A stretch of DNA of 64,000 nt, from NCBI GenBank assembly GCA_963798095.1, contig CAWCSD010000024.1:6526-70525 (forward strand), written 5' to 3'. The DNA is from an uncultured Alphaproteobacteria bacterium (GTDB lineage: Bacteria; Pseudomonadota; Alphaproteobacteria; Rhizobiales; Xanthobacteraceae). Made by a program: the position numbers and the translations under genes. Positions 1 to 64,000 of this stretch are shown here, piece after piece. Positions within the stretch are counted from its first letter, which is position 1. The number at the start of each line of letters is the position of its first letter. The notes below the pieces were generated by a model. The model ran no database searches and was not told the origin of the DNA. It saw only the letters and a list, made by a program, of their open reading frames with translations.

Positions 1-30
1 TGCAAGATCCTGCTCCGTCGGTGGCTATGG

Positions 31-64
31 ATTCCGGGCTCGCCGCTTTGCGGCGCCCCGGAAT
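31..64. repeat. Imperfect GC-rich palindrome (REP-like hairpin element)
   Basis: ATTCCGGG-ct-CGCCGC-ttt-GCGGCG-c-CCCGGAAT, with 8+6 bp complementary arms read directly. Intergenic, upstream of the ECF sigma gene. Only one copy seen in the window, so repeat-family status is unverified. Confidence 0.35.
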
Positions 65-166
65 GACCAAAACCCTCCAGTTTCGCTCTCGACGAGTGCC
101 GCCCTCCGCGGCGATAATCGGCCGGGGCAAGGGTGCTTGGGTCAGGCTTCCGGGGCCAGGGGCGTT

Positions 167-712
167 ATGTTGATGCAGGCGGAGCTTGTCTGGCTTGTTG
201 GAGCCGTCGCCAAGGGCGACACGGCCGCGTTCGAACGGCTTTACGGCGCGACGCGGGCGAAACTCTATGGGGTGCTGTTACGTATCTTGGGAAAGCCCGA
301 ATTGGCCGAAGAGGTCATGCAGGAGACTTATCTCAAGGTCTGGAAAATGGCGGACAAGTTCGACCCGACGCTGGCGAGCCCGATCACCTGGATGGTGGCC
401 ATGGCGCGCAACCGCGCCATCGACATCGTGCGCAAGCGCGGCGAAATTTCTATTGAAGAAGAGCCGGAGGCGCAGAACGTTCCTGCCGAGACGCCGGCGC
501 CGCTGGCGCGCCGCGAGATGACCGAGGAGCTGAAGCGGCTCTTGTCCTGCCTCGGCAAGCTCGATCCGGAAAAGCAGCGCATCGTGCTGCTCGCCTATTA
601 CAGCGGCTGGAGCCGGGAACAGCTCTCGACCAAGCTCGATATTCCGGTGAACACGATCAAGACATGGTTGCGCCGCAGCCTGCTCGAAATCCGCGAGTGT
701 ATGGGACGATAA
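167..712 (+). CDS. ECF (sigma-70 family) RNA polymerase sigma factor
   Basis: ORF 137..712. Region 2 (FERLYGATRAKLYGVLLRILG...AEEVMQETYLKVW) and region 4 (QRIVLLAYYSGWSREQLSTKLDIPVNTIKTWLRRSL) signatures. ATG at 167 chosen; the TTG at 137 is also possible. Confidence 0.85.
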   Translation: MLMQAELVWLVGAVAKGDTAAFERLYGATRAKLYGVLLRILGKPELAEEVMQETYLKVWKMADKFDPTLASPITWMVAMARNRAIDIVRKRGEISIEEEPEAQNVPAETPAPLARREMTEELKRLLSCLGKLDPEKQRIVLLAYYSGWSREQLSTKLDIPVNTIKTWLRRSLLEIRECMGR

Positions 713-739
713 TCGCAAGACGATGGGACCAGTGCCGTG

Positions 740-1828
740 ATGTATGACGACGCCCAGGACGCGCTAGCCGCCGAATACGTGCTCGGCACGCTCTCCGCCG
801 ACGAGCGCGAGCACGCCGAGGCGTTGCTCACGCTCGATCCCGGCTTTGCCGCGTCGGTGCGGATGTGGGAGCGCCGGCTTGGCGAGCTCAACGTCATGGT
901 CGAGGCGGTCGAGCCGCCGCCGGAGCTTTGGGACAAGATCAAAGCGGAGCTCGGCGTGGTCGAGCCGTCGAGTGAAGCGCCGCCGGCCGCGCCGGTGTCG
1001 GCTTCGGCCGAGCCGCCGGTCGAAACGCCGCCGGAAACACCGCCCGCAGAATCGCCGCCGCTGATCATGGCGGACGAGCCGGGCACGGACTCGATCGCCA
1101 TACCGCCGCCGGTCGGGGAGCTTCCGGAAGCAGTGTCGGATTCGATTGCGGCGTCGCTCGCCAAATCCCTGGCCGAGCCGGGCGAGGAGCGCACCGATCG
1201 TGTGGCGCCGCCGCTCGTGATCCCGCCGGACTTGGAGCCCAAAGTCGAACCCAAAATCGAACCCAAGCTCGAACGCAGCGCCAATGTCGTGCAGTTGGCG
1301 CGCCGCGCCAGCCATTGGCGCCGCATGACCGTCGTCATGGGGGCGATCGCCGCCTTGTTGGCGCTCTATATCGGGCTCGCCCAGTTCGCGCCCGGACTTG
1401 TGCCGTTCGGGCCGCGCGCTCCGGCGGTCGCGCAATCGACGGCGCCGGCGCAGCTTGGCGCCCGGCTCGTCGCCGTGCTGCAGCAGGAGCCGACTGCGCC
1501 GGCCTTCCTGCTCACGGTCGACCCGCAGAGCCGCACCCTGGTGGTGCGCCGGGTCTCGGCCACGCCCGAAGCCGGCCGCAGCTACGAGCTGTGGCTGATT
1601 TCGAGCCAGTTTCCCGCCCCGAAGTCGCTCGGCGTCGTCGGCAATGACGAGTTCACCGAGCGGCCGATCCCCGGCAATTTCGACGTCGCGACGCTGCGGA
1701 CGGCGAGCTACGCGGTGTCGCTCGAGCCCTCGGGCGGCTCGCCGAGCGGCGTGCCGACCGGGCCGGTGCTGTTCACCGGCAAGATCGTCGAATCCGTGCC
1801 GACGGCGGCGCCGGCGCCGCGGACATAA
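740..1828 (+). CDS. Anti-sigma factor, RskA-like (N-terminal anti-sigma domain, one TM segment, C-terminal anti-sigma-K domain)
   Basis: Starts 28 nt after the sigma gene. N-terminus is AAEYVLGTLSADEREHAEALL. Pro/Glu-rich linker with an EPKVEPKIEPKLE repeat. TM segment MTVVMGAIAALLALYIGL. C-terminal YELWLIS...YAVSLEPSGGSPSGVPTGPVLF is typical of RskA-type proteins. Confidence 0.75.
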   Translation: MYDDAQDALAAEYVLGTLSADEREHAEALLTLDPGFAASVRMWERRLGELNVMVEAVEPPPELWDKIKAELGVVEPSSEAPPAAPVSASAEPPVETPPETPPAESPPLIMADEPGTDSIAIPPPVGELPEAVSDSIAASLAKSLAEPGEERTDRVAPPLVIPPDLEPKVEPKIEPKLERSANVVQLARRASHWRRMTVVMGAIAALLALYIGLAQFAPGLVPFGPRAPAVAQSTAPAQLGARLVAVLQQEPTAPAFLLTVDPQSRTLVVRRVSATPEAGRSYELWLISSQFPAPKSLGVVGNDEFTERPIPGNFDVATLRTASYAVSLEPSGGSPSGVPTGPVLFTGKIVESVPTAAPAPRT

Positions 1829-1848
1829 ATCCCCAAGCGACTGGCGCT

Positions 1849-1882
1849 CGAAAAAACAAAAAGCCCGGCACAAGGCCGGGCT
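1849..1882 (-). terminator. Rho-independent terminator for the minus-strand small gene
   Basis: Minus strand reads AGCCCGGC-cttgt-GCCGGGCT followed by TTTTTGTTTTTT. It lies 35 nt after the stop of 1917..2114. Confidence 0.7.
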
Positions 1883-1916
1883 AAGTGGGGGACTGAAGTT
1901 CGGGGAATTCGGGGTA

Positions 1917-2114
1917 TTAGCGGATCGTCGGGGCCTGACCGCTGCTCAGCGTCGTCGGCTGGCCGGCTTTGACCAGGGCTGAGGTGCTCAGATCGATATT
2001 GCTGGTGGCATGGGCGAAAATGCCGACTACTGCGACCATCGTCGCGCAGATAAGGCCAAGGACCACGATCTTGACGTGGGTCCCGCGGTCGGCGCTGTAC
2101 ATCGAATGGTTCAT
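1917..2114 (-). CDS. Small membrane protein (65 aa), function unknown
   Basis: ATG preceded by a GGGAGG Shine-Dalgarno. One hydrophobic helix (KIVVLGLICATMVAVVGIF). Followed by a strong terminator. Confidence 0.55.
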   Translation of the reverse strand: MNHSMYSADRGTHVKIVVLGLICATMVAVVGIFAHATSNIDLSTSALVKAGQPTTLSSGQAPTIR

Positions 2115-2334
2115 TACTGCCTCCCAGTGTTCTGCCTATTAGTCGCGGCAGCCGGGCCAAAAGGTTCACTCGGAAAGCAACTGGGTACTAAGATTCAGCT
2201 AAGAAACGCCTCTTCACCGAACGGTGAAGACCCGTGATAACGGTTGAACGGGCTCCCGGTTCCCCCCTGAAGGGGGGTGGCGCCGGCCGGCCCAGGTCAA
2301 TGCCGCCCAGGGCGGCCTGCTGGAGGTTTAAATC

Positions 2335-3051
2335 GTGCGTCAGATCGTGTCGGAACTGGCCCCAACGGGGGTTCTTCGCGCCGGAATCAATATGAGCAAT
2401 TTTTTGCTGGTCACCGGCAAAACCGAGGCCGGGGACCCGCAAGGGGTGGCGCCCGACATGGCCGCCGAAATCGCCAAGCGCCTGAGCGTTCCGGTCGCCT
2501 ATGTGAAATACGAGCGGCCCTCGATCCTCGCCGACGCCGCCGGCACCAATACCTGGGATATCGGCCTGATCGGCGCCGAGCCGCAGCGGGCGGCAAAGAT
2601 CACCTTCACGGCGGCCTATTGCGAGATCGAGGCGACCTACCTGGTGCCGAAGGGTTCGCCGCTGCAAACCATTGCCGATGTCGATCGCGCCGGCGTGCGG
2701 ATCACGGTGCGGCGCGGCGCCGCTTACGACCTCTGGCTCGAGCGCAACATCAAGCACGCCACGGTGCTGCGGTCGGACAGCGCCGACGGTCCCCTCAACC
2801 AGTTCGTCGCCGAAGGTCTTGAAGCCTATGCGGCGCTGAAGCCCGCGCTGCTGACGGACATCGAGAAGGTGCCGGGCAGCAAAATCCTGCCGGGCAACTT
2901 CATGACGGTGCAGCAGGCCATCGGCACGGCAAAACCGAATACCGCCGGCGCCAAGTTCCTGAGTGAATTCGTCGAGGAGGCCAAGCGCTCAGGCTTGGTG
3001 GCGCGCCTGATCGAGAAACATCACGTCAAAGGCCTGTCGGTCGCGGCGTAG
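2335..3051 (+). CDS. Transporter substrate-binding-domain protein (family-3 / polar amino-acid SBP-like)
   Basis: GTG start with GGAGG 8 nt upstream. SBP_bac_3-like pattern (WDIGLIGAEPQRAAKITFTAAY, VRITVRRGAAYDLWL). No obvious signal peptide at this start. Confidence 0.65.
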   Translation: MRQIVSELAPTGVLRAGINMSNFLLVTGKTEAGDPQGVAPDMAAEIAKRLSVPVAYVKYERPSILADAAGTNTWDIGLIGAEPQRAAKITFTAAYCEIEATYLVPKGSPLQTIADVDRAGVRITVRRGAAYDLWLERNIKHATVLRSDSADGPLNQFVAEGLEAYAALKPALLTDIEKVPGSKILPGNFMTVQQAIGTAKPNTAGAKFLSEFVEEAKRSGLVARLIEKHHVKGLSVAA

Positions 3052-3065
3052 CGCCCGCACACGGC

Positions 3066-5174
3066 CTAAATACTCGCAACCGTCTTGAGCCGCGCCCGCG
3101 GGTGAATTTCCGACTGCGCCATGACGCTGGTCTGGGCGCGGAAGCGCTCGACGATGCCGCGCACGAACGGCCGGATGCCGGGCGAGGTGACCAGCACCGG
3201 CGCCTCGCCGTCGCGCGCTGCCTGCTCGAATTTTTCCCGCACCAGGTTGATGAACTCGGTGAGTTTTGACGGCTGCATGGCGAGGCTGCGGTCGTCGCCC
3301 TGGCCGACGATCGATTCGGCAAACGCCTGCTCCCATTTGGCGGTGAGCGCGATGATCGGCAGGTGGCCGACGCCGGTCGTGTGCTGGGCACAGAGCTGGC
3401 GAGCGAGGCGGGCGCGGACATGCTCGGCCAGCATCGCCGGATTGCGCGTCGTGCCCAGCCCATCGGCGATGCCTTCGAGGATGGTCGCCAGATCGCGGAT
3501 CGACACCCGCTCGGCGAGCAGGATTTGCAGCACGCGCTGGATGCCGGAAATGGTGATCAGCGACGGCACGATGTCCTTGATCAGCTCGCTCTGCTCCTTC
3601 GGCAGTTCCTTGATCAGTTTCTGCACTTCGCCGTAGGACAACAGCTCCGACATGTTGGCCTTGATCAGCTCGGTGAGGTGGGTGGCGAGCACGGTCGCCG
3701 CATCGACCACGGTGTAGCCCTTGACGGAGGCTTCTTCCTTGAGCGCGGCGTCGATCCAGGTCGCCGGCAAACCAAATGTCGGCTCGGTGGTGTGCACGCC
3801 CGGCAGCGTCACCTGATTGCCGGCCGGATCCATGACCATGTACTGGCCGTGCCACACCTTGCCGGTGCCGGCCTCGACCTCCTTGATCTTGATGACATAG
3901 CTGTTGGCGTCGAGCTGGACGTTGTCGAGGATGCGCACGGCGGGCATGACGAAGCCCATCTCGATCGCCAGCGACCGGCGCAGCGCCTTGATCTGCTCGG
4001 TCAGGCGGTCGGAACCGTCGGGCGCATTGACCAGCGGCAACAGCGCGTAGCCGAGCTCGATCTTGAGATCGTCCATCTTGAGCGCAGCCGACATCGGCTC
4101 TTCCACCGGCGCCGCCTGCGCGGTCTCGGTTTTCTTGGTCTCGGCGGCGATCGCCAGCTTGTTGCGGCGGTTGATCGTGTAAGCAAGAGCGGCCGTGCCG
4201 CCGCCCAGTATCAGGAACGGGATCATCGGGATGCCGGGCAGAAGCGACATCACCAGCATGACGGCGGCCGACATGCCGAGCGCCTTGGGATAGCTGGAGA
4301 GCTGGCTGAGCAGCGCCTTGTCGGCGGCGCCGGCGACGCCGGCCTTCGACACCAGCAGGCCGGCGGCGATCGATACGATCAGCGCCGGCACCTGGGTGAC
4401 CAGGCCGTCGCCGACGGTCAACAGCGTGTAGGTATGCGCGGCGTCGGTGAAGCTCATATTCTGCTGCAGGATGCCGATGATCATGCCGCCGATGACATTG
4501 ATCAAAACCACCAGCAGGCCGGCAATGGCGTCGCCGCGGACGAATTTCGAGGCGCCGTCCATGGCGCCGAAGAAGCTGGATTCGCCTTCCAGGTTCTTGC
4601 GCCGCCGCCGCGCTTCCTTTTCGTCGATCAGGCCGGCGGAGAGATCGGCGTCGATCGCCATCTGCTTGCCGGGCATGGCGTCCAAGTGGAAGCGCGCGGC
4701 GACTTCGGCGATGCGGCCGGAGCCCTTGGTGATGACCACGAAATTCACGATCACCAGGATCGTGAACACGATGATGCCGATGACGAAATTGCCGCCCATG
4801 ACGAAGCCGCCGAACGCCTCGATGACATGGCCGGCGGCGGCCGTGCCCTCGTGGCCGCGGGCGAGAATGAGCCGGGTCGAGGCGAGATTGAGCGCCAGCC
4901 GCAGCATGGTCGCGATCAACAGCACCGTCGGGAAGGCGGAGAATTCCAGCGGCGCCTGGATGAACAGCGACGTCATCAGGATCAGCACCGAGAACGTGAT
5001 CGAGATGGCGAGCGAGAAGTCGAGCAACAGCGCCGGCAGCGGCAGGATGAGGACGACCAGGATCGCCATCATGGCGACGGCGAGCCCGATGTCGCTCCGC
5101 CTGAGCATGGTGCCGAGGTCGACGAGGCGCGACAGCGCCGTCTCTCCGCGCTCGGCCGATATTGTGTCGGTCAT
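3066..5174 (-). CDS. flhA: Flagellar biosynthesis protein FlhA (type III export gate)
   Basis: 702 aa. Hallmark FlhA motifs: FPTVLLIATMLRLALNLASTRLIL, GNFVIGIIVF, ITKGSGRIAEVAARFHLDAMPGKQMAIDADL, FFGAMDGASKFVRGDAIAG. Confidence 0.95.
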   Translation of the reverse strand: MTDTISAERGETALSRLVDLGTMLRRSDIGLAVAMMAILVVLILPLPALLLDFSLAISITFSVLILMTSLFIQAPLEFSAFPTVLLIATMLRLALNLASTRLILARGHEGTAAAGHVIEAFGGFVMGGNFVIGIIVFTILVIVNFVVITKGSGRIAEVAARFHLDAMPGKQMAIDADLSAGLIDEKEARRRRKNLEGESSFFGAMDGASKFVRGDAIAGLLVVLINVIGGMIIGILQQNMSFTDAAHTYTLLTVGDGLVTQVPALIVSIAAGLLVSKAGVAGAADKALLSQLSSYPKALGMSAAVMLVMSLLPGIPMIPFLILGGGTAALAYTINRRNKLAIAAETKKTETAQAAPVEEPMSAALKMDDLKIELGYALLPLVNAPDGSDRLTEQIKALRRSLAIEMGFVMPAVRILDNVQLDANSYVIKIKEVEAGTGKVWHGQYMVMDPAGNQVTLPGVHTTEPTFGLPATWIDAALKEEASVKGYTVVDAATVLATHLTELIKANMSELLSYGEVQKLIKELPKEQSELIKDIVPSLITISGIQRVLQILLAERVSIRDLATILEGIADGLGTTRNPAMLAEHVRARLARQLCAQHTTGVGHLPIIALTAKWEQAFAESIVGQGDDRSLAMQPSKLTEFINLVREKFEQAARDGEAPVLVTSPGIRPFVRGIVERFRAQTSVMAQSEIHPRARLKTVASI

Positions 5175-5390
5175 GCCGGTCGATCAATTCCGTCGGTCGC
5201 GCGGCTCAAAGCTGTGCGCAGCGGCTGGTGGGCCACCGGCACGAATGAATGGAGCCGCGCTCGCGTCCAAGGCTGGCCTCGAAGAGTGCGGTGGAAAGGG
5301 TTACGCCTCCCAGGCAAAATGTGCCGGGTTTATGGTTACTGAGGGGTTAACATCGGCGTAGGTTTTGGACGTCATGAGGATCGAACGGCC

Positions 5391-5843
5391 GTGAAAAATC
5401 GCCTTGCGCTCTGTGCCGCCGTGCTTGCCGTGGCGACAACGGCTGCCATGGTTACGGCAGCAATGGCCGATGGGATCGACCCCGGCCTCTGGAAGGTCAT
5501 CACCCGCACCGAAACCGGCGGCGTGATCGGGCCGCCGCATGAAAGCTTGAAATGCCTGACCGCCGACCAGACCCGCGACCTGACCACGACATTCACGCCG
5601 GTGCCGAACACGGTGAATTCGGTTTGCGCGCCGATCGAACACGATCTCACCGGCGACAAGCTGACGTGGCGCCTCACCTGCAAAGGCCAGCTCGACATGG
5701 AACTCACCGGCGAATTCACCTTCGACAGCCCGCACCACTATTCGGCGACGGTACGGACCAAGGCGCAGATGGGGGGAATGACGATGGTCGATTCGGGCAA
5801 TACGCTCGAGGGCCAGTGGGTTTCCGAGTGTCCGCCACAGTAG
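5391..5843 (+). CDS. DUF3617-like secreted/lipoprotein
   Basis: Signal peptide MKNRLALCAAVLAVATTAAM. PGLWKV...CLT...C...W...C pattern recalls DUF3617. GTG start. Confidence 0.6.
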   Translation: MKNRLALCAAVLAVATTAAMVTAAMADGIDPGLWKVITRTETGGVIGPPHESLKCLTADQTRDLTTTFTPVPNTVNSVCAPIEHDLTGDKLTWRLTCKGQLDMELTGEFTFDSPHHYSATVRTKAQMGGMTMVDSGNTLEGQWVSECPPQ

Positions 5844-5858
5844 GATTGCCGCGTTGAC

Positions 5859-6527
5859 ATGCTGAAGCTTTGCCTGGTCCTCGTCGCCGTCTTCGGCACC
5901 CAAGCCGCGCTCGCCCAGGAGCGGCCCGCCGCCTTCGTCGATGCCGCGACCGTCGTGCCGGGGCTGATCGTCGAGATGCGCTATGCCGGCGCGCACAATT
6001 TCGTCGGCCGGCCGATCGACGGCTACGAAGCGCCGCGATGCCTGCTGACGAAGCCCGCCGCCAATGCCCTCGCCGGGGTCGCGAAGGATGTCGCGGTCTA
6101 TGGTCTCGTCATCAAGGTGTTCGACTGCTATCGCCCGACGCGCGCGGTAGCGAATTTCGTGCGCTGGGCGCGCGACCTCAACGACACCGCGGGCAAGGCT
6201 GAGTTTTATCCCGACGTCGACAAGCGCACGCTGTTTCGCGACGGCTACATCGCCTCGCGGTCCGGCCATTCGCGCGGCTCGACGATCGACCTGACCCTGG
6301 CGTACGCGGACGGACGCGAACTCGACATGGGAACGCCGTTCGATTTCTTCAGCACGAAATCATCGCTCATTAGCGGCGGTCTCGGCCAAGCCGCGGAGGC
6401 GAACCGCGGCGAGCTGGCATTCGCCATGCGGCACAACGGCTTTCGGCCTTACGAGCGCGAATGGTGGCACTTCACGCTGCGCGGCGAGCCGTTCCCGGAG
6501 ACGTATTTCGATTTTCCGGTCAAGTGA
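5859..6527 (+). CDS. D-alanyl-D-alanine dipeptidase (M15D, VanX/DdpX family)
   Basis: Signal-like N-terminus. CYRP, SGHSRGSTIDLTL and EWWHF motifs are typical of VanX-type dipeptidases. Confidence 0.85.
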   Translation: MLKLCLVLVAVFGTQAALAQERPAAFVDAATVVPGLIVEMRYAGAHNFVGRPIDGYEAPRCLLTKPAANALAGVAKDVAVYGLVIKVFDCYRPTRAVANFVRWARDLNDTAGKAEFYPDVDKRTLFRDGYIASRSGHSRGSTIDLTLAYADGRELDMGTPFDFFSTKSSLISGGLGQAAEANRGELAFAMRHNGFRPYEREWWHFTLRGEPFPETYFDFPVK

Positions 6528-6530
6528 GGC

Positions 6531-7577
6531 TCACGCGCCCATCTGAGCAACCGGGGTCGAGCGCGAAATAGCGATTTCCTCTTCGCTCATGTCGGTCGGA
6601 ATGTCGGCGAACAACGGCGTACTCAGATAGCGTTCGCCGGTATCCGGCAGCATGCAAAGCACGGTCGAGCCGTTCGGCGCATCGGCGCAGACGCGCAGCG
6701 CGCCTGCGAAAGTCGCGCCGGCGGTGATGCCGACAAAAATGCCCTCCTTTTGCGCCAGCTCGCGGCTGTAGCGCAGTGCGTCGGCATTGGGAATCTGGAT
6801 AATCCGCTCGATCACCTTGGTGTCGACGGCATCGGTGGTGAGTTTCGGAATGAAGTCGGGAGTCCAGCCCTGCATGGGATGTGGCTTGAACGCCGGATGA
6901 GCGACGGCCGCCGAACCGTCCGGGTTGCGCTGTTGCGCGACGCCGCTTGAGAGCAATGGTGCCTCCTGCGGTTCGCACACCACGATCTTGGTGTCGGGGC
7001 GCTCCTTGGCCAGGACGCGCGCAACGCCCTTCAAGGTGCCGCCGGTGCCGTATCCCGTGACCCAGTAATCCAGCCGTTCGCCGGCAAAATCGGCAATGAT
7101 CTCGCGCGCGGTGGTGCGCGAGTGCATATCGGGATTGGCCTCGTTTTCGAACTGGCGGGTGAGGAACCAGCCGTGGCTCTTGGCGAGCTCCGCGGCTTTC
7201 ATCACCATGCCCATGCCGCGCAACGCGGCCGGCGTGAGCACCACCTTGGCGCCGAGAAAGCGCATGAGCTTGCGGCGCTCGACGCTGAATGTCTCCGCCA
7301 TGGTGATCACCAGCGGATAGCCTTTTTGGGCGCACACCATCGCCAGCCCGATACCGGTATTGCCGCTGGTCGCCTCGATGACGGTTTGGCCGGGCTTGAG
7401 CACTCCGGAACGCTCGGCCTCTTCGATCACGCCGAGCGCCAAACGATCCTTGACCGAGCCGAGGGGATTGAACGCCTCGATCTTGGCGTAAAGATTGACG
7501 CCGGCAGGCGCGAGCCTGTTGATCTTGACGACAGGGGTATTACCGACGGTTTCCAGGATGTTTTGAAACTTGGCCAT
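6531..7577 (-). CDS. cysK: Cysteine synthase A (O-acetylserine sulfhydrylase)
   Basis: Starts MAKFQNILETVGNTPVVKINRL. PLP-Lys motif NPLGSVKDR. TSGNTGIGLA loop. The listed 572-aa ORF 6531..8249 is an upstream open-frame extension; the ATG at 7577 fits homologues. Confidence 0.9.
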   Translation of the reverse strand: MAKFQNILETVGNTPVVKINRLAPAGVNLYAKIEAFNPLGSVKDRLALGVIEEAERSGVLKPGQTVIEATSGNTGIGLAMVCAQKGYPLVITMAETFSVERRKLMRFLGAKVVLTPAALRGMGMVMKAAELAKSHGWFLTRQFENEANPDMHSRTTAREIIADFAGERLDYWVTGYGTGGTLKGVARVLAKERPDTKIVVCEPQEAPLLSSGVAQQRNPDGSAAVAHPAFKPHPMQGWTPDFIPKLTTDAVDTKVIERIIQIPNADALRYSRELAQKEGIFVGITAGATFAGALRVCADAPNGSTVLCMLPDTGERYLSTPLFADIPTDMSEEEIAISRSTPVAQMGA

Positions 7578-7660
7578 TTTTCGCTCCTGCAGATGCGGTC
7601 GCTGCGTTGTTCCAAGGCCTTCCGGTAGCGCGGCGCGCGCTCCAGTCGGCTCGGCCGATT

Positions 7661-8392
7661 TTACAAGCCCAGATAAAACTTCTTGATCAAATCGTTGTTG
7701 TTGAGCTCGTCCATCGAGCGGCCCTCGAAGGCGATCTTGCCGTGGACGATGACATAGCCGCGGTCGGCGATGCGGATGGCTTGGGTGAAATTCTGCTCGG
7801 CCATCAGCACGGTGAGCTGGTAGCGCTGCTTCATCTCGTTGATGGCGTCGATGGTGCGGCTGACCAGGATCGGCGCCAGCCCGACCGAGGGTTCGTCGAC
7901 CAGGAGGATTTTCGGCGCCAGCATCAGCGCGCGGCCGAGCGCCACCATCTGCTGCTCGCCGCCGGACAGGCTGCCGGCAAGCTGGCCGCGGCGCTCGGCG
8001 AGGCGGGGAAAGGTCTCGTAGCAGACCGCCATGTTGCGCGTGAGCTCGCGGCGCGCGGCGCTGCGGTAGGCGCCGAGCAGCAGATTCTCCTCGACCGTCA
8101 ATTTCGGAAACAGCCGGCGTCCCTCCGGCACCAGCGCGATGCCGAGATCGACGATCTCTTCCGTGGTGCGGCCGACGAGGTCGTGGTGGATGCCGTCGAT
8201 CTCGGCGACGATGCTGCCGGCGCTCGGGCGGACCATGCCCATGATGCATTTCATCAGCGTCGACTTGCCGTTGCCGTTGGTGCCGAGCAGCACCACGGTC
8301 TCGCCGCCGCCGACCTTGAAGGTGACGTCGTCGATCACGCGCACCGCGCCGTAGGCGGCGTGAATGCCGGAGATGGTGAGGCTGCTAGCCAA
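7661..8392 (-). CDS. HAAT-family ABC transporter ATP-binding protein (LivF-like)
   Basis: Walker A GTNGNGKST, signature LSGGEQQM, Walker B ILLVDEPS. TTG start overlaps the upstream stop (TTGGCTAG). Confidence 0.85.
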   Translation of the reverse strand: MASSLTISGIHAAYGAVRVIDDVTFKVGGGETVVLLGTNGNGKSTLMKCIMGMVRPSAGSIVAEIDGIHHDLVGRTTEEIVDLGIALVPEGRRLFPKLTVEENLLLGAYRSAARRELTRNMAVCYETFPRLAERRGQLAGSLSGGEQQMVALGRALMLAPKILLVDEPSVGLAPILVSRTIDAINEMKQRYQLTVLMAEQNFTQAIRIADRGYVIVHGKIAFEGRSMDELNNNDLIKKFYLGL

Positions 8393-9128
8393 GGTAGGCC
8401 TTCTCCACTTCCGGATTGCGCATCACCTCGTCGGGCAGGCCGTCGGCGATCTTGCGTCCGGAGACCAGCACGACGAGGCGGCGCGAAAAGCTCATCACTG
8501 CGCGCATGATGTGCTCGATGAGGATGATGGTGACGCCCTTTTCGTTCAAGCGCACCAGCAGCGCCAATATCTCCTCGACCTCCGAATGGGTGAGACCCGC
8601 CATCGATTCGTCGGCGATCAAAAGTTTCGGCTCCGCCGCCATGGCGCGCGCCAGTTCGAGCTTGCGCATCTCGACCTGGGTCAGGTCGCGCGGCAAGTGC
8701 CGTGCCTTGTTGTCCAGTCCGACCTCGCGCAACAGGTCGGTGCAGCGCGCTTCGATGTCGCTTGCGGAACTGCCGGCGCCGCGCGACGCCACCGCGTAGA
8801 GCAGCGGAATGCGGATATTGTCGAGGAGGCTCAGACTGACGAACGGCCGCGGCAGCTGAAAGCTGCGGGAGAGCCCCATGCGCGTGCGCTGGTGCGCGGC
8901 GAGGCCGTCGACGGCGCGGCCGTCGAAACGCACCGAGCCTTGCTCGTTCTGCAGCGTGCCGCAGATGCAATTGACCAAGGTGCTCTTGCCCGAGCCGTTC
9001 GGGCCGATGAGGCCGAGGCGCTCGCCGGCCGGCACGTTGAGCGAGATGTTCTCCAGCGCGACGAAGCCGCCGAAGCGTTTGCCGAGATCGTCGACTTCGA
9101 GCAGGTTGGTCATGCTGCTGTCAGTCAT
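8385..9128 (-). CDS. HAAT-family ABC transporter ATP-binding protein (LivG-like)
   Basis: MTDSSMTNLLEVDDLGKRFGGFVALENISL, Walker A GPNGSGKST, LLIADESMAGL. Start taken at the ATG at 9128; the 882-aa ORF is a read-through artefact. Confidence 0.85.
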   Translation of the reverse strand: MTDSSMTNLLEVDDLGKRFGGFVALENISLNVPAGERLGLIGPNGSGKSTLVNCICGTLQNEQGSVRFDGRAVDGLAAHQRTRMGLSRSFQLPRPFVSLSLLDNIRIPLLYAVASRGAGSSASDIEARCTDLLREVGLDNKARHLPRDLTQVEMRKLELARAMAAEPKLLIADESMAGLTHSEVEEILALLVRLNEKGVTIILIEHIMRAVMSFSRRLVVLVSGRKIADGLPDEVMRNPEVEKAYLG

Positions 9129-10142
9129 GGCACCGATCCTGGCGCGTCGGTCTCGACGCGGCGGCGGCCGACGAAATCGTCCGGCTTGCGCTGCCAATAG
9201 GTGTGAACGATGCCGATGACGCCATTGGGCGCGACGATGACGAAGACGACGAGGATGACGCCGACCAGCAGCAGATTGACGGCGGACGAAATCGTCACCG
9301 TCGCGATCTGTTGCAGCGAGCCGAGCAGGATCGTGCCGATCAGCGGGCCGACCCAGCTCGTGGTGCCGCCGATCAGCGGCATGGCGATCGAGTTGACGGC
9401 GTAATCCAGGCCGAATGTCGACGACGGTTGCAGATAGCCGATGTAATAGGGGAACGGCGCGCCGGCCATGCCCATCAGCGCGCCGGAGATCGTGGTCGCG
9501 ATCAGCTTCAATTTCAGCGTCGGTACGCCGGAGGCTTCCGCCGCCAATTCGTCGTCGCGGATGGTGGCAAAGCCGTAACCGAGCCGCGAGCGCTCGATCA
9601 GCCGCGCAATGACGAGCGACCCCACCGCCAAGCAGCAGCATGACCAGGAACAGATATTTGATATAGGAGCCGATCAGCGGCACTTCCTCCGGGCGCAGGA
9701 TATAGGCGCCGCGCGAGCCGCCGACGAAATCCCAGTTGACGATCAGCGTCTGCAGCACCACGGCGAGCGCCAGCGTGGCGATGGCGAAGAACGCGCCGCG
9801 CAGCCGCAGCGTCAGATAGCCCATGCCGAAGCCGACGACGCCCGACACCACGCCGCCGACCAGCATCAGCACCGGCATCGGAACGACATGCGGCAGGTCG
9901 TTGGCGCCGATCAGCTTGTAGATCGCCACCGTCGAATAGGCGCCGAGCGCAAAGAACGCGGCGGAGCCGAAATTCACGTAGCCGCAATAGCCGCCGAGGA
10001 TGTTCCAGGCGGTCGAGAGCACGACATATTGCAGGATCACGTAGCCGGCGAAGAACACGTAGTCGTTGCCGACCGCGACGGCGCCGGCGAACACCAGCGC
10101 GGCGACCGCGAGGCAGATGACGAGGAAGAGCGGGGTGCGCAC
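9125..10142 (-). pseudogene. HAAT-family ABC permease (LivM-like), interrupted by one frameshift
   Basis: The N-terminal half (VRTPLFLVICL...YIKYLFLVMLLL) is in the frame of ORF 8385..11033. The C-terminal half (AVGSLVIARLIERSRLGYGFATIRDDELAAEASGV...) is in ORF 9125..9631. The switch falls within a CTGCTGCTGCT run near 9620-9645. Confidence 0.75.
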
Positions 10143-10144
10143 GG

Positions 10145-11020
10145 TCAGCGTCCCAACAGGCCGGCCGGCCGTACCGCCAGCGTCAGCAACAGGAAGCCGA
10201 ACGACACCGCGGGCGCCCAGGATGGGCCGTAGAAGGTCGAGGTCAGGCTTTCGACGATGCCGATCAGCATCGCGGCGATGACCGCGCCGGGCAGGCTGCC
10301 CATGCCGCCGAGCACGCAGATCGCAAAGACGCGGCCGATATATTCGCGCCCGACCGATGGCTCGACCGGCTGGATGATGATGAGGAAGGCGCCGGCGAGC
10401 GACGCGGTGGCGATCGAAATGCCAAAGGCGATGCGCTTGATGCGGATCGGATCGATCGCCATCAGCCGCAACGCCAACTGGTCCTGCGCCACCGCCATGA
10501 TGGCGCGGCCGATGAACGTGCGGGTGAGCACGAGCTGCAGCACGGCGATCAGCAACAGCGACACCACGCACGGCACCAGCATGCGCAGCGGCATGCCGAC
10601 CACGCCCAGATGCCAGGTCGGCCCGATATAGGGCGCTTCGACGTAGCGGTAGTCGACGCCGAAATAGAGCACCAGTGAGACTTCGGTGATGAACAGCAGA
10701 CCGAAGAAGAAGGCCAGCCCGCGCAGCGATTCCTGGCCGCGTTTTTCGAACGACACGTAATAGATTTGATAAATGCCGGCGCCGAGCACGTAGAACGCCG
10801 GCGCCACGATGATCGCCGTGAGGATCGGGTCGACGCCCAGCGTGGTGTTGACGATATAGGCGACGTAGGAGCCGAGAATGATGAAGGCGGGATGCGCGAT
10901 GTTGACGATGTCGAGAATGCCGAACGACAGCGATACGCCCGACGTGACGGCGGCATAGAAGCCGCCGATCAGGATGCCGGAAACGACGGCATTGATGAGC
11001 AGATCGAACGAAAAGATCAT
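10145..11020 (-). CDS. HAAT-family ABC permease (LivH-like)
   Basis: 291 aa, multi-TM. Typical LivH N-terminus MIFSFDLLINAVVSGILIGGFYA and C-terminus RPAGLLGR. Confidence 0.85.
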   Translation of the reverse strand: MIFSFDLLINAVVSGILIGGFYAAVTSGVSLSFGILDIVNIAHPAFIILGSYVAYIVNTTLGVDPILTAIIVAPAFYVLGAGIYQIYYVSFEKRGQESLRGLAFFFGLLFITEVSLVLYFGVDYRYVEAPYIGPTWHLGVVGMPLRMLVPCVVSLLLIAVLQLVLTRTFIGRAIMAVAQDQLALRLMAIDPIRIKRIAFGISIATASLAGAFLIIIQPVEPSVGREYIGRVFAICVLGGMGSLPGAVIAAMLIGIVESLTSTFYGPSWAPAVSFGFLLLTLAVRPAGLLGR

Positions 11021-11120
11021 TACTCAGCCACACGGCCCCGCATGTGCACGCGGGACTTCCCCCACTTGGCTATAACAACCTCTCCCGCCTCCCGCGAGAG
11101 GGCATTTCGCGCAAGCGTGC

Positions 11121-11564
11121 TTAAGCCGCAGCGCGGACCGTATCGGGGACGGCGAGCGGCTTATTGGCGCTGTTGATGTACTCGATGGTCATGAAGACCA
11201 TCTCCTTGTCGCCGAGATTTTCCAGGTCGTGGACCTTGTATTCGCCCGGACCATAGGTCTCGTGGCGGGTTTCGCCGGGCTGATAGGTGTATTCGACCGT
11301 GGTGCCGTCGTGGATGTGCTGGCGGCCGCGGCCGCCCGAGACCGAGGTCCAGAAATAGTCGAGCACATGGCGGTGGAAGCCGATCCGCTCGCCCGGCGCC
11401 AGCCGGATGATCCAGACCCGCACTTTTTCGTTCTCGGAAAGCAGCGTGGAGCCGACGCAGGGGTTATTGTTGGCTTTCTCGCGCTCGAATTCGGCGGCAA
11501 TCGCCGGCGGCCAAGCCGAGGTGTCGGCGCGGTCCGTCTTCTTATCCAGCATTGTCAGGGCCAT
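11121..11564 (-). CDS. Cupin-domain protein
   Basis: 147 aa. Cupin metal motif context GERIGFHRHVLDYFW...GE..H. Divergent from the FAD monooxygenase gene. Confidence 0.6.
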   Translation of the reverse strand: MALTMLDKKTDRADTSAWPPAIAAEFEREKANNNPCVGSTLLSENEKVRVWIIRLAPGERIGFHRHVLDYFWTSVSGGRGRQHIHDGTTVEYTYQPGETRHETYGPGEYKVHDLENLGDKEMVFMTIEYINSANKPLAVPDTVRAAA

Positions 11565-11644
11565 AGCGTTCCTCCGGGGAATGTTGTCACAATATAGAAA
11601 ACCTTTGCGGCTTGGGAAATAGGCTGAAGGGAAAAGCGGGATTC

Positions 11645-12856
11645 ATGGCGAAGCAACGCCGCGCGCTGGTCATCGGCGGCTCGATGAGCGGGCTTTTGGC
11701 CGGCATCATGCTGCATCGGCGCGGCTGGGACGTCGATATTTTCGAACGCGTCGGCAGCGAGCTCTCCGGCCGCGGCGCCGGTATCGTCGCGCAGGCCGAA
11801 TTGATCGCGCGGCTTGACGCGCTCGGGCTCGATACCCGCGATCTCGGCGTCGCCATGACCACGCGCCAAATCCTCGACCGCGATGGCAGGACGACCGCCA
11901 CCATCGCCTGCCCGCAGGTGCTGACCGCCTGGGAGCGCGTCTACCGCGTGCTGCGCGATGCGTTCCCGCCGCAGCTTTATCATCGCGGCCTCGGTCTGAT
12001 CGGCTTCGAGCAAACCGCGCAAAGCGTGCGCGCGCAGTTGAGCGACGGCCGCGCCGTGGAAGCCGACGTTCTCGTCGGTGCCGACGGCCTGCGCTCGACC
12101 GTGCGGCAACAATGCCTGCCCGATGTTGCGCCGCTCTATGCCGGCTATGTGGCGTGGCGCGCGCTGCTTCCCGAGCGCGCCATCCCGCCGGAAATCCATC
12201 GCGAATTGTTCGAGCTGATGACGTTCTGCCTGCCGCCCGGCGAGCAATGTCTCGGCTATCCGGTCGCCGGCCCCGACAACGAGCTGCGGCTCGGCCAGCG
12301 CCGCTACAATGTGGTGTGGTACCGGCCGGCGGACGAGGCGAAGGAACTGCCGTGGCTCCTCACCGACGACAAAGGCGTCACCCATTCGATCTCGATCCCG
12401 CCGCCGCTCATCCGCCGCGATCCGATCGCGGCGATGCGGGCGGCGGCCGAGCGATTGCTGGCGCCGCAATTCCGCGCCATCGTCCGCCTGATCGACGAGC
12501 CGATTTTGCAACCGATCTACGATCTGGAAAGCCCGCGGCTCGCCTTCGGCCGGGTCGCCATTTTGGGCGATGCGGCCTTCGTGGCGCGGCCCCATGTCGC
12601 CGCCGGCGTCTCCAAGGCCGCCGACGATGCGGCGGCGCTGGCGCAGGCGCTCGACAGTGACGGTGTTGAAGCCGCGCTACGCGCCTTCGAGGCGGAGCGC
12701 CTGCCGCAGGGGCGAAAGATCATCGAGCGCGCACGCCACCTCGGCGCCTATCTGCAGGCGACGCAGACCGCCGAGGAGCGCGCCCGCTCCGAGCGCCACA
12801 GCATTCCGGAAGCGGTGCTCGCCGAGACCGCGGTGCTGGATTTTTTGCGCAGCTAA
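11645..12856 (+). CDS. FAD-dependent aromatic-ring monooxygenase (2,6-dihydroxypyridine-hydroxylase-like subgroup)
   Basis: GxGxxG motif ALVIGGSMSGLLAG, plus VGADGLRSTVR, YVAWRALL and ILGDAAFVARPHVAAGVSKAADDA. Subgroup assignment is from memory of family motifs. Confidence 0.8.
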   Translation: MAKQRRALVIGGSMSGLLAGIMLHRRGWDVDIFERVGSELSGRGAGIVAQAELIARLDALGLDTRDLGVAMTTRQILDRDGRTTATIACPQVLTAWERVYRVLRDAFPPQLYHRGLGLIGFEQTAQSVRAQLSDGRAVEADVLVGADGLRSTVRQQCLPDVAPLYAGYVAWRALLPERAIPPEIHRELFELMTFCLPPGEQCLGYPVAGPDNELRLGQRRYNVVWYRPADEAKELPWLLTDDKGVTHSISIPPPLIRRDPIAAMRAAAERLLAPQFRAIVRLIDEPILQPIYDLESPRLAFGRVAILGDAAFVARPHVAAGVSKAADDAAALAQALDSDGVEAALRAFEAERLPQGRKIIERARHLGAYLQATQTAEERARSERHSIPEAVLAETAVLDFLRS

Positions 12857-12864
12857 CGCAAGCG

Positions 12865-14055
12865 CTAATGCGCCTCGCCGGAGAAATTCTGCGGGACGCG
12901 GGAATGCGCCACCTTGGCGCGCCGGATCGTCTCTGGCGTGTTGCGGCTGCGGCCGACGAAGCGCGGCACGCCGGCGGTGATCACCGCGCCGACGCCCATG
13001 ATGTCGCCGTTTTTCAACGCCGACAGCGCGTCGTTCTGCGAGCCGCCGAGGCAGGCGTCGACCAGAACCACGTCGGCATCGCGGCCGGCGGCGATGACGC
13101 CGCTGTTCAGCCGGTAGATTTTGGCGTTGTTGCCGGTCGCCATCGCCACCGCGATCTCCGGCGCGACATGCGCCAGCGAAGCGAGATGGCTCATGGTGTA
13201 GAGCATGCCGAGCGGCATCACGCCGCTGCCGGTCGGCGTGTCGGTGGCAATGAGCAGCCGTTGTTCCTGGCCGGCTTCTCTCAGCAATTTCGCGACCAGC
13301 AAGGTGGTGCGCAGATTGCCCGCGGTGCAGACCTGCATCGCCAGATCGCTCTCGTTGACCAGGCGCGGGAAATCGGCGTCGGGCATGGCGATCGGCCCGC
13401 CGTTGACGTGATACGACACGTCCGGCTGCATCTTGAGCACATGATCGGCCCAAATTCCCGTCGAGCCCGGGATCGACGAGCCGCCGGTGTGCACCATGGT
13501 CACCAGGCCGTGGCGCTTCGCCATCGCCACATAGGGCGCGTAGTCGTAGGGCGTGGCGAAGGCGCCGAAGCCGGCTTTCGCCAGCCACACGCCGTGACTG
13601 GCAAGCTCGGCGAAATCGGCATCGACCAGGCCCGGCTCGAGGATGACCGAGCCGGCATGAACGCGCATGCCGCCCGGGCGGTAATGCTCGAACGATTTTC
13701 GCGCCGCGATCGCCAAGGCCTTGACGCCGACCGGATCGCGCGGCCGGCCGGGCACGTGGACCTCGGACGCGCTGATGCAGGTGGTGACGCCGCCGTGGAT
13801 GTAGCTTTCGAGAAAGCCGACGGTCTTCTGCCGCGGCGTGTAATCGCCGAACGTGATGTGGACGTGAGAATCGATCAGGCCGGGCATCGCCATCATGCCG
13901 CCGGCATCGATCGCCACCTCGCAATCGGCAGCGTCGCCGCCGGTTCCGACCGAAACGATCTTGCCGTCGTCGAGGATGATGGTGTCGCCGGCGGCGACGG
14001 GCGAGGCGATATCGCCGGAGAGAATTTTCGCGATATTGCAGATCGCTACTTTCAT
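12865..14055 (-). CDS. Metal-dependent amidohydrolase (enamidase-like)
   Basis: MKVAICNIAKILSGD...AMPGLIDSHVHITFGDY (HxH metal motif). ATG at 14055 forms an ATGA overlap with the upstream gene. The upstream part of ORF 12865..14298 is an extension. Confidence 0.8.
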   Translation of the reverse strand: MKVAICNIAKILSGDIASPVAAGDTIILDDGKIVSVGTGGDAADCEVAIDAGGMMAMPGLIDSHVHITFGDYTPRQKTVGFLESYIHGGVTTCISASEVHVPGRPRDPVGVKALAIAARKSFEHYRPGGMRVHAGSVILEPGLVDADFAELASHGVWLAKAGFGAFATPYDYAPYVAMAKRHGLVTMVHTGGSSIPGSTGIWADHVLKMQPDVSYHVNGGPIAMPDADFPRLVNESDLAMQVCTAGNLRTTLLVAKLLREAGQEQRLLIATDTPTGSGVMPLGMLYTMSHLASLAHVAPEIAVAMATGNNAKIYRLNSGVIAAGRDADVVLVDACLGGSQNDALSALKNGDIMGVGAVITAGVPRFVGRSRNTPETIRRAKVAHSRVPQNFSGEAH

Positions 14056-14639
14056 GACGTCTGCTTCGCGGCTTTGCGCGCGGCGACGTCTTCGTGGCTG
14101 AGGCCGCCGACGCGGGCATTGAGCCGGCCGCGGTTCGCCAGACAGAATATGACCGCCACTTCGTCGGGCATCGGCGCATCGGGCAGCACCAGCGTCATGC
14201 CGTCGTAATGGGAACGGACGTAGACGTCGTCCTTGTGGTTCATCGGAATATCGATCGCCGTGCCTGGGCCGCCTTTCTTCGTAAACGATGAAATCCACGC
14301 CTCGCCGCCGCCGAGCAGATCGCGGATCGGATTGGCGAACGCCGTGGTCAGAAGCGCGTTGGCGTGTTCCTGCTCGCCGTTAAGGCCGACGACACCGCCC
14401 TTGCCGTAGCTCTGCACTTCGTGGCCGCCCATCGCCGACAGCGCGAGCGCGCCCAATTCCTTGCCGAGCGGGACGCTGCCCTCGATCATCGGCTTGAGAT
14501 CTTCGACGTAACGGCCGGCGAAAGGATTCTCCACCACCGCGACGGCGGCGACTTTGCGCAACGGCAGGTTGGATACGCGCCCGGCTTCCTCGCGCCGTTC
14601 CTCGACCACGACGAAGGTGCGGCGGATTTTGATGTGCAT
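14052..14639 (-). CDS. AA_synth family protein (PF06684/DUF1185-like), function unknown
   Basis: 195 aa. PLRKVAAVAVVENPFAGRYVEDL...YGKGGVVGLNGEQEHANALL...RSHYDGMTLVLPDAP matches my recollection of this family. Confidence 0.7.
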   Translation of the reverse strand: MHIKIRRTFVVVEERREEAGRVSNLPLRKVAAVAVVENPFAGRYVEDLKPMIEGSVPLGKELGALALSAMGGHEVQSYGKGGVVGLNGEQEHANALLTTAFANPIRDLLGGGEAWISSFTKKGGPGTAIDIPMNHKDDVYVRSHYDGMTLVLPDAPMPDEVAVIFCLANRGRLNARVGGLSHEDVAARKAAKQTS

Positions 14640-14711
14640 GGGTGGCGGCGTCCTTTGCGGAGAATTTTGATACTCGCTACTGTCCGATTATCTGTCAAAC
14701 CGCACGGCCCT

Positions 14712-15871
14712 ATGAACGACATTCGACGAGTGCTGGTGGTCGGAGGCGGCGTCGGCGGCTTGACGGCGGCCACGGCTTTCGCGCGGCGCGGCGTCGAGGT
14801 CGTGCTCATCGAGCGCCGGCCGGCCTTCGATGTGCCGGGCGTAGGCTTGGGCCAGCCGGCGAACGCGTTGCGCGTCTACGATGCGCTCGGCCTCTTGCCG
14901 GAAATCCTGGCGTCGGGTTTTGCCTACGACCGGATGTCCATTTTCGATCCCAACCGCGAGCTGATCGTCGAGCACAAATTCCTGCTCGGCGACGAGAGGG
15001 TGCCGGCGTTTTGTGCACTGTCGCGCTTGCGCCTGCACGAAATCCTGCTGGCGGCCGCCGAGCGTGCCGGCGTCGAAGTGCGCACCGGCGTTACGGTCAG
15101 CGAAATCCAAGACGAAAAAGACCGCGTGGCGGTGACGTTTCGGACGGTCGCACCGACTCCTTCGATCTGCTCGCCGGCTTCGACGGCATACGCTCGACGA
15201 CGCGGCAACATTTGTTCGGCACGGCCTTCGTGCCGCGGCCGTCGGGTTACGGCGCCTGGCGCGTGCAGGTGCCGCGGCCGGCTTACGTGCGCGGCATGGA
15301 ATTCCTGCAAGGCATCGGCAGCAAGACCGGCGCCATGCCGCTCAGCGATAATCTCATGTACGTCTTCCACATTCGCCCCGAGGCGCCCGACGCCGTTTTC
15401 AAGCGCGAAGACTATGCGGATTTGTTCAAAGCGCGCCTGGCGCAATACGGCAGCTACGTCGCCGAAGTCGCGGCTTCGCTGGAAGCGAATTCCGACATCG
15501 TGTTCAGCCCGATCGAGCCGATCCTGGTGCCGTGGCCGTGGTTCCGCGGCCGCGTCGTCATCGGCGGCGATGCCGCGCACACCTCGCCACCGCATCTCAC
15601 TCAGGGCGCGGCAATGGCCGCGGAAGACGGCTGGGTACTTGCGCGTGAAATGATTTCCGGCGACGGCACCATCGAAGCGCGGCTGTTGCGCTATTCGCAA
15701 GCGCGCTATGCGCGGAGCGCCTTCGTCTATTCGTTCTCGTATCAATGGATGCTGGACGAGCAATCGGTGCGCACGCCGGCCGATCTCGCCGCGGCGCGGA
15801 CCGAGCTGGCGATGAACGCATCGACGCGCATCGGCGCCAGCGATCGCATCCTCAACAGCGCGGTGGTTTGA
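14712..15871 (+). pseudogene. FAD-dependent monooxygenase, one frameshift
   Basis: The N-terminal part (MNDIRRVLVVGGGVGGLTAA...DRVAVTF) is in the frame of ORF 14364..15653. The rest (SDGRTDSFDLLAGFDGIRSTTR...GGDAAHTSPPHLTQGAAMAAEDG) is in the frame of ORF 14642..15871. The junction is at the TTT run 15138..15140; a fourth T would restore VAVTFSDG. Confidence 0.8.
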
Positions 15872-15898
15872 TTATTGTCCCTGCCGGCCCACGGCACG

Positions 15899-16651
15899 TC
15901 AGACGTGCTGGCCGCCGTTGATGTGGATCTCGGCGCCGTTGACATAGGACGCGGTCTCCGTGCACAGCACGTAGATGATCTTCGCCACTTCGTCGGGCGT
16001 GCCGAGACGGTGCATCGGGATGTTCTCGACGATTTTTTCCGTGCCCGGCGACAGCATCGCGGTGTCGATTTCGCCCGGCGCGATGGCGTTGACGCGGATG
16101 CCGAGCGCACCGAAGTCGGCCGCCATCTCGCGCGTCAGCGCGGCGAGCGCGGCCTTCGAGGTCGAGTACGCAGTGCCGGCGAAAGGATGCACGCGGGAGC
16201 CTGCAATCGACGTGACGTTGACGACGGAACCTTTCGCCGCCCCGAGCTCGTCGAGCAGGCCGCGCGCCAGCATGATCGGCGCGAAAAAATTCACCTGGAA
16301 AATGTGGTGCCAGTCGTCGCGCGAGGTTTCGAGCGAACCGAGCCGCTTGCCGCCGGCCGCCTTCGGCGAGATCGCGGCATTGTTGACCAGCGCATGCAGC
16401 TCGCCATTGAGGCGCCGCTTGGTCTCTTCGATCGCCGCAGCGGTGTTTTCGGGATCGGCCAGATCGACCTGAATGTGGTCTTCGGGACCCGCCTCCCACG
16501 GACAATTTTCCGGAAACGGATGCCGCGAGCAGGTGATGACGCGCCAGCCGGCCGCCGAGAAACGCTTCACCGTGGCATGGCCGATGCCGCGGCTTGCCCC
16601 GGTCAGGAGCAGCGTGCGGCGCGGCTGATTGCTCGTGGTCATGCTCGCCAT
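15899..16651 (-). CDS. SDR-family oxidoreductase
   Basis: TGASRGIG cofactor motif, NNAA, catalytic YSTSK. Confidence 0.85.
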   Translation of the reverse strand: MASMTTSNQPRRTLLLTGASRGIGHATVKRFSAAGWRVITCSRHPFPENCPWEAGPEDHIQVDLADPENTAAAIEETKRRLNGELHALVNNAAISPKAAGGKRLGSLETSRDDWHHIFQVNFFAPIMLARGLLDELGAAKGSVVNVTSIAGSRVHPFAGTAYSTSKAALAALTREMAADFGALGIRVNAIAPGEIDTAMLSPGTEKIVENIPMHRLGTPDEVAKIIYVLCTETASYVNGAEIHINGGQHV

Positions 16652-16658
16652 CCTAAAC

Positions 16659-17300
16659 TCATGGATAGAGCCGCGTCTTGGTCCATGGCGCGTTTAAATC
16701 CGGGCGCGTAAAAACGATGCGATCGTGCAGGCGGAACGGCCGCTCGTGCCAGAACTCGATCTCGGTCGGCATGACGCGGTAACCCGACCAGAACGGCGGC
16801 CGCGGCACCGTGCCGATGGCGAATTTCGCGGTGTTGAGCGCGATCGCCTTCTCGAACGCCATGCGGCTTTCCAGCGCCGACGACTGCTTCGACGCCCAGG
16901 CGCCGATCTGCGCCATGCGTGAGCGGGTGGCGAAATAGGCATCGGCTTCTTCTTTCGACACCGGCTCGACGGCACCGCGGGCGCGCACTTGGCGCTGCAG
17001 CGTCTTCCAATAGAACGTCAGCGCCGCCTTCGGCGCGGCGGCAAGCTCGTGGCCCTTGCTGCTGTCGACGTTGGTGTAGAACACGAAGCCGCGCGCATCG
17101 AAGCCCTTCAACAACACCATCCGCGCATTGGGCTGGCCGCTTGAGTCGACGGTCGCCAGCGTCATGGCGTCGGGATTGACCGGTTCGGCGCGCTTGGCCT
17201 CGGCAAACCAGGCCGCAAACAGCCGCACCGGCTCGTCGGCTTGGGTGAAGTCACCGCCTGTTAACCATGTCGGGTGTTCTATCGGCGCCGTATCGGACAT
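16659..17300 (-). CDS. pdxH: Pyridoxamine 5'-phosphate oxidase
   Basis: 213 aa. [42 protein letters not shown]-terminal RLYP. Confidence 0.9.
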
Positions 17301-17394
17301 TCCGTGGGGTACCCAGGTGCTCGCGTGGGGCGATCGGCAAGCGAGCCGCCGGTCTCAATATAGTGGAGCCGGGGCGTTGCGCCTATGTTGGCGG

Positions 17395-17826
17395 TTGCGT
17401 TTTGCCGGTGCCGTCGTGCTCTGTGGGCTCGCCACCGGAGGCTGCACCTACCAACTGCATTCGTTGCTCTCCAAGGACGACGGCGACCAGACCGGGTCCA
17501 TCAGCCGGCCGGGCAACGGCGCAGGCCGCATTGCCGATGCCGCGCCGTCCTCCGAGGCCGACCTTGCCTATGCGCGTGCCGCCGCCTCGGACGTGCTGGC
17601 GCGCAGCGGCGAGGACGCCAGCGTGCCCTGGCAGAATCCGAATTCGGGGGCCGGCGGCAACATCACGCCGCTCGCCACCGCCTATAGCGAAGGCGGCATG
17701 CCGTGCCGCGATTTCCTGGCAAGCTATGCGCACGGCGGCTCGGAGGACTGGTTGCAAGGTGCGGCCTGCCGCACCAGCCAGGGCAGTTGGGAAGTCAAAA
17801 GCCTAAAACCCCTCAAGCGCTCTTGA
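17395..17826 (+). CDS. Surface-antigen-like lipoprotein (17-kDa antigen / RT0821 family-like)
   Basis: TTG start gives MRFAGAVVLCGLATGGC (lipobox). C-terminal PCRDF...GAACR..QGSWEV pattern. Start is uncertain. Confidence 0.5.
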   Translation: MRFAGAVVLCGLATGGCTYQLHSLLSKDDGDQTGSISRPGNGAGRIADAAPSSEADLAYARAAASDVLARSGEDASVPWQNPNSGAGGNITPLATAYSEGGMPCRDFLASYAHGGSEDWLQGAACRTSQGSWEVKSLKPLKRS

Positions 17827-17952
17827 TGGGGCTATCATTGCTGGCAAGCCGCGCCGATTCGGCGTCGCATTGCGAGACGGCCGCTTTCATCCCACATTAG
17901 GCCATCGGTGGGCGGCGGGGCCGGCCCGGAAAACGAGCGGAGTTGCTTGGGG

Positions 17953-18933
17953 ATGCGTGATCCCTATGAGGTCTTGGGGGTCGATCGCAAGGCTAGCGCG
18001 ACCGACATCAAGAGCGCCTATCGGCGCCAGGCAAAAAAGCTGCATCCCGACGCCAACAAGAACGATCCGAAGGCGGCGACGCGCTTTGCCGAGCTGAACG
18101 CCGCGCATGAGATCCTCGAGGACGAGGACAAGCGCAAGGCGTTCGATCGCGGCGAGATCGATGCCGAGGGCAAGCCCCGCTTCCAGGGTTTTGGCGGCGG
18201 CGGCGCCAACCCAGGTGCCGGCTTCGGCGGCGATCCTAATTTCGAAAGTTTTAGCTTCGGCCCGGAAGGTTTCACCCGCAGCGCGCGGCGCGGGCGCGGC
18301 GGCGCCAGAGCCGGTGGCGGCGGCGGATTTGGCGGCTTCGAGGATGTTTTGCGGGAAGCCTTCGGCGGCGGCGCCCGCGGTGCCCGCGCCAATTTCGAGC
18401 CGGAGGATTTTGGTGTCGGCGCCGACGTGCAAGCCGAAATGGCGGTTTCGCTGACGGACGCGGCCAATGGGGCCACCCAGCGACTGCACTTGCCGAACGG
18501 CAAGGACGTTGACGTCAAGATTCCGGTCGGCATCATGAACGGCCAGCACATCCGGCTCAAAGGCCAGGGCATGGCCGGGCAGGCCGGACCCGGCGACCTA
18601 CTCATCACCGTGTCGCTCGCGCCGCATCCGATTTTCACGCTGGACGGCGCCGACGTGCGGCTCGATCTGCCGATCACGCTCTACGAGGCGGCGCTGGGCG
18701 CCAAGGTGCGGGTGCCGACGCTCGACAAGCCGGTCGAGATCACGGTGCCGGCGTGGACGTCTAGCGGGCGCACCTTTCGCCTCAAGGGCAAAGGCTTTCC
18801 GGCCAAAGCGGGCCGTGGCGATCTGCTTGCCACCATCCGCATCGTGCTGCCGGAGAAGCGCGATGCCGAGCTCGACGAGCTGATGAAAAAGTGGCGGAGC
18901 GACATGCCCTACGATCCGCGCAAGGATATGTAG
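17953..18933 (+). CDS. DnaJ-class co-chaperone (CbpA-like, no zinc finger)
   Basis: J domain (DPYEVLGVDRKASATDIKSAYRRQAKKLHPDAN), Gly-rich linker, DnaJ C-terminal domains. Confidence 0.85.
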   Translation: MRDPYEVLGVDRKASATDIKSAYRRQAKKLHPDANKNDPKAATRFAELNAAHEILEDEDKRKAFDRGEIDAEGKPRFQGFGGGGANPGAGFGGDPNFESFSFGPEGFTRSARRGRGGARAGGGGGFGGFEDVLREAFGGGARGARANFEPEDFGVGADVQAEMAVSLTDAANGATQRLHLPNGKDVDVKIPVGIMNGQHIRLKGQGMAGQAGPGDLLITVSLAPHPIFTLDGADVRLDLPITLYEAALGAKVRVPTLDKPVEITVPAWTSSGRTFRLKGKGFPAKAGRGDLLATIRIVLPEKRDAELDELMKKWRSDMPYDPRKDM

Positions 18934-18941
18934 GGCGGGCC

Positions 18942-19727
18942 TTACCCGCCTTGCGGCGGCGTGCGGGTGTCGATCTGGTCGTAGGCGGCTTGCGCGATGT
19001 CATGGAGCTTGTCGCGTTCCGCCGGACCGCTGAGCACGTAAGCGACGTTTTGATCGACCCAGTAATAGGCGGCGGTCTGGTTGCCCGTGGTGTAGCGCAG
19101 CGCCATCTCGCGGTCGCTGGTGCGGCCGCAATAGAGCGTGAAGCGCTCGCCCGAGGGCCCCTCATACATGAAGAACGCCGTCGCTCCGTTCGGGCCGGGC
19201 AACAGCCGGCCGCCGACGAGTTTCAATCCCATGCGCTCGAGCTCTGGCGCGCGCAGCGGCGAGCCGAGCCGCTTCGACAGCCATTCGACGAGGTGCGGGC
19301 GCTGATCGCCGGGCACTTCGACCGGATGGCGGACTTCGACCACGTAGAGCCGATAGGCTTCGAGCGCGTCGGCGGTGAAGCGATCGAGGTCGGACGGCGA
19401 GGCGGCCTCGGCGCCACGCGCCAACCAGCCGGCGGCGCCGCCGGCGATGAAGGCGACGAACACGGCGGCAATGGCGGCCGCCATCCAGCCGCGGCGGTTG
19501 CGGGTCAATCGCTCGACCTGGAGCCGCTTCGGCGGCAATTCGCCGGCGACACCGCCGTAGCGCTTGCGAATGAGCTCGGCCTGGGCACGCCAAGCGGCGA
19601 CGCGGGCCGCGTCGTCGGCGTGCGCCGCAAGCCAAGCCTCGACCGCGCCGCGACGGTCGGCGGGCAGCTCGCCATCGACATAGGCGTGCAGTTCATCTTC
19701 GCTGATCATCTGGTCTCTGTCAGTCAT
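18942..19727 (-). CDS. Anti-sigma factor (zf-HC2-like N-terminus, single TM)
   Basis: ELHAYVDGELPADRRGAVEAWLAAH and TM segment WMAAAIAAVFVAFIAGGAAGW. Lies directly downstream of the ECF sigma gene. Confidence 0.75.
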   Translation of the reverse strand: MTDRDQMISEDELHAYVDGELPADRRGAVEAWLAAHADDAARVAAWRAQAELIRKRYGGVAGELPPKRLQVERLTRNRRGWMAAAIAAVFVAFIAGGAAGWLARGAEAASPSDLDRFTADALEAYRLYVVEVRHPVEVPGDQRPHLVEWLSKRLGSPLRAPELERMGLKLVGGRLLPGPNGATAFFMYEGPSGERFTLYCGRTSDREMALRYTTGNQTAAYYWVDQNVAYVLSGPAERDKLHDIAQAAYDQIDTRTPPQGG

Positions 19728-19738
19728 CGTTCGCTCTC

Positions 19739-20227
19739 TTATTTCACGCGGCGCAGCGCCGGGCGCTCGCCGTCGAGATAGGCCTTGATCTGCATACGCG
19801 CGCGGGCGAGTCGCGACATTACTGTTCCGATCGGCACGCCTTGCACTTCGGCAACTTCGCGATAGGTGAGCCCCTCAAGCACGACGAGGAGGAGCGCCGC
19901 GCGTTGATCCTCGGCGAGGTCGTCGAGCGCCCGGGCAATATCGCGGCTGCCGGTGTCCGGACCGGTCATCGGCGCGTCGCTGTCCTTGATCGGGGTCAAG
20001 ATCGGACGGCGCGACAATGAACGCAGCCGGTTGCGATTGAGATTGGTCAGGATCGTATAGAGCCATGCCCGCACGTCTCCATCGTGAAACAAATGCTCGG
20101 AACGCAACGCCCGCACCAGCGTGTCCTGGACGATATCGTCGGCGGTCTCGCTGTCGCGGGTCAGCGCCCGCGCATAGCGCCGCAGCGCCGGAATCGCGGC
20201 CTCGACCCGCTGCCGAAATTCAATCAA
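19739..20227 (-). CDS. ECF sigma factor
   Basis: Region 2 (DDIVQDTLVRAL) and region 4 (QRAALLLVVLEGLTYREVAEVQGVPIGTVMSRLARAR). Confidence 0.85.
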   Translation of the reverse strand: MIEFRQRVEAAIPALRRYARALTRDSETADDIVQDTLVRALRSEHLFHDGDVRAWLYTILTNLNRNRLRSLSRRPILTPIKDSDAPMTGPDTGSRDIARALDDLAEDQRAALLLVVLEGLTYREVAEVQGVPIGTVMSRLARARMQIKAYLDGERPALRRVK

Positions 20228-20392
20228 AGACTGGCTCCGTGCCCGATGCCGGAAACTTCAATCAAACCAACACCAATGCCCGCACTGTATTCCGCCCGCG
20301 CCAATGCGCCTCAGCCGGACACGCGCTTGCTGGCGCCCACGGGCCTATGCCATAGGAAGTCGGGTGGGGGAAGCCGCAACTGAGGTCAGGAA

Positions 20393-21211
20393 ATGCCGGA
20401 CATCTCGGGCCTCATGCGCGGTAAACGCGGCCTGGTCATGGGGGTCGCCAACCACCGCTCGCTCGGCTGGGGCATCGCCAAGGCCTGCCGAGGCCATGGC
20501 GCCGAACTGGCCTTTACCTATCAGGGCGATGCGCTGAAGAAGCGCGTCGAGCCGCTAGCCCAGGAGGTCGGCGGCATCGTGGTCGGCGATTGCGACGTAA
20601 CCGAGCCGGCAACCATCGATGCGGCCTTCGCCAAGCTGCAATCGGCCTGGGGTGCGATCGATTTCCTGGTCCACGCCATCGCGTTTTCCGACAAGGATCA
20701 GCTCGACGGCCGCTACGTCGACACCACGGCCGACAATTTCACCAAAACCATGCTGATCAGCTGCTACTCGTTCACCGCGATTGCGCAGCGCGCCGAGAAG
20801 ATGATGCCGAACGGCGGCGCCATGCTGACGCTGACTTATTATGGCTCGGAGAAATGGATGCCGCATTACAACGTGATGGGCGTTGCCAAATCCGCGCTCG
20901 AAGCGTCCGTGCGCTATCTCGCCGCCGACCTCGGCGTGAAGAATATCCGCGTCAACGCCATCTCGTCGGGACCGATCAAGACGCTCGCCGCCTCCGGCAT
21001 CGGCGACTTCCGCTATATCCTGAAATGGAACGAGTACAACGCGCCGCTCCGCCGCAGCGTCACCATCGAGGAAGTCGGCGAGGCTGGCGCCTATCTTCTC
21101 TCCGACATGTCGCGCGGCGTCACCGGCGAGGTGCACCACGTCGATGCCGGCTATCACGTGGTCGGCATGAAGCATCCCGACGCGCCGGATATCGACGTCG
21201 GCAAGGAGTGA
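20393..21211 (+). CDS. fabI: Enoyl-[acyl-carrier-protein] reductase (NADH)
   Basis: LMRGKRGLVMGVANHRSLGWGIAK, YYGSEKWMPHYNVMGVAKSALE, NAISSGPIKTLAASGI. Confidence 0.92.
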   Translation: MPDISGLMRGKRGLVMGVANHRSLGWGIAKACRGHGAELAFTYQGDALKKRVEPLAQEVGGIVVGDCDVTEPATIDAAFAKLQSAWGAIDFLVHAIAFSDKDQLDGRYVDTTADNFTKTMLISCYSFTAIAQRAEKMMPNGGAMLTLTYYGSEKWMPHYNVMGVAKSALEASVRYLAADLGVKNIRVNAISSGPIKTLAASGIGDFRYILKWNEYNAPLRRSVTIEEVGEAGAYLLSDMSRGVTGEVHHVDAGYHVVGMKHPDAPDIDVGKE

Positions 21212-21236
21212 GGCTCGGGCGCAGGGCCGATCGATC

Positions 21237-21830
21237 ATGCCGGTCCTTTATTTCATCCGACACGGCGAAACCGACTTCAACGTCGCGCGGCGCCTGCAGG
21301 GCCGTTCCGAGACCAGCCTGAACGCCCGCGGCTGGACGCAGAGCCGGGAATATGCCGGCGTGTTGCGCGATTTGTTCGAGCGCGACCGGCATCGGCCATC
21401 CGATTACGCCTATGTGTCGAGCCCGCTGTTGCGTGCCCGGGAAACCATGGAGCTTCTGCGTTCAGAGCTCGGCCTCGATCCAAGCGCCTATGCGGTCGAC
21501 GACCGGCTTGCGGAAATCGCCTACGGCGAGTGGGAGGGTTTTACGCTTGCGGAAATCCAGGCGCGCGATCCGGGCGTGCTGCAACGGCGCGAGCGCGACA
21601 AGTGGGATTTTCGGCCGCCCGGTGGCGAGTCCTACCGCGAAGTCGCGGAGCGTGTCGCCGCCTGGTACGCGACGGTGACGCGCGATACGGTCATTGCCGC
21701 GCACGGCGGCGTGGCACGCGCGCTGATGGCGAACTTCCACATTCTGCCGGAAGAGGAAGCGACACACGCCGACATTCTGCACGGCGTCGTGTACGTGTTC
21801 GACGACGGCACGTTGGCTCGGTACAGCTAG
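21237..21830 (+). CDS. Histidine phosphatase family protein (phosphoglycerate-mutase-like)
   Basis: Catalytic RHGETDFN motif at the N-terminus and a later AHGG motif. Confidence 0.8.
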   Translation: MPVLYFIRHGETDFNVARRLQGRSETSLNARGWTQSREYAGVLRDLFERDRHRPSDYAYVSSPLLRARETMELLRSELGLDPSAYAVDDRLAEIAYGEWEGFTLAEIQARDPGVLQRRERDKWDFRPPGGESYREVAERVAAWYATVTRDTVIAAHGGVARALMANFHILPEEEATHADILHGVVYVFDDGTLARYS

Positions 21831-21867
21831 ATAAAACGAAAGCGGCCGAACCTCGGTCCCGGCCGCT
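21831..21867. terminator. Hairpin between convergent transcripts (possible bidirectional terminator)
   Basis: AGCGGCCG-11 nt-CGGCCGCT at 21841..21867. The T-rich tract is only on the minus-strand side (TTCGTTTTAT). Confidence 0.4.
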
Positions 21868-21879
21868 CAATCTTCCCCG

Positions 21880-21917
21880 CAAAAATGGAAACGGCCGGAC
21901 TTGGGTCCAGCCGTTCC
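21880..21917 (-). terminator. Rho-independent terminator (minus strand)
   Basis: Minus strand reads GGAACGGCTGGAC-ccaa-GTCCGGCCGTTTCC followed by ATTTTT. Confidence 0.55.
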
Positions 21918-21994
21918 TCGAAGCACCGTGTCGGCGCCTCGCGAAAACCGAAGATGACGGCGCTGCCCCAATACGAGGCCCGCGCTCGCGTCAT

Positions 21995-22033
21995 TTACTT
22001 CGTCTTCTTCTTGGCCTTTTTCTTCTTCGCCAT
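21995..22033 (-). CDS. Candidate 12-codon lysine-rich mini-ORF (MAKKKKAKKKTK)
   Basis: ATG with AAGGA 8 nt upstream. Two hairpin terminators lie downstream on the same strand. Too short for any homology argument. Confidence 0.25.
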   Translation of the reverse strand: MAKKKKAKKKTK

Positions 22034-22519
22034 TGTCAGCATCCTTGGTGTTTGTGTTGATCCGGCGGCAGGTTGAGTTCTAGCAATTCAGCGGTTTCTC
22101 GGTCCCCTGGGCCATCGCCCCCCTTGCCACCAATAAGGATGCCACAGGATGGTTTTTCCCGCAATAGGAAAATCGAAAAAAACCTTTATTTTTCCGTGGC
22201 TTAACGGATGTTCAGGTTGCCATTAACCATCGTTCAGCGAGATGAATGCGAAATGAACGATCTGCGACAAGCGCCGTGAAAACTTGCTCACTCGATCGGC
22301 ACGGATTCGCGCTCGCAAAAGAATAATGCAGATTATTCCGCCGTTGCGCATGCCGCGATGCAAAAAACGGCGCGATGGCGCGCGTCATGCTGCAGGCGCG
22401 AACGCATTTGACCCGATGATAGGCGCGGGCTACCAAACCCGGCACGTCCTTGTCCCAAGCCATTCAGCGTCGATCCGCGTCATTGGCGCACGAAGTCGTA
22501 CAACGCGAAGCCCTGCACG

Positions 22520-23644
22520 ATGTCGTTCAATACGTTCGGCCATATGTTCCGGGTGACGACCTTCGGCGAGAGCCACGGGCCGGCGATCGGCTGCGTGGTC
22601 GACGGCTGCCCGCCGCGCATTGCGCTGACCGAGGCCGACATCCAGCCCTATCTCGATAAGCGGCGGCCCGGGCAATCGCGCTTCACCACCCAGCGCCAGG
22701 AGCCGGACGCGGTGAAAATCCTGTCCGGCGTGTTCGTCGACGAAGCCAGCGGCCAACAGGTGACGACCGGGACGCCGATCGCGCTGATCATCGATAATGT
22801 CGATCAGCGCTCGAAGGACTATTCCGACATCAAGGACAAGTATCGGCCCGGTCACGCCGACTACACTTACGACGTCAAATACGGCCTGCGCGATTATCGC
22901 GGCGGCGGCCGGCAATCGGCGCGCGAGACGGCGACGCGGGTTGCGGCCGGCGCCATCGCGCGGAAAATCGTGCCGGATCTCAACGTGCGCGGCGCACTGG
23001 TGCAAATGGGCCCGCACCGGATCGATCGCGCCAAGTGGGACTGGGCCGAAGTCGAGCGCAATGCGTTCTTCTGTCCCGATGCCGGCAAGGCTGCGTTCTT
23101 TGCCGACTATCTCGACGGCGTGCGCAAGGCCGGCTCGTCGGTCGGCGCGGTGATCGAAATCGTCGCCGACGGCGTGCCGGCGGGGCTGGGCGCGCCGATC
23201 TACGGCAAGCTCGACGGCGATCTGGCCGCGGCGCTGATGGGCATCAACGCGGTCAAGGGCGTCGAGATCGGCGCCGGTTTCGGCGCGGCCGAGCTGTCCG
23301 GCGAAGAGAACGGCGACGAAATGCGCATGGGCAACGACGGTAAGCCGATCTTCCTGTCCAATAATGCCGGCGGCATTTTGGGCGGCATTTCCACCGGCCA
23401 ACCGGTGGTAGCGCGCTTTGCCGTCAAGCCGACGTCCTCGATCCTCACCCCGCGCCGTACCGTCGACCGTTACGGCCACGAGACCGAAATCTCGACCAAA
23501 GGCCGTCACGATCCGTGCGTCGGCATTCGCGCCGTGCCCATTGGCGAGGCCATGGTGGCGTGCGTGATCGCGGATCATTATCTACGTCAGCGCGGTCAGG
23601 CCGGCGACAGTCCGGCGTGGCCGTTTGCGCCGCCGGCGCGCTGA
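22520..23644 (+). CDS. aroC: Chorismate synthase
   Basis: [49 protein letters not shown]. Confidence 0.95.
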
Positions 23645-23674
23645 AGGCGCCATCGCAAAGGCATCAGGGGCGAG

Positions 23675-24772
23675 ATGGAAGACGCGCATCAACGGATCCA
23701 GGCTGCCGTCGCCGCCTTTGCGCGCGGCGAAATCCTCATCGTTGCCGACGACGACGACCGCGAGAACGAAGGCGACCTGTTCGTCGCGGCGAGCCTGTGC
23801 ACGCCGGAAAAGATGGCCTTCATCATCCGCAACACGTCGGGCATCGTCTGTGCGCCGCTGGCGCCCGAGGAGGCGCGGCGCCTGCATCTCGACCCGATGG
23901 TGGCGCTCAACGACGCGCCGCTCGGCACGGCATTCACCGTCTCGGTCGACGTGCGCCACGGTCTTAGCACCGGCATTTCCGCGGAAGAGCGCACCAACAC
24001 CGTGCGCGCGCTCGCCAACGGCAATAGCGGGGCTGCGGATTTCGTGCGGCCCGGCCACGTCTTTCCGCTGGTGGCGAAGGAGGGCGGCGTGCTGATGCGC
24101 TCCGGTCACACGGAAGCTTGCGTCGACCTGTGCCGGCTCGCCGGCTTGGCACCGGTCGGCGTGCTTTCCGAGCTGATGAACGACGACGGTACGGTGATGC
24201 GCGGCCCTGAACTTGCCGCCTTTGCCGAGAAGCACAAGCTGCAGCGCATCTCAATCTCGGAATTGATTGCCTACCGCCAGACCCGCGACAAGCTGATCGA
24301 GCGCGCCGGCGAGTTTCCCGTCGAATCCGAGATCGGCACGCTGACCGGCTACGCCTTTCTGACGCCGTTCGATGCGGTCTATCACATGGCCTTCGTCCAC
24401 GGCCAAATCGGCGACGGCAAGAACATGCTGACGCGGCTGCATCGCGCCAACATTATTTCCGATGTGTTTGGTGGCGCCAAGCCGATCCACCGCACGCTGG
24501 CTCGCTTCAAGGCCGAGGGCAGGGGCGTGCTGGTGCTGCTGCGCGACGGCACTGCCGGCGTACCGGTCGTGTCGATACCGAAATCCGGCGACACCGCGTC
24601 CGAGGAGGCGCGCACCCGGCAGTGGCGCGAGATCGGGCTGGGCGCTCAGATCCTCAAGGACCTGGGCGTCAATTCCATCCGGCTGCTGACCTCATCGCGC
24701 CGTATGACCTATGTCGGCCTGTCCGGCTTCGGCATCGAGATCGCAGGAACGGAGCCGATCGACGGATCATGA
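23675..24772 (+). CDS. ribB: 3,4-dihydroxy-2-butanone-4-phosphate synthase with a C-terminal GTP-cyclohydrolase-II-like domain
   Basis: RENEGDLFVAAS, RPGHVFPL, GGVLMRSGHTEA. 365 aa. Confidence 0.85.
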   Translation: MEDAHQRIQAAVAAFARGEILIVADDDDRENEGDLFVAASLCTPEKMAFIIRNTSGIVCAPLAPEEARRLHLDPMVALNDAPLGTAFTVSVDVRHGLSTGISAEERTNTVRALANGNSGAADFVRPGHVFPLVAKEGGVLMRSGHTEACVDLCRLAGLAPVGVLSELMNDDGTVMRGPELAAFAEKHKLQRISISELIAYRQTRDKLIERAGEFPVESEIGTLTGYAFLTPFDAVYHMAFVHGQIGDGKNMLTRLHRANIISDVFGGAKPIHRTLARFKAEGRGVLVLLRDGTAGVPVVSIPKSGDTASEEARTRQWREIGLGAQILKDLGVNSIRLLTSSRRMTYVGLSGFGIEIAGTEPIDGS

Positions 24773-25410
24773 TCGCCGCGGCACGACGGTTGCAAGCAAT
24801 GGAGGGCGAAGTGACAAGCATCGTTTCTCGAATTCGCACTGTTATGGCCATCGTCGCTTTCGGCCTGACTTTGTCGGCTTGCGGCTACAACACCATCCCG
24901 ACGCTCGAAGAGCAGGCCAAGGCGCGCTGGGCCGACGTGCAGAACCAATATCAGCGCCGCGCCGACCTCATTCCCAATCTGGTGGCGACGGTGCAGGGTT
25001 ATGCCGCTCAGGAAAAGAACGTGCTGACCGCCGTGGTCGAGGCGCGCGCCAAGGCGACGCAGATCAAGCTCGACGCTTCCGACCTGACCGATCCCGCCAA
25101 GCTCAAGGCGTTCCAGGACGCGCAAAACCAATTGACCGGCGTGCTCGGCCGTCTCTTGGCGGTCACCGAGAACTATCCGGACCTGAAATCCAACGCCAAC
25201 TTCCTGGCGCTGCAGTCGCAGCTCGAAGGTACCGAGAACCGCATCGCGGTGGCGCGGCGCGACTACATCGACGCTGTGCGCGCCTACAATACGGCGCTGC
25301 GCACGTTCCCGACCGTGCTGTGGGCGAAGACCGCGTTCTCGGCCAACAAGCCGATGGCGGAATTCGCCGCGTCCGAGGGCGCGGCAACGCCGCCGCAGGT
25401 AAAATTCTGA
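24769..25410 (+). CDS. LemA family protein
   Basis: CGYNTIPTLEEQAKARWADVQNQYQRRADLIPNLV...ENYPDLKSNANFLALQSQLEGTENRIAVARRDY. The ATG at 24769 overlaps the ribB stop (ATGA); later ATGs (MEGEV, MAIVAF) are possible starts. Confidence 0.85.
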   Translation: MIAAARRLQAMEGEVTSIVSRIRTVMAIVAFGLTLSACGYNTIPTLEEQAKARWADVQNQYQRRADLIPNLVATVQGYAAQEKNVLTAVVEARAKATQIKLDASDLTDPAKLKAFQDAQNQLTGVLGRLLAVTENYPDLKSNANFLALQSQLEGTENRIAVARRDYIDAVRAYNTALRTFPTVLWAKTAFSANKPMAEFAASEGAATPPQVKF

Positions 25411-25425
25411 TCGCCGGGCGCTGAC

Positions 25426-26211
25426 ATGCATGCGTTGCTGCGAGGCCTAGCGCTGGCTTGCTGCCTGGTCACGGCGGCCTTCGCGCTCGATTTTCCGCAG
25501 CTCACCGGGCGCGTCGTCGATCAGGCGGACGTCATGTCGGTGGACAGCCGCAGCGCCATCGAGGCGAAGCTGAAGGACCTCGAAGACAAGTCCGGCATCC
25601 AGCTCGTCGTCGCCACGGTGAAATCGCTCCAGGGTAGCGACATCGAGACCTATGCCAATCAGCTGTTCCGCACTTGGAAGCTCGGCCAGGCGCAAAAAAA
25701 CAATGGCGTGCTTCTCCTCGTGGCGCCGGCCGAGCACAAGGTCCGCATCGAGGTCGGCTACGGCCTCGAAGGCACGCTGACCGATGCCTTGTCGTCAGTC
25801 ATCATTTCGAGCGCCATCGTGCCGCGCTTCAAGGCCAACGATTATTCCGGCGGCATCGAACGCGGCGTCGACGGCATCGTCAGCGTGCTCAACGGCGACA
25901 CCACCGATTGGCAGCCGAAAGTCGATGTCCGCGAAGACAGCCCGGCGCATGTCTTCAATGCCCTGTTCCCGATCCTGTTCTTCCTGTTCTTCGTCCTCGT
26001 TTTCAGGTTCATGGTCGGCCCGATGCGCGGCACGCCGTCGGGACACTATGTCCGACGCAACGGACAGCTCGTTTTCGTGCCCTATACCGGGTCGAGTTGG
26101 AGTTCGGGCTCGGGCTCGGGTTGGAGCGGCGGCGGAGGCTTTTCCGGCGGCGGTGGGTTCTCCGGCGGCGGTGGTTCGTCGGGCGGCGGCGGCGCATCGG
26201 GAGGCTGGTGA
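25426..26211 (+). CDS. TPM-domain protein (YgcG-like) with a Gly/Ser-rich tail
   Basis: Signal peptide, LTGRVVDQADVMS...IQLVVATVKSL, TM segment, tail GGGFSGGGGFSGGGGSSGGGGASGG. Confidence 0.8.
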   Translation: MHALLRGLALACCLVTAAFALDFPQLTGRVVDQADVMSVDSRSAIEAKLKDLEDKSGIQLVVATVKSLQGSDIETYANQLFRTWKLGQAQKNNGVLLLVAPAEHKVRIEVGYGLEGTLTDALSSVIISSAIVPRFKANDYSGGIERGVDGIVSVLNGDTTDWQPKVDVREDSPAHVFNALFPILFFLFFVLVFRFMVGPMRGTPSGHYVRRNGQLVFVPYTGSSWSSGSGSGWSGGGGFSGGGGFSGGGGSSGGGGASGGW

Positions 26212-26819
26212 TGCACCTTACACTGGAGGACCACGCTGCGATCTCGGCCGCTATCGCGGAAGCTGAGAAGCGAACCTGTGGGCAGATCGTATGCGTGCTC
26301 GCGCACGCATCCTCGGACTATGCCTATATCCCGATCCTGTGGGCCAGCACGCTGGCGCTGCTTTTACCCTGGCCGCTGATCTATTTCACGCACTGGAGCG
26401 TGCAAAAGATCTTTCTGCTGCAGCTTGTCGGCTTCATCGTTGCCGGCATCATTTTTTCTTGGACGCCGTTACGCATGATGTTCGTGCCACGTCCGCTGCG
26501 GCGGGCGCAGGCGCACCGCTCCGCGCTTGAGCAATTCGTCGTGCGCCGGATCGCCAACACCAAGAATCGCTGCGGCGTGCTCATTTTCGTGTCGCTGGCG
26601 GAGCATTACGCGCGCATCATCGCCGACGATGGCGTCGCGCAGAAAGTGCACAATGCCGAGTGGCAGGCCGCCATCGATGCGCTGACCGGCCATATGCGCG
26701 ACGGCCGCATCGCCGCCGGCTTCATTGCCGCCATCGAGCGCTGCGGCGCGGTGCTCGCCACTCACGCGCCGCCCGACGGCTCGTCGAATGCCCTGCCGGA
26801 TCGCCTTTACGTCATGTAG
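26211..26819 (+). CDS. TPM-domain membrane protein
   Basis: HAAISAAIAEAEKRTCGQIVCVLA, two TM segments. The ATG at 26211 shares one nt with the upstream TGA. Confidence 0.7.
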   Translation: MHLTLEDHAAISAAIAEAEKRTCGQIVCVLAHASSDYAYIPILWASTLALLLPWPLIYFTHWSVQKIFLLQLVGFIVAGIIFSWTPLRMMFVPRPLRRAQAHRSALEQFVVRRIANTKNRCGVLIFVSLAEHYARIIADDGVAQKVHNAEWQAAIDALTGHMRDGRIAAGFIAAIERCGAVLATHAPPDGSSNALPDRLYVM

Positions 26820-26839
26820 CGCGTACTATCACGAGCGAG

Positions 26840-27682
26840 ATGCGCGGACTCGCGGCCATTGTTTTCACGATATTCGCGGCGTTCATCGCGGCGGCGGCCC
26901 TTGCTTTCAGCAGCCGCGCGGCTCCTGTCGCTGCGCCGAAATTCGCGCAAGGCACGGCCATGGCAGTCGATACCGAGCTCGTGCTCGCCGTCGACGTGTC
27001 CTATTCCATGGACCCCGATGAGCAGGCGCTGCAACGTGAAGGGTACGTCCAGGCTCTGATGTCGCGCGAGTTCATGCAGGCGCTGAAACTCGGCACCAAT
27101 GGCCGCGTCGCCATCACCTATTTCGAATGGGCCAATGTCAGCGACCAGAAAATCCTATTGCCGTGGCGGCTGATCGACGGGCCGGAAGCGGCAGACGCGG
27201 TCGCCGCCGAGCTTGCCGCCGCGCCATACCGGCGCGCGTCGCGCACGTCAATCTCGGGCGGCCTGACGTTCGGACAATCGCTGTTCGCGTCGAGCGGCTA
27301 TCAGGGCCTGCGCAAGGTCATCGACGTGTCGGGCGATGGCGCCAACAACAACGGTCCGCCGGTGACGCTGGTCCGCGACGAGGTGCTGGCCAAAGGCACA
27401 ACGATCAACGGCCTGCCGATCATGCTCAAGAAGCCCAATCTGATGACCATGGATATCGAGGATCTCGACATCTATTATGAGGATTGCGTGATCGGCGGTC
27501 CCGGCGCCTTCGTGATCCCGATCAGGGAGCGCGAGAAATTCACCGAAGCCATCCGCACCAAGCTGGTGCAGGAAGTCGCTGGCCTCCCGCCCGCGCCGCA
27601 GGCCGTGCCGGTGGCCGCGAATGCGCCGCGCATCTCCTGCGCCATCGGCGAGCAGAAGTGGCGCGAGCGCTGGGGTAATTGA
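26840..27682 (+). CDS. DUF1194 (vWA-like) secreted protein
   Basis: Signal/TM N-terminus. LVLAVDVSYSMDPDEQALQREGY, VIDVSGDGANNNG, TINGLPI. Confidence 0.75.
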   Translation: MRGLAAIVFTIFAAFIAAAALAFSSRAAPVAAPKFAQGTAMAVDTELVLAVDVSYSMDPDEQALQREGYVQALMSREFMQALKLGTNGRVAITYFEWANVSDQKILLPWRLIDGPEAADAVAAELAAAPYRRASRTSISGGLTFGQSLFASSGYQGLRKVIDVSGDGANNNGPPVTLVRDEVLAKGTTINGLPIMLKKPNLMTMDIEDLDIYYEDCVIGGPGAFVIPIREREKFTEAIRTKLVQEVAGLPPAPQAVPVAANAPRISCAIGEQKWRERWGN

Positions 27683-27695
27683 AGCGGGCGGACGG

Positions 27696-27863
27696 TCAGA
27701 AGCCGGCAAACTGGCTGCGATAGACGTTCTTGCAGTGATCGAGCCGTGCGCTCAGCCGCTTGGCGTCGTCGTGCAAGCCGGCCCGCTCGGCGGCGCCGAT
27801 CGCCATCGCGAAGTAGTCCTTGAGATCGCTATAGCAGGCCGCCGGCGAGCGGGCATCGTACAT
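27696..27863 (-). CDS. Small hypothetical protein; minimal version from the internal ATG
   Basis: The frame stays open up to 27938 (…HSDEDSRKEVAKYEALAETAYNE-MYDARSPAAC…VYRSQFAGF) but has no ATG/GTG/TTG before 27863. See findings. Confidence 0.3.
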   Translation of the reverse strand: MYDARSPAACYSDLKDYFAMAIGAAERAGLHDDAKRLSARLDHCKNVYRSQFAGF

Positions 27864-27938
27864 TTCGTTGTAGGCGGTCTCGGCCAGCGCCTCGTATTTG
27901 GCGACCTCCTTTCGGCTGTCCTCGTCCGAATGCCGCCA

Positions 27939-28664
27939 TCACGCCGTCTCGGTGAAGAAGTCGCGCATCAGCATGTAGGATTTGCGGCAGAGTTTCTCGT
28001 CGTAGCGCGTCGGGCCGGCATGGACCGTCGGGTCGCAGAACGAATGCACGGCGCCGCCGAACATCATCACTTGCCAATCGATCTTGGCATTGGTCATTTC
28101 TTCCTCGAACGCGTCCATCATCGGCTTCGGCGTCACCGGATCGGCCGAGCCGTGGATCGCCAGCACGCGGCCCTTGATGTTGCAGGGCGTGCCGGCCACC
28201 ACCGGATTGGGATTGGTGACGTGGAACACGACGACCGCGTTGAAATCGGCGCCGGCGCGGGCCTGCTCGAGGACATAGCCGCCGCCGGCGCAATAGCCGA
28301 TCGCGACTTTCTTTCCGGTATCGATAAGGCCAAGCTTGTTGGCTTCGCCGAGCAGCGCATCGTAGGCCGCGCCGCCGCAGGCGATGGTGAACGGCAGATT
28401 TTTGTGTACGGCGAGCATGCCGGCCCGCAGGTCGTCCACGGTCTTGGGCTTTTGGCCGTAGCCTGAGCCGAACATGTCGGCCATCAGCACGACATAGTCC
28501 TTGCCGGCGACGGTGCGAGCCTGGCCGATGGTGTCGGCGCAAACGCCTTTCCAGTCCGGCTGCATGAAGATCAGCGGGCGCTTTGCCTTCACGCTGTCAT
28601 CGTAGACGATCATGCCTTCGAACTGCCTGCCGTCGACCTGATACGGCACCTTCTTCTCGGCCAT
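27939..28664 (-). CDS. Dienelactone hydrolase family protein
   Basis: MAEKKVPYQVDGRQFEGMIVYDD..., nucleophile context IGYCAGGGY, HGSADP. The ATG at 28664 fits family length. Confidence 0.8.
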   Translation of the reverse strand: MAEKKVPYQVDGRQFEGMIVYDDSVKAKRPLIFMQPDWKGVCADTIGQARTVAGKDYVVLMADMFGSGYGQKPKTVDDLRAGMLAVHKNLPFTIACGGAAYDALLGEANKLGLIDTGKKVAIGYCAGGGYVLEQARAGADFNAVVVFHVTNPNPVVAGTPCNIKGRVLAIHGSADPVTPKPMMDAFEEEMTNAKIDWQVMMFGGAVHSFCDPTVHAGPTRYDEKLCRKSYMLMRDFFTETA

Positions 28665-28870
28665 CGTTCGCTCTCCTTGTTCTCGCTCCGGCAATAGTAA
28701 CAAAATCAGCGGCGGGGAACACGGTGCCAGACGGGCAAGACGCTGCCGCGTCGTGGACGATGCCATAAGCGCCGGGCGCTGAAATCTCGCGCGACACCTT
28801 GTCTATCCAATCACTGCTGACCTGGGCTAAGCTCAAAGCCAAAGCAAGCCGGGGGAAGGGGACAAGGGCC

Positions 28871-29731
28871 GTGGATGCGCGGTTTTGGCTGATACAGGCC
28901 TTCAACGGCATTTCCTACGGCGCGCTGTTGTTCCTGGTGGGGAGCGGGCTGTCGCTGATTTTCGGCGTCATGCGCATCGTCAACCTGTCCCATGGCTCGT
29001 ATTTTTTGCTCGGCGGCTATGTCGCCTTGTCGGTGATCTGGACCACCGGCTCCTGGCTGTTGGCGATTCCGGTCGCCGCCGTCACCGTCGCGCTGATCGG
29101 CCTGGTGATGGAGCGGGTGTTCTTGCGGCCATTGGGTTTCGATCCGCTGCGGCAGGTGCTGCTGACGGTCGGCTTCGCCTTCCTGTTCCAGCAGGCCGCG
29201 CTTGATATCTGGACCGGCAACCCGTTCGACATCAATCCGCCGGCCGTGCTCACGCAAAGCATTGTGGTCGGCGGCCTTCATCTGCCGCTTTACCGCATCT
29301 TCATGATCGGCGTCGCTTTGTTCATCGGGCTTACGCTGTGGCTGGTCATGGAAAAAACCCGGCTCGGCGCCACTATCCGCGCCACCGTCGACGATGCGGA
29401 AATGGCGCGCGGCGTCGGCATCGACACGTCTTACATCTCGATGCTGATTTTCGCGCTCGGCGCCTTCCTGGCGGCGCTCGGCGGCGTCATCGGCGGCGCC
29501 TTCCTCGGCGTCTATCCCGGCCTCGATTTCGAAATGCTGCCGATCGCCTTCGCCGTGGTGATCATCGGCGGCATGGGCAGCCTCGGCGGCGCCGCGATCG
29601 GAGCGCTGATCGTCGGGCTCGCCGACAATTTCGGCAAGGCGCTGTTTCCCGAAATCTCCTACTTCACGCTCTACGCGCCGATGGCCCTGATCCTGGCGGT
29701 GAAGCCGACCGGGCTGTTCGGACGGGAATGA
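28871..29731 (+). CDS. HAAT-family ABC permease (LivH-like)
   Basis: GTG start after GGGAAGGGGA. LIQAFNGISYGALLFLVGSGLSLIFGVMRIVNLSHGS. Confidence 0.85.
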   Translation: MDARFWLIQAFNGISYGALLFLVGSGLSLIFGVMRIVNLSHGSYFLLGGYVALSVIWTTGSWLLAIPVAAVTVALIGLVMERVFLRPLGFDPLRQVLLTVGFAFLFQQAALDIWTGNPFDINPPAVLTQSIVVGGLHLPLYRIFMIGVALFIGLTLWLVMEKTRLGATIRATVDDAEMARGVGIDTSYISMLIFALGAFLAALGGVIGGAFLGVYPGLDFEMLPIAFAVVIIGGMGSLGGAAIGALIVGLADNFGKALFPEISYFTLYAPMALILAVKPTGLFGRE

Positions 29732-30711
29732 GCATGGCGCGTGATCGCGTAAAAATCCTGATCGTGATCGTGGCGCTCGCCGCGGTCGCGCTGGTCGTTC
29801 CGCATACCACGTCGTTCATCATCCTGTTGGCGACGCGTGCGCTCGCCTTCTCGATCCTGGTGATGAGCCTCGACCTCCTGCTCGGTTTCACCGGCCTCGC
29901 CTCGCTCGGGCAAGCCGCATATCTCGGCATCGGCGCCTATCTGACCGCGATCCTGGCGGCGCGCTACCAGGTCGGGCTCGGCTACGATTTCTGGCTGGTG
30001 ATCGTGTTCGGCATGCTCGGCGCCGCGACGCTTGCCGCGCTGTTCGGGTTGCTCGCGACCCGCGCCACCGGCGTCTATTTCTTGATGATCACGCTGGCGC
30101 TCGGGCAATGCGTGTGGGGGTTGGCCTATCGCTGGAATTCGCTGACCGGCGGCGACAACGGCATCAATCTGGAGCACCGCCCCAAATTCGGCATCGACCT
30201 CGCCAACGAGGTGACGTTCTTCTACGTGGTGTTCGGCTTCTGCGCGGTTTCGCTCCTGGTCCTGTACACGATCGTGCGCTCGCCGTTCGGCCGCAGCCTA
30301 GTCGGCATTCGCGAGCGCGAGCCACGCATGAAAATCCTGGGCTACAATACCTGGCTGCACAAATATCTCGCCTTCATCATCGCCGGCGCCTTCGGCGGGC
30401 TGTCCGGCGTGCTGTGGGCGCACACCGCCGGTATCGTCAGTCCCGAAAACGTGGTGCTGACCACGTCGGTCGACGCGCTGTTGATGGCGGTGCTGGGCGG
30501 CGCCGGCACATTGGTCGGCGGCATCATCGGCGCCAGCGTCGTGCTGTTCATCCGCGAATATCTCAGTACGCTGGTGCATTGGTGGCAATACGTGCTCGGC
30601 GGCGTCTATGTGCTGGTCATCCTTTATCTGCCCGGCGGCTTGATGAGCATTCCGGAGCGCATTCGCCAATGGCGCACGGCACAGGTGAAGTCGGCGGCAG
30701 CGCCGCAGTGA
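29728..30711 (+). CDS. HAAT-family ABC permease (LivM-like)
   Basis: ATGA overlap with the upstream gene. LLGFTGLASLGQAAYLGIGAY, VGIREREPRMKILGYN. Confidence 0.85.
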   Translation: MSMARDRVKILIVIVALAAVALVVPHTTSFIILLATRALAFSILVMSLDLLLGFTGLASLGQAAYLGIGAYLTAILAARYQVGLGYDFWLVIVFGMLGAATLAALFGLLATRATGVYFLMITLALGQCVWGLAYRWNSLTGGDNGINLEHRPKFGIDLANEVTFFYVVFGFCAVSLLVLYTIVRSPFGRSLVGIREREPRMKILGYNTWLHKYLAFIIAGAFGGLSGVLWAHTAGIVSPENVVLTTSVDALLMAVLGGAGTLVGGIIGASVVLFIREYLSTLVHWWQYVLGGVYVLVILYLPGGLMSIPERIRQWRTAQVKSAAAPQ

Positions 30712-30744
30712 GAGTAGAGTGATCCAACCCAAGGGAGTGAAACC

Positions 30745-32007
30745 ATGATGAGCAAGTTGGGAAGGCGAGCCGGCGCGATGCTGATCGGTGCCTGTCTCGC
30801 GTTGACGGCGGGACTTGCGCCCGGGGCAGCTCAAGAAGAATTGCGCATCGGCCTGATCGCGCCGATGACCGGCCCGTTCGCTCAGGTCGGCGCCGACATG
30901 ACCAACGGCTTTAAAATGTATCTCGACGAGGTCAACAGCAACTTCGCCGGCGCCAAGGTCAATCTGATCATCGAGGACAGCCAGGGCAAGCCTGACACCG
31001 CCGTGACCAAGGCGAAGAAGCTCATCCTTGAAGATCACGTGCAGATGCTCGTCGGCGGCGTGCTGGCGCCGGAGGGCTATGCGCTCGCGCCGGTGTCGAC
31101 CGCCGAGAAGACCGTCTATATCGCTTCGGTGCCGGCGGCCGACGACCTCACCCAGCGCCAGCTCGGCAATTATCCGTATTTCATCCGCACCAGCTGGACG
31201 TCATCGCAGCCGCATCATCCGCTCGGCCAATGGGCCTGCGACCAGGGCTACAAGAAGATCATCACCGTCGGCGCCGACTATGCGTTCGGCTATGAAGCGG
31301 TCGGCGGCTTTCAGAAGGCGTTCGAGGATTGCGGCGGCAAGATCATCCAGAAGATCTGGCCGCCGCTCGGCACCAAGGACTTCGGGCCCTATATCCCGAC
31401 CTTCAAGGCCGATGCCGACGCGGTGTTCTCGCTGATGGTCGGGCCGATGCCGCTGCAATTTCCCAAGCAATTGCGCGCGTCCGGTTGGACCAAGCCGATC
31501 ATCGGCGGCGGCACCAGCTACGACGAGTCGGTCTTGCCGTTCATGGGCGACGAAGTGATCGGCGACGTGTCAGCGCTGCAATACAGCGCCGGTCTGCAGA
31601 CGCCGAGGAACGAGGCCTTCGTCAAGGCCTACCGCGCCAAATACGGCAAGGTGCCGTCGTACTTCTCCGAGAGCAACTACACCACGGCGATGATGATCGA
31701 CCTGGTGATGAAACAGACCAAGGGCGCGTGGCCCGGACCGGAAGCCTTCATCGCGAAAATGCTGACGCTCAAGGTCGATGCGCCGCGCGGGCCGGTCAGC
31801 TTCGACGACATGCGCAATCCGATCCAGGACATCTACATCAAGAAGGTCGAGAAGACGAAGATGTTCGGCTACGACAAGGATGAGCTGTGGAACGTGGTGA
31901 TCAAGACCTATCCGGCCGTCAGCCAGTTCTGGACCTACGGCAAGGACGCGTTCCTCAAGCAGCCGGTCTATAGCCGCGACTTCCCGCCCTGCAAAAATTG
32001 CGAATGA
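30745..32007 (+). CDS. ABC transporter periplasmic substrate-binding protein (Leu/Ile/Val-binding family, Peripla_BP_6)
   Basis: Signal peptide. LRIGLIAPMTGPFAQVGADMTNGFKMYLDEVN. 420 aa. Confidence 0.85.
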   Translation: MMSKLGRRAGAMLIGACLALTAGLAPGAAQEELRIGLIAPMTGPFAQVGADMTNGFKMYLDEVNSNFAGAKVNLIIEDSQGKPDTAVTKAKKLILEDHVQMLVGGVLAPEGYALAPVSTAEKTVYIASVPAADDLTQRQLGNYPYFIRTSWTSSQPHHPLGQWACDQGYKKIITVGADYAFGYEAVGGFQKAFEDCGGKIIQKIWPPLGTKDFGPYIPTFKADADAVFSLMVGPMPLQFPKQLRASGWTKPIIGGGTSYDESVLPFMGDEVIGDVSALQYSAGLQTPRNEAFVKAYRAKYGKVPSYFSESNYTTAMMIDLVMKQTKGAWPGPEAFIAKMLTLKVDAPRGPVSFDDMRNPIQDIYIKKVEKTKMFGYDKDELWNVVIKTYPAVSQFWTYGKDAFLKQPVYSRDFPPCKNCE

Positions 32008-32832
32008 GCGCCATCGTTGGGGACTCGCGCAAGGGTTCCGGCACGATCTTCAATGCAGGTTTGTGCGTGAGCCAGAACGGAACGAACGCCGCGCCGGTGC
32101 TCGAGCTGAAGGACCTGTCGAAGGCCTTCGGCGGCTTGCGCGCCGTGCGCGGCGTGTCGCTGAAAATCATGCCCGGCGACCGCAAGGCCATCATCGGCCC
32201 GAACGGCGCCGGCAAGACCACGCTGTTCAATCTGATCACCGGCATTCTGCCGGCGATCTTCGGGTCGGGTGCTGCTGTTCGGCCAAGACGTGACGCGCTG
32301 GCCGAGCCATCGGCGCACCGCGCTCGGCATGGCGCGCACGTTCCAGGTGACAAGTCTGTTTCCAAAACTCTCGGTGCTCGACAACGTGCTGCTGGCGATC
32401 AAGGGCCGGCGCGCCTCGAAATACGTGATGTGGCGATTTCTGTCGTCCTATCGCGACGTCTACGACAAGGCGCACGAGTTGTTGGCGCGGGCCGCGTTCC
32501 TCGACCGCAAGGATACCGAGGTGCGCTATCTGTCCCACGGCGAACAGCGCCAGCTCGAGATCGTGCTCGGGCTCGCCAGCGATCCGGATATTCTGTTGCT
32601 CGACGAGCCGGCCGCCGGCCTGTCATCGGGCGAGTCGGCGGAGATGGCGAGGTTCCTGCAAGGCCTCGATCGCAAAATGGCGATCCTGTTGATCGAGCAC
32701 GACATGGATATCGTGTTCGACGTCGCCGACGAAATCTCGGTCCTGCATTTCGGCGAGGTGCTGGAAAGCGGCTCGGCCGAGCGCATCCGCTCCAGCGCCA
32801 AGGTGCAGGAAATCTATCTGGGGACCGCCTGA
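32004..32832 (+). pseudogene. HAAT-family ABC ATPase (LivG-like), one frameshift
   Basis: Walker A part (GPNGAGKTTLFNLITGILPA) is in the frame of ORF 31998... The continuation (SGRVLLFGQDVTRWPSHRRTALGMARTFQ...LLLDEPAAGL) is in the frame of ORF 32269..32832. The switch is near 32253..32262. Confidence 0.75.
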
Positions 32833-32835
32833 ACC

Positions 32836-33537
32836 ATGACGATCCTCGACGTCCAGGACATCCATACCTATTACGGCGACGCCTATGTGTTGCAGGGCTT
32901 GTCGCTTAAGCTCGAACAGGGCCAGATTCTCGGGCTGCTCGGCCGTAACGGCGTCGGCAAGACCACCATCGTCAATTCCATCGTCGGCTTCACGCCGCCG
33001 CGCCGCGGCAAGATCTATTTCAAGGGCGCGGACATCACCGGCAATTCCTCGTTCGCCATCGTGCGCAGCGGCGTCGGGCTGGTGCCGCAGGGCCGCCGCG
33101 TATTTCCGACGCTCAGCGTCGAGGACAATCTCTTGGTCGCCGGGCACAGCCCCGAGCGCCACGGCTGGGATCTGCAACGGGTCTATGCGCTGTTCCCACG
33201 GCTGCGCGAGCGCAGGAGCCAGCGCGCCAAGACGCTGTCCGGCGGCGAGCAGCAGATGCTCGCCATCGGCCGCGGGCTGATGACCAATCCCGATTGCCTG
33301 ATCATGGACGAGCCGTCGGAAGGGCTGGCGCCGATCATCATCCAGGGCCTGTGGGAGGCGATCGCCAAGCTCAAGCAGGAGGGACTATCCATTCTGCTGG
33401 TCGAGCAGAACGCCGCGCTGGCGCTCAAGCTGGTCGATTTCGTGCATGTCATCTCCAAGGGCAGGGTGGTCTATTCCGGGCTGCCGGGCGAGCTGTGGGA
33501 AGACCACGACGTCAAATCGCGGTTCCTCGGGATTTGA
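32836..33537 (+). CDS. HAAT-family ABC ATPase (LivF-like)
   Basis: GRNGVGKTT, LSGGEQQML, LIMDEPSEGLAP. Confidence 0.85.
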   Translation: MTILDVQDIHTYYGDAYVLQGLSLKLEQGQILGLLGRNGVGKTTIVNSIVGFTPPRRGKIYFKGADITGNSSFAIVRSGVGLVPQGRRVFPTLSVEDNLLVAGHSPERHGWDLQRVYALFPRLRERRSQRAKTLSGGEQQMLAIGRGLMTNPDCLIMDEPSEGLAPIIIQGLWEAIAKLKQEGLSILLVEQNAALALKLVDFVHVISKGRVVYSGLPGELWEDHDVKSRFLGI

Positions 33538-33541
33538 CGCG

Positions 33542-34781
33542 CTATTTCTCCAGCCGCGCGACGATTTCGACATGCGCCGAGTAACGGAATTGGTCGACCG
33601 GCGTCACCGCCGTGAGCCGATAGCCGCCATCGATCAGAAGGCGCATGTCGCGGGCGAACGTCGCCGGATTGCACGACACCGCGACGATGACCGGGACATC
33701 GCTCGCCGCGAGCGCGCTTGATTGCGCCTGGGCGCCCTGGCGCGGCGGGTCGAACAGCACGGCGTCGAAATCGTCGAGATCCTCGTTCACGAAGGGATTT
33801 TTGAACAAATCGCGCCGCGTCACTTCGATCGGCTTGAGGCCGGACGTGGCCGCCGCCGCAACCTTCAGCGCGCCAAGCGCCGCCTCGTCGGCGTCGACCG
33901 CCACGACGCGCGCGCTTTCGGCGAGCCGTAGCGCGAACGGACCGATGCCGGAGAACAGGTCGGCGACCGCTTTGGCGCCGGCGCAATAGGCCAGCGCGAG
34001 CTGCGCGAGCGCCGCCTCGCCCGCCGCGGTGGCTTGCAGGAATGCGGCGGGCGGCAGCGCAACCGTCGCTTTGCCGATCCGCAGCGTCGGCGCGCGCTGC
34101 TGCGCGACAAGCTCGCCGTGGCGGGTCAGGCGCGCAAGGTTGTGAGCGGCGGCGACGCGCGCCAGCGCCGCCGTGAGCGAAGCCGACAGCGCGCCGGAGC
34201 CGCGCACATCGACATCGAGGCCGGCATCGGTCGCCGTGACCTGGATGTCGAGCGGCTTATTGGCGGGCGTCGAGCACTTCGGCAATCGCCCATGCGGCTT
34301 GCAGCGCGCCGTCGAGGCTTTTCGCCAAAACCGGACAGCGATCGATCGCAATCACGTGATGGGCGCGCGCGGCCGAAAAGCCGACTTCGAGAATGTCACG
34401 GCCGCCGCGCCTGGCGTGGAATACGGCGCGGCGGCGGCCGTCGCCATGGGCGTCGATCAGGTCGCCGACCGGCGCCTCGATGCCGGCCTGGTGCAACGCC
34501 GTAACGACGAGATCGCGCTTCCACGCGCGATAGTGTTCGGTGCGCCAATGCTGCACGGCGCAGCCGCCGCAGATGCCGAAATGCGGGCAGATCGGCGCGA
34601 TGCGCTCGGCGCTCGGCGTGTCGACGCGAAGCAGCTGCCGCCGGTCGGGATGGCCGGGAATGTTCTCGACCTCGACCGTCTCGCCGGGCAGCGCGCCGAA
34701 CACGTAAATCGGCTCCGCGCCGCTCTCGACGACACCGTCGCCGCGATGGCCGAGCCGATCGATCACGAGGCGCTCAACCAC
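33542..34781 (-). pseudogene. RumA/TrmA-family SAM-dependent RNA (uracil-5)-methyltransferase, one frameshift
   Basis: The N-terminal TRAM and Fe-S Cys cluster ([14 protein letters not shown]) are in ORF 34257..34781, which ends in TAA. The methyltransferase domain ([11 protein letters not shown]...DPPRQGA...[11 protein letters not shown]) is in ORF 33542..34351. The switch is around 34260..34275. Confidence 0.75.
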
Positions 34782-35505
34782 GCTCGGCCTCGATGAAAAA
34801 TTCGCGGTTGCCGTCGCCGCCGACGATCGCTGACGGCGCGATACCGCCGACGCGCCAGCCGAGCGCGGTCAGAAAGGCGCCAATGTCATTGCAGACCGAG
34901 GAATGGATGCTAGCATCGCGCACGATGCCTTTCTTGACGTCGCGGCGGCCGGCCTCGAATTGCGGCTTGATCAGCGCAAGGAGCGTTGCCCGCGGTTTGA
35001 GGATGTTGCCGACAGCCGGCATGACCAGCTTGAGCGAGATGAAGCTCACATCCACCGTGGCGAAATCCGGCTCTTCGGCGAGACGCGCCGGATCAAGCGT
35101 GCGGATATCGGTTTCCTCCATCGAGACGATATCGCCGCGGCCGCGCAGGCGCGGATGCAGCTGATCGCGGCCGACGTCGATCGCGTAGACGCGCTGCGCG
35201 CCGCGCAGAACCAGAACTTCGGTGAAACCGCCGGTCGAGGCGCCGACGTCGAGGCAGATGCGCCCCGTTACGTTGAGATGAAAATGATCGAGCGCGGCTG
35301 CAAGCTTGACGCCGCCGCGCGACACATACGGATGCACGGGCTCGGCGGCGATGACCGCGGCGGACGAAATTGCCTCCGACGCCTTGCGCACCGGCACGCC
35401 GTCGGCAGTCACAAGGCCGGCGGCAATCGCGGCCTGGGCGCGGGCGCGGCTTTCGAACAGGCCGCGCGCGACCAACAGGCGATCTGCGCGTTCTCGGGCG
35501 GTCAT
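34774..35505 (-). CDS. tlyA: TlyA-family rRNA 2'-O-methyltransferase
   Basis: S4-like N-terminus ([22 protein letters not shown]), [18 protein letters not shown]. Confidence 0.85.
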
Positions 35506-35524
35506 GATGGGCGATTATAAACGA

Positions 35525-35549
35525 GATGCCCGGCATTGCGCCGGGCATC
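35525..35549. terminator. Perfect 10-bp hairpin between dxs and tlyA
   Basis: GATGCCCGGC-attgc-GCCGGGCATC. Only a weak T tract follows on the minus strand, so it may be a terminator or attenuator, or just a structural element. Confidence 0.4.
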
Positions 35550-35582
35550 GAACGTCTGCAAATCCGAAGAGTTGTCAGGCGA

Positions 35583-37514
35583 TCAGGACCGGACCAGCTT
35601 CACCGCCTCGCCGCGCATGTTCTGGCCGAGCGCTTCGAACGCCTTGGCGACGATGCCTTTGGCATCGAGGCCGGCCTTGGCGTACATGGCGTTGGGCGAG
35701 TCCTGGTCGATGAAGAAATCGGGCAGCACCATCGAGCGGATCTTGAGGCCACGGTCGAGCACGCCGTGCTCGGCGAGCGTCTGCAGCGCGAAGGAGCCGA
35801 AGCCGCCGATGGAGCCTTCCTCGATGGTCACCAGCACTTCGTGCTCGCGCGCCAGCCGCAGCAGCATGTCGACGTCGAGCGGCTTGGCGAAGCGCGCATC
35901 GGCGACCGTGGTCGAGAGGCCGAAAGCGGCCAGCTCGTCGGCCGCCTTGAGGCATTCGCCGAGGCGGGCGCCGTAGGACAACAGCGCCACCTTGGTGCCT
36001 TCGCGCAGGATGCGGCCTTTGCCGATCTCGAGCGGCTTGCCTTCGTCCGGCATCGGCACGCCGCGGCCTTCGCCGCGCGGGTAGCGCAGCGCCGATGGGC
36101 GATCGTCGATGGCGACGGCAGTCGCCACCATGTGCACAAGCTCCGCCTCGTCAGCCGCCGCCATCAGCACGAAACCGGGCAGGCAGCCGAGATAGGCGAC
36201 ATCGAAAGCGCCGGCATGGGTCGGGCCGTCGGCGCCGACCAGACCGGCGCGGTCCATGGCGAAACGCACCGGCAGGCGTTGGATGGCGACGTCGTGGACC
36301 ACCTGGTCGTAGGCGCGCTGCAGGAACGTCGAATAGATGGTGGCGAACGGCTTGTAGCCTTCGGTGGCAAGGCCTGCGGCAAACGTTATGCCATGCTGCT
36401 CGGCAATGCCGACGTCGAAGGTGCGGTTGGGAAACTCTTTCTGGAACAGATCGATGCCGGTGCCCGACGGCATCGCCGCGGTGATGGCCACGATCTTGTC
36501 GTCCTTGCGGGCTTCCTTGATCAGGCTTTCGCCGTACACTTTCTGATAAGCGGGCGCGACCGGCTTGGATTTGACTTGCGCGCCGGTAGCAACGTCGAAT
36601 TTGACGACGCCGTGATATTTGTCGGCGGATTTTTCCGCCGGCGCATAGCCCTTGCCCTTTTGCGTCACGACGTGAACCAGGATCGGTCCGTTCTTCATGT
36701 CGCGCACGTTTTTGAGGACCGGCAGCAGGTGGTCGATATTGTGGCCGTCGATCGGCCCGACATAGAAGAAGCCGAGCTCGTCGAACAGCGTGCCGCCGGT
36801 GACCAGGCCGCGGGCATATTCTTCCATCGCCAGCGCGCGCTGCTCGAGCATCTTGGTCGGCATGCGCTTGGCGATCTGACGAATGACCTTGCGCACCCGA
36901 TGATAGGCCTTCCCAGACACCCGGCGGGCGAGATAGGCCGACAGCGCGCCGACCGGCGGCGCGATCGACATGTCGTTGTCGTTGAGGATGACGATGAGGC
37001 GCGAATCCATCGCGCCGGCATTGTTCATGGCCTCGTAGGCCATGCCGGCCGACATCGCGCCGTCGCCGATGACGGCGACGACATTATTCTGCTTGCCCTG
37101 CAGGTCGCGGGCGACGGCCATGCCGAGGCCGGCGGAAATCGAGGTCGAGGAGTGCGCGGCGCCGAACGGATCGTATTCGCTCTCGGCGCGCTTGGTGAAA
37201 CCGGACAGTCCGCCGCCCGCCCGCAAGGTGCGGATGCGGTCGCGGCGATTGGTCAGGATCTTGTGCGGATAGGCCTGGTGGCCGACGTCCCAAATCAGGC
37301 GGTCCTGGGGCGTGTCGAAAACATAGTGTAGCGCCACCGTCAGCTCGATCACGCCGAGGCCGGCGCCGAGATGGCCGCCGGTCACGGCGACAGCGTCGAT
37401 GGTCTCCTGGCGCAACTCGTCCGCCACCTGGCGAAGCTGGCCCGGCTTGAGTTGCCTGAGGTCGTGCGGGGTCTTGATCTGGTCGAGCAAAGGGGTCTTG
37501 GAGGCAACAGTCAC
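35583..37514 (-). CDS. dxs: 1-deoxy-D-xylulose-5-phosphate synthase
   Basis: 643 aa. [55 protein letters not shown]. Confidence 0.95.
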
Positions 37515-37659
37515 GCTATGCTCCTTAAGGGACCGAAAACGACTACCGACAAACGGCTTATCGCCTAACGGCGTTTATTGGGGTCTAGTGCGCGCCCATC
37601 CTCACGCACGCTGATTTGCCTGTCTTTACACCATAGCGGCCGAGAAGGGCAATTTACCG

Positions 37660-37676
37660 GTTCCGGCCGCCGGAAC
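37660..37676. promoter_or_regulatory. Palindrome upstream of ku (candidate operator)
   Basis: GTTCCGGC-c-GCCGGAAC lies about 50 nt upstream of the ku ATG and is followed by AT-rich TATATT/TATATG -10-like hexamers. Confidence 0.3.
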
Positions 37677-37726
37677 TCCCAGGCATTATATTCCCTTATA
37701 TGTTGGGTAGCGTTGGGAGTTTTACC

Positions 37727-38611
37727 ATGGCACCGAGGGCGAATTGGAAGGGTTTTCTGAAGCTTTCCTTGGTCTCCTGCAGTGTCGGCCTGGTTCAAGC
37801 CACCTCGTCCAAGGATCGGATCCGCTTCAACATCATCAATCGTGAGACCGGTAATCGCGTACGATTTCGGCAGATTGACGCCGAAACCGGGGAAGATGTT
37901 CCCGAAGAAGACCGGATCAAGGGGTTTAAGGCGGCCGACGGCTCCTATGTGCTGCTGGAACCCGAGGAACTCGACGAAGTCGCGCTGGAGAGCACCCACA
38001 CCATCGATATCGAGGCCTTCGTGCCCCGCAAGGACATCGACGAAATCTACCTCGATACGCCCTATTACCTATTCCCCGACGACGAGGTCGGGGTCGAAGC
38101 CTTCGCCGTGATCCGGGACGCCATGCGGTCGACTTCGCTGGTCGGGATCGCCCGCGTGGTGCTGCATAATCACGAACTCGTGCTGATGCTCGAGCCGCTG
38201 GACAAGGGCATCAAGGCGACGGCGTTGCGCTATCAAGACGAGATCCGCGACGCCAAGGAGTATTTCTCCGACATCGAGACCGTGAAGGTGCCGAAGGACA
38301 TGCTCGAGCTTGCCGAGCACATCCTCAAGACCAAGCGCGGTCATTTCGACCCGTCGAAGTTCTCCGACCGTTACGAGGATGCGCTCAAGGCGCTGATCAA
38401 GGCGAAGCAGGCGGGCAAGCCGGCGCCGGCCGTTCCGGAGCGGCCGAGCAATGTCATCAATCTGATGGACGCGCTGCGCCGTTCGGTGCGTTCCGAGCGT
38501 AGCGGCGGCGAGGCGCCTGCGCATCGCGGCAAGCAACGCGCCGCGCGCTCCAGCACGGCGTCACGCAAGCGCGGCGCCGTCAAAACCAAGCGCCTCAAAC
38601 GCGCCGGCTGA
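37727..38611 (+). CDS. ku: Ku protein (NHEJ DNA-end-binding)
   Basis: MAPRANWKGFLKLSLVSCSVGL, YYLFPD, basic Lys/Arg-rich C-terminal tail. Confidence 0.9.
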   Translation: MAPRANWKGFLKLSLVSCSVGLVQATSSKDRIRFNIINRETGNRVRFRQIDAETGEDVPEEDRIKGFKAADGSYVLLEPEELDEVALESTHTIDIEAFVPRKDIDEIYLDTPYYLFPDDEVGVEAFAVIRDAMRSTSLVGIARVVLHNHELVLMLEPLDKGIKATALRYQDEIRDAKEYFSDIETVKVPKDMLELAEHILKTKRGHFDPSKFSDRYEDALKALIKAKQAGKPAPAVPERPSNVINLMDALRRSVRSERSGGEAPAHRGKQRAARSSTASRKRGAVKTKRLKRAG

Positions 38612-38613
38612 AC

Positions 38614-41256
38614 GTGGCCCTCGACGTCTACCGCAAGAAGCGAAAGTTCGGCGTCACGCCGGAGCCGCGCGGCCGCAAGGAAAAACGCGGCGACAACCGA
38701 TATGTGATCCAGAAACACGCGGCGCGGCGGCTGCATTACGATCTGCGGCTCGAGCTCGACGGCGTCATGAAAAGCTGGGCGGTCACGCGCGGCCCGAGCC
38801 TCGATCCGGGCGAAAAACGTCTCGCCGTCCACGTCGAGGACCATCCGGTCGAATACAACACTTTCGAGGGCACTATCCCGCAAGGCGAATATGGCGGCGG
38901 CACCGTGATGATCTGGGATCGCGGCCGTTGGACGCCTGAGGGCGATCCGCATCAGGGGCTCGCCAAGGGGCACCTGACATTCGATCTCGACGGCGAGAAA
39001 TTGCACGGCCGCTGGCATCTGGTGCGGCTTCGCGCGCGGCCGAAGGAACGCCGCGACAACTGGCTGCTCATCAAGAGCAAGGACGAGGCGGCGCGCGGGC
39101 CGCGTGGCAAGGATATCCTTGAAGAAGAGCCGCTGTCGGTCGCGACCGGCCGCTCGATGGACGAGATTGCCGAAGGCAAAGGCAAGAAGCGGGTCTGGCA
39201 CAGCAATCGCGACGCCAAGAAGGCGCCGGCGCAGCAGAAAGTGCCGGTCGTCAAGCCGGCGGCAAAACCGCGGGCGCGCGCCAAAGCCGCGGTCAGAACC
39301 AGTGCGCAGAAAAAGAGCTCACGGGCCGCGCACGACCGGCTTGCCCGACTTCGTTCCGCCCAGCCTTGCCACTCTGCACAGCGACGCGCCGCGCGGCAGC
39401 GAATGGCTGCACGAGATCAAATACGACGGCTATCGCATCCAGGCGCGGCTCGATCACGGCAAGGTGCGCTTGCTGACGCGCAAAAACCTGGATTGGACGC
39501 ATCGCTTCAAGCCGATCGCGGCGGCGGTCGCTGCACTGCCTGCCGAAACCGCGCTGCTCGACGGCGAACTGGTGGTCGAAGACGACAAAGGCATTTCGAG
39601 CTTCTCGCTGCTGCAAACCGATTTGAAGGACGACCGCGGCGATCGGCTGGTCTATTACGTGTTCGACCTGCTGCATCTCGACGGCCGCGATCTGACCGGC
39701 GAGCCATTGGTGGCGCGCAAGGCGGCGCTGCAGGCGCTGCTCAAGGGCACGGGCAAAACCGGCCGCATCCGCTACGCCGAGCATTTTACCGAAGATGGCC
39801 CGGTGATACTCAAGCACGCCTGCGGCCTGGATCTCGAAGGCGTCGTATCGAAGCGCAAAGATGCGCCTTATCGCTCCGGCCGCTCGGAGAATTTCATCAA
39901 GGCCAAATGCCACAACGCCCAGGAATTCGTCGTCGCCGGCTATAGCCCGGCGTCAGCCGATCCGCATGCGGTGGGCGCGCTCACGGTCGCCGTGCACGAC
40001 AACGGCGAACTGCGCTACGCCGGACGGGTCGGCACCGGCTACACCCGCAAGACCGCGCGCGAGCTGTGGCAGCGGCTCAAATCCTTGAAGATCGACAAGC
40101 CGCCGCTCACGCTGCCGAAGGACGAGCGCCGCAAGGACGTCATCTGGGTGAAGCCGCAACTCGTCATCGAGGCGGAGTACCGCGGCGTCACGCATGGTAA
40201 CGTGCTGCGCCAGGCGTCATTCAAGGGCCTGCGCGAGGACAAGCCGGCGCGCGAGGTGGTGCGCGAAGTGCCGGTCGCGGCGATGGCGCAGCGGCAGGCG
40301 GTGCGGAAGTCGGCACGGACGATGGCAAAATCACGCAACAAGGCGCCGGCAAAGACGCAGCCTGCGAAGCCTGCGACAGCGCGCGCCAAGGCAAGCGCCC
40401 GCAGCGCGGCTGATATCGGCAATGTTCACCTGACCCATCCCGACCGCGTCTATTGGGTCGACGTCGGCGTCACCAAGGAAGATTTGGCCGAATATTACGT
40501 CAGCGTCTGGGACTGGATGGCGCCGCACGTGGTCGACCGGCCGCTGGCTTTGGTGCGTTGTCCGGGCGGCACCAAGGGCCAATGTTTTTTCCAAAAACAT
40601 ATCGCGGAAAATGTGAAGGATTCGCCGCTGCGCCACGCCGTCGACGCCAAGGAGCACGACGTTATCGCCGTGGAAAAGCTCGACGACGTGATCGCGCTGG
40701 TGCAGACCGGCACGTTGGAAATCCACACCCGCGGCTCGCGGCTTGAAAAACTCGAGCTCTGCGACCGCATCGTGTTCGATCTCGATCCGGGCGAGGGGGT
40801 AGCTTGGAAGGAAATCGTCGCTGCGGCGCGCGATGTGCGCGAGCGACTCGATGCATTGAAGCTTAAAAGCTTCGCCAAGCTGTCAGGCGGCAAGGGTATC
40901 CACGTGGTGCTGCCGATCGCCGGCGCCGATTGGGACGTGGCGAAGAATTTCAGCCAAAGAATCGCGCTCGGCATGGCCGCCGACAGCCCGCAGCGCTACG
41001 TCGGCAAAATGACCAAGGCGCTGCGCAAAGGCAAAATCTTCATCGACTATCTGCGCAACACGCGCGAGGCGACTTCGGTCGCGCCCTATTCGACGCGCGC
41101 CCGTCCCGGCGCCGCGGTCTCGGCGCCGCTATCGTGGGAAGAGCTCGGCCGCACCAAGAGCGCCGCCGAATTCACCGTGCTCAATCTGAAAAAGCGCTTC
41201 CGCACGATCCCTGGGCCGACATCGGCAAGGTGCGGCAGAAGCTGCCGGCTAAATAA
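38614..41256 (+). pseudogene. ligD: ATP-dependent DNA ligase LigD (phosphoesterase-ligase-polymerase), two frameshifts
   Basis: The PE domain (YVIQKHAARRLHYDLRLE) is in frame A. The ligase (EIKYDGYR) and polymerase/primase (FDLDPGEG...GGKGIHVV) domains are in frame B from about 39310. The last 17 codons (DPWADIGKVRQKLPAK*) are in frame C from about 41205. Confidence 0.85.
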
Positions 41257-41258
41257 CG

Positions 41259-41516
41259 TCACCCCGCGAGCTTGAAGCGCTCGGCCTTCGGCTCGAACCG
41301 CGAGCGAAAAATTTCCGCGTCCAACGGGTCGGCGAAGCAGTAGCGCACGAAGGCGGCGTAATCGTCCTCGACATACATGTCGAATTTCTCGACGTATTGA
41401 ATGAGGAAATCCAAAATCTCGCTGTCATCGGCCAGTTGCCGCCGTGGCAACACCACCTGATAGGGGCATTCCTCATCGAGCTTGCGCAGCCATGCGCTTT
41501 TCTTGTCCGAATCCAT
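41259..41516 (-). CDS. Hypothetical acidic 85-aa protein behind an SOS box
   Basis: MDSDKKSAWLRKLDEECPYQVVLPRRQL... No family recognised. An AT-rich promoter with TTGACA and a LexA-type box lies immediately upstream. Confidence 0.45.
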   Translation of the reverse strand: MDSDKKSAWLRKLDEECPYQVVLPRRQLADDSEILDFLIQYVEKFDMYVEDDYAAFVRYCFADPLDAEIFRSRFEPKAERFKLAG

Positions 41517-41546
41517 TGTCTTCAGCCCTTGTTCGAACCGTCTAAT

Positions 41547-41561
41547 GTTCACTATTTGTTC
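41547..41561 (-). promoter_or_regulatory. Alphaproteobacterial SOS (LexA) box, GTTC-N7-GTTC
   Basis: Plus strand GTTCACTATTTGTTC, which is GAACAAATAGTGAAC on the gene strand. It starts 5 nt downstream of a TTGACA hexamer (41567..41572, minus strand) and ends 31 nt upstream of the ATG at 41516. Confidence 0.6.
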
Positions 41562-41641
41562 TAGATTGTCAAGCGATTTTCCAGGTGGCCTTTCGCGGAA
41601 GTTGGGGATTTCCGAAGACGAGGGCGGCGCTGGCCCCAGAA

Positions 41642-41893
41642 TTATTCGACGTCGAGCGGCTCGGTGCCGGTCGGCTTGCCTTGCGCATCCAGCGTGATCT
41701 TCTCGACGCGCGCCTCGGCTTGGCGCAACAAATCCTCGCAACGGCGCTTGAGCGCCTCGCCGCGTTCGTAGATGGCGACCAATTCCTCGAGCGGCACCTT
41801 GCCTTCTTCGAGCCGCTTGACGATCGATTCCAATTCCTCGATCGCGCGCTCGAACGGCAGTTGTGCAATATCGCTGTTGGCTTTCTGCGCCAT
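41642..41893 (-). CDS. xseB: Exodeoxyribonuclease VII small subunit
   Basis: 83 aa. [43 protein letters not shown]. Confidence 0.85.
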
Positions 41894-41950
41894 TCTCGGC
41901 TCTCCCACTCGCAATGTTCCGATATTAGCGTGTTTGCGGCAGCGGCGTCG

Positions 41951-42881
41951 CTACCCATGCATCAGCGTCGTGACGTGGGCGGCGACCGAATTGCCCAGCG
42001 CCCGCAGATCATAGCCACCCTCGAGCAGCGACACGACACGGCCCTCGGCGCAGTGATCGGCGACGTCCATGATCTTTTGCGTCACCCAGACGAAATCGTC
42101 CTCGCTAAGATTGATGCTGGCGAGCGGGTCGCGCATGTGGGCGTCGAAACCGGCGGAGATGATGACGAGCTCCGGCCGGAACTCGCGCAGCCGCGGCAGG
42201 ATCCTATCCTCGAAGGCGGCGCGGAACGCCTCGCCGCCGTCGCCGGGGCGCAGCGGCGCGTTGACCACGGTGTTGTGCGTGCCGGATTCGATGACGGCGC
42301 CGGTGCCGGGAAACAGCGGCATCTGGTGGGTCGAGCAATACATCACCGATTTGTCGGCCCAGAAAATCTCCTGCGAGCCGTTGCCGTGGTGCACGTCGAA
42401 ATCGACGATCGCGGCACGCGCGATGCCGTGCTGCTTTTGCGCGTAGCGCGCGGCGATGGCGGCATTGTCGAACAGGCAAAAGCCCATAGGGCGCGCGGTC
42501 TCGGCGTGGTGGCCGGGCGGGCGCGTGGCGACGAAGGCGTTTGTCGTCTTCTTGGCCAAGACCTCGTCGACGGCGAGGACGGCGCCGCCGACTGCGCGCA
42601 AGGCCGCTTCGAACGTGCCAGGCGACATCGAGGTGTCGGCGTCGAGACTGCACCATGCCCTCTTTGGGCGAGGCTTCGCGCAGCTCGACGATGTAGTCCA
42701 TCGGATGGCACAGCGCGATGGTCTCGATGGCCGCCATCGGCGCCTGCTCGCGGGCGAGCGGTTGGAACTTTTCCGCTTCCAGCGCCTGCTCGATGGCGCG
42801 CAGCCGGTCGGGCCGCTCGGGATGGCCGGCCGGAGTCAAATGTTCAAGGCAAGCGGGATGGCTGATCAGGAGTGTGGACAT
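41951..42881 (-). pseudogene. Histone-deacetylase-family (acetoin-utilisation/AcuC-like) protein, one frameshift
   Basis: The N-terminal part (MSTLLISHPACLEHLTPAGHPERPDR...SPKEGMVQ) is in ORF 42204..42881. The remainder (LDADTSMSPGTFEAALRA...RPPGHHAE...DFDVHHGNG) is in ORF 41951..42628. The switch is near 42640..42650. Confidence 0.8.
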
Positions 42882-42936
42882 CAGACAAATGTAGGATGGG
42901 TTGAGCGTAAGCGAAACCCGTCATATTCTGGCGCGC

Positions 42937-44709
42937 TTACGCCAGCGCCGCATCGGCGCCGATCAGGCCGGGCGCGCCTTCGACCACGATGCGTTCGAGC
43001 CCGCCGGCTTGAACGGCAAAATTCTCGGCAAAAAACCGCGCCAGCGCGAGGCGTGGTTGCGCCGCTTCGCCGAGCCGAATAGCGGCCAGCGCCTGCTGCG
43101 CCAGGTAACAGCCGCCGGTGGTGATGCCGAACAGCCGCAGATAGGGGCTGGCGCCGGCCAGCGCCGCATCGGCGTCCTTGCCGGTTTGGCCGATTAGCCA
43201 TTGCGTCGCGCGCGTAAGGCTGTCGAGCGCCTCGCCGAGCCGCGTCGATGTCCAGCCGAATGCCGGGTCGTTGCTGGCGCTTACGGCATCGACGATGCCG
43301 CGCAGCTCCTCGAGATGCGCCGCGACGGCGTCGCCGCCGCTAAGCGGCAATTTGCGCGTCACCAGGTCGATCGCCTGGATGCCGTTGGTGCCTTCGTAGA
43401 TCGCGGCGATCCGCGCATCGCGAAACAGCTGCGCCGCGCCGGTCTCCTCGACAAAACCCATGCCGCCGTGGACCTGGATGCTGAGCGAGGTGACCTCGTT
43501 GGCGATGTCGGTCGAGAACGCCTTGGCGACCGGCGTGAGCAACGACAGGCGGTCGTGCGCCGCCTTTCGCGCGGCCTCGTCGCTCGATCGCTCGGAACGG
43601 TCGAGCGCCATCGCGGTCGAATAGCAGATGGCGCGCGCGGCGCCGGTGAGCGCGCGCATGGTGAGCAGCATGCGCTTGACGTCGGGGTAGGCGATCAGGG
43701 CTGCCGATTCCGTCGCCTTCATGCCGGGCGTGCGGCCTTGCTTGCGGTCGCGGGCGTAAGCGAGCGCCTGCTGGGTGGCCGCCTCGGCGATGCCGACGCC
43801 TTGCACGCCGATCGCCAGCCGGGCGCGGTTCATCATGGTGAACATGCAGGCCATGCCGGCATTCTCTTCGCCGATCAAAAAGCCAACGGCGCCGCCTTCG
43901 TCGCCGAGAATCATGGTGCAGGTCGGCGAGCCGTGAATGCCGAGCTTGTGCTCGACCGAATGAGCGCGCACGTCATTGCGCTTGCCCGGCGAGCCGTCGG
44001 CATTGGGCAAGAATTTCGGCACCAGGAACAGCGAAATGCCGCGCGTGCCGGGCGGCGCATCGGGCAGGCGCGCCAGCACGAAGTGAATGATGTTTTCGGT
44101 GAGATCGTGCTCGCCATAGGTGATGAAGATTTTCTGGCCTTTGACGCGGTAGGTACCGTCGGCTGCGCGTTCGGCGCGGGTGCGCAACGCGCCGACGTCG
44201 GAGCCGGCCTGCGGCTCGGTGAGCTGCATGGTGCCGGTCCATTCGCCGGTCACCATTTTCTCCAGGTAAATGCGCTTGAGCTCTTCGCTGCCGTGGGCGT
44301 GCAGGGCATCGATCGCCGCGATGGTCAGCAGTGGGCCGACGGCAAACGCCATGGCCGCGGAGTTCCACATTTCGATGCAGGCGATGTTGATCGACTGCGG
44401 CAACGCCTGGCCGCCCCATTCCACCGGCGCCGCCAGCCCGTTCCAGCCGCCGTCGCGCCACGTTTTGTAGGCTTCCTTCCAGCCGGGCGCGGTGGTGACG
44501 ACGCCGTCCTTGAACGGCGTGCCGAACGTGTCGCCGACCCGATTGAGCGGTGCGATGACTTCGCCGGCGAGGCGGCCCGCTTCAGCCAGTACCGCCTCGA
44601 CCACATCCATGGTGAGATCGCCGAACAGCCCTTCGTCGAGCGCGGATGAAAACGCGGCGCCGTGCTTGAGCGCGAAGCCGATGTCGGCGAGCGGGGCCCG
44701 ATAGGTCAC
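42937..44709 (-). CDS. Long-form acyl-CoA dehydrogenase (with a C-terminal extension domain)
   Basis: 590 aa. GWNGLAAPVEWGGQALP, QLTEPQAGSDVGA, IYEGTNGIQA. Confidence 0.9.
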   Translation of the reverse strand: MTYRAPLADIGFALKHGAAFSSALDEGLFGDLTMDVVEAVLAEAGRLAGEVIAPLNRVGDTFGTPFKDGVVTTAPGWKEAYKTWRDGGWNGLAAPVEWGGQALPQSINIACIEMWNSAAMAFAVGPLLTIAAIDALHAHGSEELKRIYLEKMVTGEWTGTMQLTEPQAGSDVGALRTRAERAADGTYRVKGQKIFITYGEHDLTENIIHFVLARLPDAPPGTRGISLFLVPKFLPNADGSPGKRNDVRAHSVEHKLGIHGSPTCTMILGDEGGAVGFLIGEENAGMACMFTMMNRARLAIGVQGVGIAEAATQQALAYARDRKQGRTPGMKATESAALIAYPDVKRMLLTMRALTGAARAICYSTAMALDRSERSSDEAARKAAHDRLSLLTPVAKAFSTDIANEVTSLSIQVHGGMGFVEETGAAQLFRDARIAAIYEGTNGIQAIDLVTRKLPLSGGDAVAAHLEELRGIVDAVSASNDPAFGWTSTRLGEALDSLTRATQWLIGQTGKDADAALAGASPYLRLFGITTGGCYLAQQALAAIRLGEAAQPRLALARFFAENFAVQAGGLERIVVEGAPGLIGADAALA

Positions 44710-45584
44710 CGGCGGTCTCCATAGGTTTCAACGGTTGTTACGCCCGGCGGCGGTGGAATGTCGTCCGGCAAGAAAAAGTCTTGCGCCAGAGGCTCTCGCG
44801 GGTCGACGCGATAGCGGTCGAAGTCGGTGACGCCGCGTTCGGCGAGAAAATTGTCGTCGATGAGAAAGCGTCCGGTCAGTTGGCGCGACGGGCTTGTAAA
44901 AACCGCATAAGCCGCGTCCGCCATGATGTCGGGCTTGCGCGCCTGGCGCATCCGCGTCTCGCCGCCGAGCAGGTTTTTGATCGCGGCGGTGGCGATGATG
45001 GTGCGCGGCCACAGCGCGTTCACCGCGATGCCTTGGCTGCGCAACTCGCCGGCCAAGCCCAGCACGACCAGGCTCATGCCGAACTTCGCCATGCTGTAGG
45101 CGGTGTGCGGCGCGAACCATTTCTCCTTCATGTCGAGCGGCGGCGAGATCATGAGGATGTGCGGATTGACCGCCTTTGCCAGATGGGGAATCGCCCATTT
45201 CGAGACGACGAAGGTGCCGCGCGCGTTGATCTGGTGCATGAGGTCGAACCGCTTCATGTCGGTGTCGACCACCGGCGTGAGCTGGATCGCGCTGGCATTG
45301 TTGACCACGATATCGATGCCGCCGAATTTTTGCGCCGTTTGGTCGAGTGCATCTCGCACAACAGCTTCGTCGCGCACATCGACGACGAGCGGCAGCGCCT
45401 TGCCGCCGGCGCGCTCGATCTCATCGGCCGCGGTATAGATCGTGCCTTGCAGTTTTGGATGCGGCTCGGCGGTTTTGGCCGCGATGGCGATATTGGCGCC
45501 GTCGCGCGCGGCGCGCAGCGCGATCGCCAGCCCAATGCCGCGCGAGGCACCGGTGATGAACAGGGTTTTTCCGGCAAGCGACAT
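44706..45584 (-). CDS. SDR-family oxidoreductase (HSDL2-like)
   Basis: TGASRGIG, NNASA, YSMAK. 4-nt overlap with the downstream gene. Confidence 0.85.
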   Translation of the reverse strand: MSLAGKTLFITGASRGIGLAIALRAARDGANIAIAAKTAEPHPKLQGTIYTAADEIERAGGKALPLVVDVRDEAVVRDALDQTAQKFGGIDIVVNNASAIQLTPVVDTDMKRFDLMHQINARGTFVVSKWAIPHLAKAVNPHILMISPPLDMKEKWFAPHTAYSMAKFGMSLVVLGLAGELRSQGIAVNALWPRTIIATAAIKNLLGGETRMRQARKPDIMADAAYAVFTSPSRQLTGRFLIDDNFLAERGVTDFDRYRVDPREPLAQDFFLPDDIPPPPGVTTVETYGDRR

Positions 45585-45591
45585 CGCCGCC

Positions 45592-46344
45592 TCACTTCTT
45601 GCGCGACAGAAACGCGGAGAACGCGGCGCGCGCTTCGTCCGACTGCAAACGGTCCTTGAAATGCATCACTTCGGTATCGATCTGCTGCACCACAGCGTCA
45701 AGATGGCCGCGCAACAGCCGGCGCGACACCGCGACGGCGCCGGCTGGAAGCGCTGCGATCTCCCGCGCCGCCTGCAACGCGACGGCATCGACCGCGGCGG
45801 CTTCGACCACCTTATTGACGATGCCGGCTTCTCTGGCTTGCTCGGCGGAAAGCGGATGCCCCATCACCAGCATCTCGAAGGCGCGCGCATAGCCCATGCG
45901 CATCGGCGCCAAGCAGACTCGACGCCGCTTCCGGGATCAGCGCCAGCTTCAAGAACGGCGTGGTGAAGGTAGCGTCGGCCGAGGCGACGACATGATCGCA
46001 GTGGAACAGCAGGGTGGTGCCGATGCCGACGGCGAGCCCGCCGACCGCGGCGACCAACGGCTTCTGGTTATTGGCCAGGACTTTTAAGAAATTCCAGCGT
46101 ATGCGGCCGCAAGCCGCCGCTTTGCGCCGACTTCGAGAAACTCGCCGATATCGGCGCCGGCGCAGAACGCACCTTGGCCGCCGGCCAGCACGAGGCAGCG
46201 GATCGCCTCGTTCGCCTCCGCCTCGCGCATGGCGTGGGTCATCGCCGCATACATCGGCTGGGTCAGCGCGTTCTTCTTTTCCGGGCGGTTCATCCGGATG
46301 ATGCGAACGGCGCCGTCATCGGTCACGACGATGGAATCGGACAT
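45592..46344 (-). pseudogene. Enoyl-CoA hydratase/isomerase, at least two frameshifts
   Basis: Three collinear pieces lie in three frames: MSDSIVVTDDGAVRIIRMNRPEKKNAL...GAFCAGADIGEFL; KPLVAAVGGLAVGIGTTLLFHCD...LIPEAASSLL; APMRMGYARAFEMLVMGHPLSAEQA... The switches are near 46080-46130 and 45908-45914. Confidence 0.75.
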
Positions 46345-46541
46345 GGTGTCGCCCTCAATTCGCAATGCCGGCCGGGTCGCGCAACGCGTCGGCGGCCAAG
46401 CCAGACATTATTACCGGACATTATTATATGGCGCTTGGCGGGCGAGGATAGCGGCGTGGCCGGGCCGAACATTGCTTGGCGCAGGCCCCGTCGCTATGTT
46501 GCGGCGGCCGGCCCAGGCGGCCGGCGCCAATCCGACGGTAT

Positions 46542-46616
46542 TGGGGCGTAGCCAAGTGGTAAGGCAGCGGATTTTGATTCCGCCATTCCCTGGTTCGAAT
46601 CCAGGCGCCCCAGCCA
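46542..46616 (+). tRNA. tRNA-Gln (anticodon UUG), CCA encoded
   Basis: Cloverleaf read by hand. Acceptor TGGGGCG/CGCCCCA. Anticodon stem GCGGA/TCCGC with loop TT-TTG-AT. T arm CCTGG-TTCGAAT-CCAGG. Discriminator G plus CCA. Confidence 0.9.
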
Positions 46617-47009
46617 CGCAGTCTGGTCTCTAGGGGGTGTTTCCCACTCACAAGAATTAGCGCGACATTACCGCGAGTTAGCGAGACGTTGCGCGGTCTC
46701 TGCAGCTCAATTTTCCGGATTTTGAGCCACCACCGCTCAATTCCGCACGTCAGTCTCCGGTCGCCAATTTTCAATATCCGTGTTCTGGCTGTGGAGACTC
46801 GGTTCGACATCGCACGAGACCCGGTTCGAATTTGAATCATGCCGAATTAGTCAGCACGAATGAGTGCAATTCTGGCGCATCGACAACATCGGGCACGTAT
46901 GAGGTCGGCTGCGCGGCAAACGGTGCGAGTGCGCCAGCGGCTTGAAGCGGCGCAGTCGATTTGCAGTGATGCGCCGTAGCGTAGTAGCCCAGACTGCATT
47001 GGAGACCAT

Positions 47010-47249
47010 ATGCTTGGCATTCCACGTCGCTACAGCCACTTCGTCTTTGGGACTATTCAAGCAGGATTAACTTCGCTAATCGCCGCTGGGATTGCGAGCT
47101 TATCCTTCTCAGCTCAGGGGCACTTTTTAAGCCACTGGCTAGTGTCCTGGCTAATTTCATGGGCGGCAATGCTTCCCCTTGTGCTGTTTGCTGCTCCCTC
47201 CATTCGCGCCCTCTCGATCCTGCTTACGAAAGAGGAGCCAACCCATTGA
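47010..47249 (+). CDS. DUF2798-like small membrane protein
   Basis: 79 aa with two hydrophobic helices. The N-terminus (RRYSHFVFGTIQAGLTSLIAAGIAS) resembles DUF2798 from memory. Confidence 0.55.
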   Translation: MLGIPRRYSHFVFGTIQAGLTSLIAAGIASLSFSAQGHFLSHWLVSWLISWAAMLPLVLFAAPSIRALSILLTKEEPTH

Positions 47250-47396
47250 GGCACGATCCAGGGGCGATCAGTCCCCCATTCAGATTGTCACCCAGAAGTG
47301 ATGTCGACGCGACATGAATGTTATTTGCATTTAGCGAATGGCTGCCGCATCCAGGCCGCTCTTTATCGGTAAGGAACCGCGAAAAGGGGCGGACAC

Positions 47397-47804
47397 ATGT
47401 CAGCGCTGAACTCTGGTCGGCTCGCATTCGATGGCTTGCGGGTGGGCGAGCTCGCTCGGCCAGCGGCGGAGAAATTCGCGGGCGCGTGGCTTGCTTGCCT
47501 TCTTGTGATGGCACGAGGCAATATCTTTGCGGCGTTCAGTTACGAGCATATAGTGCTCGCCACAGTTTGCGGTTCTGTGGGCGCGGTGGTTACGGTTGCA
47601 CTTCTCCTCCAGATGGACCGGACAATTAACAGCGTGAGCCGCCAGGCGACACTCAGCGCAGTCGTGACGCTGGTCGGTGATGTGTTCGCACATCCATCGC
47701 ATTTTGGCCCCCAATGGGCGGAGCCGGTGGTCACTGCCGCTGTATCAGCTGCAATAGCGGTTGCGCTATGGTACGCAAAGCGGTGGTTGCGCGTAGCCAA
47801 CTGA
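47397..47804 (+). CDS. Hypothetical membrane protein
   Basis: 135 aa with 3-4 hydrophobic segments. No family recognised. Confidence 0.4.
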   Translation: MSALNSGRLAFDGLRVGELARPAAEKFAGAWLACLLVMARGNIFAAFSYEHIVLATVCGSVGAVVTVALLLQMDRTINSVSRQATLSAVVTLVGDVFAHPSHFGPQWAEPVVTAAVSAAIAVALWYAKRWLRVAN

Positions 47805-47869
47805 TGAGAAAAATCGCGGCCCCGGTTAGGTGATCGTAAGCTGACAATTCGGTGCAATAGGAGCCCATT

Positions 47870-48493
47870 ATGCCCAATATAACCATGCTGGACATCGAGG
47901 CGTTGCGGGCCACCAAGCTCAAACCGTATATCGACAAGTGTCTCGAACACCGCGCTCCCGATCCAGGCTTTCACGCTGTAATGGGTCACAACATCGATCT
48001 TTGCGAGGCGATGTTTGTGGCTTGGGACGCCTGCTTCAACAAGGGCAGCATTCCGCATAAGCTTAAAGAGATCATTCGCGTGCAACTCTCGCGCGCCGCG
48101 TCCTGCACTTATTGAGGCAATGTTCGGTCTGCTTCGGCGAAGCGACAGGGACTGTCGGAAGCGCTACTCGACGAAGGCATCGACAATTATGCCGCGAGCG
48201 AGCGCTTTACGCCGGCCGAGAAGATTGCGCTGCGTTACAGCGAGATGATGTCGGTCAATCCTGGCGCGGTCGACGCCGCGTTGTTCGATGAGCTGCGGCA
48301 CCACTACAGCGACGACGAGATCGTCGAGCTTGGCGCCTTCATCGGCTTTAACCTCGGCTATCACACGTTCTTCGGCACACTAAAATTCTATCCGCTGTTT
48401 TCGCCCGACGGCCGGCTCGTGAGCCAAGCCGAATCGGAGAAGCTCTACGGTGCGGCGCCTGTCTCGCTCGGCAAAACGGAGGCGGCAGAATGA
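47870..48493 (+). CDS. AhpD/carboxymuconolactone-decarboxylase-family protein with one in-frame TGA at 48113..48115 (Sec candidate or nonsense pseudogene)
   Basis: ORFs 47870..48115 and 48245..48493 share one frame, and 48116..48244 has no other stop. The read-through product has ...RAAS-C-T-Y-[TGA]-GNVRS..., so the TGA replaces the second Cys of CxxC. Confidence 0.65.
48131..48162 (+). other. Stem-loops 16-47 nt downstream of the in-frame TGA (candidate bacterial SECIS)
   Basis: GCTTCG-g-CGAAGC (48131..48143). CGACAG-gga-CTGTCG (48143..48157). An outer pairing GCTTC (48131-35) with GAAGC (48158-62) is possible. G-containing apical loops. Confidence 0.3.
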
Positions 48494-49044
48494 CCTACAT
48501 TGCGCCGCTGCCAATGGAGGCTATCGCCGATCCCGAGCTGCGCGCGCTCATGGCCGAAGCTGAGGTACTCGGCGTGCCTGACGATTTGTTTCCACGCATC
48601 GTCGCCCGCGCGCCGGAGCAAGCGGTGCCGCTGATGCGCGCGCTCATCATGAGCCACACGAAGGGCAATGTCGATCACACGCTCAAGGAGATCATGCGAA
48701 TTCTTTTGGCGCGCTTCGCCAGCGACAGATATTTCGCCGGCCTGCGCTCAAACAAGGCCCGCGCCATGGGCTTGACGGAAGCGCGCATCGACGACGGCTG
48801 CTTTGCCTACGAGGACGAATCAAAGAGCTTCGGCGCCGCCGAAATATGTGCGCTGCGCTATGCCGATCTGATGTTTCTCGATGCCAATCAAATCGACAGC
48901 GCGTTCTACGATGAGATGAAGAAGCACTGGAGCGAAGCGCAAATCATGGAACTCGGCGCCTTCATCGCTTTCCACTATGGCATGCAGATGTTCATGCGCT
49001 CTCTAGGCGCTGTTCCGCGTCAAATCTCTGATCGATCTCGGTAG
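48490..49044 (+). CDS. AhpD/CMD-family paralogue without the CxxC motif
   Basis: ATGA overlap with the upstream gene. ARFASDRYFAGLRS aligns with SRAASCTY*GNVRS. The C-terminal EIMELGAFIAFHYG is equivalent to EIVELGAFIGFNLG. Confidence 0.75.
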   Translation: MTYIAPLPMEAIADPELRALMAEAEVLGVPDDLFPRIVARAPEQAVPLMRALIMSHTKGNVDHTLKEIMRILLARFASDRYFAGLRSNKARAMGLTEARIDDGCFAYEDESKSFGAAEICALRYADLMFLDANQIDSAFYDEMKKHWSEAQIMELGAFIAFHYGMQMFMRSLGAVPRQISDRSR

Positions 49045-49097
49045 CTTTGTTGAGTAATTCCTCGGCGATTTTCTGAAGTTGTTGCTTTAGCCGGACT

Positions 49098-49452
49098 TCA
49101 GAGCATTGCCGTCGCGAAAGTCATGATCGTACAGGCGTTGTGCAGGTACTCGTCGATCAGCTTGTTGTAGAGGCGGACGCGATGCGCGGGCCAATGGCGT
49201 CTTCGGCATCAGCGGCGGATCGGGAAGTGCCTCGTCGATGTAATAAAGGATCAGCGAGGACTCGATGATGACATTGCCGTCGTGAACCAGTGTCGGCACC
49301 ACGCCGTTCGGATTGAGCTTCATATAAGCAGGGTCGTTCTGGTCGCCCTGCAACGTGAGCAGATGCTCTTTGATCTGCTGGTCCTTTTCGAAGAGCGCGA
49401 TCCGAACCTTCTGGGCGCAGACCGAGTTAATATTGTGATAAAGCTCGAGCAT
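49098..49452 (-). pseudogene. Glutathione S-transferase remnant (frameshifted, C-terminal domain missing)
   Basis: The thioredoxin-like N domain is intact (LELYHNINSVCAQKVRIAL...NPNGVVPTLVHDGNVIIESSLILYYID). After ...PLARA the homology continues in another frame (HRVRLYNKLIDEYLHNAC) and stops at 49098. Confidence 0.65.
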
Positions 49453-49504
49453 GCGTCCTCCTTTAAATGTTTTCTTGTGAGTTCGGTCGATTGCCGCCTG
49501 GCGC

Positions 49505-50479
49505 CTAGGCCGCCAATCTTGCGCGATCGTGCGGTTGACCGAAATCGACCGGTGTTCCCTTTGGGATGATCATTGTCGGGTTCACTTTGGCGATCGAATA
49601 GTAATTGATGACGTAGTAGCGCGGCGTCACCGTCGCGGCGACACCCGGCACCTGATAGAGCTCGCGCATATAGTTCGAAAGGTTCGGATAGTCGGCGATG
49701 CGCTGCCGATTGCATTTGAACAGCGAGAAATAAGCGACGTCGAAGCGCACCAGAGTGGGAAACAGTCGCCAATCCGCCTCGGTGATCTGATCGCCGACCA
49801 GATAGCGTTGACGGGACAGCCTATTCTCGATCCAGTCGAGCGTCGCAAAAAGCCCGTCATAGGCTTCCTCGTAGGCCGCCTGGCTCTTGGCGAAGCCGGC
49901 GCGATAGACGCCATTATTGACGTCGCGATAGATGCGTTCGTTGACGGCGTCGATCTCCGCCCGCAGGCTGACCGGATAGAAGTCGGCGCGATCGCCGGTG
50001 AAGTCGTTGAACTCGGAATTGAACATCCGAATGATCTCGGAGGACTCGTTATTGACGATGCGCCCGGTCGTCCTGTCCCAAAGGGTCGGGACGGTGACCT
50101 TGCCGGTGTAATTTGGATTGCTCGCGACGTAGGCTTCGTAGAGATACTGGAAGCCGTTCACTTCATCGGGAATGCAATCCGGATAGCGCGGATCGCGCGC
50201 GAAGGTCCATCCCTTCTGCTTGAGCCCCGGCACCGCGTAGGCCACCGAGACGATGTTTTCGAGCTTCTTGAGCGCGCGATAGATCAGCGTCCGGTGCGCC
50301 CAGGGGCAGCCGTGCGCTACATAGAGATGGTAGCGGCCGGGCTCGGCTTTGAAGCCCGACGAACCGTCGGCGCTGATGCGGTCGCGAAAAACGCTGTCGG
50401 CCCGCTTGAACTGTCCGCTTTTCCCGGTCTCCTCCGGCAGCTCGCCGTCGGTCCACTTGCCTTGGATTACAACGCCCAT
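49505..50479 (-). CDS. yqjG: Glutathionyl-hydroquinone reductase (Xi-class GST)
   Basis: 324 aa, uninterrupted. Hallmark GRYHLYVAHGCPWAHRTL, VPTLWD and NGVYRAGFA. Confidence 0.88.
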   Translation of the reverse strand: MGVVIQGKWTDGELPEETGKSGQFKRADSVFRDRISADGSSGFKAEPGRYHLYVAHGCPWAHRTLIYRALKKLENIVSVAYAVPGLKQKGWTFARDPRYPDCIPDEVNGFQYLYEAYVASNPNYTGKVTVPTLWDRTTGRIVNNESSEIIRMFNSEFNDFTGDRADFYPVSLRAEIDAVNERIYRDVNNGVYRAGFAKSQAAYEEAYDGLFATLDWIENRLSRQRYLVGDQITEADWRLFPTLVRFDVAYFSLFKCNRQRIADYPNLSNYMRELYQVPGVAATVTPRYYVINYYSIAKVNPTMIIPKGTPVDFGQPHDRARLAA

Positions 50480-50551
50480 TGCGTCACTCCGGGGGATACG
50501 GTTGAGGTTGATTTTGTATCAGTCGCTATATAACGTCAAGGGCGCCAAAGG

Positions 50552-51186
50552 ATGGCGAGGCAATTTGGCATGCCGCGACCGCGGGAGTTCGACGAAACTG
50601 CGGCGCTCGATGCAGCGATCGAGTGCTTTTGGCGTCGCGGCTATGAGGCGACGTCGCTGCGCGACCTTACTGCAGCGATGGGGCTGACGGCGCCGAGCCT
50701 TTACAACGCCTTCGGCGACAAGGAGGAACTGTTCGCGCTCGCGCTCGAGCGCTATCTCGATAGCAACACGCGCGGCCGGCTGCGCCGTCTCGAGGAGACG
50801 CTTGCGCCCAAGCAGGCGATCGCGCGATTTTTCGCGGGAGATCGTCGAGCACTCGGTGAACGATCGACAGCGCAAAGGGTGTTTCTTGGTCAACTCGGCG
50901 CTCGAGATTGCGCCGCATCATGCGCAATGCCGCGCCGTCATCGCCAGGCAGTTCCAGGGCATCGAGGGATTCTTCGCGAGGTGCATTCTCGCGGCTCAAG
51001 CCGAAGGAACGGTCCCGCTCGAGGTCGACGCAGACGACGTCGCTAAGCTCCTTGTTAGGCGTGCTGCTCGGCGTGCGCGTGCTGGCGCGCACAAATCCGA
51101 GCCGTGGCGTGCTCGAGGGCATCGTGCGCCCTGCGCTCGCACTGCTCGACCCGCCGCACCACGGTCAAAAGAGAGGAAAGCGATGA
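50552..51186 (+). pseudogene. TetR-family regulator, two frameshifts
   Basis: The HTH (AAIECFWRRGYEATSLRDLTAAMGLTAPSLYNAFGDKEELF) is in frame 1. REIVEHSVNDRQRKGCFLVNSALE... is in frame 2 from about 50830. LGVLLGVRVLARTNPSRGVLEGIV... is in frame 3 from about 51050. Confidence 0.7.
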
Positions 51187-51888
51187 TCGACCTTTATTAT
51201 TGGACGACCCCGAACGGCCACAAGATCACGATCTTCCTCGAAGAGGCACGGGCTTGCCCTATCGGATCGTGCCGGTCAATATCAGCAAGGGCGAGCAGTT
51301 TAAGCCGGAATTCCTAGCGATTTCGCCGAACAATCGCATGCCCGCGATCGTCGATCGATGCGCCGAAGGACGGTGGCTACCCGGTTTCGGTTTTCGAATC
51401 CGGCGCCATCCTCGTCTATCTCGCCGAGAAGACCGGCAAGTATCTGCCGACCGGACTTTCGCGAGCCGCAGTCGCGTCATGGAATGGCTGTTCTGGCAGA
51501 TGGCCGGGCTCGGGCCGATGGCAGGCCAGAACCATCACTTCTCGCAATATGCGCCGGAAAAGATCCCCTACGCGATCGAGCGCTACGTCAAAGAGACGAA
51601 CCGCCTATATGGCGTGCTCAACAAGCGACTCGCGGATCATGAATTCGTCGCCGGCCGACTATTCGATCGCCGATATGGCGGCCTATCCCTGGATCGTCCC
51701 TTATGAGCGGCAGGGCCAGAAGCTCGAAGATTTTCCGAATCTGAAGCGCTGGTTCGAAGCGATGCGCGACGCGGCCGGCGGTCAAGCGCGCCTACGCGCG
51801 GGCCAAGGAGATCAATACAACGCCGACGGTCAGCGAGGAATCGAAGAGGATCCTCTTCGGCCAGACAGCGGCCGTGGCCGCTCGCTGA
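51183..51888 (+). pseudogene. YfcG-like glutathione S-transferase, five frameshifts
   Basis: Collinear with E. coli YfcG as I recall it: MIDLYYWTTPNGHKITIFLEEA | GLPYRIVPVNISKGEQFKPEFLAISPNNRMPAIVDR | DAPKDGGYPVSVFESGAILVYLAEKTGKYLP | SRVMEWLFWQMAGLGPMAGQNHHF...FVAG | DYSIADMAAYPW... | RPAVKRAY...AAR*. The frame order is 0,2,0,2,0,1. Confidence 0.75.
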
Positions 51889-51906
51889 GCCGACGTGCAA
51901 AACCGA

Positions 51907-52602
51907 ATGACACTGCGTCTCTACGATCTCGCCGGCGCCGATCCGGATCGGCGTTTCAGCCCATATTGCTGGCGCACACGGCTCGCCCTGGCGCACAAGA
52001 GAGCTTACGGTCGAAACCGATCCCGTGGCGCTTTACCGAAAAGGCGGCGATCGCCCCGTCGGGCCAAGGCGTTCGTCCCGGTCCTGGTCGACGGCGATCG
52101 TTGGATCGCCGATTCCTGGACCATCGCGAACTATCTCGAAGACACCTATCCCGATCGCCCGTCTCTGTTGGCGGTACCGCCGCCGGCGAGACCTGACCCG
52201 CTTCTATTCGATCCTCGCCGACGCGTCTGGTCAGCGGCGATTTTTCCGTTCATCGCGCTCGATATCCTGCGGCATCGTCGCACGGACAAGGATCGCGACT
52301 ATTTCCGCACCAGCCGCGAAAAGCGCGTCGGCATGACGCTGGAGGCATTCGTCGCCGACCGCGAGGCGAAGCTTCCCGCCTTTCGCGCCAGCCTCACGCC
52401 GCTGCGTCTCACGCTGAAGCGCAGCCGTTCTTCGGCGGCGACGAGCCGCTCTATGCCGACTATGCCGTGTTCGGCCCATTCCAATGGGCACGCTGCATCA
52501 GCCCGTTCGCGCTGCTGGACGAGGACGATCCGGTCAGGCTGTGGCGCGATCGCTTGCTCGATCGTTTCGACGGCGCTGGCGCGCAAGTCCGCCGGCCTAT
52601 GA
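51907..52602 (+). pseudogene. Glutathione S-transferase, at least five frameshifts
   Basis: The segments MTLRLYDLAGADPDRRFSPYCWRTRLALAHK, IPWRFTEKAAIAPSGQG, VPVLVDGDRWIADSWTIANYLEDTYPDRPSL, LTRFYSILADASGQ, ...DRDYFRTSREKRVGMTLEAF... and QPFFGGDEPLYADYAVFGPFQWARCISPF... alternate between frames. Confidence 0.6.
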
Positions 52603-52645
52603 CGTCTGAGTTCATCTCCATGCACTGAAATGAAGTGAGGTCATC

Positions 52646-53304
52646 ATGTCCCTGAAAGAACAGCTCGCCGAATATCGCGCCGGCTGGTTCAAGCGCGTTC
52701 CGGCGGAACGGCAAGCCGATCATGGAGCGCCACATCGAGCAGCTTCGCAACGGTCTCGCGAAGACGGCCCTGAAGGCAGGCGATCGCGCGCCGTCGATCG
52801 TACTCGTGCAACGCCAAGGGCGAAACCGTCGACGTCGGTGCACTCTTGAGGAAAGGACCGGTCATCGTCACCTTCTATCGCGGCGGCTGGTGCCCGTACT
52901 GCAACCTTGAACTGCAGGCGTTCCAGCAGGTCCTGCCCGAGATCGAGGCAGCAGGCGCATCGCTGGTGGCGATCAGCCCCGAAAAGCCCGACGACACGCT
53001 GTCGACCGCGGAGAAAAACGCGCTCACCTTCGAAGTGCTGAGCGATGTCGGCCAGAAGGTCGGCCGCGCGTTCGGGCTGGTCTATGATTTCAGCGATGAG
53101 CTGAAATGCGCTTACAAGGAGTTCGGCCTGGACATTCCCGGCAAGAAATGCGCGCCGGTGAATGGGCGTTGCCGATTTCGGCCACCTACGTCATCGACCG
53201 CGACGGCTCCATCGTCTATGCCTATACGGATGCGGATTATCGCGATCGGCGGGAGAACCCCAAGTGTCCTAGCGGTGCTAATGCGAAATGCCGCCGCAGC
53301 GTAA
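52646..53304 (+). pseudogene. Peroxiredoxin-like (AhpC/TSA family) protein, at least four frameshifts
   Basis: MSLKEQLAEYRAGWFKRVPAERQA | MERHIEQLRNGLAKTALKAGDRAPSIVL | KGPVIVTFYRGGWCPYCNLELQAF...GLDIPGK | GEWALPISATYVIDRDGSIVYAYTDADYRDR | PSVLAVLMRNAAAA*. The last two shifts compensate for each other. Confidence 0.7.
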
Positions 53305-53361
53305 GGCTGCTAGACGACTTCCAGCCACGGGCGCTTCGCTTCCGCTTATCGTGCGGACAAT

Positions 53362-53775
53362 ATGGGCCGTGATCCGTTGGATATACTATATGCCTCAGGC
53401 GCGTCATATGCGGTAAATCTTGCTGGAGACCGGTTCGAACTCTGGCACCCTGGCAGCCAGTTCAGCCGGGAGGTGCACACGGCCTTTCTGTCGGCTGGAA
53501 CCGCAAAAAGTCTCCGGTCGCGGTTCGTTCCGATATTGCGGGAATTTCGGGCCATATTTAGAAGGCCAGATCCCAAATTGAGCATTGGCGGTTCGAATCT
53601 CGCCAGGGCAACGCGCGAGATGCTCGGTGCGGTTGGCGGCGCTGCCGTCAATTACGCCTTTGTCGAGCATTTTCAGGAGATGGCGCGAGGTCATTTCACC
53701 GTTCGCCGGCTCGAACGAGTCTACGGCAAGGCCGTTGTCCGGACCGAATATGAGCGCCTGGCGCAAAACCGCTGA
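53362..53775 (+). CDS. Hypothetical protein (137 aa)
   Basis: Open frame only; no recognisable motif. May be a fragment. Confidence 0.3.
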   Translation: MGRDPLDILYASGASYAVNLAGDRFELWHPGSQFSREVHTAFLSAGTAKSLRSRFVPILREFRAIFRRPDPKLSIGGSNLARATREMLGAVGGAAVNYAFVEHFQEMARGHFTVRRLERVYGKAVVRTEYERLAQNR

Positions 53776-53837
53776 TGGCCAATAATCCGAAATGAGCTAA
53801 TCGGCGTTCCGAGCTTCTTAGCGCCTCGCGCGCACTA

Positions 53838-54470
53838 TCAAGCTGCTGCCGATGCATGCAGCAAGCCTCCGATTGCTAGCCGCGTGACGAGCTCGGTCAA
53901 TTCATCTGTGAATGGCTCGTCGGTCGTGATGCTGAACGGCTCGTGCGCGAATAGCTCGCGATTCCGCACGAAAATGCTGCATTGGCCCATGAGCCAGATG
54001 GCCACGCATAGGGCGGCCCGTTTCTGTGTGTCAGGAGGTAGGAATCGGCGCACGATATCGACCGCAGTGGTCAGATAGGAGCCCGTATTCGTCGCCATGA
54101 ACTTGAGAAAGATCTTGCTGGGATGGGCGCTCTCCCAGGCGAAAAGGCGAATGTAGCGGCTCATCTCGTCGCGAAATAGGAGCGGCCGCAATTGCTGGTA
54201 CACGAAGCTTCGCAGAGCCTCTTCACGGGAAAGCGACTTGAGTTTCTCCGGCTCAGATCCCGCATGTTCTGTCAGCTTCTCGAGCGCAGTTTTGAGGACT
54301 TCGAGGTACAACCCGTCCTTGCCTTTGAAATGATAATTGATGGCTGCCTGATTGACCCGAGCTTTGACGACGATGTCCCGCACGCTCGCACCCTGGAAGC
54401 CTTTTTCCGCGAACAGATGGACGGCGGCCTTGATAATGGAACCGCGAGTGTTTTCGGCCGGACGGGACAT
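53838..54470 (-). CDS. TetR-family transcriptional regulator (CerR-type C-terminal domain)
   Basis: MSRPAENTRGSIIKAAVHLFAEKGFQGASVRDIVVKARVNQAAINYHFKGKDGLY. The ATG at 54470 lies 11 nt from the first palindromic operator. Confidence 0.8.
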   Translation of the reverse strand: MSRPAENTRGSIIKAAVHLFAEKGFQGASVRDIVVKARVNQAAINYHFKGKDGLYLEVLKTALEKLTEHAGSEPEKLKSLSREEALRSFVYQQLRPLLFRDEMSRYIRLFAWESAHPSKIFLKFMATNTGSYLTTAVDIVRRFLPPDTQKRAALCVAIWLMGQCSIFVRNRELFAHEPFSITTDEPFTDELTELVTRLAIGGLLHASAAA

Positions 54471-54480
54471 GGGTTTCCAA

Positions 54481-54498
54481 TTCAAACGACTGTTTGAA
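54481..54498. promoter_or_regulatory. Palindromic operator O1 (TTCAAAC-gact-GTTTGAA)
   Basis: The 16-nt core TCAAACGACTGTTTGA is repeated exactly at 54558..54573. It sits in the TetR 5' region. Confidence 0.55.
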
Positions 54499-54556
54499 CT
54501 TAATGTCATAACGTCCGCCAGAAGGCAAACAGCCTGGCGAAACGTCATCTTTTGGC

Positions 54557-54575
54557 CTCAAACGACTGTTTGAAT
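54557..54575. promoter_or_regulatory. Palindromic operator O2 (same 16-nt core), plus a half-site GTCGTTTGA at 54597..54605
   Basis: Exact second copy 76 bp from O1. The third element is the reverse complement of the left half-site TCAAACGAC. Confidence 0.5.
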
Positions 54576-54661
54576 TTCAAATGATCGTATGATATAGTCG
54601 TTTGAAAGCAAGGACTGGATATGCAGAAACTTCAATGCTTACGGATATTCGGGGATCTTCC

Positions 54662-54910
54662 ATGCTGAAGCGAACATCGAGGTTTGTCTTGGAGGTGTTG
54701 CCGTACCTGCTATCCGCGCTGATTGCGGCGGTCGTTCTGCCCGGGTTCCTCTATTCACAGGCTCACGAAACTAAGGCCGCGGTCACGCCAAACGTCCCCG
54801 GTCTCGAAATGATCCACCGGGACCATGCCATGTTAGCGCCCGACATGCTTCGCGGCCAAAACGGCCGAAGGCAAGGTGGCATATCGCTAAGTAGGGGTCG
54901 ATACCGGTGA
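54662..54910 (+). CDS. Possible small membrane protein divergent from TetR
   Basis: MLKRTSRFVLEVLPYLLSALIAAVVLPGFLY (one TM). Weak coding evidence. Confidence 0.25.
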   Translation: MLKRTSRFVLEVLPYLLSALIAAVVLPGFLYSQAHETKAAVTPNVPGLEMIHRDHAMLAPDMLRGQNGRRQGGISLSRGRYR

Positions 54911-55125
54911 CGCGCCAACTAGTCACAAAACTGAGGAGTTCTGCCATGTCACGCCATTGGCGAACGGTTTCCAAGGCAATTCAAAAACTCGCAACCGGCC
55001 TGCATGAGGTCAAGAGCGAAGGAATGTTCCCTTACGAGACTTACTATGTCCTCGCAACCGATAAAGAGCTCGAGCAACTCTACGATTTGGCAACGACGAG
55101 CATTCACGTAGCGGACGACAATAAA

Positions 55126-56562
55126 CTACGATCCGACAGAGGACATTTGCTCGAGCTGGCTTAGAGGCATGGGCGCACGTTCCAGCGCGGTGAGAAAGCG
55201 GTCGGCCCAGTGTTGGATGTCGTTGTGCGAGAGCACCCGAAACAGCGAGTCGTGCCGCTCGCGACGCTCGGCTAGTGGCATCGAGAGCGCCTGCCCGATG
55301 GCCGCTGCGACGCTGTCGGGATCGTAGGGATTAACCAGTAGCGCTGCTTTACATTCATGAGCCGCCCCAGCGAAACGCGATAGGACAAGCACACCCGGAT
55401 CATCGGGATTCTGCGCGGCGACATATTCCTTTGCGACGAGGTTCATACCGTCACGCAGTGGGGTCACCAGCCCAACGCGCGCGGCGCGATAAAGTCCGGC
55501 AAGTGTCGTGTGGCTATAGGCACGGTTGATGTAGCGGATTGGCGTCCAGTCTGCCTCACCATAGGCGCCGTTGATGCGTCCCGCGGCCGATCCAATCACT
55601 TGCTCCATATCGGCATATTCCGGAATCTCGGTACGGCTCTTGGGCGCGATCTGCAGATAAGTCACTTTTCCCCGCCAGTCAGGTTGCGTCTGGAGGAACA
55701 ACTCGAATGCCGAAAGCCGCTGCGGGATCCCTTTCGAGTAGTCCAGGCGATCGACCCCGATGATGAGCGCACGGCCAACCAGGCTGCTTATCACGCGCTT
55801 AACGAACGGCAATCGCACTGAACGCTGGGCAAGATGGGCGAAGGCCGCAGTCTCGACGCCGACCGGAAACACGTCGATCCGGACCCTCCGGTCGCCGATG
55901 ATGAAGTTGAAATCGTGGCTGTGCAGGCCGCATTCCCGCGTGAGATAACGGCTGAAATTGAAGGCATCATCGCCAGTCTGGAAGCCGACTAGATCGTAAT
56001 CGCAAAGCGACGGAATGAGACGCTCGTGGTGAGGCAACGCAGTCAGTATTTCCGGCGGTGGGCATGGGACGTGAAGGAAAAAGCCGATCCGATTCTTATG
56101 CCCACGCTCGCGCAGCGCCTTGGCAAGCGGCATCAGGTGATAATCATGCACCCAGACGACGTCATCCGGCCCGAGCACCTCGTGCAATTGGCGCGCGAAA
56201 TGATCATTGACACGCAGATAGCCGCTCAGATCCCGGCGCGAGAACTCGGCGAGATCGATGCGGTAGTGCAGGATCGGCCATAGCACCCGATTCGTGAAGC
56301 CATTGTAGTATTCCTGGTGATCCTCTTTGGAGAGATCGAACGTGATGTAGGTAATCTTGTCGTGCACAACCCGCTGCGTAGCGATCTTGGTGTGCGCGGC
56401 AACCTTTCCGCTCCAACCCAACCAAATGCCAGTTTTGTGCTTCAGTGCCGCCCTGACGGCGACTTCAAGCCCGCCGGCGCGCGCCCTTGCATTTTGCTCG
56501 GGAATGCCAACTCTATTCGAGACTATGACAAGCTGTCCCAATAGCGGTCCTCTCTGCGACAC
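55126..56562 (-). CDS. otsA: Alpha,alpha-trehalose-phosphate synthase (UDP-forming)
   Basis: 478 aa. LVIVSNR, YYNGFTNRVLWPILHY, VWVHDYHLMPLA, GVDRLDYSKGI, TPLRDGMNLVAKEY. Confidence 0.92.
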   Translation of the reverse strand: MSQRGPLLGQLVIVSNRVGIPEQNARARAGGLEVAVRAALKHKTGIWLGWSGKVAAHTKIATQRVVHDKITYITFDLSKEDHQEYYNGFTNRVLWPILHYRIDLAEFSRRDLSGYLRVNDHFARQLHEVLGPDDVVWVHDYHLMPLAKALRERGHKNRIGFFLHVPCPPPEILTALPHHERLIPSLCDYDLVGFQTGDDAFNFSRYLTRECGLHSHDFNFIIGDRRVRIDVFPVGVETAAFAHLAQRSVRLPFVKRVISSLVGRALIIGVDRLDYSKGIPQRLSAFELFLQTQPDWRGKVTYLQIAPKSRTEIPEYADMEQVIGSAAGRINGAYGEADWTPIRYINRAYSHTTLAGLYRAARVGLVTPLRDGMNLVAKEYVAAQNPDDPGVLVLSRFAGAAHECKAALLVNPYDPDSVAAAIGQALSMPLAERRERHDSLFRVLSHNDIQHWADRFLTALERAPMPLSQLEQMSSVGS

Positions 56563-56672
56563 TGACCGGCCTTCATAAAGTGGTCGACTTGTAATGTTAG
56601 TTGAGAGTTTGTGCTGACGCCACCGTGGGCACGCCGACCGTTAAGCGGCTACGCAATTACCTTTTTTGGTTC

Positions 56673-57803
56673 CTATTGCCGGCGTTCCAAAGTCATCCTA
56701 AGTCCGTATCGTGGTCGCAGTGTGATTAGGCCTTGAGGTTCGACGGGATGGCCAGGCTTTAGGTGCAGCCGATAGCGCTGGGCGATCATGGCTAGGATGA
56801 GCATTGCCTCCGTCATCGCAAATGCCGCACCGATGCAAATGCGTTGACCGGCCCCAAACGGAATATAGGCGAAGCGCGGGCGCGCGAGAACGCGCTCGGG
56901 CGAAAATCGCTCCGGATCGAAGCGATCAGGGTGTTCCCAAAGCGAGGGCTTGCGGTGCAGCAGCCACGGAACGATCAGAACCAGGGCGCCGGCTGGAATA
57001 CGATGACCAAGAACATGGTCGGTGACGATCGGCTCGCGCGCCATGGTGTGCGCTGGCGGGTAGAGACGCATTAATTCCTCGATCACCATGCGCGTGTAGC
57101 GGAGGCTGGCGAGATCGTCATAGCGTGGGACGCGTCCCCCGAGCACTATTCTCAATTCGTCATGCAACTTGGCTTCCGCTGCAGGATGGAGCGAGAGTAG
57201 GTACCATGTCCAGGCGAGTGCCTGGGCTGTGGTCTCGTGCCCCGCCATGAAGATCGTGACCACCTGATCGCGAACTTCTTTCGCCGTCATGCCACCGCCA
57301 GTCTCGCTATCGCGCGCTGCGATCAGCCGGGCCAGCAGATCCCTTGGCTCGGTGTTCGGTTCACGACCTCGCGTGCTGAGCAAACGATCAACTGACTTGT
57401 CGAACTCGTCGAAAGCTCCAATAGCCCGTCGGAACGATAGCAGCCGCGTGAGCCACACCGGGAACCGTAGCAGATCGAGGAGGCTGGGCCGTACGCTCGC
57501 CTGATATTGCCCGACGCCGCGTTCGACAACATCGACAATCTCATCTGAATCGGAGGAGAACATCGCGCGCGAGATAATGTGCAGCGTCGTGTGCATCATC
57601 GCTGCCGCAACATCGATCTCACTGAAGTCGGCCAGGGCATCCCACTGCTCGAGCAGACCCGCTGTTACCTCGGTTATGATCGGCGCATAGCCGATGATGC
57701 TGCGATGGTCGAAGGCGGGCGCCATGATGCGCCGATGCCGGCGCCAGGTTTCTCCCTCGCTGGTCAAGAGGCCGCGGCCGAGTCCGGGTTCAAGGAGCCT
57801 GAA
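56673..57803 (-). pseudogene. Cytochrome P450 lacking roughly its first 100 codons
   Basis: Homology starts abruptly at ...LLEPGLGRGLLTSEGETWRRHRR, with a TGA 5 codons further upstream in the same frame. The I-helix (AGHETT), ExxR and heme loop (FGAGQRICIG) are present. There is no ATG near the 5' end. Confidence 0.8.
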
Positions 57804-57807
57804 TCGC

Positions 57808-57954
57808 GAACGTCAACCGCTTGGTCAAGACCGCTCGCATCAAGTGCGGCAGGAGGATGGGACCGGGTGACAGCGAGGTGGCGTTGTACATGGAGATCAG
57901 CCCGCACACCGGAATGCGGGCGAACGGATTGAGTAGCGGGAACACGGCCTCGAA
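57808..57954 (-). pseudogene. 49-codon internal fragment of a CurA/YncB-like NADP-dependent oxidoreductase
   Basis: FEAVFPLLNPFARIPVCGLISMYNATSLSPGPILLPHLMRAVLTKRLTF matches the C-terminal third of E. coli CurA as I recall it. Both ends are abrupt. Confidence 0.6.
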
Positions 57955-58454
57955 TAGCCGAGCGGGATCGACCCGCCGACCCAAATGCCTTTGGATTTGG
58001 AAGCCGCGATCTTATCGCGGACCCGCTCGCCGATGACTTCTCGCTCGAACTGCGCGAAGGACAAGAGCACGTTAAGCGCCAGTCGCCCCATGCAGTGGCG
58101 GTGTTGAATTACTGGGTGACGCTCACGAAGGAGACCGATGGTGGTCAAAAAGCTCGACCAGCTTGGCGAAGTCCGACAGCGATCGGGTCAGGCGATCGAC
58201 CTTGTAGGCCACACCGAGTCGATCTTGCCGGCGCGGATCTCGACCAGAGCCGCTGCAGCGCAGGGCGGTCGAGTGAGGCCGCAGAGTACGCCCCGTCGTC
58301 ATAACGCTCGGGGATGGCGCCCCCAGCCCTCCTCCGCCTGGCTCTTGACGTAGGCCTCGCAGGCTTCGCGTTGTGCGTCCAAGGTGTTGAACTCCAGGTC
58401 AAGGTTATGATCGGTGGATTTCCGGGTGTAGATTGCGCAGCAGAGGAGCTTCTT
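57955..58454 (-). mobile_element. Serine recombinase remnant (resolvase catalytic domain only, multiply frameshifted, 3'-truncated)
   Basis: [37 protein letters not shown] | [23 protein letters not shown] | ...MGRLALNVLLSFAQFEREVIGERVRDKIAASKSKGIWVGGSIPLGY. These lie in at least three frames, and homology ends at about 57954. Confidence 0.7.
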
Positions 58455-58662
58455 GGCGGGCTTAACGGCCGTGTCTCCGGCCACGATCCTGCTGTGGCAG
58501 TCGATCAGGATAGGCAAACCATGTGCCCGAATGTTTTAATGCTTCGGGCGATATCCCTAATTTGCCTTGTGCTGTGCTGCCGGGATTTTTTCGGGTCGGG
58601 GTTCAGCAGGCTCAACGCCACGTATATAATGGTGAGGCTGCCGAGGGCGATAATTTCCGCCA
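58455..58662 (-). pseudogene. N-terminal fragment of a ParB-like-domain protein (as in ParB-fused DNA methyltransferases), frameshifted
   Basis: [46 protein letters not shown] then, in another frame, [19 protein letters not shown] Shine-Dalgarno 7 nt upstream. It runs straight into the recombinase remnant. Confidence 0.5.
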
Positions 58663-58732
58663 TTCTTCGCTCCTACTGTGAAAGCCGCGGAACTGCCCGC
58701 GGTTCAGGAGCGAATGATTAGAGTAGGGGGTG

Positions 58733-58767
58733 GTCTCGCGAGCCGGTTAGCGAGACCTACTTTTTCT
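58733..58767 (+). terminator. Canonical hairpin plus T-tract, plus-strand orientation
   Basis: GGTCTCGC-gagccggtta-GCGAGACC followed by TACTTTTTC. No convincing plus-strand gene ends here. Confidence 0.45.
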
Positions 58768-58833
58768 GCTGACTTTCTTTCGAGCGCGTGTCAGCCGATG
58801 CTTCAGACCCGGAAATCGGTGCCGAAGCAGAAA

Positions 58834-59289
58834 TTACTCTCTTTCCGACGGCGTCGCCGCCCTCCGGCCTCTCTCAGCCGTGCCGCTCTGCCTGAAGTAA
58901 ATGCGCGTCTCGTCGATCTCATCAATAATTCCGTCCCCTTGATGCTTGCGGAAATCCATCAACAGCTGAGCGACGGAGATTTTCGGGTTTTGCAGAACGA
59001 CATCAGAAATAATCTTCTCTAGACCATTGGACTTTGGGGCAAATCCGCCTAATTGGGCCTGCTGCCGACTGAAGCGTTGTTTCGCCCTCTCGGCATCCTG
59101 CAGCGCTTCTTCAAATATTTTTTGGCTTCGGATCGCAACTCGTCTTGCGGTTTCAGAGTTGATCGTCTCGACAGCAGTTTCAAGTAAGGCACGGTCGGCC
59201 ATACGCCGGTCCATGAGATTTTTTTGACGCGACCAGAACTCTCTGTTTCTCTGGTTGAATTCATCAAGCGCTGGGTTTACTGGAGCCAC
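58834..59289 (-). CDS. Hypothetical protein (151 aa), low-G+C orphan
   Basis: Open frame with helical, charged composition. No family recognised. Confidence 0.4.
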   Translation of the reverse strand: MAPVNPALDEFNQRNREFWSRQKNLMDRRMADRALLETAVETINSETARRVAIRSQKIFEEALQDAERAKQRFSRQQAQLGGFAPKSNGLEKIISDVVLQNPKISVAQLLMDFRKHQGDGIIDEIDETRIYFRQSGTAERGRRAATPSERE

Positions 59290-59323
59290 GGTCTAGTTTC
59301 CTGTGCGAATGTTTCATTTGAAG

Positions 59324-59827
59324 CTAAAGGAAAAAGTTCATGAGAGTTAGAGAAAAGTCGAACATCACCATCAATTGATAAGTGGCAATGCCCATTGCGG
59401 GATATTGGCGGAGCAGGGCAATATGGGCGAGGGTCGGCGCCTTGGTGGCCACGATAATTGGAACGATGCGACGAGTATGGCTGCCGGCATGGAAATTTTT
59501 CAAATCCAACGCATAGTCCATGACTTGGTCACGTGCCGCAGCGGTAAATTCATTCTCGCCAACCTTAAATTCAAGCAGAAAAACGATGCCGGCGAGGATA
59601 ACGACTACGTCAACGCGTTTCCCCATGCGCGGAATAGAAAACTCGAACGCAACAGTTCCCTCTTTAAACGCCGCGAGTTCGCGTTGGAGGATCGCGATCT
59701 GTTGCACCCAGGCATAGCGCTGCAACGCTGCGACGTCTTGGGCGTGTTGGGCTAATTGCCCGACGATGGCATCGGGGTCATCCAACAAGAACGTCGAAAG
59801 GGGGGCAGCGTAATAGGCTGGTTGCAT
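59324..59827 (-). pseudogene. N-terminal PD-(D/E)xK-like domain of a COG3410/DUF2075-type ATPase, 3'-truncated
   Basis: MQPAYYAAPLSTFL...AWVQQIAILQREL...FEFSIPRMGKRVDVVVILAGIVFLLEFKVGENEF...DQVMDYALDLKNFHAGSH.R.IVPIIVATKAP. Homology then ends and a stop follows. Full-length relatives carry a P-loop ATPase, absent here. Confidence 0.55.
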
Positions 59828-60040
59828 TCTAAAAGTTCGATCCAAATTTGCCGACAATATAAAGTGCGGGCAGGGATCAACCTGGGCGACGAGGCATTAC
59901 CCCTCGAGCAATTAAAGCACTCTCGAATTACTATATAGTAAAGCATGGATGTGGCTGACTTTTCGGATTAGCCTAGTGACTACGGAATGGTCTCAGCTGA
60001 TTTTCATAATGGATTTGGCGCGCAGGAGGAGCGGCTGACG

Positions 60041-60712
60041 ATGGCGACGTTTCGCATTGACGTCGACGCCACACATTCGGTTTCGGCGATGCTATTAAAA
60101 CCACGCGACGCGAAGGCCTGTTTGGTCATGGCCCATGGTGCCGGCGCCGGCATGAGCCACCCCTTCATGGACGCGGTTGCCCGTGGTCTCGCGGCGCGGC
60201 GGATCGCGACATTGCGCTATCAATTTCCCTACATGGAGCAAGGCACCAAGCGGCCCGACCGTGCGCCGCTCGCGCAAGCAACAGTGCGTGCCGCGGTCGC
60301 CGAAGCGAACAAACGCTTCCCCGAATTGCCGCTATTCGCCGGCGGCAAATCGTTCGGCGGCCGTATGACCTCGCAAGCCCAAGCGCAAGCGCCCTTGGAC
60401 GTAGTCCGCGGGTTGGTGTTTTTTGGCTTCCCGCTACACGCAGCCGGCAAACCATCCGACCAGCGGGCCGCCCACCTGTTTCAGGTCGCGGTGCCGATGC
60501 TATTCCTGCAAGGCAGCAAGGATAAGTTGGCCGAGCTGACTTTGCTCGAGCCATTGCTCCATACGCTCGGACCAAGGGCCTCGCTTCACATAGCTGTCGA
60601 TGCTGATCATTCCTTTCACGTCCCCGCTCGTTCGGGCCGCCGCGACGATGATGTCATGGCTGAAATCTTCGATGCGACTGCGGCATGGGTGGACAAGCTG
60701 ATCGGCCCGTGA
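60041..60712 (+). CDS. Alpha/beta hydrolase (COG3571 / KANL3-Tex30-like)
   Basis: LVMAHGAGAGMSHPFM, FQFPYM-type YQFPYMEQG, GGKSFGGRM, FLQGSKD. Confidence 0.75.
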   Translation: MATFRIDVDATHSVSAMLLKPRDAKACLVMAHGAGAGMSHPFMDAVARGLAARRIATLRYQFPYMEQGTKRPDRAPLAQATVRAAVAEANKRFPELPLFAGGKSFGGRMTSQAQAQAPLDVVRGLVFFGFPLHAAGKPSDQRAAHLFQVAVPMLFLQGSKDKLAELTLLEPLLHTLGPRASLHIAVDADHSFHVPARSGRRDDDVMAEIFDATAAWVDKLIGP

Positions 60713-60835
60713 CGCTGCGAGCAGGCCTAGTTTGGAGCATCTTCGATGATGCTAAGATGGCATCGAACGCCCCTCACTGCGGAGAATCATGTAAGGTCTC
60801 TCAACCTAAGAGAGTGGGGCGGTAGGGGTCTCGAC

Positions 60836-62408
60836 GTGGCCAAGAACATCCTCATCTTTTCAGACGGGACTGGCATGGCGGGCGGGATCACGTTCGACGA
60901 GGACCGCACCAATATCGTACAAGCTCTACCGCGCCACACGCTGCGGCCCAGATAGTTGCGTACATCCCGATCGACAGGTCGCCTTTTACGACCCAGGATT
61001 AGGATCTCCCGCCGATGGCGGATTTATTTTCGGCAAAGCCGGGCGATGGGCATACAATCTTGCCGCGCAAGCAACCGGACTGGGGATAACGGCCAATATC
61101 ATTGATTGTTACGCGGCCCTGATTCGCCTCTATCGAGACGGGGACCGAATATTTTTGTTCGGATTTAGCCGCGGGGCCTACACTGTTCGATGTTTGGGCG
61201 CTGTTATCGCTTTGTGCGGGATTCCGCGCCATCTGTCTGGCGGCCGGCCGCTGTCGCTCGATGTCGCAGGTTCGCGCGATCTGCAACTGATGCGGTCACT
61301 AACGTCTATCAGTTTTGCTCCTCAAAGCCCCGCAAGACGCCGGGCTCATATCGCAACTTCATGCTCGACACTCGCGCCGCAATCGCCGCTAGGTTCCGGC
61401 AAGAGCACGGGTCGGCCGATCCTGCCGATCCTCAAAAGCAAGCGTATATCCCTATTTCATCGGGGTTTTCGACACTGTCGCGGCTCTCGGCCGGCTAGGT
61501 GCTGTAGTCGGACTGATGCTTGCCCTGGGCGGCGTGTTGGCCGGAATCAGTTATTGGATTTCATTACTCGCCGGACTTGCTGACGCTCGAGGCTTCGGCT
61601 GGCTGGCTTATTGCACGTTCGCGAATATTGCCGTGTTGCTATTTGGGAGCAGCCATTAGCGTCGGCGTGATCTCCTATGTCTTCAACTACTTGAAGTTAG
61701 ACTTTCGTGTTCCCGGCTATGGGTTACTAAAACGGCTTGCCACTATACACCTCGCGCCACACCAAGCATACGTTTGCCGACTATACCCTCAACGTCAACG
61801 TAACCTACGCGAAGCACGCTATCTCGATCGACGAGAACCGCAAGGACTTCAAACGGGTTATTTGGGTGCCTGATGAGACCAAAATTGACACCCGCGATGC
61901 CGAAAGAAATCTTTACTTCGAGCAGGTGTGGTTTCCTGGTGTCCACGCTGACATCGGCGGAGGCTATTCAGAAAACGAAGCCAGGCTGTCAGATGTGACA
62001 TTGGGATGGATGCTGGCGGCAGCATCCATCATTCCCAACGGCATTCATTACGACGAACCGGTTCTTAGACGTTACGGGGACCCAACAGGGCCGCAACACG
62101 ACGAGTGCAAGGCCGGCCATTGGCAATCTGCTGTTCGGCCGCTGCCAACCGACAAGAATGATCATCTCAGCCGAGCGACAATGCATCATTCAGTCTATGC
62201 ACGGTTCGCGGCCAGCTCCGTGCTTCTCTATGATCGTCTCGGCCCTTATCGGCCGACAAATCTCGCGTGCCATGTGGATTTTCAGCACTATTACGATGCC
62301 AAAAGGAAGCCGCCAGTCGAACCGCAATTTGTTGCCGACAACATAGAATTAAAGTGGGAACATAAGCGGCAAGCTACTGCCGCCGCTGCCGGTGAACATG
62401 GAACATAG
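60836..62408 (+). pseudogene. DUF2235 (Tle1-like alpha/beta hydrolase/phospholipase) gene, at least five frameshifts
   Basis: The pieces lie in alternating frames: VAKNILIFSDGTGMAGG; YKLYRATR...FYDPGLGS...; FLFGFSRGAYTVRCLGAVI (nucleophile GFSRG); ...YFIGVFDTVAALG; ...VWFPGVHADIGGGY... Confidence 0.7.
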
Positions 62409-62647
62409 ACTCGCATAATGCCCACTACGGAATATCCGGCATGGGGTGGCTCCAGGCTGCGGCACTCTGGAGGAAACTTAGTTTGAAAGTGTAATTTCCT
62501 AGCGCGTCGGTATGGTCGGTATACCGCCAGGAGCGGACATTCGGTTGCAGCGCGATAAAAGCGACCGAAGTGCAGTACGGCAAATTGAGCCGCTATTCGA
62601 TGGCCTCGTTGGCGAGTGAGAAAATATGTGGAGAGAGCCAATCCGCA

Positions 62648-63547
62648 CTATTTCGGAAGGACCGGGTTGGATTCTAGGGCCTGAAGCCAGTTCGTATCCA
62701 ACACTCGCCTTGCCACTTCTTGATCTATGTGCGGAGTGATTTCCTTCTCGAATGCACGCACCAGTGTTCGGTATTCATACGAGCAGTGTGGTGACCGTGT
62801 TGGCGGTAGATAATTCTCCAGATCGGCAAATCCCGCATGGTCGGCACCGAGGGCGAGACATATCAGATTGTAGAACCGCTCTTGCGGCAGGCCATGATCG
62901 CTCGCAAATGCGCTCAGCCGCGTCGGCACCACTGGGTTCTTTTTGTAGTCTCCTAGGTAAGCCCTCCAGGACCAGGCTGCGCCTCCGATTAGCCGGTGCG
63001 CTTGCCCCTCGCCAAATTGCAGCATGATGTACGTTGCAAAATTGTCAGCGGCGTCTTCCTGATGGCCAAACATTGGCACATCGAGAATGTCGAATATCGC
63101 GTGTCCTACCTCATGCAAAGTGGCGAAGAAAAACTGTCCGACTGCTGCATCAGCTGGCGTGAGCCCGTCGGGATTATCCTCGTTTGGCAGAGATCCGAGT
63201 ATGTGCTTCAAAAGCTCGTAACACACCGTCACCGTGGGCTTGAAAGTTTCCCGTCGATACCAGGCGTTTATGGCCTTGCACTCTGCTGTCTTGATCGTCA
63301 GCGCTTCCGGCGAGCGGAAGGGCCTCAATATCTCTTGGATACTCTCCAGGGCATGACGCTCCCGCAAGAGATCGTATAAGTCCTGAAAAGCGGAATTTTC
63401 AGGTGGCTCATAAATGATGGATACCCAACTTGGGTGATCAATTTCCGCCGACGAGACATTCGACTGGGCGAGTCCCCGATCGGGGCCGATCACGGCAACA
63501 AAGACGAGCGCGCCCGCCAAGATTGCTTTCCATCCGAAGCTGCACAT
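62648..63547 (-). CDS. DUF4344-like putative secreted zinc metallopeptidase
   Basis: Signal peptide MCSFGWKAILAGALVFVAVIG. HEVGHA zinc motif followed by GHQEDAADNFATY. The GTG at 63577 is an alternative start. Confidence 0.65.
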   Translation of the reverse strand: MCSFGWKAILAGALVFVAVIGPDRGLAQSNVSSAEIDHPSWVSIIYEPPENSAFQDLYDLLRERHALESIQEILRPFRSPEALTIKTAECKAINAWYRRETFKPTVTVCYELLKHILGSLPNEDNPDGLTPADAAVGQFFFATLHEVGHAIFDILDVPMFGHQEDAADNFATYIMLQFGEGQAHRLIGGAAWSWRAYLGDYKKNPVVPTRLSAFASDHGLPQERFYNLICLALGADHAGFADLENYLPPTRSPHCSYEYRTLVRAFEKEITPHIDQEVARRVLDTNWLQALESNPVLPK

Positions 63548-63573
63548 GAGACCACCTCGATTGCCATGGGCAT

Positions 63574-64000
63574 TCACACAGCGGCTGCTGCGGCGTGATG
63601 CTCAAGCTCAGGATGCGCCGCCTCGGAAGCCGGTTCCGGCGATCGAGCCGGCGCTTTGATCCGAAACCACGCCACATAGAGCGCCGGGAGGAACAACAGC
63701 GTCAGCACGGTGCCAACGATGATGCCGCCCATCATGGCGAACGCCATTGGGCCCCAGAAAATCTCCCGTGCAATCGGAATAAGCGCCAGACTGGCCGCAG
63801 CGGCGGTCAGCATGATCGGGCGCATACGATGTTCCGTTGCTTCCACCACGGCCTCCCATATCGGACGGCCGGCCTCTTTCAGGTGCTCGATCTGGACAAT
63901 CAAGATGACCGAGTTGCGGATCAGGATGCCGATCAATGCCAGAACGCCAAGGATCGCAACGAACCCGAGAGGCGCCCCGCTCGGCAGCAAAGCCAACACC
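63574..64000 (-). CDS. RND efflux permease (AcrB/HAE1-like), C-terminal end; gene continues beyond the window
   Basis: GILIRNSVILIVQIE, RMRPIMLTAAAASLALIPIA, GGIIVGTVLTLLFLPALY. Confidence 0.85.
   Translation of the reverse strand, partial: VLALLPSGAPLGFVAILGVLALIGILIRNSVILIVQIEHLKEAGRPIWEAVVEATEHRMRPIMLTAAAASLALIPIAREIFWGPMAFAMMGGIIVGTVLTLLFLPALYVAWFRIKAPARSPEPASEAAHPELEHHAAAAAV

Follow-up and report, generated by a model that had tools for sequence, protein, structure and literature searches.

The 64,000-nt stretch of Xanthobacteraceae DNA analyzed here (the window) encodes, at 41259..41516 on the minus strand, an 85-aa acidic protein, p85, whose gene is most probably a LexA-repressed, previously unrecognized and lineage-specific small SOS gene. 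An earlier note on this DNA had proposed a new small SOS-regulon member at this position, and comparison with related genomes now supports the proposal, as candidate LexA boxes lie ahead of the gene in 79/79 usable orthologous loci, ahead of its distant homologue P0250 and ahead of lexA genes from the same bacterial family. The 15-bp direct repeat upstream of p85 is read as a LexA operator; its placement on the promoter and its retention in all 79 loci exceed chance. The regulatory part of this picture is a known operator in a known use and brings nothing new to SOS biology; the greater interest lies in what this highly conserved and widespread acidic protein, which occurs in the context of non-homologous end joining (NHEJ) and SRAP genes, does.

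GTTC-N7-GTTC is the established LexA motif of the Alphaproteobacteria (PMC3323433, PMC9578287, bioRxiv 10.1101/2025.01.26.634973). In the window, GTTCACTATTTGTTC occupies 41547..41561 on the plus strand, exactly where the earlier note had read GTTC-ACTATTT-GTTC, and appears on the gene strand as GAACAAATAGTGAAC, an exact match to the motif. This predicted LexA operator (SOS box, minus strand) rests on that match and on the 79 orthologous upstream regions. A -35 hexamer, TTGACA, preceded by a C to give CTTGACA, lies at 41567..41572 on the minus strand (TGTCAA on the plus strand), and its position 5 nt ahead of the box on the gene strand, also claimed previously, is correct. The putative -10 hexamer, AACATT at 41544..41549 on the minus strand, is placed 17 nt past the -35 hexamer by geometry and alignment, overlaps the second GAAC half-site and reads AACAAT in most orthologues; it is a weak match to consensus, and a consensus promoter scan did not call it or the promoter. 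The order on the gene strand is thus CTTGACA-ATCTA-GAACAAATAGTGAAC-ATTAGACGGTTCGAACAAGGGCTGAAGACA-ATG, with the box beginning 5 nt past TTGACA and covering spacer positions 6-17 together with the first three bases of the -10 hexamer. The operator motif is therefore present without mismatch and sits on the core promoter. It also lies just before the p85 start codon, as had been noted, although the gap counts as 30 nt rather than the 31 nt given at first.

The bare GTTC-N7-GTTC motif occurs in the window about as often as chance predicts, with 2 matches against 1.8 expected in 64 kb, so the weight of the argument rests wholly on position and conservation. No further convincing box was found in the window when one core mismatch was tolerated. 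The surroundings of the box had been described as strikingly AT-rich; the 125-nt intergenic stretch is indeed poorer in GC than the window (52% vs 63%), but the difference is modest.

In the mechanism proposed here, the 15-bp direct repeat would act as a LexA operator over a sigma-70-type promoter (CTTGACA, 17-nt spacer, AACATT). A LexA dimer bound to GAAC-N7-GAAC in undamaged cells would cover the spacer and the -10 region and block RNA polymerase, and RecA-stimulated self-cleavage of LexA upon DNA damage would free the promoter. A monocistronic p85 mRNA with a putative leader of ∼20 nt would then be made. LexA binding, damage induction and the role of the protein are inferred from what the sequences show directly, namely the promoter geometry, the conservation, the coding constraint and the gene contexts.

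The conservation of the box was assessed in 80 related loci from 80 species-level genomes, all of uncultured soil Xanthobacteraceae, of which 79 have upstream DNA; the remaining locus (L003) was left out as a contig end cuts its upstream region. An exact GAAC-N7-GAAC lies within 170 nt of the start codon in 79/79 usable loci, against a chance expectation of ∼0.003 matches per 170-nt stretch per strand. Alignment on the box gives the profile C-T-T-G-A-C, six variable bases, GAAC-AAA-n-AG-n-GAAC-A-n-T, in which anchoring by regular expression makes the eight core columns invariant by force, so that the unbiased statistic is the 79/79 occurrence. Outside those columns, CTTGAC hardly varies (69-78 of 78 readable sequences) and held at a fixed spacing, ending 6 nt ahead of the box when the variable sixth base of the hexamer is counted. 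The spacer bases AAA-AG and the following A-n-T are likewise nearly invariant across orthologues, with A15 and T17 of the anchored alignment invariant or nearly so. Columns farther upstream carry ∼0-0.5 bit and the flanks are randomized, which means that the box has been kept before the orthologues in all 79 loci while the adjoining non-coding DNA diverged. The distance from box to ATG ranges from 43 to 140 nt across loci; given this variability and the fixed spacing of box and -35 hexamer, the conserved unit is a promoter plus operator that is not tied to the coding sequence. Retention of the box before orthologues was among the checks suggested in the earlier note, and it is borne out both in the 79 loci and at the 40%-identical homologue P0250.

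It is very improbable that this conservation merely reflects the promoter elements of a constitutive gene whose resemblance to an SOS box is coincidental. Such a reading would fit the overlap of the second half-site with the putative -10 hexamer, the equal conservation of CTTGAC and the box, and the chance-level frequency of the bare motif in the window. The -10 hexamer explains the invariant A15 and T17 but not the first GAAC or the spacer AAA-AG, and sigma-70 promoters require neither an invariant GAAC at spacer positions 6-9 nor an invariant AAA-AG. Moreover, both tetramers are kept in 79/79 loci while the bases between the -35 hexamer and the box are free to vary, which argues for protein contact.

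Several of these loci carry additional copies of the motif. In L038, the promoter-box unit occurs twice (∼2780-3000) with a run of N between the copies, most likely as a scaffolding artefact. Exact GAAC-N7-GAAC boxes with flanking TGTAC..GTACA palindromes also occur on the minus strand in L069 (∼4640-4654) and L070 (∼5422-5436), where an XRE/cI-like repressor gene has its divergent promoter region. A phage-like insertion downstream of p85 holds these boxes, and they may be prophage LexA sites.

The earlier note had also suggested comparing the operators of known SOS genes, a check that was carried out by proxy at lexA. An alphaproteobacterial LexA sequence, used solely as a search probe, retrieved Bradyrhizobium LexA proteins (91-95% identity), and five lexA loci were compared: that of B. 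diazoefficiens, one each on a JGI and an ENA contig, and two on NCBI metagenome contigs. All five Bradyrhizobium-type promoters carry GAAC-N7-GAAC and keep TTGC[A/G]-GAACA[C/T][A/G]TAT[C/G]GAAC-ATATAGTGT..GTTCATGATTTGTTTCGA while their flanks differ; the box, reading GAACA[C/T][A/G]TAT[C/G]GAACAT, directly follows a -35-like TTGC[A/G]G. The p85 box, GAACAAATAGTGAACAT, compared over 18 positions as GAACAAATAGTGAACATT, agrees at 14/18 positions with the B. diazoefficiens lexA box GAACATGTATCGAACATA and at 15/18 with that of the other contigs (GAACACATAT[C/G]GAACATA). This supports the operator assignment at the level of the family, the lexA genes being from another genus of that family rather than from the p85 genome. 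The p85 box shares its tetranucleotides and their spacing, along with an AT-rich spacer and a placement over the core promoter, with the LexA operators described for lexA, recA, uvrA and imuA-imuB-dnaE2 in Rhodobacter, Rhizobium/Sinorhizobium and Caulobacter. It differs from them in that its spacer is unusually invariant across orthologues and in that it precedes a gene outside the alphaproteobacterial SOS regulons described in the literature consulted.

The lexA sequences (L081, L083, and L087-L089) contain a conserved 50-nt block located 75-135 nt upstream of the lexA start, with one exact GAAC-N7-GAAC and a second, imperfect GTTC-N7-GTTT on the opposite strand. An exact repeat on the promoter of this autoregulated gene, accompanied by an imperfect one, is what published work leads one to expect in alphaproteobacteria (PMC3323433, PMC9578287, bioRxiv 10.1101/2025.01.26.634973), and it suggests that the lexA promoters of Bradyrhizobium-type genomes carry a double operator.

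The near-invariance of AAA-AG exceeds the published N7 description of the LexA motif and could reflect a second constraint. It also fits a different regulator, as the direct repeat might be the site of an OmpR/PhoB-type or CtrA-like response regulator that answers to a signal other than DNA damage; direct repeats phased at 11 bp are typical of winged-helix response regulators, and the LexA description has no need of AAA-AG. This alternative is nonetheless unlikely by a wide margin, since its tetranucleotides match those of the alphaproteobacterial LexA box exactly, the extended sequence is also conserved at lexA itself within the family, and a distant homologue with the box precedes a gene of the SOS-defined SRAP family (PMC3765255). 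Control by LexA remains the preferred reading of the site.

Downstream of the box, a second conserved element was found in the leader. The motif CGGTTCGAACAAGGG (consensus C-G/C-GTTCGGATCAAGG; 41526..41540, minus strand) is conserved at 1.0-1.8 bits per position and lies at +21 to +35 from the start of the box in the 79-locus alignment, beginning approximately at the putative transcription start. Between it and the ATG lie from 20 to >45 nt, depending on the locus. The third GTTC previously pointed out near the box does exist at 41531..41534 on the plus strand, but it is only partially conserved and sits in the transcribed leader, inside this motif and within the palindrome GTTCGAAC, and so does not count here as a LexA half-site. 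Ahead of the distant L084 homologue the leader motif turns up again, as GGTCAAGA. It may act as an RNA element or as a further regulatory site; a search of 41000..42000 against Rfam gave no match.

The p85 gene itself is supported by >1167 homologues (E at most 0.001), all annotated as hypothetical, and by its pattern of codon-position entropy. Among 73 in-register orthologues, which share 76-95% nucleotide identity and 81-100% amino-acid identity with the window p85, columns have a mean entropy of 0.25 bits at the first codon position, 0.17 at the second, and 0.84 at the third. Because entropy is concentrated at the third position, p85 is a real gene with clear purifying selection on its protein. 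The exact window protein is found on 163 contigs and the homologues form >1100 clusters at 90% identity; those that are named all come from Xanthobacteraceae metagenome-assembled genomes, and the organism is known from soil metagenomes alone. A HMMER pass over 1.84 billion representatives returned just 200 clusters, mostly fragments of the same lineage, so the family is narrow, and among the matches listed only P0235 and P0250 are clearly divergent full-length members. Four orthologues (L037, L047, L060, and L065) have a low-complexity N-terminal extension of repeated D-K-R/T-rich units before the core, from which it follows that the N-terminus tolerates insertions. A longer, TTG-started ORF of 160 aa (41259..41741) was rejected as the gene, as it would cross the conserved promoter into the xseB coding sequence (41642..41741) and conservation begins only at MDSDK. 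The weak terminator-like hairpin over the p85 stop codon (41260..41279, minus strand) is not significant, with two such sites in the scanned kb against 1.4 expected.

Contigs of close relatives in soil and rhizosphere metatranscriptomes cover p85, and several of them cross its promoter (41268..41561, 41269..41625, and 41000..41683) or span ligD-p85-xseB; no 5′ end from which to read a transcription start was found among them. These contigs are a weak indication that p85 is transcribed, as DNA carry-over or read-through from xseB may explain them.

The p85 protein (10.2 kDa, pI 4.6) contains 19 acidic and 13 basic residues, and its invariant or near-invariant positions include V21, L23, P24, R25, F45, D46, Y48, V57, R58, C60, F61, D66, A67, and F70. 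The suggestion that it matches no recognized family withstood broader searching: Pfam, NCBIfam, and PHROGs assigned no family to p85 or to 27 family members, and a sequence profile search of the PDB with p85 gave no match. p85 shows neither a catalytic motif nor a membrane segment nor any known DNA-binding motif. An AlphaFold2 model built on a shallow alignment is of moderate confidence (pLDDT 70, pTM 0.54) and places a helix at 3-16, a strand at 19-24, a helix at 32-41, strands at 42-51 and 54-61, and helices at 64-74 and 77-81, that is, an N-terminal helix followed by a β-α-β-β-α order. Foldseek searches of the PDB and BFVD with this model returned only generic RRM/ACT/L23/PII-like α-β sandwiches (E at least 0.03, TM at most 0.6).

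The gene neighborhood had been described as repair-flavored, with xseB upstream and ku-ligD convergent, and both domain matches and gene order bear this out. The xseB gene, encoding the exonuclease VII small subunit, lies at 41642..41914 on the minus strand (PF02609, E 6e-19), and the NHEJ genes ku-ligD lie at 37700..41275 on the plus strand (ku, PF02735; ligD, ligase and Prim-Pol domains), with ligD convergent with p85 and its stop overlapping the p85 stop region. A tblastn search of the window proteins against the 80 loci found co-directional xseB upstream, p85, and convergent ligD and ku in most of them. In most loci xseB is on the p85 strand and no more than 3 kb upstream; insertions of unrelated genes are frequent and separate p85 either from xseB or from ligD, ku lies upstream of p85 instead in L043 and L069, and several loci have no NHEJ genes within 3 kb. 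No conserved co-directional downstream partner of p85 was found in these 80 main-lineage loci, which have sporadic inserts only, and p85 is therefore monocistronic. The repair-gene context is real, yet within one family it could be inherited gene order, from which it is inseparable. The ligD coding sequence is spread over two overlapping frames, 38614..39945 (LigD phosphoesterase-like start) and 39104..41275 (ligase and Prim-Pol), so that either a frameshift is present or the assembly is in error.

SRAP/YedK proteins form crosslinks with abasic sites of single-stranded DNA. No SRAP gene was found close to p85, whether in the window or in any of the 80 loci, and the link to this family comes from the two divergent homologues. 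P0250 (L084) is a 175-aa protein with two tandem copies of the domain, 40% identical to main-lineage p85, and its upstream region reads GGTTGACTCATGA-GAACAAAAAGAGAAC-AATTCCAGCCATAGGTCAAGACGGAGAGGCGAC-ATG; the TTGAC-N6-GAACAAAAAGAGAACAAT unit of the p85 promoters thus also precedes this gene, with the same order of -35 hexamer, box, -10 hexamer, and leader. Its stop is followed after 17 nt by a co-directional ORF beginning MCGRVRL.. (L084, 830-1141), which is longer in L086 (∼470-1012) and there matches SRAP (PF02586, E 1e-62). A scan with P0250 found one short contig. The tandem p85 homologue and the SRAP/YedK gene behind an SOS-box promoter in L084/L086 form an apparent SOS operon, and the SRAP family itself takes its name from an association with SOS operons (PMC3765255).

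The second homologue, P0235 (L085), has 83 aa and 40% identity and was a singleton in a homologue search. An ORF starting MCGRF lies 17 nt downstream of it and is too short, and possibly too error-ridden, for a SRAP call. The GTTC-N7-GTTC of L085 lies ∼270 nt upstream of P0235 in a divergent region; read on the opposite strand, it has a 53-aa ORF 24 nt downstream and a p85-like leader motif alongside. That this box controls P0235 is uncertain; as the box fits the 53-aa ORF at least as well, L085 was not counted for P0235 regulation. The SRAP link is thus found in one rare clade (two contigs) and hinted at in one singleton.

The function of p85 was considered in light of known small SOS proteins. 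DinI is an 81-aa acidic SOS protein of the Gammaproteobacteria that modulates the RecA filament, with a core in the order β-α-β-β-α. Like DinI, p85 is small, acidic, predicted to be under LexA control, and matched in the predicted order of its core. Unlike DinI (PF06183), it lacks sequence or profile similarity to that family (no Pfam match; hhalign probability 0.2%), and DinI was absent among the best 50 Foldseek hits for p85. Stand-alone ImuB-C proteins offer a parallel in context: they are ∼80 aa long, mainly β-stranded, and marked by conservation of a C-terminal Trp and of two basic residues (PMC3765255), and their solo genes occur with SRAP alone or with Ku plus a ligase dependent on ATP (Aravind, Anand and Iyer, 2013, PMC3765255). 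p85 resembles them in size, SOS association, and both gene contexts, but it is modeled as an α/β protein of three to four helices and three strands, gives no Pfam match, and has no Trp among its invariant or near-invariant columns, although R25 and R58 are conserved. It is thus an analogue of ImuB-C in context, not a member.

An effector of a different kind is also worth weighing under LexA control, namely a damage-induced inhibitor of growth or division, or a toxin-like protein, in the role of SulA or SidA. Caulobacter SidA blocks division and is a membrane protein of 29 aa. Like sidA, p85 is a short orphan gene with a GTTC-N7-GTTC box in a single alphaproteobacterial lineage; small lineage-specific SOS genes often encode such inhibitors, and p85 is monocistronic and bears no enzymatic signature. 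The p85 protein is, however, 85 aa long, soluble, and acidic, with no membrane segment, unlike SidA; no conserved antitoxin-like partner gene lies beside it, and its contexts are repair genes. An inhibitor or toxin-like role is accordingly considered unlikely, less so than a response-regulator site.

The best guess for p85, offered with low confidence and drawn from gene neighborhood only, is that it assists damage tolerance or repair as a non-enzymatic accessory factor and would bind a repair protein or DNA, with a role near abasic-site shielding (SRAP/YedK), Ku-LigD end joining, or both. As a new family, p85 may work like the small accessory factors of the DinI or ImuB-C type. In a bolder version, possible but rather doubtful, p85 would found an unrecognized family of LexA-controlled accessory proteins acting with SRAP/YedK shielding and/or Ku-LigD, as a DinI-like or ImuB-C-like modulator that tunes the handover of damaged DNA between these pathways; its promoter-operator-leader unit is kept even more strongly than the protein. 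The accessory factors of bacterial end joining and abasic-site protection are poorly known, and the proximity of Ku-LigD and the presence of SRAP in a distant clade suggest a missing small partner in one or the other. The p85-bearing lineage is widespread in soil and has no cultured member; a confidently predicted, family-wide SOS gene gives a tangible way into its means of coping with DNA damage.

Elsewhere in the window, the base composition changes past a tRNA-Gln gene (46542..46616): from there to the end of the window, GC content drops from ∼0.65 to 0.54-0.61 and ORFs with high GC3 are few. A mobile element or island integrated at the tRNA gene probably accounts for 46542-64000.

Follow-up and report, generated by a model that had tools for sequence, protein, structure and literature searches.

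The reading frame at positions 47870..48493 of the window, by which we mean the whole 64-kb stretch of DNA that was analyzed, very probably encodes a predicted 207-residue AhpD-like selenoprotein (CMD-fold, COG2128-type), in which an in-frame UGA at 48113..48115 would be decoded as selenocysteine (Sec) by means of a downstream hairpin. An earlier note on this DNA had proposed a CxxU protein of the AhpD/CMD family with a SECIS element downstream of the UGA, and the proposal is now supported by the conservation of both UGA and hairpin, by the selection acting on the gene, by linkage to sel genes in relatives and by homology to CxxC proteins. The features are as follows.

47859..47863, + strand: Shine-Dalgarno-like AGGAG, a putative ribosome-binding site 6 nt 5' of the ATG of the selenoprotein gene, identified from the sequence.
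47870..48493, + strand: predicted AhpD-like (CMD-domain) selenoprotein gene, 207 codons including Sec82, with its own stop TGA at 48491..48493.
48104..48115, + strand: redox motif C79-T-Y-U82 (TGC ACT TAT TGA); C79 and Y81 are invariant, and the motif aligns with CAYC of PA0269.
48113..48115, + strand: UGA predicted to be read as selenocysteine (Sec82).
48127..48146, + strand: predicted SECIS hairpin, GGC loop at 48136..48138, 11-nt spacer after the UGA, local fold of -8.0 kcal/mol.
48131..48142, + strand: hairpin core GCT TCG GCG AAG (codons A88 S89 A90 K91), with zero synonymous variation in 81 distinct sequences.
48490..49044, + strand: paralogue (34% identity), in which D and F align with C79 and U82 and whose start overlaps the preceding gene (ATGA).
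49047..49068, + strand: weak terminator-like hairpin with a T-run, 3 nt after the paralogue stop, a low-confidence call from a consensus scan only.

Translation of 47870..48493 yielded 207 sense codons and a terminal stop, with exactly one internal stop, the TGA at 48113..48115, in the context ...LSRAAS-C-T-Y-(stop)-G-N-V-R-S. It likewise bore out the earlier observations that the ORFs 47870..48115 and 48245..48493 share one frame, that the 129 nt between them contain no other stop and that the single in-frame TGA occupies the second position of a CxxC-type motif (C-T-Y-TGA). The terminal TGA of the gene overlaps the ATG of the paralogue at 48490..49044 (ATGA). Since a TGA terminates the selenoprotein gene at 48491..48493, this codon is an ordinary stop in this genome.

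The read-through protein matched the Pfam CMD domain (PF02627) with 29.4 bits at a cut-off of 23, and this domain spans the UGA. A search of the PDB matched PA0269 of Pseudomonas aeruginosa (2ijc, 2o4d; E = 6e-12), in which the second Cys of the CAYC motif aligns with U82, while the Bmp8 debrominase (6ohi, E = 1e-9) and several 'peroxidase-related' AhpD-core proteins also matched. Both results agree with the earlier assignment to a CMD/AhpD family carrying its CxxC redox pair at the TGA. E67, C79, Y81 and R86 were invariant in the alignment of homologues. Of the curated models, those that scored highest with the two genes were NCBIfam NF053654 ('YciW-related (seleno)protein'; cut-off 310 bits), to which the Sec gene matched with 64.2 bits and the paralogue with 36.3 bits, and TIGR01926 ('peroxidase-related enzyme'; cut-off 81.8 bits), with a score of 38.7 bits; PMC13188914 cites TIGR01926 for its 'AhpD-like protein'. 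Because no NCBIfam model reaches its cut-off, annotation pipelines call a pseudogene or two hypothetical proteins at such loci.

Alignment of orthologues at the TGA column, a check suggested at the outset, revealed a TGA at the position of U82 in all 161 homologous loci and conservation of the downstream hairpin. These loci derived from Alpha- and Betaproteobacteria and from marine metagenomes, with identities down to about 58%, and comprised the window, 80 genome loci (TGA in 81/81 together with the window) and 80 metagenome loci (80/80). The genome loci were kept from 271 found in a scan of species-representative genomes; they were 69-92% identical and included Xanthobacteraceae, Pseudolabrys, the cultured Rhodoplanes tepidamans DSM 9987 and many Burkholderiales. 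The metagenome scan, for which a marine-type homologue served as the query, contributed the 80 further loci. Compared with the nearest relatives, dN/dS was 0.03-0.07 before the TGA and 0.08-0.13 after it, and the low values past the TGA indicate that the downstream part is translated in frame. Between the window and locus L001, dN/dS was 0.06-0.08 at a dS of 0.39-0.63.

Two further observations were made on these loci. Values of dS relative to L001-L013 were 0.39-0.88 after the UGA, approximately half of the 0.63-1.87 before it, and the 12-nt core of the hairpin alone is too small to account for this reduction. In addition, one contig of Aquabacter sp. (CBDIHQ010000013.1) carried two Sec cassettes (L027 and L028) about 40 kb apart, both of them with TGA and hairpin.

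In the window, the hairpin consists of the lower pairs G48127-C48146, U48128-A48145 and C48129-G48144, followed by a bulged U48130 and an upper stem of five pairs that runs from G48131-C48143 through C-G, U-A and U-A to C48135-G48139. Its 12-nt core (48131..48142, GCTTCGGCGAAG) was without synonymous change across 81 genomes. The other degenerate codons of the gene generally vary synonymously, and codons 88-91 were the only ones that showed no such variation among the 81 distinct gene sequences. Of all 161 sequences, 159 share the core exactly; in one of the remaining two, AAG>AGG leaves the pair in place as U-G. The RNAalifold consensus displayed a 6-bp stem with a GGC loop over the core codons, and the loop read GGC in 160 of the 161 sequences. 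For the 80 distinct 48-mers, 97% of the cells were paired, a value matched by none of 500 shuffles, while slid registers reached at most 64%. Local folding produced a hairpin in every sequence, with energies from -5.3 to -13.3 kcal/mol, a few relatives having only -5.3 kcal/mol.

Closer examination of the individual pairs in the 161 sequences revealed a true double change between columns 18 and 32 (C-G 89, U-A 40, U-G 32, C-A 0), while columns 19 and 31 (G-C 155, G-U 4, G-G 2) and columns 21 and 29 (U-A 160, U-G 1) were nearly constant; most stem pairs are invariant, and the structural support consists of this invariance plus the one covarying pair, which tracks phylogeny. Column 18 corresponds to the bulged U48130 in the window. 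The position of the bulged U differs by lineage: copies from Alphaproteobacteria have it in column 18, the others in column 16. The bSECIS model specifies an apical loop of 3-9 nt, an upper stem of 4-16 bp, a G in the first two loop positions, a UGA-to-loop distance of 16-37 nt and an energy of at most -7.5 kcal/mol (PMC13188914). The window hairpin falls inside all of these ranges, with its GGC loop, an upper stem of 5 bp (8 bp with the bulged U), a distance of 20 nt and an energy of -8.0 kcal/mol, and the expectation that its distance suits a bacterial SECIS was correct.

On the other hand, folding of 48113..48175 alone, a further check that had been suggested, did not single out the element: the energy was not unusual (z = -0.31) and the conserved hairpin was outside the 60-nt minimum-energy fold. 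The significance of hairpin and TGA is owed to the comparison with homologues and not to single-sequence folding. A search of Rfam retrieved no SECIS family, either at the gathering threshold or with E relaxed to 10; a chance match to a Tombusvirus element (E = 4.2) was all that it returned. Among the stem-loops listed in the earlier note, GCTTCG/CGAAGC at 48131..48143, which begins at the 16th nt after the TGA, turned out to be conserved and was extended to 48127..48146. The adjacent CGACAG-gga-CTGTCG at 48143..48157 is present in the window but not conserved in relatives; as a second hairpin of the element it was rejected, since the RNAalifold consensus does not contain it and its pairing is disrupted in most relatives, and the optional outer GCTTC/GAAGC pairing was found to be peculiar to the window sequence. 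A reading of GC-UUCG-GC as a UUCG tetraloop was also discarded, as it reached -1.2 kcal/mol versus -8 to -10 kcal/mol for the hairpin with the GGC loop.

The paralogue was located directly downstream of the Sec gene in 150 of the 151 loci with enough sequence, usually with an overlap of 4 or 1 nt, and one locus was fused; fused products of the Sec gene and the paralogue also occur in the databases (P0004, P0012). The alignment and the ATGA overlap agreed with the earlier description of the paralogue in the window as translationally coupled and as having D and F where the Sec gene has C and U. Judged by these substitutions in its sequence, the paralogue is probably a non-catalytic structural partner subunit in a hetero-oligomer, and we infer that it is co-translated with the Sec protein to form an assembly with one selenol/thiol centre per pair.

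The mechanism that we propose would begin with a ribosome paused at the UGA at 48113..48115, to which the hairpin at 48127..48146, with its GGC loop and bulged U 11 nt after the UGA, would recruit SelB-GTP-Sec-tRNA(Sec), so that the codon would be decoded as selenocysteine. The conserved peptide S-A-S-A-K would be largely dictated by the RNA of this hairpin. C79-x-x-U82 would constitute a redox centre at the position of the AhpD-type CxxC, and the product would most likely cycle between the selenol/thiol and selenenylsulfide states as an oxidoreductase of the peroxidase or disulfide type; reduction of peroxides or disulfides is the default role for the CMD/AhpD fold. The translationally coupled, redox-dead paralogue would be its probable structural partner.

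No selA, selB, selD or tRNA-Sec was detected within the 64-kb window, in which the one tRNA is a tRNA-Gln. Among the 80 related genome loci, 15 had selA, selB or tRNA-Sec within 10 kb of the Sec gene (tRNA-Sec in 14, selA in 14 and selB in 15), and the matches at locus L016 scored 578 bits for selA (cut-off 268) and 430 bits for selB (cut-off 242). Seven alphaproteobacterial loci exhibited the order selC<-selB<-selA followed by Sec gene -> paralogue -> selD. At L016 (6010..12263), as well as at L018, L019, L020, L021, L024 and L025, tRNA-Sec, selB and selA are on one strand and the Sec gene, paralogue and selD on the other, forming a compact cluster of the machinery and one selenoprotein pair. 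The majority of relatives are also without sel genes within 10 kb, yet the UGA is kept. For the window's own genome, we infer Sec decoding from the sel linkage in relatives and from continued purifying selection on the gene sequence.

Nucleotide similarity to the relatives did not extend beyond 47829..49016, an interval that coincides exactly with the two-gene cassette, and the flanks consequently give no hint as to function. The cassette lies 1.25 kb 3' of the tRNA-Gln gene (46542..46616, + strand), where the GC content falls from approximately 0.65 to 0.56-0.59 (46500..50000), and may thus reside in island-like DNA. As described earlier, neighbouring genes are disrupted, namely a glutathione S-transferase (GST) fragment at 49087..49452, a split GST at 51104..52196 and a broken Prx-like gene at 52646..53372. 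The first of these (49016..49452, - strand) is reduced to the ORF 49087..49452 encoding the N-terminal domain, with the C-terminal part in other frames and stopping at the end of the cassette homology (about 49016), which suggests truncation either by the arrival of the cassette or by deletion. The second GST (+ strand) is split by a frameshift, and the Prx-like gene (AhpC/TSA, WCPYC; + strand) is spread over at least three frames. The large genes at 1-45 kb look intact, which places the decay, or assembly error, locally in the cluster of redox genes beside the cassette. An intact gene resembling GS-hydroquinone reductase and genes for TetR regulators were also found near the cassette. Further away, the ORF 61737..62408 (+ strand) resembles a T6SS Tle1-like phospholipase only over the C-terminal end of the catalytic domain (positions 199-286 of the 287 in the profile) and is probably another gene fragment.

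These surroundings bear on the alternative that fares best, in which the family consists of true selenoproteins but this genome has lost the Sec machinery, leaving the cassette as an inactive relic that gives an 81-residue fragment. The window without sel genes or tRNA-Sec, the lower-GC DNA after the tRNA-Gln gene, the decayed neighbours and the lack of synteny with relatives outside 47829..49016 would all fit such a history. The cassette itself, however, is intact with respect to both genes, UGA, hairpin and ATGA coupling, the dN/dS and dS relative to L001 given above imply that any loss was very recent, and most relatives lack nearby sel genes in the same way while keeping the UGA. We regard a relic as improbable, and decoding of the UGA as Sec remains the preferred reading.

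A recent nonsense mutation from TGC or TGT to TGA, which the earlier note had named as a real alternative and which would make the gene a pseudogene like its neighbours, has next to nothing left to recommend it. The truncated or frameshifted GST and Prx-like genes next to it are in keeping with such decay, as is an environmental fragment with TGC at the U82 codon. This fragment (L081, 78..497) is the sole Cys form that was found; it reads …CVF-C-GNVRSASAK, with TTT TGC for F-C, and stems from a 518-nt contig of 1.27x coverage in which the hairpin core GCTTCGGCGAAGC is still present. It could represent a recent change from Sec to Cys or read errors, and as a single record it is too weak to interpret. 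No full-length Cys form occurred among the best 120 protein matches. The mutation is refuted by the TGA shared by all 161 homologues from different classes, by the intact frame under purifying selection past the TGA and by the conserved hairpin, while identities of 58-92% exclude that the related loci are contaminating copies of one sequence.

The public protein collections would seem at first sight to offer two other readings, as nearly all matches were either split products, consisting of the C-terminal 113-125 residues or of an N-terminal part ending in ...SCTY, or full-length entries with W at the TGA column. Frameshifted products of the Sec family were also present (P0007, P0011, P0092). 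The many split entries might be taken for two independent small proteins, one comprising the 81 N-terminal residues and the other initiated internally and covering the C-terminal part. This is extremely unlikely, as the internal starts vary among relatives (M, L or V at different residues), the stretch from the UGA to these starts (GNVRSASAKRQG) is invariant at the protein level and the CMD domain spans the UGA. Equally negligible is a reading of the UGA as Trp or another standard amino acid through codon reassignment or a suppressor, which would fit the W in database entries P0001, P0002, P0005, P0006 and P0008, but these are choices of the gene caller, TGA ends the selenoprotein gene itself where it overlaps the next start, tRNA-Sec, selA, selB and selD adjoin the gene in relatives, and the position is that of a catalytic Cys in homologues.

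With the UGA read as Sec, an abundant family emerges that is systematically mis-annotated, its public entries being almost all divided into separate ORFs or given a W at the UGA. It can be recognized by CxYU-GNVRSASAK in the protein combined with the unvarying core GCUUCGGCGAAGC in the RNA. A cultured strain, Rhodoplanes tepidamans DSM 9987, carries the cassette and might serve as a host for experiments. That the Sec gene is constantly paired with an inactive paralogue, and that in some genomes selABC and selD flank the pair, hints at a hetero-oligomeric selenoenzyme, which is maybe the main use of Sec in these bacteria. Knowledge of how Sec is decoded is unchanged by these findings. FdhA has been reported as the sole selenoprotein of Alpha- and Betaproteobacteria, adjoining selABC (Zhang et al. 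2006, PMC1794560). As a more tentative extension, which we consider possible though rather doubtful, the Sec subunit and its redox-dead paralogue would be an obligate two-gene module and, in some Alphaproteobacteria, the core of a self-contained selenocysteine island that could be transferred horizontally (selC-selB-selA followed by ahpD(U)-ahpD'-selD). Maintenance of Sec decoding in these Alpha- and Betaproteobacteria of soil and freshwater would then be due to the pair and not to formate dehydrogenase, and the window would contain a copy of the cassette that had landed, without the machinery genes, in an island associated with the tRNA-Gln gene.

Several known systems resemble the one described here. 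Zhang & Gladyshev predicted CxxU AhpD-like selenoproteins (COG2128) from the Sargasso Sea in 2005 (PMC1088965), AhpD-like selenoproteins ranked among the most abundant families in the GOS data in 2008 (PMC2398784), and the 'AhpD-like 1' family (COG2128/YciW type, CxxU) has been reviewed in PMC9312934 and PMC13188914. The remark that surveys had already reported Sec-bearing AhpD-like families was accurate, as 'AhpD-like 1' (CxxU) appears in the GOS supplement, and the window gene is a new soil member of this family already predicted as a selenoprotein in the 2008 GOS list. The 'AhpD-like 1' reads JCVI_READ_1510389 and JCVI_READ_1558542 (...SRAADCNYUGNVRSASAKQQGL...) have the same CxxU on a CMD/AhpD-type domain; the window protein is 58% identical to these reads over 195 residues and belongs to the same orthologous group. 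Most 'AhpD-like 1' reads from GOS have another local motif, ECEYUIRAH, and the window type is a minor subgroup. While the GOS members come from ocean metagenomes, the member in the window comes from a soil-type Xanthobacteraceae-like genome. In the cited papers on AhpD-like 1 we found no description of the downstream paralogue, of the position in a sel cluster (selABC/selD) or of the invariant 13-nt hairpin core.

PA0269 and related CMD proteins with CxxC, as well as Bmp8, share the CMD fold with the window protein at the level of sequence, with CAYC in place of CTYU. They have Cys where the window protein has Sec, comprise about 145-195 residues and are of low identity to it, and we know of no paired inactive paralogue for PA0269 and the related CxxC proteins. 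The core motif of AhpD of the Mycobacterium tuberculosis type is E-x11-C-x2-C-x3-H. Its helix-borne C-x-x-C with a Glu 12 residues upstream has a counterpart in E67 and C79 of the window protein, both invariant. In contrast, where the M. tuberculosis protein has a His, at the fourth residue past the second Cys, the window protein has the invariant Arg86. The similarity of AhpD entries to the window protein is marginal (6k40, E = 0.033), and a function linked to lipoamide or AhpC is not implied. Lastly, the SECIS of E. coli fdhF comprises a 17-nt mini-helix with a bulged U17 and G23/U24. It shares with the window hairpin the 11-nt spacer, a short upper stem-loop, a bulged U on the 5' side and a G at the start of the loop, while the window hairpin has a GGC triloop in place of the GGUC-type loop of fdhF and the two sequences are unrelated.
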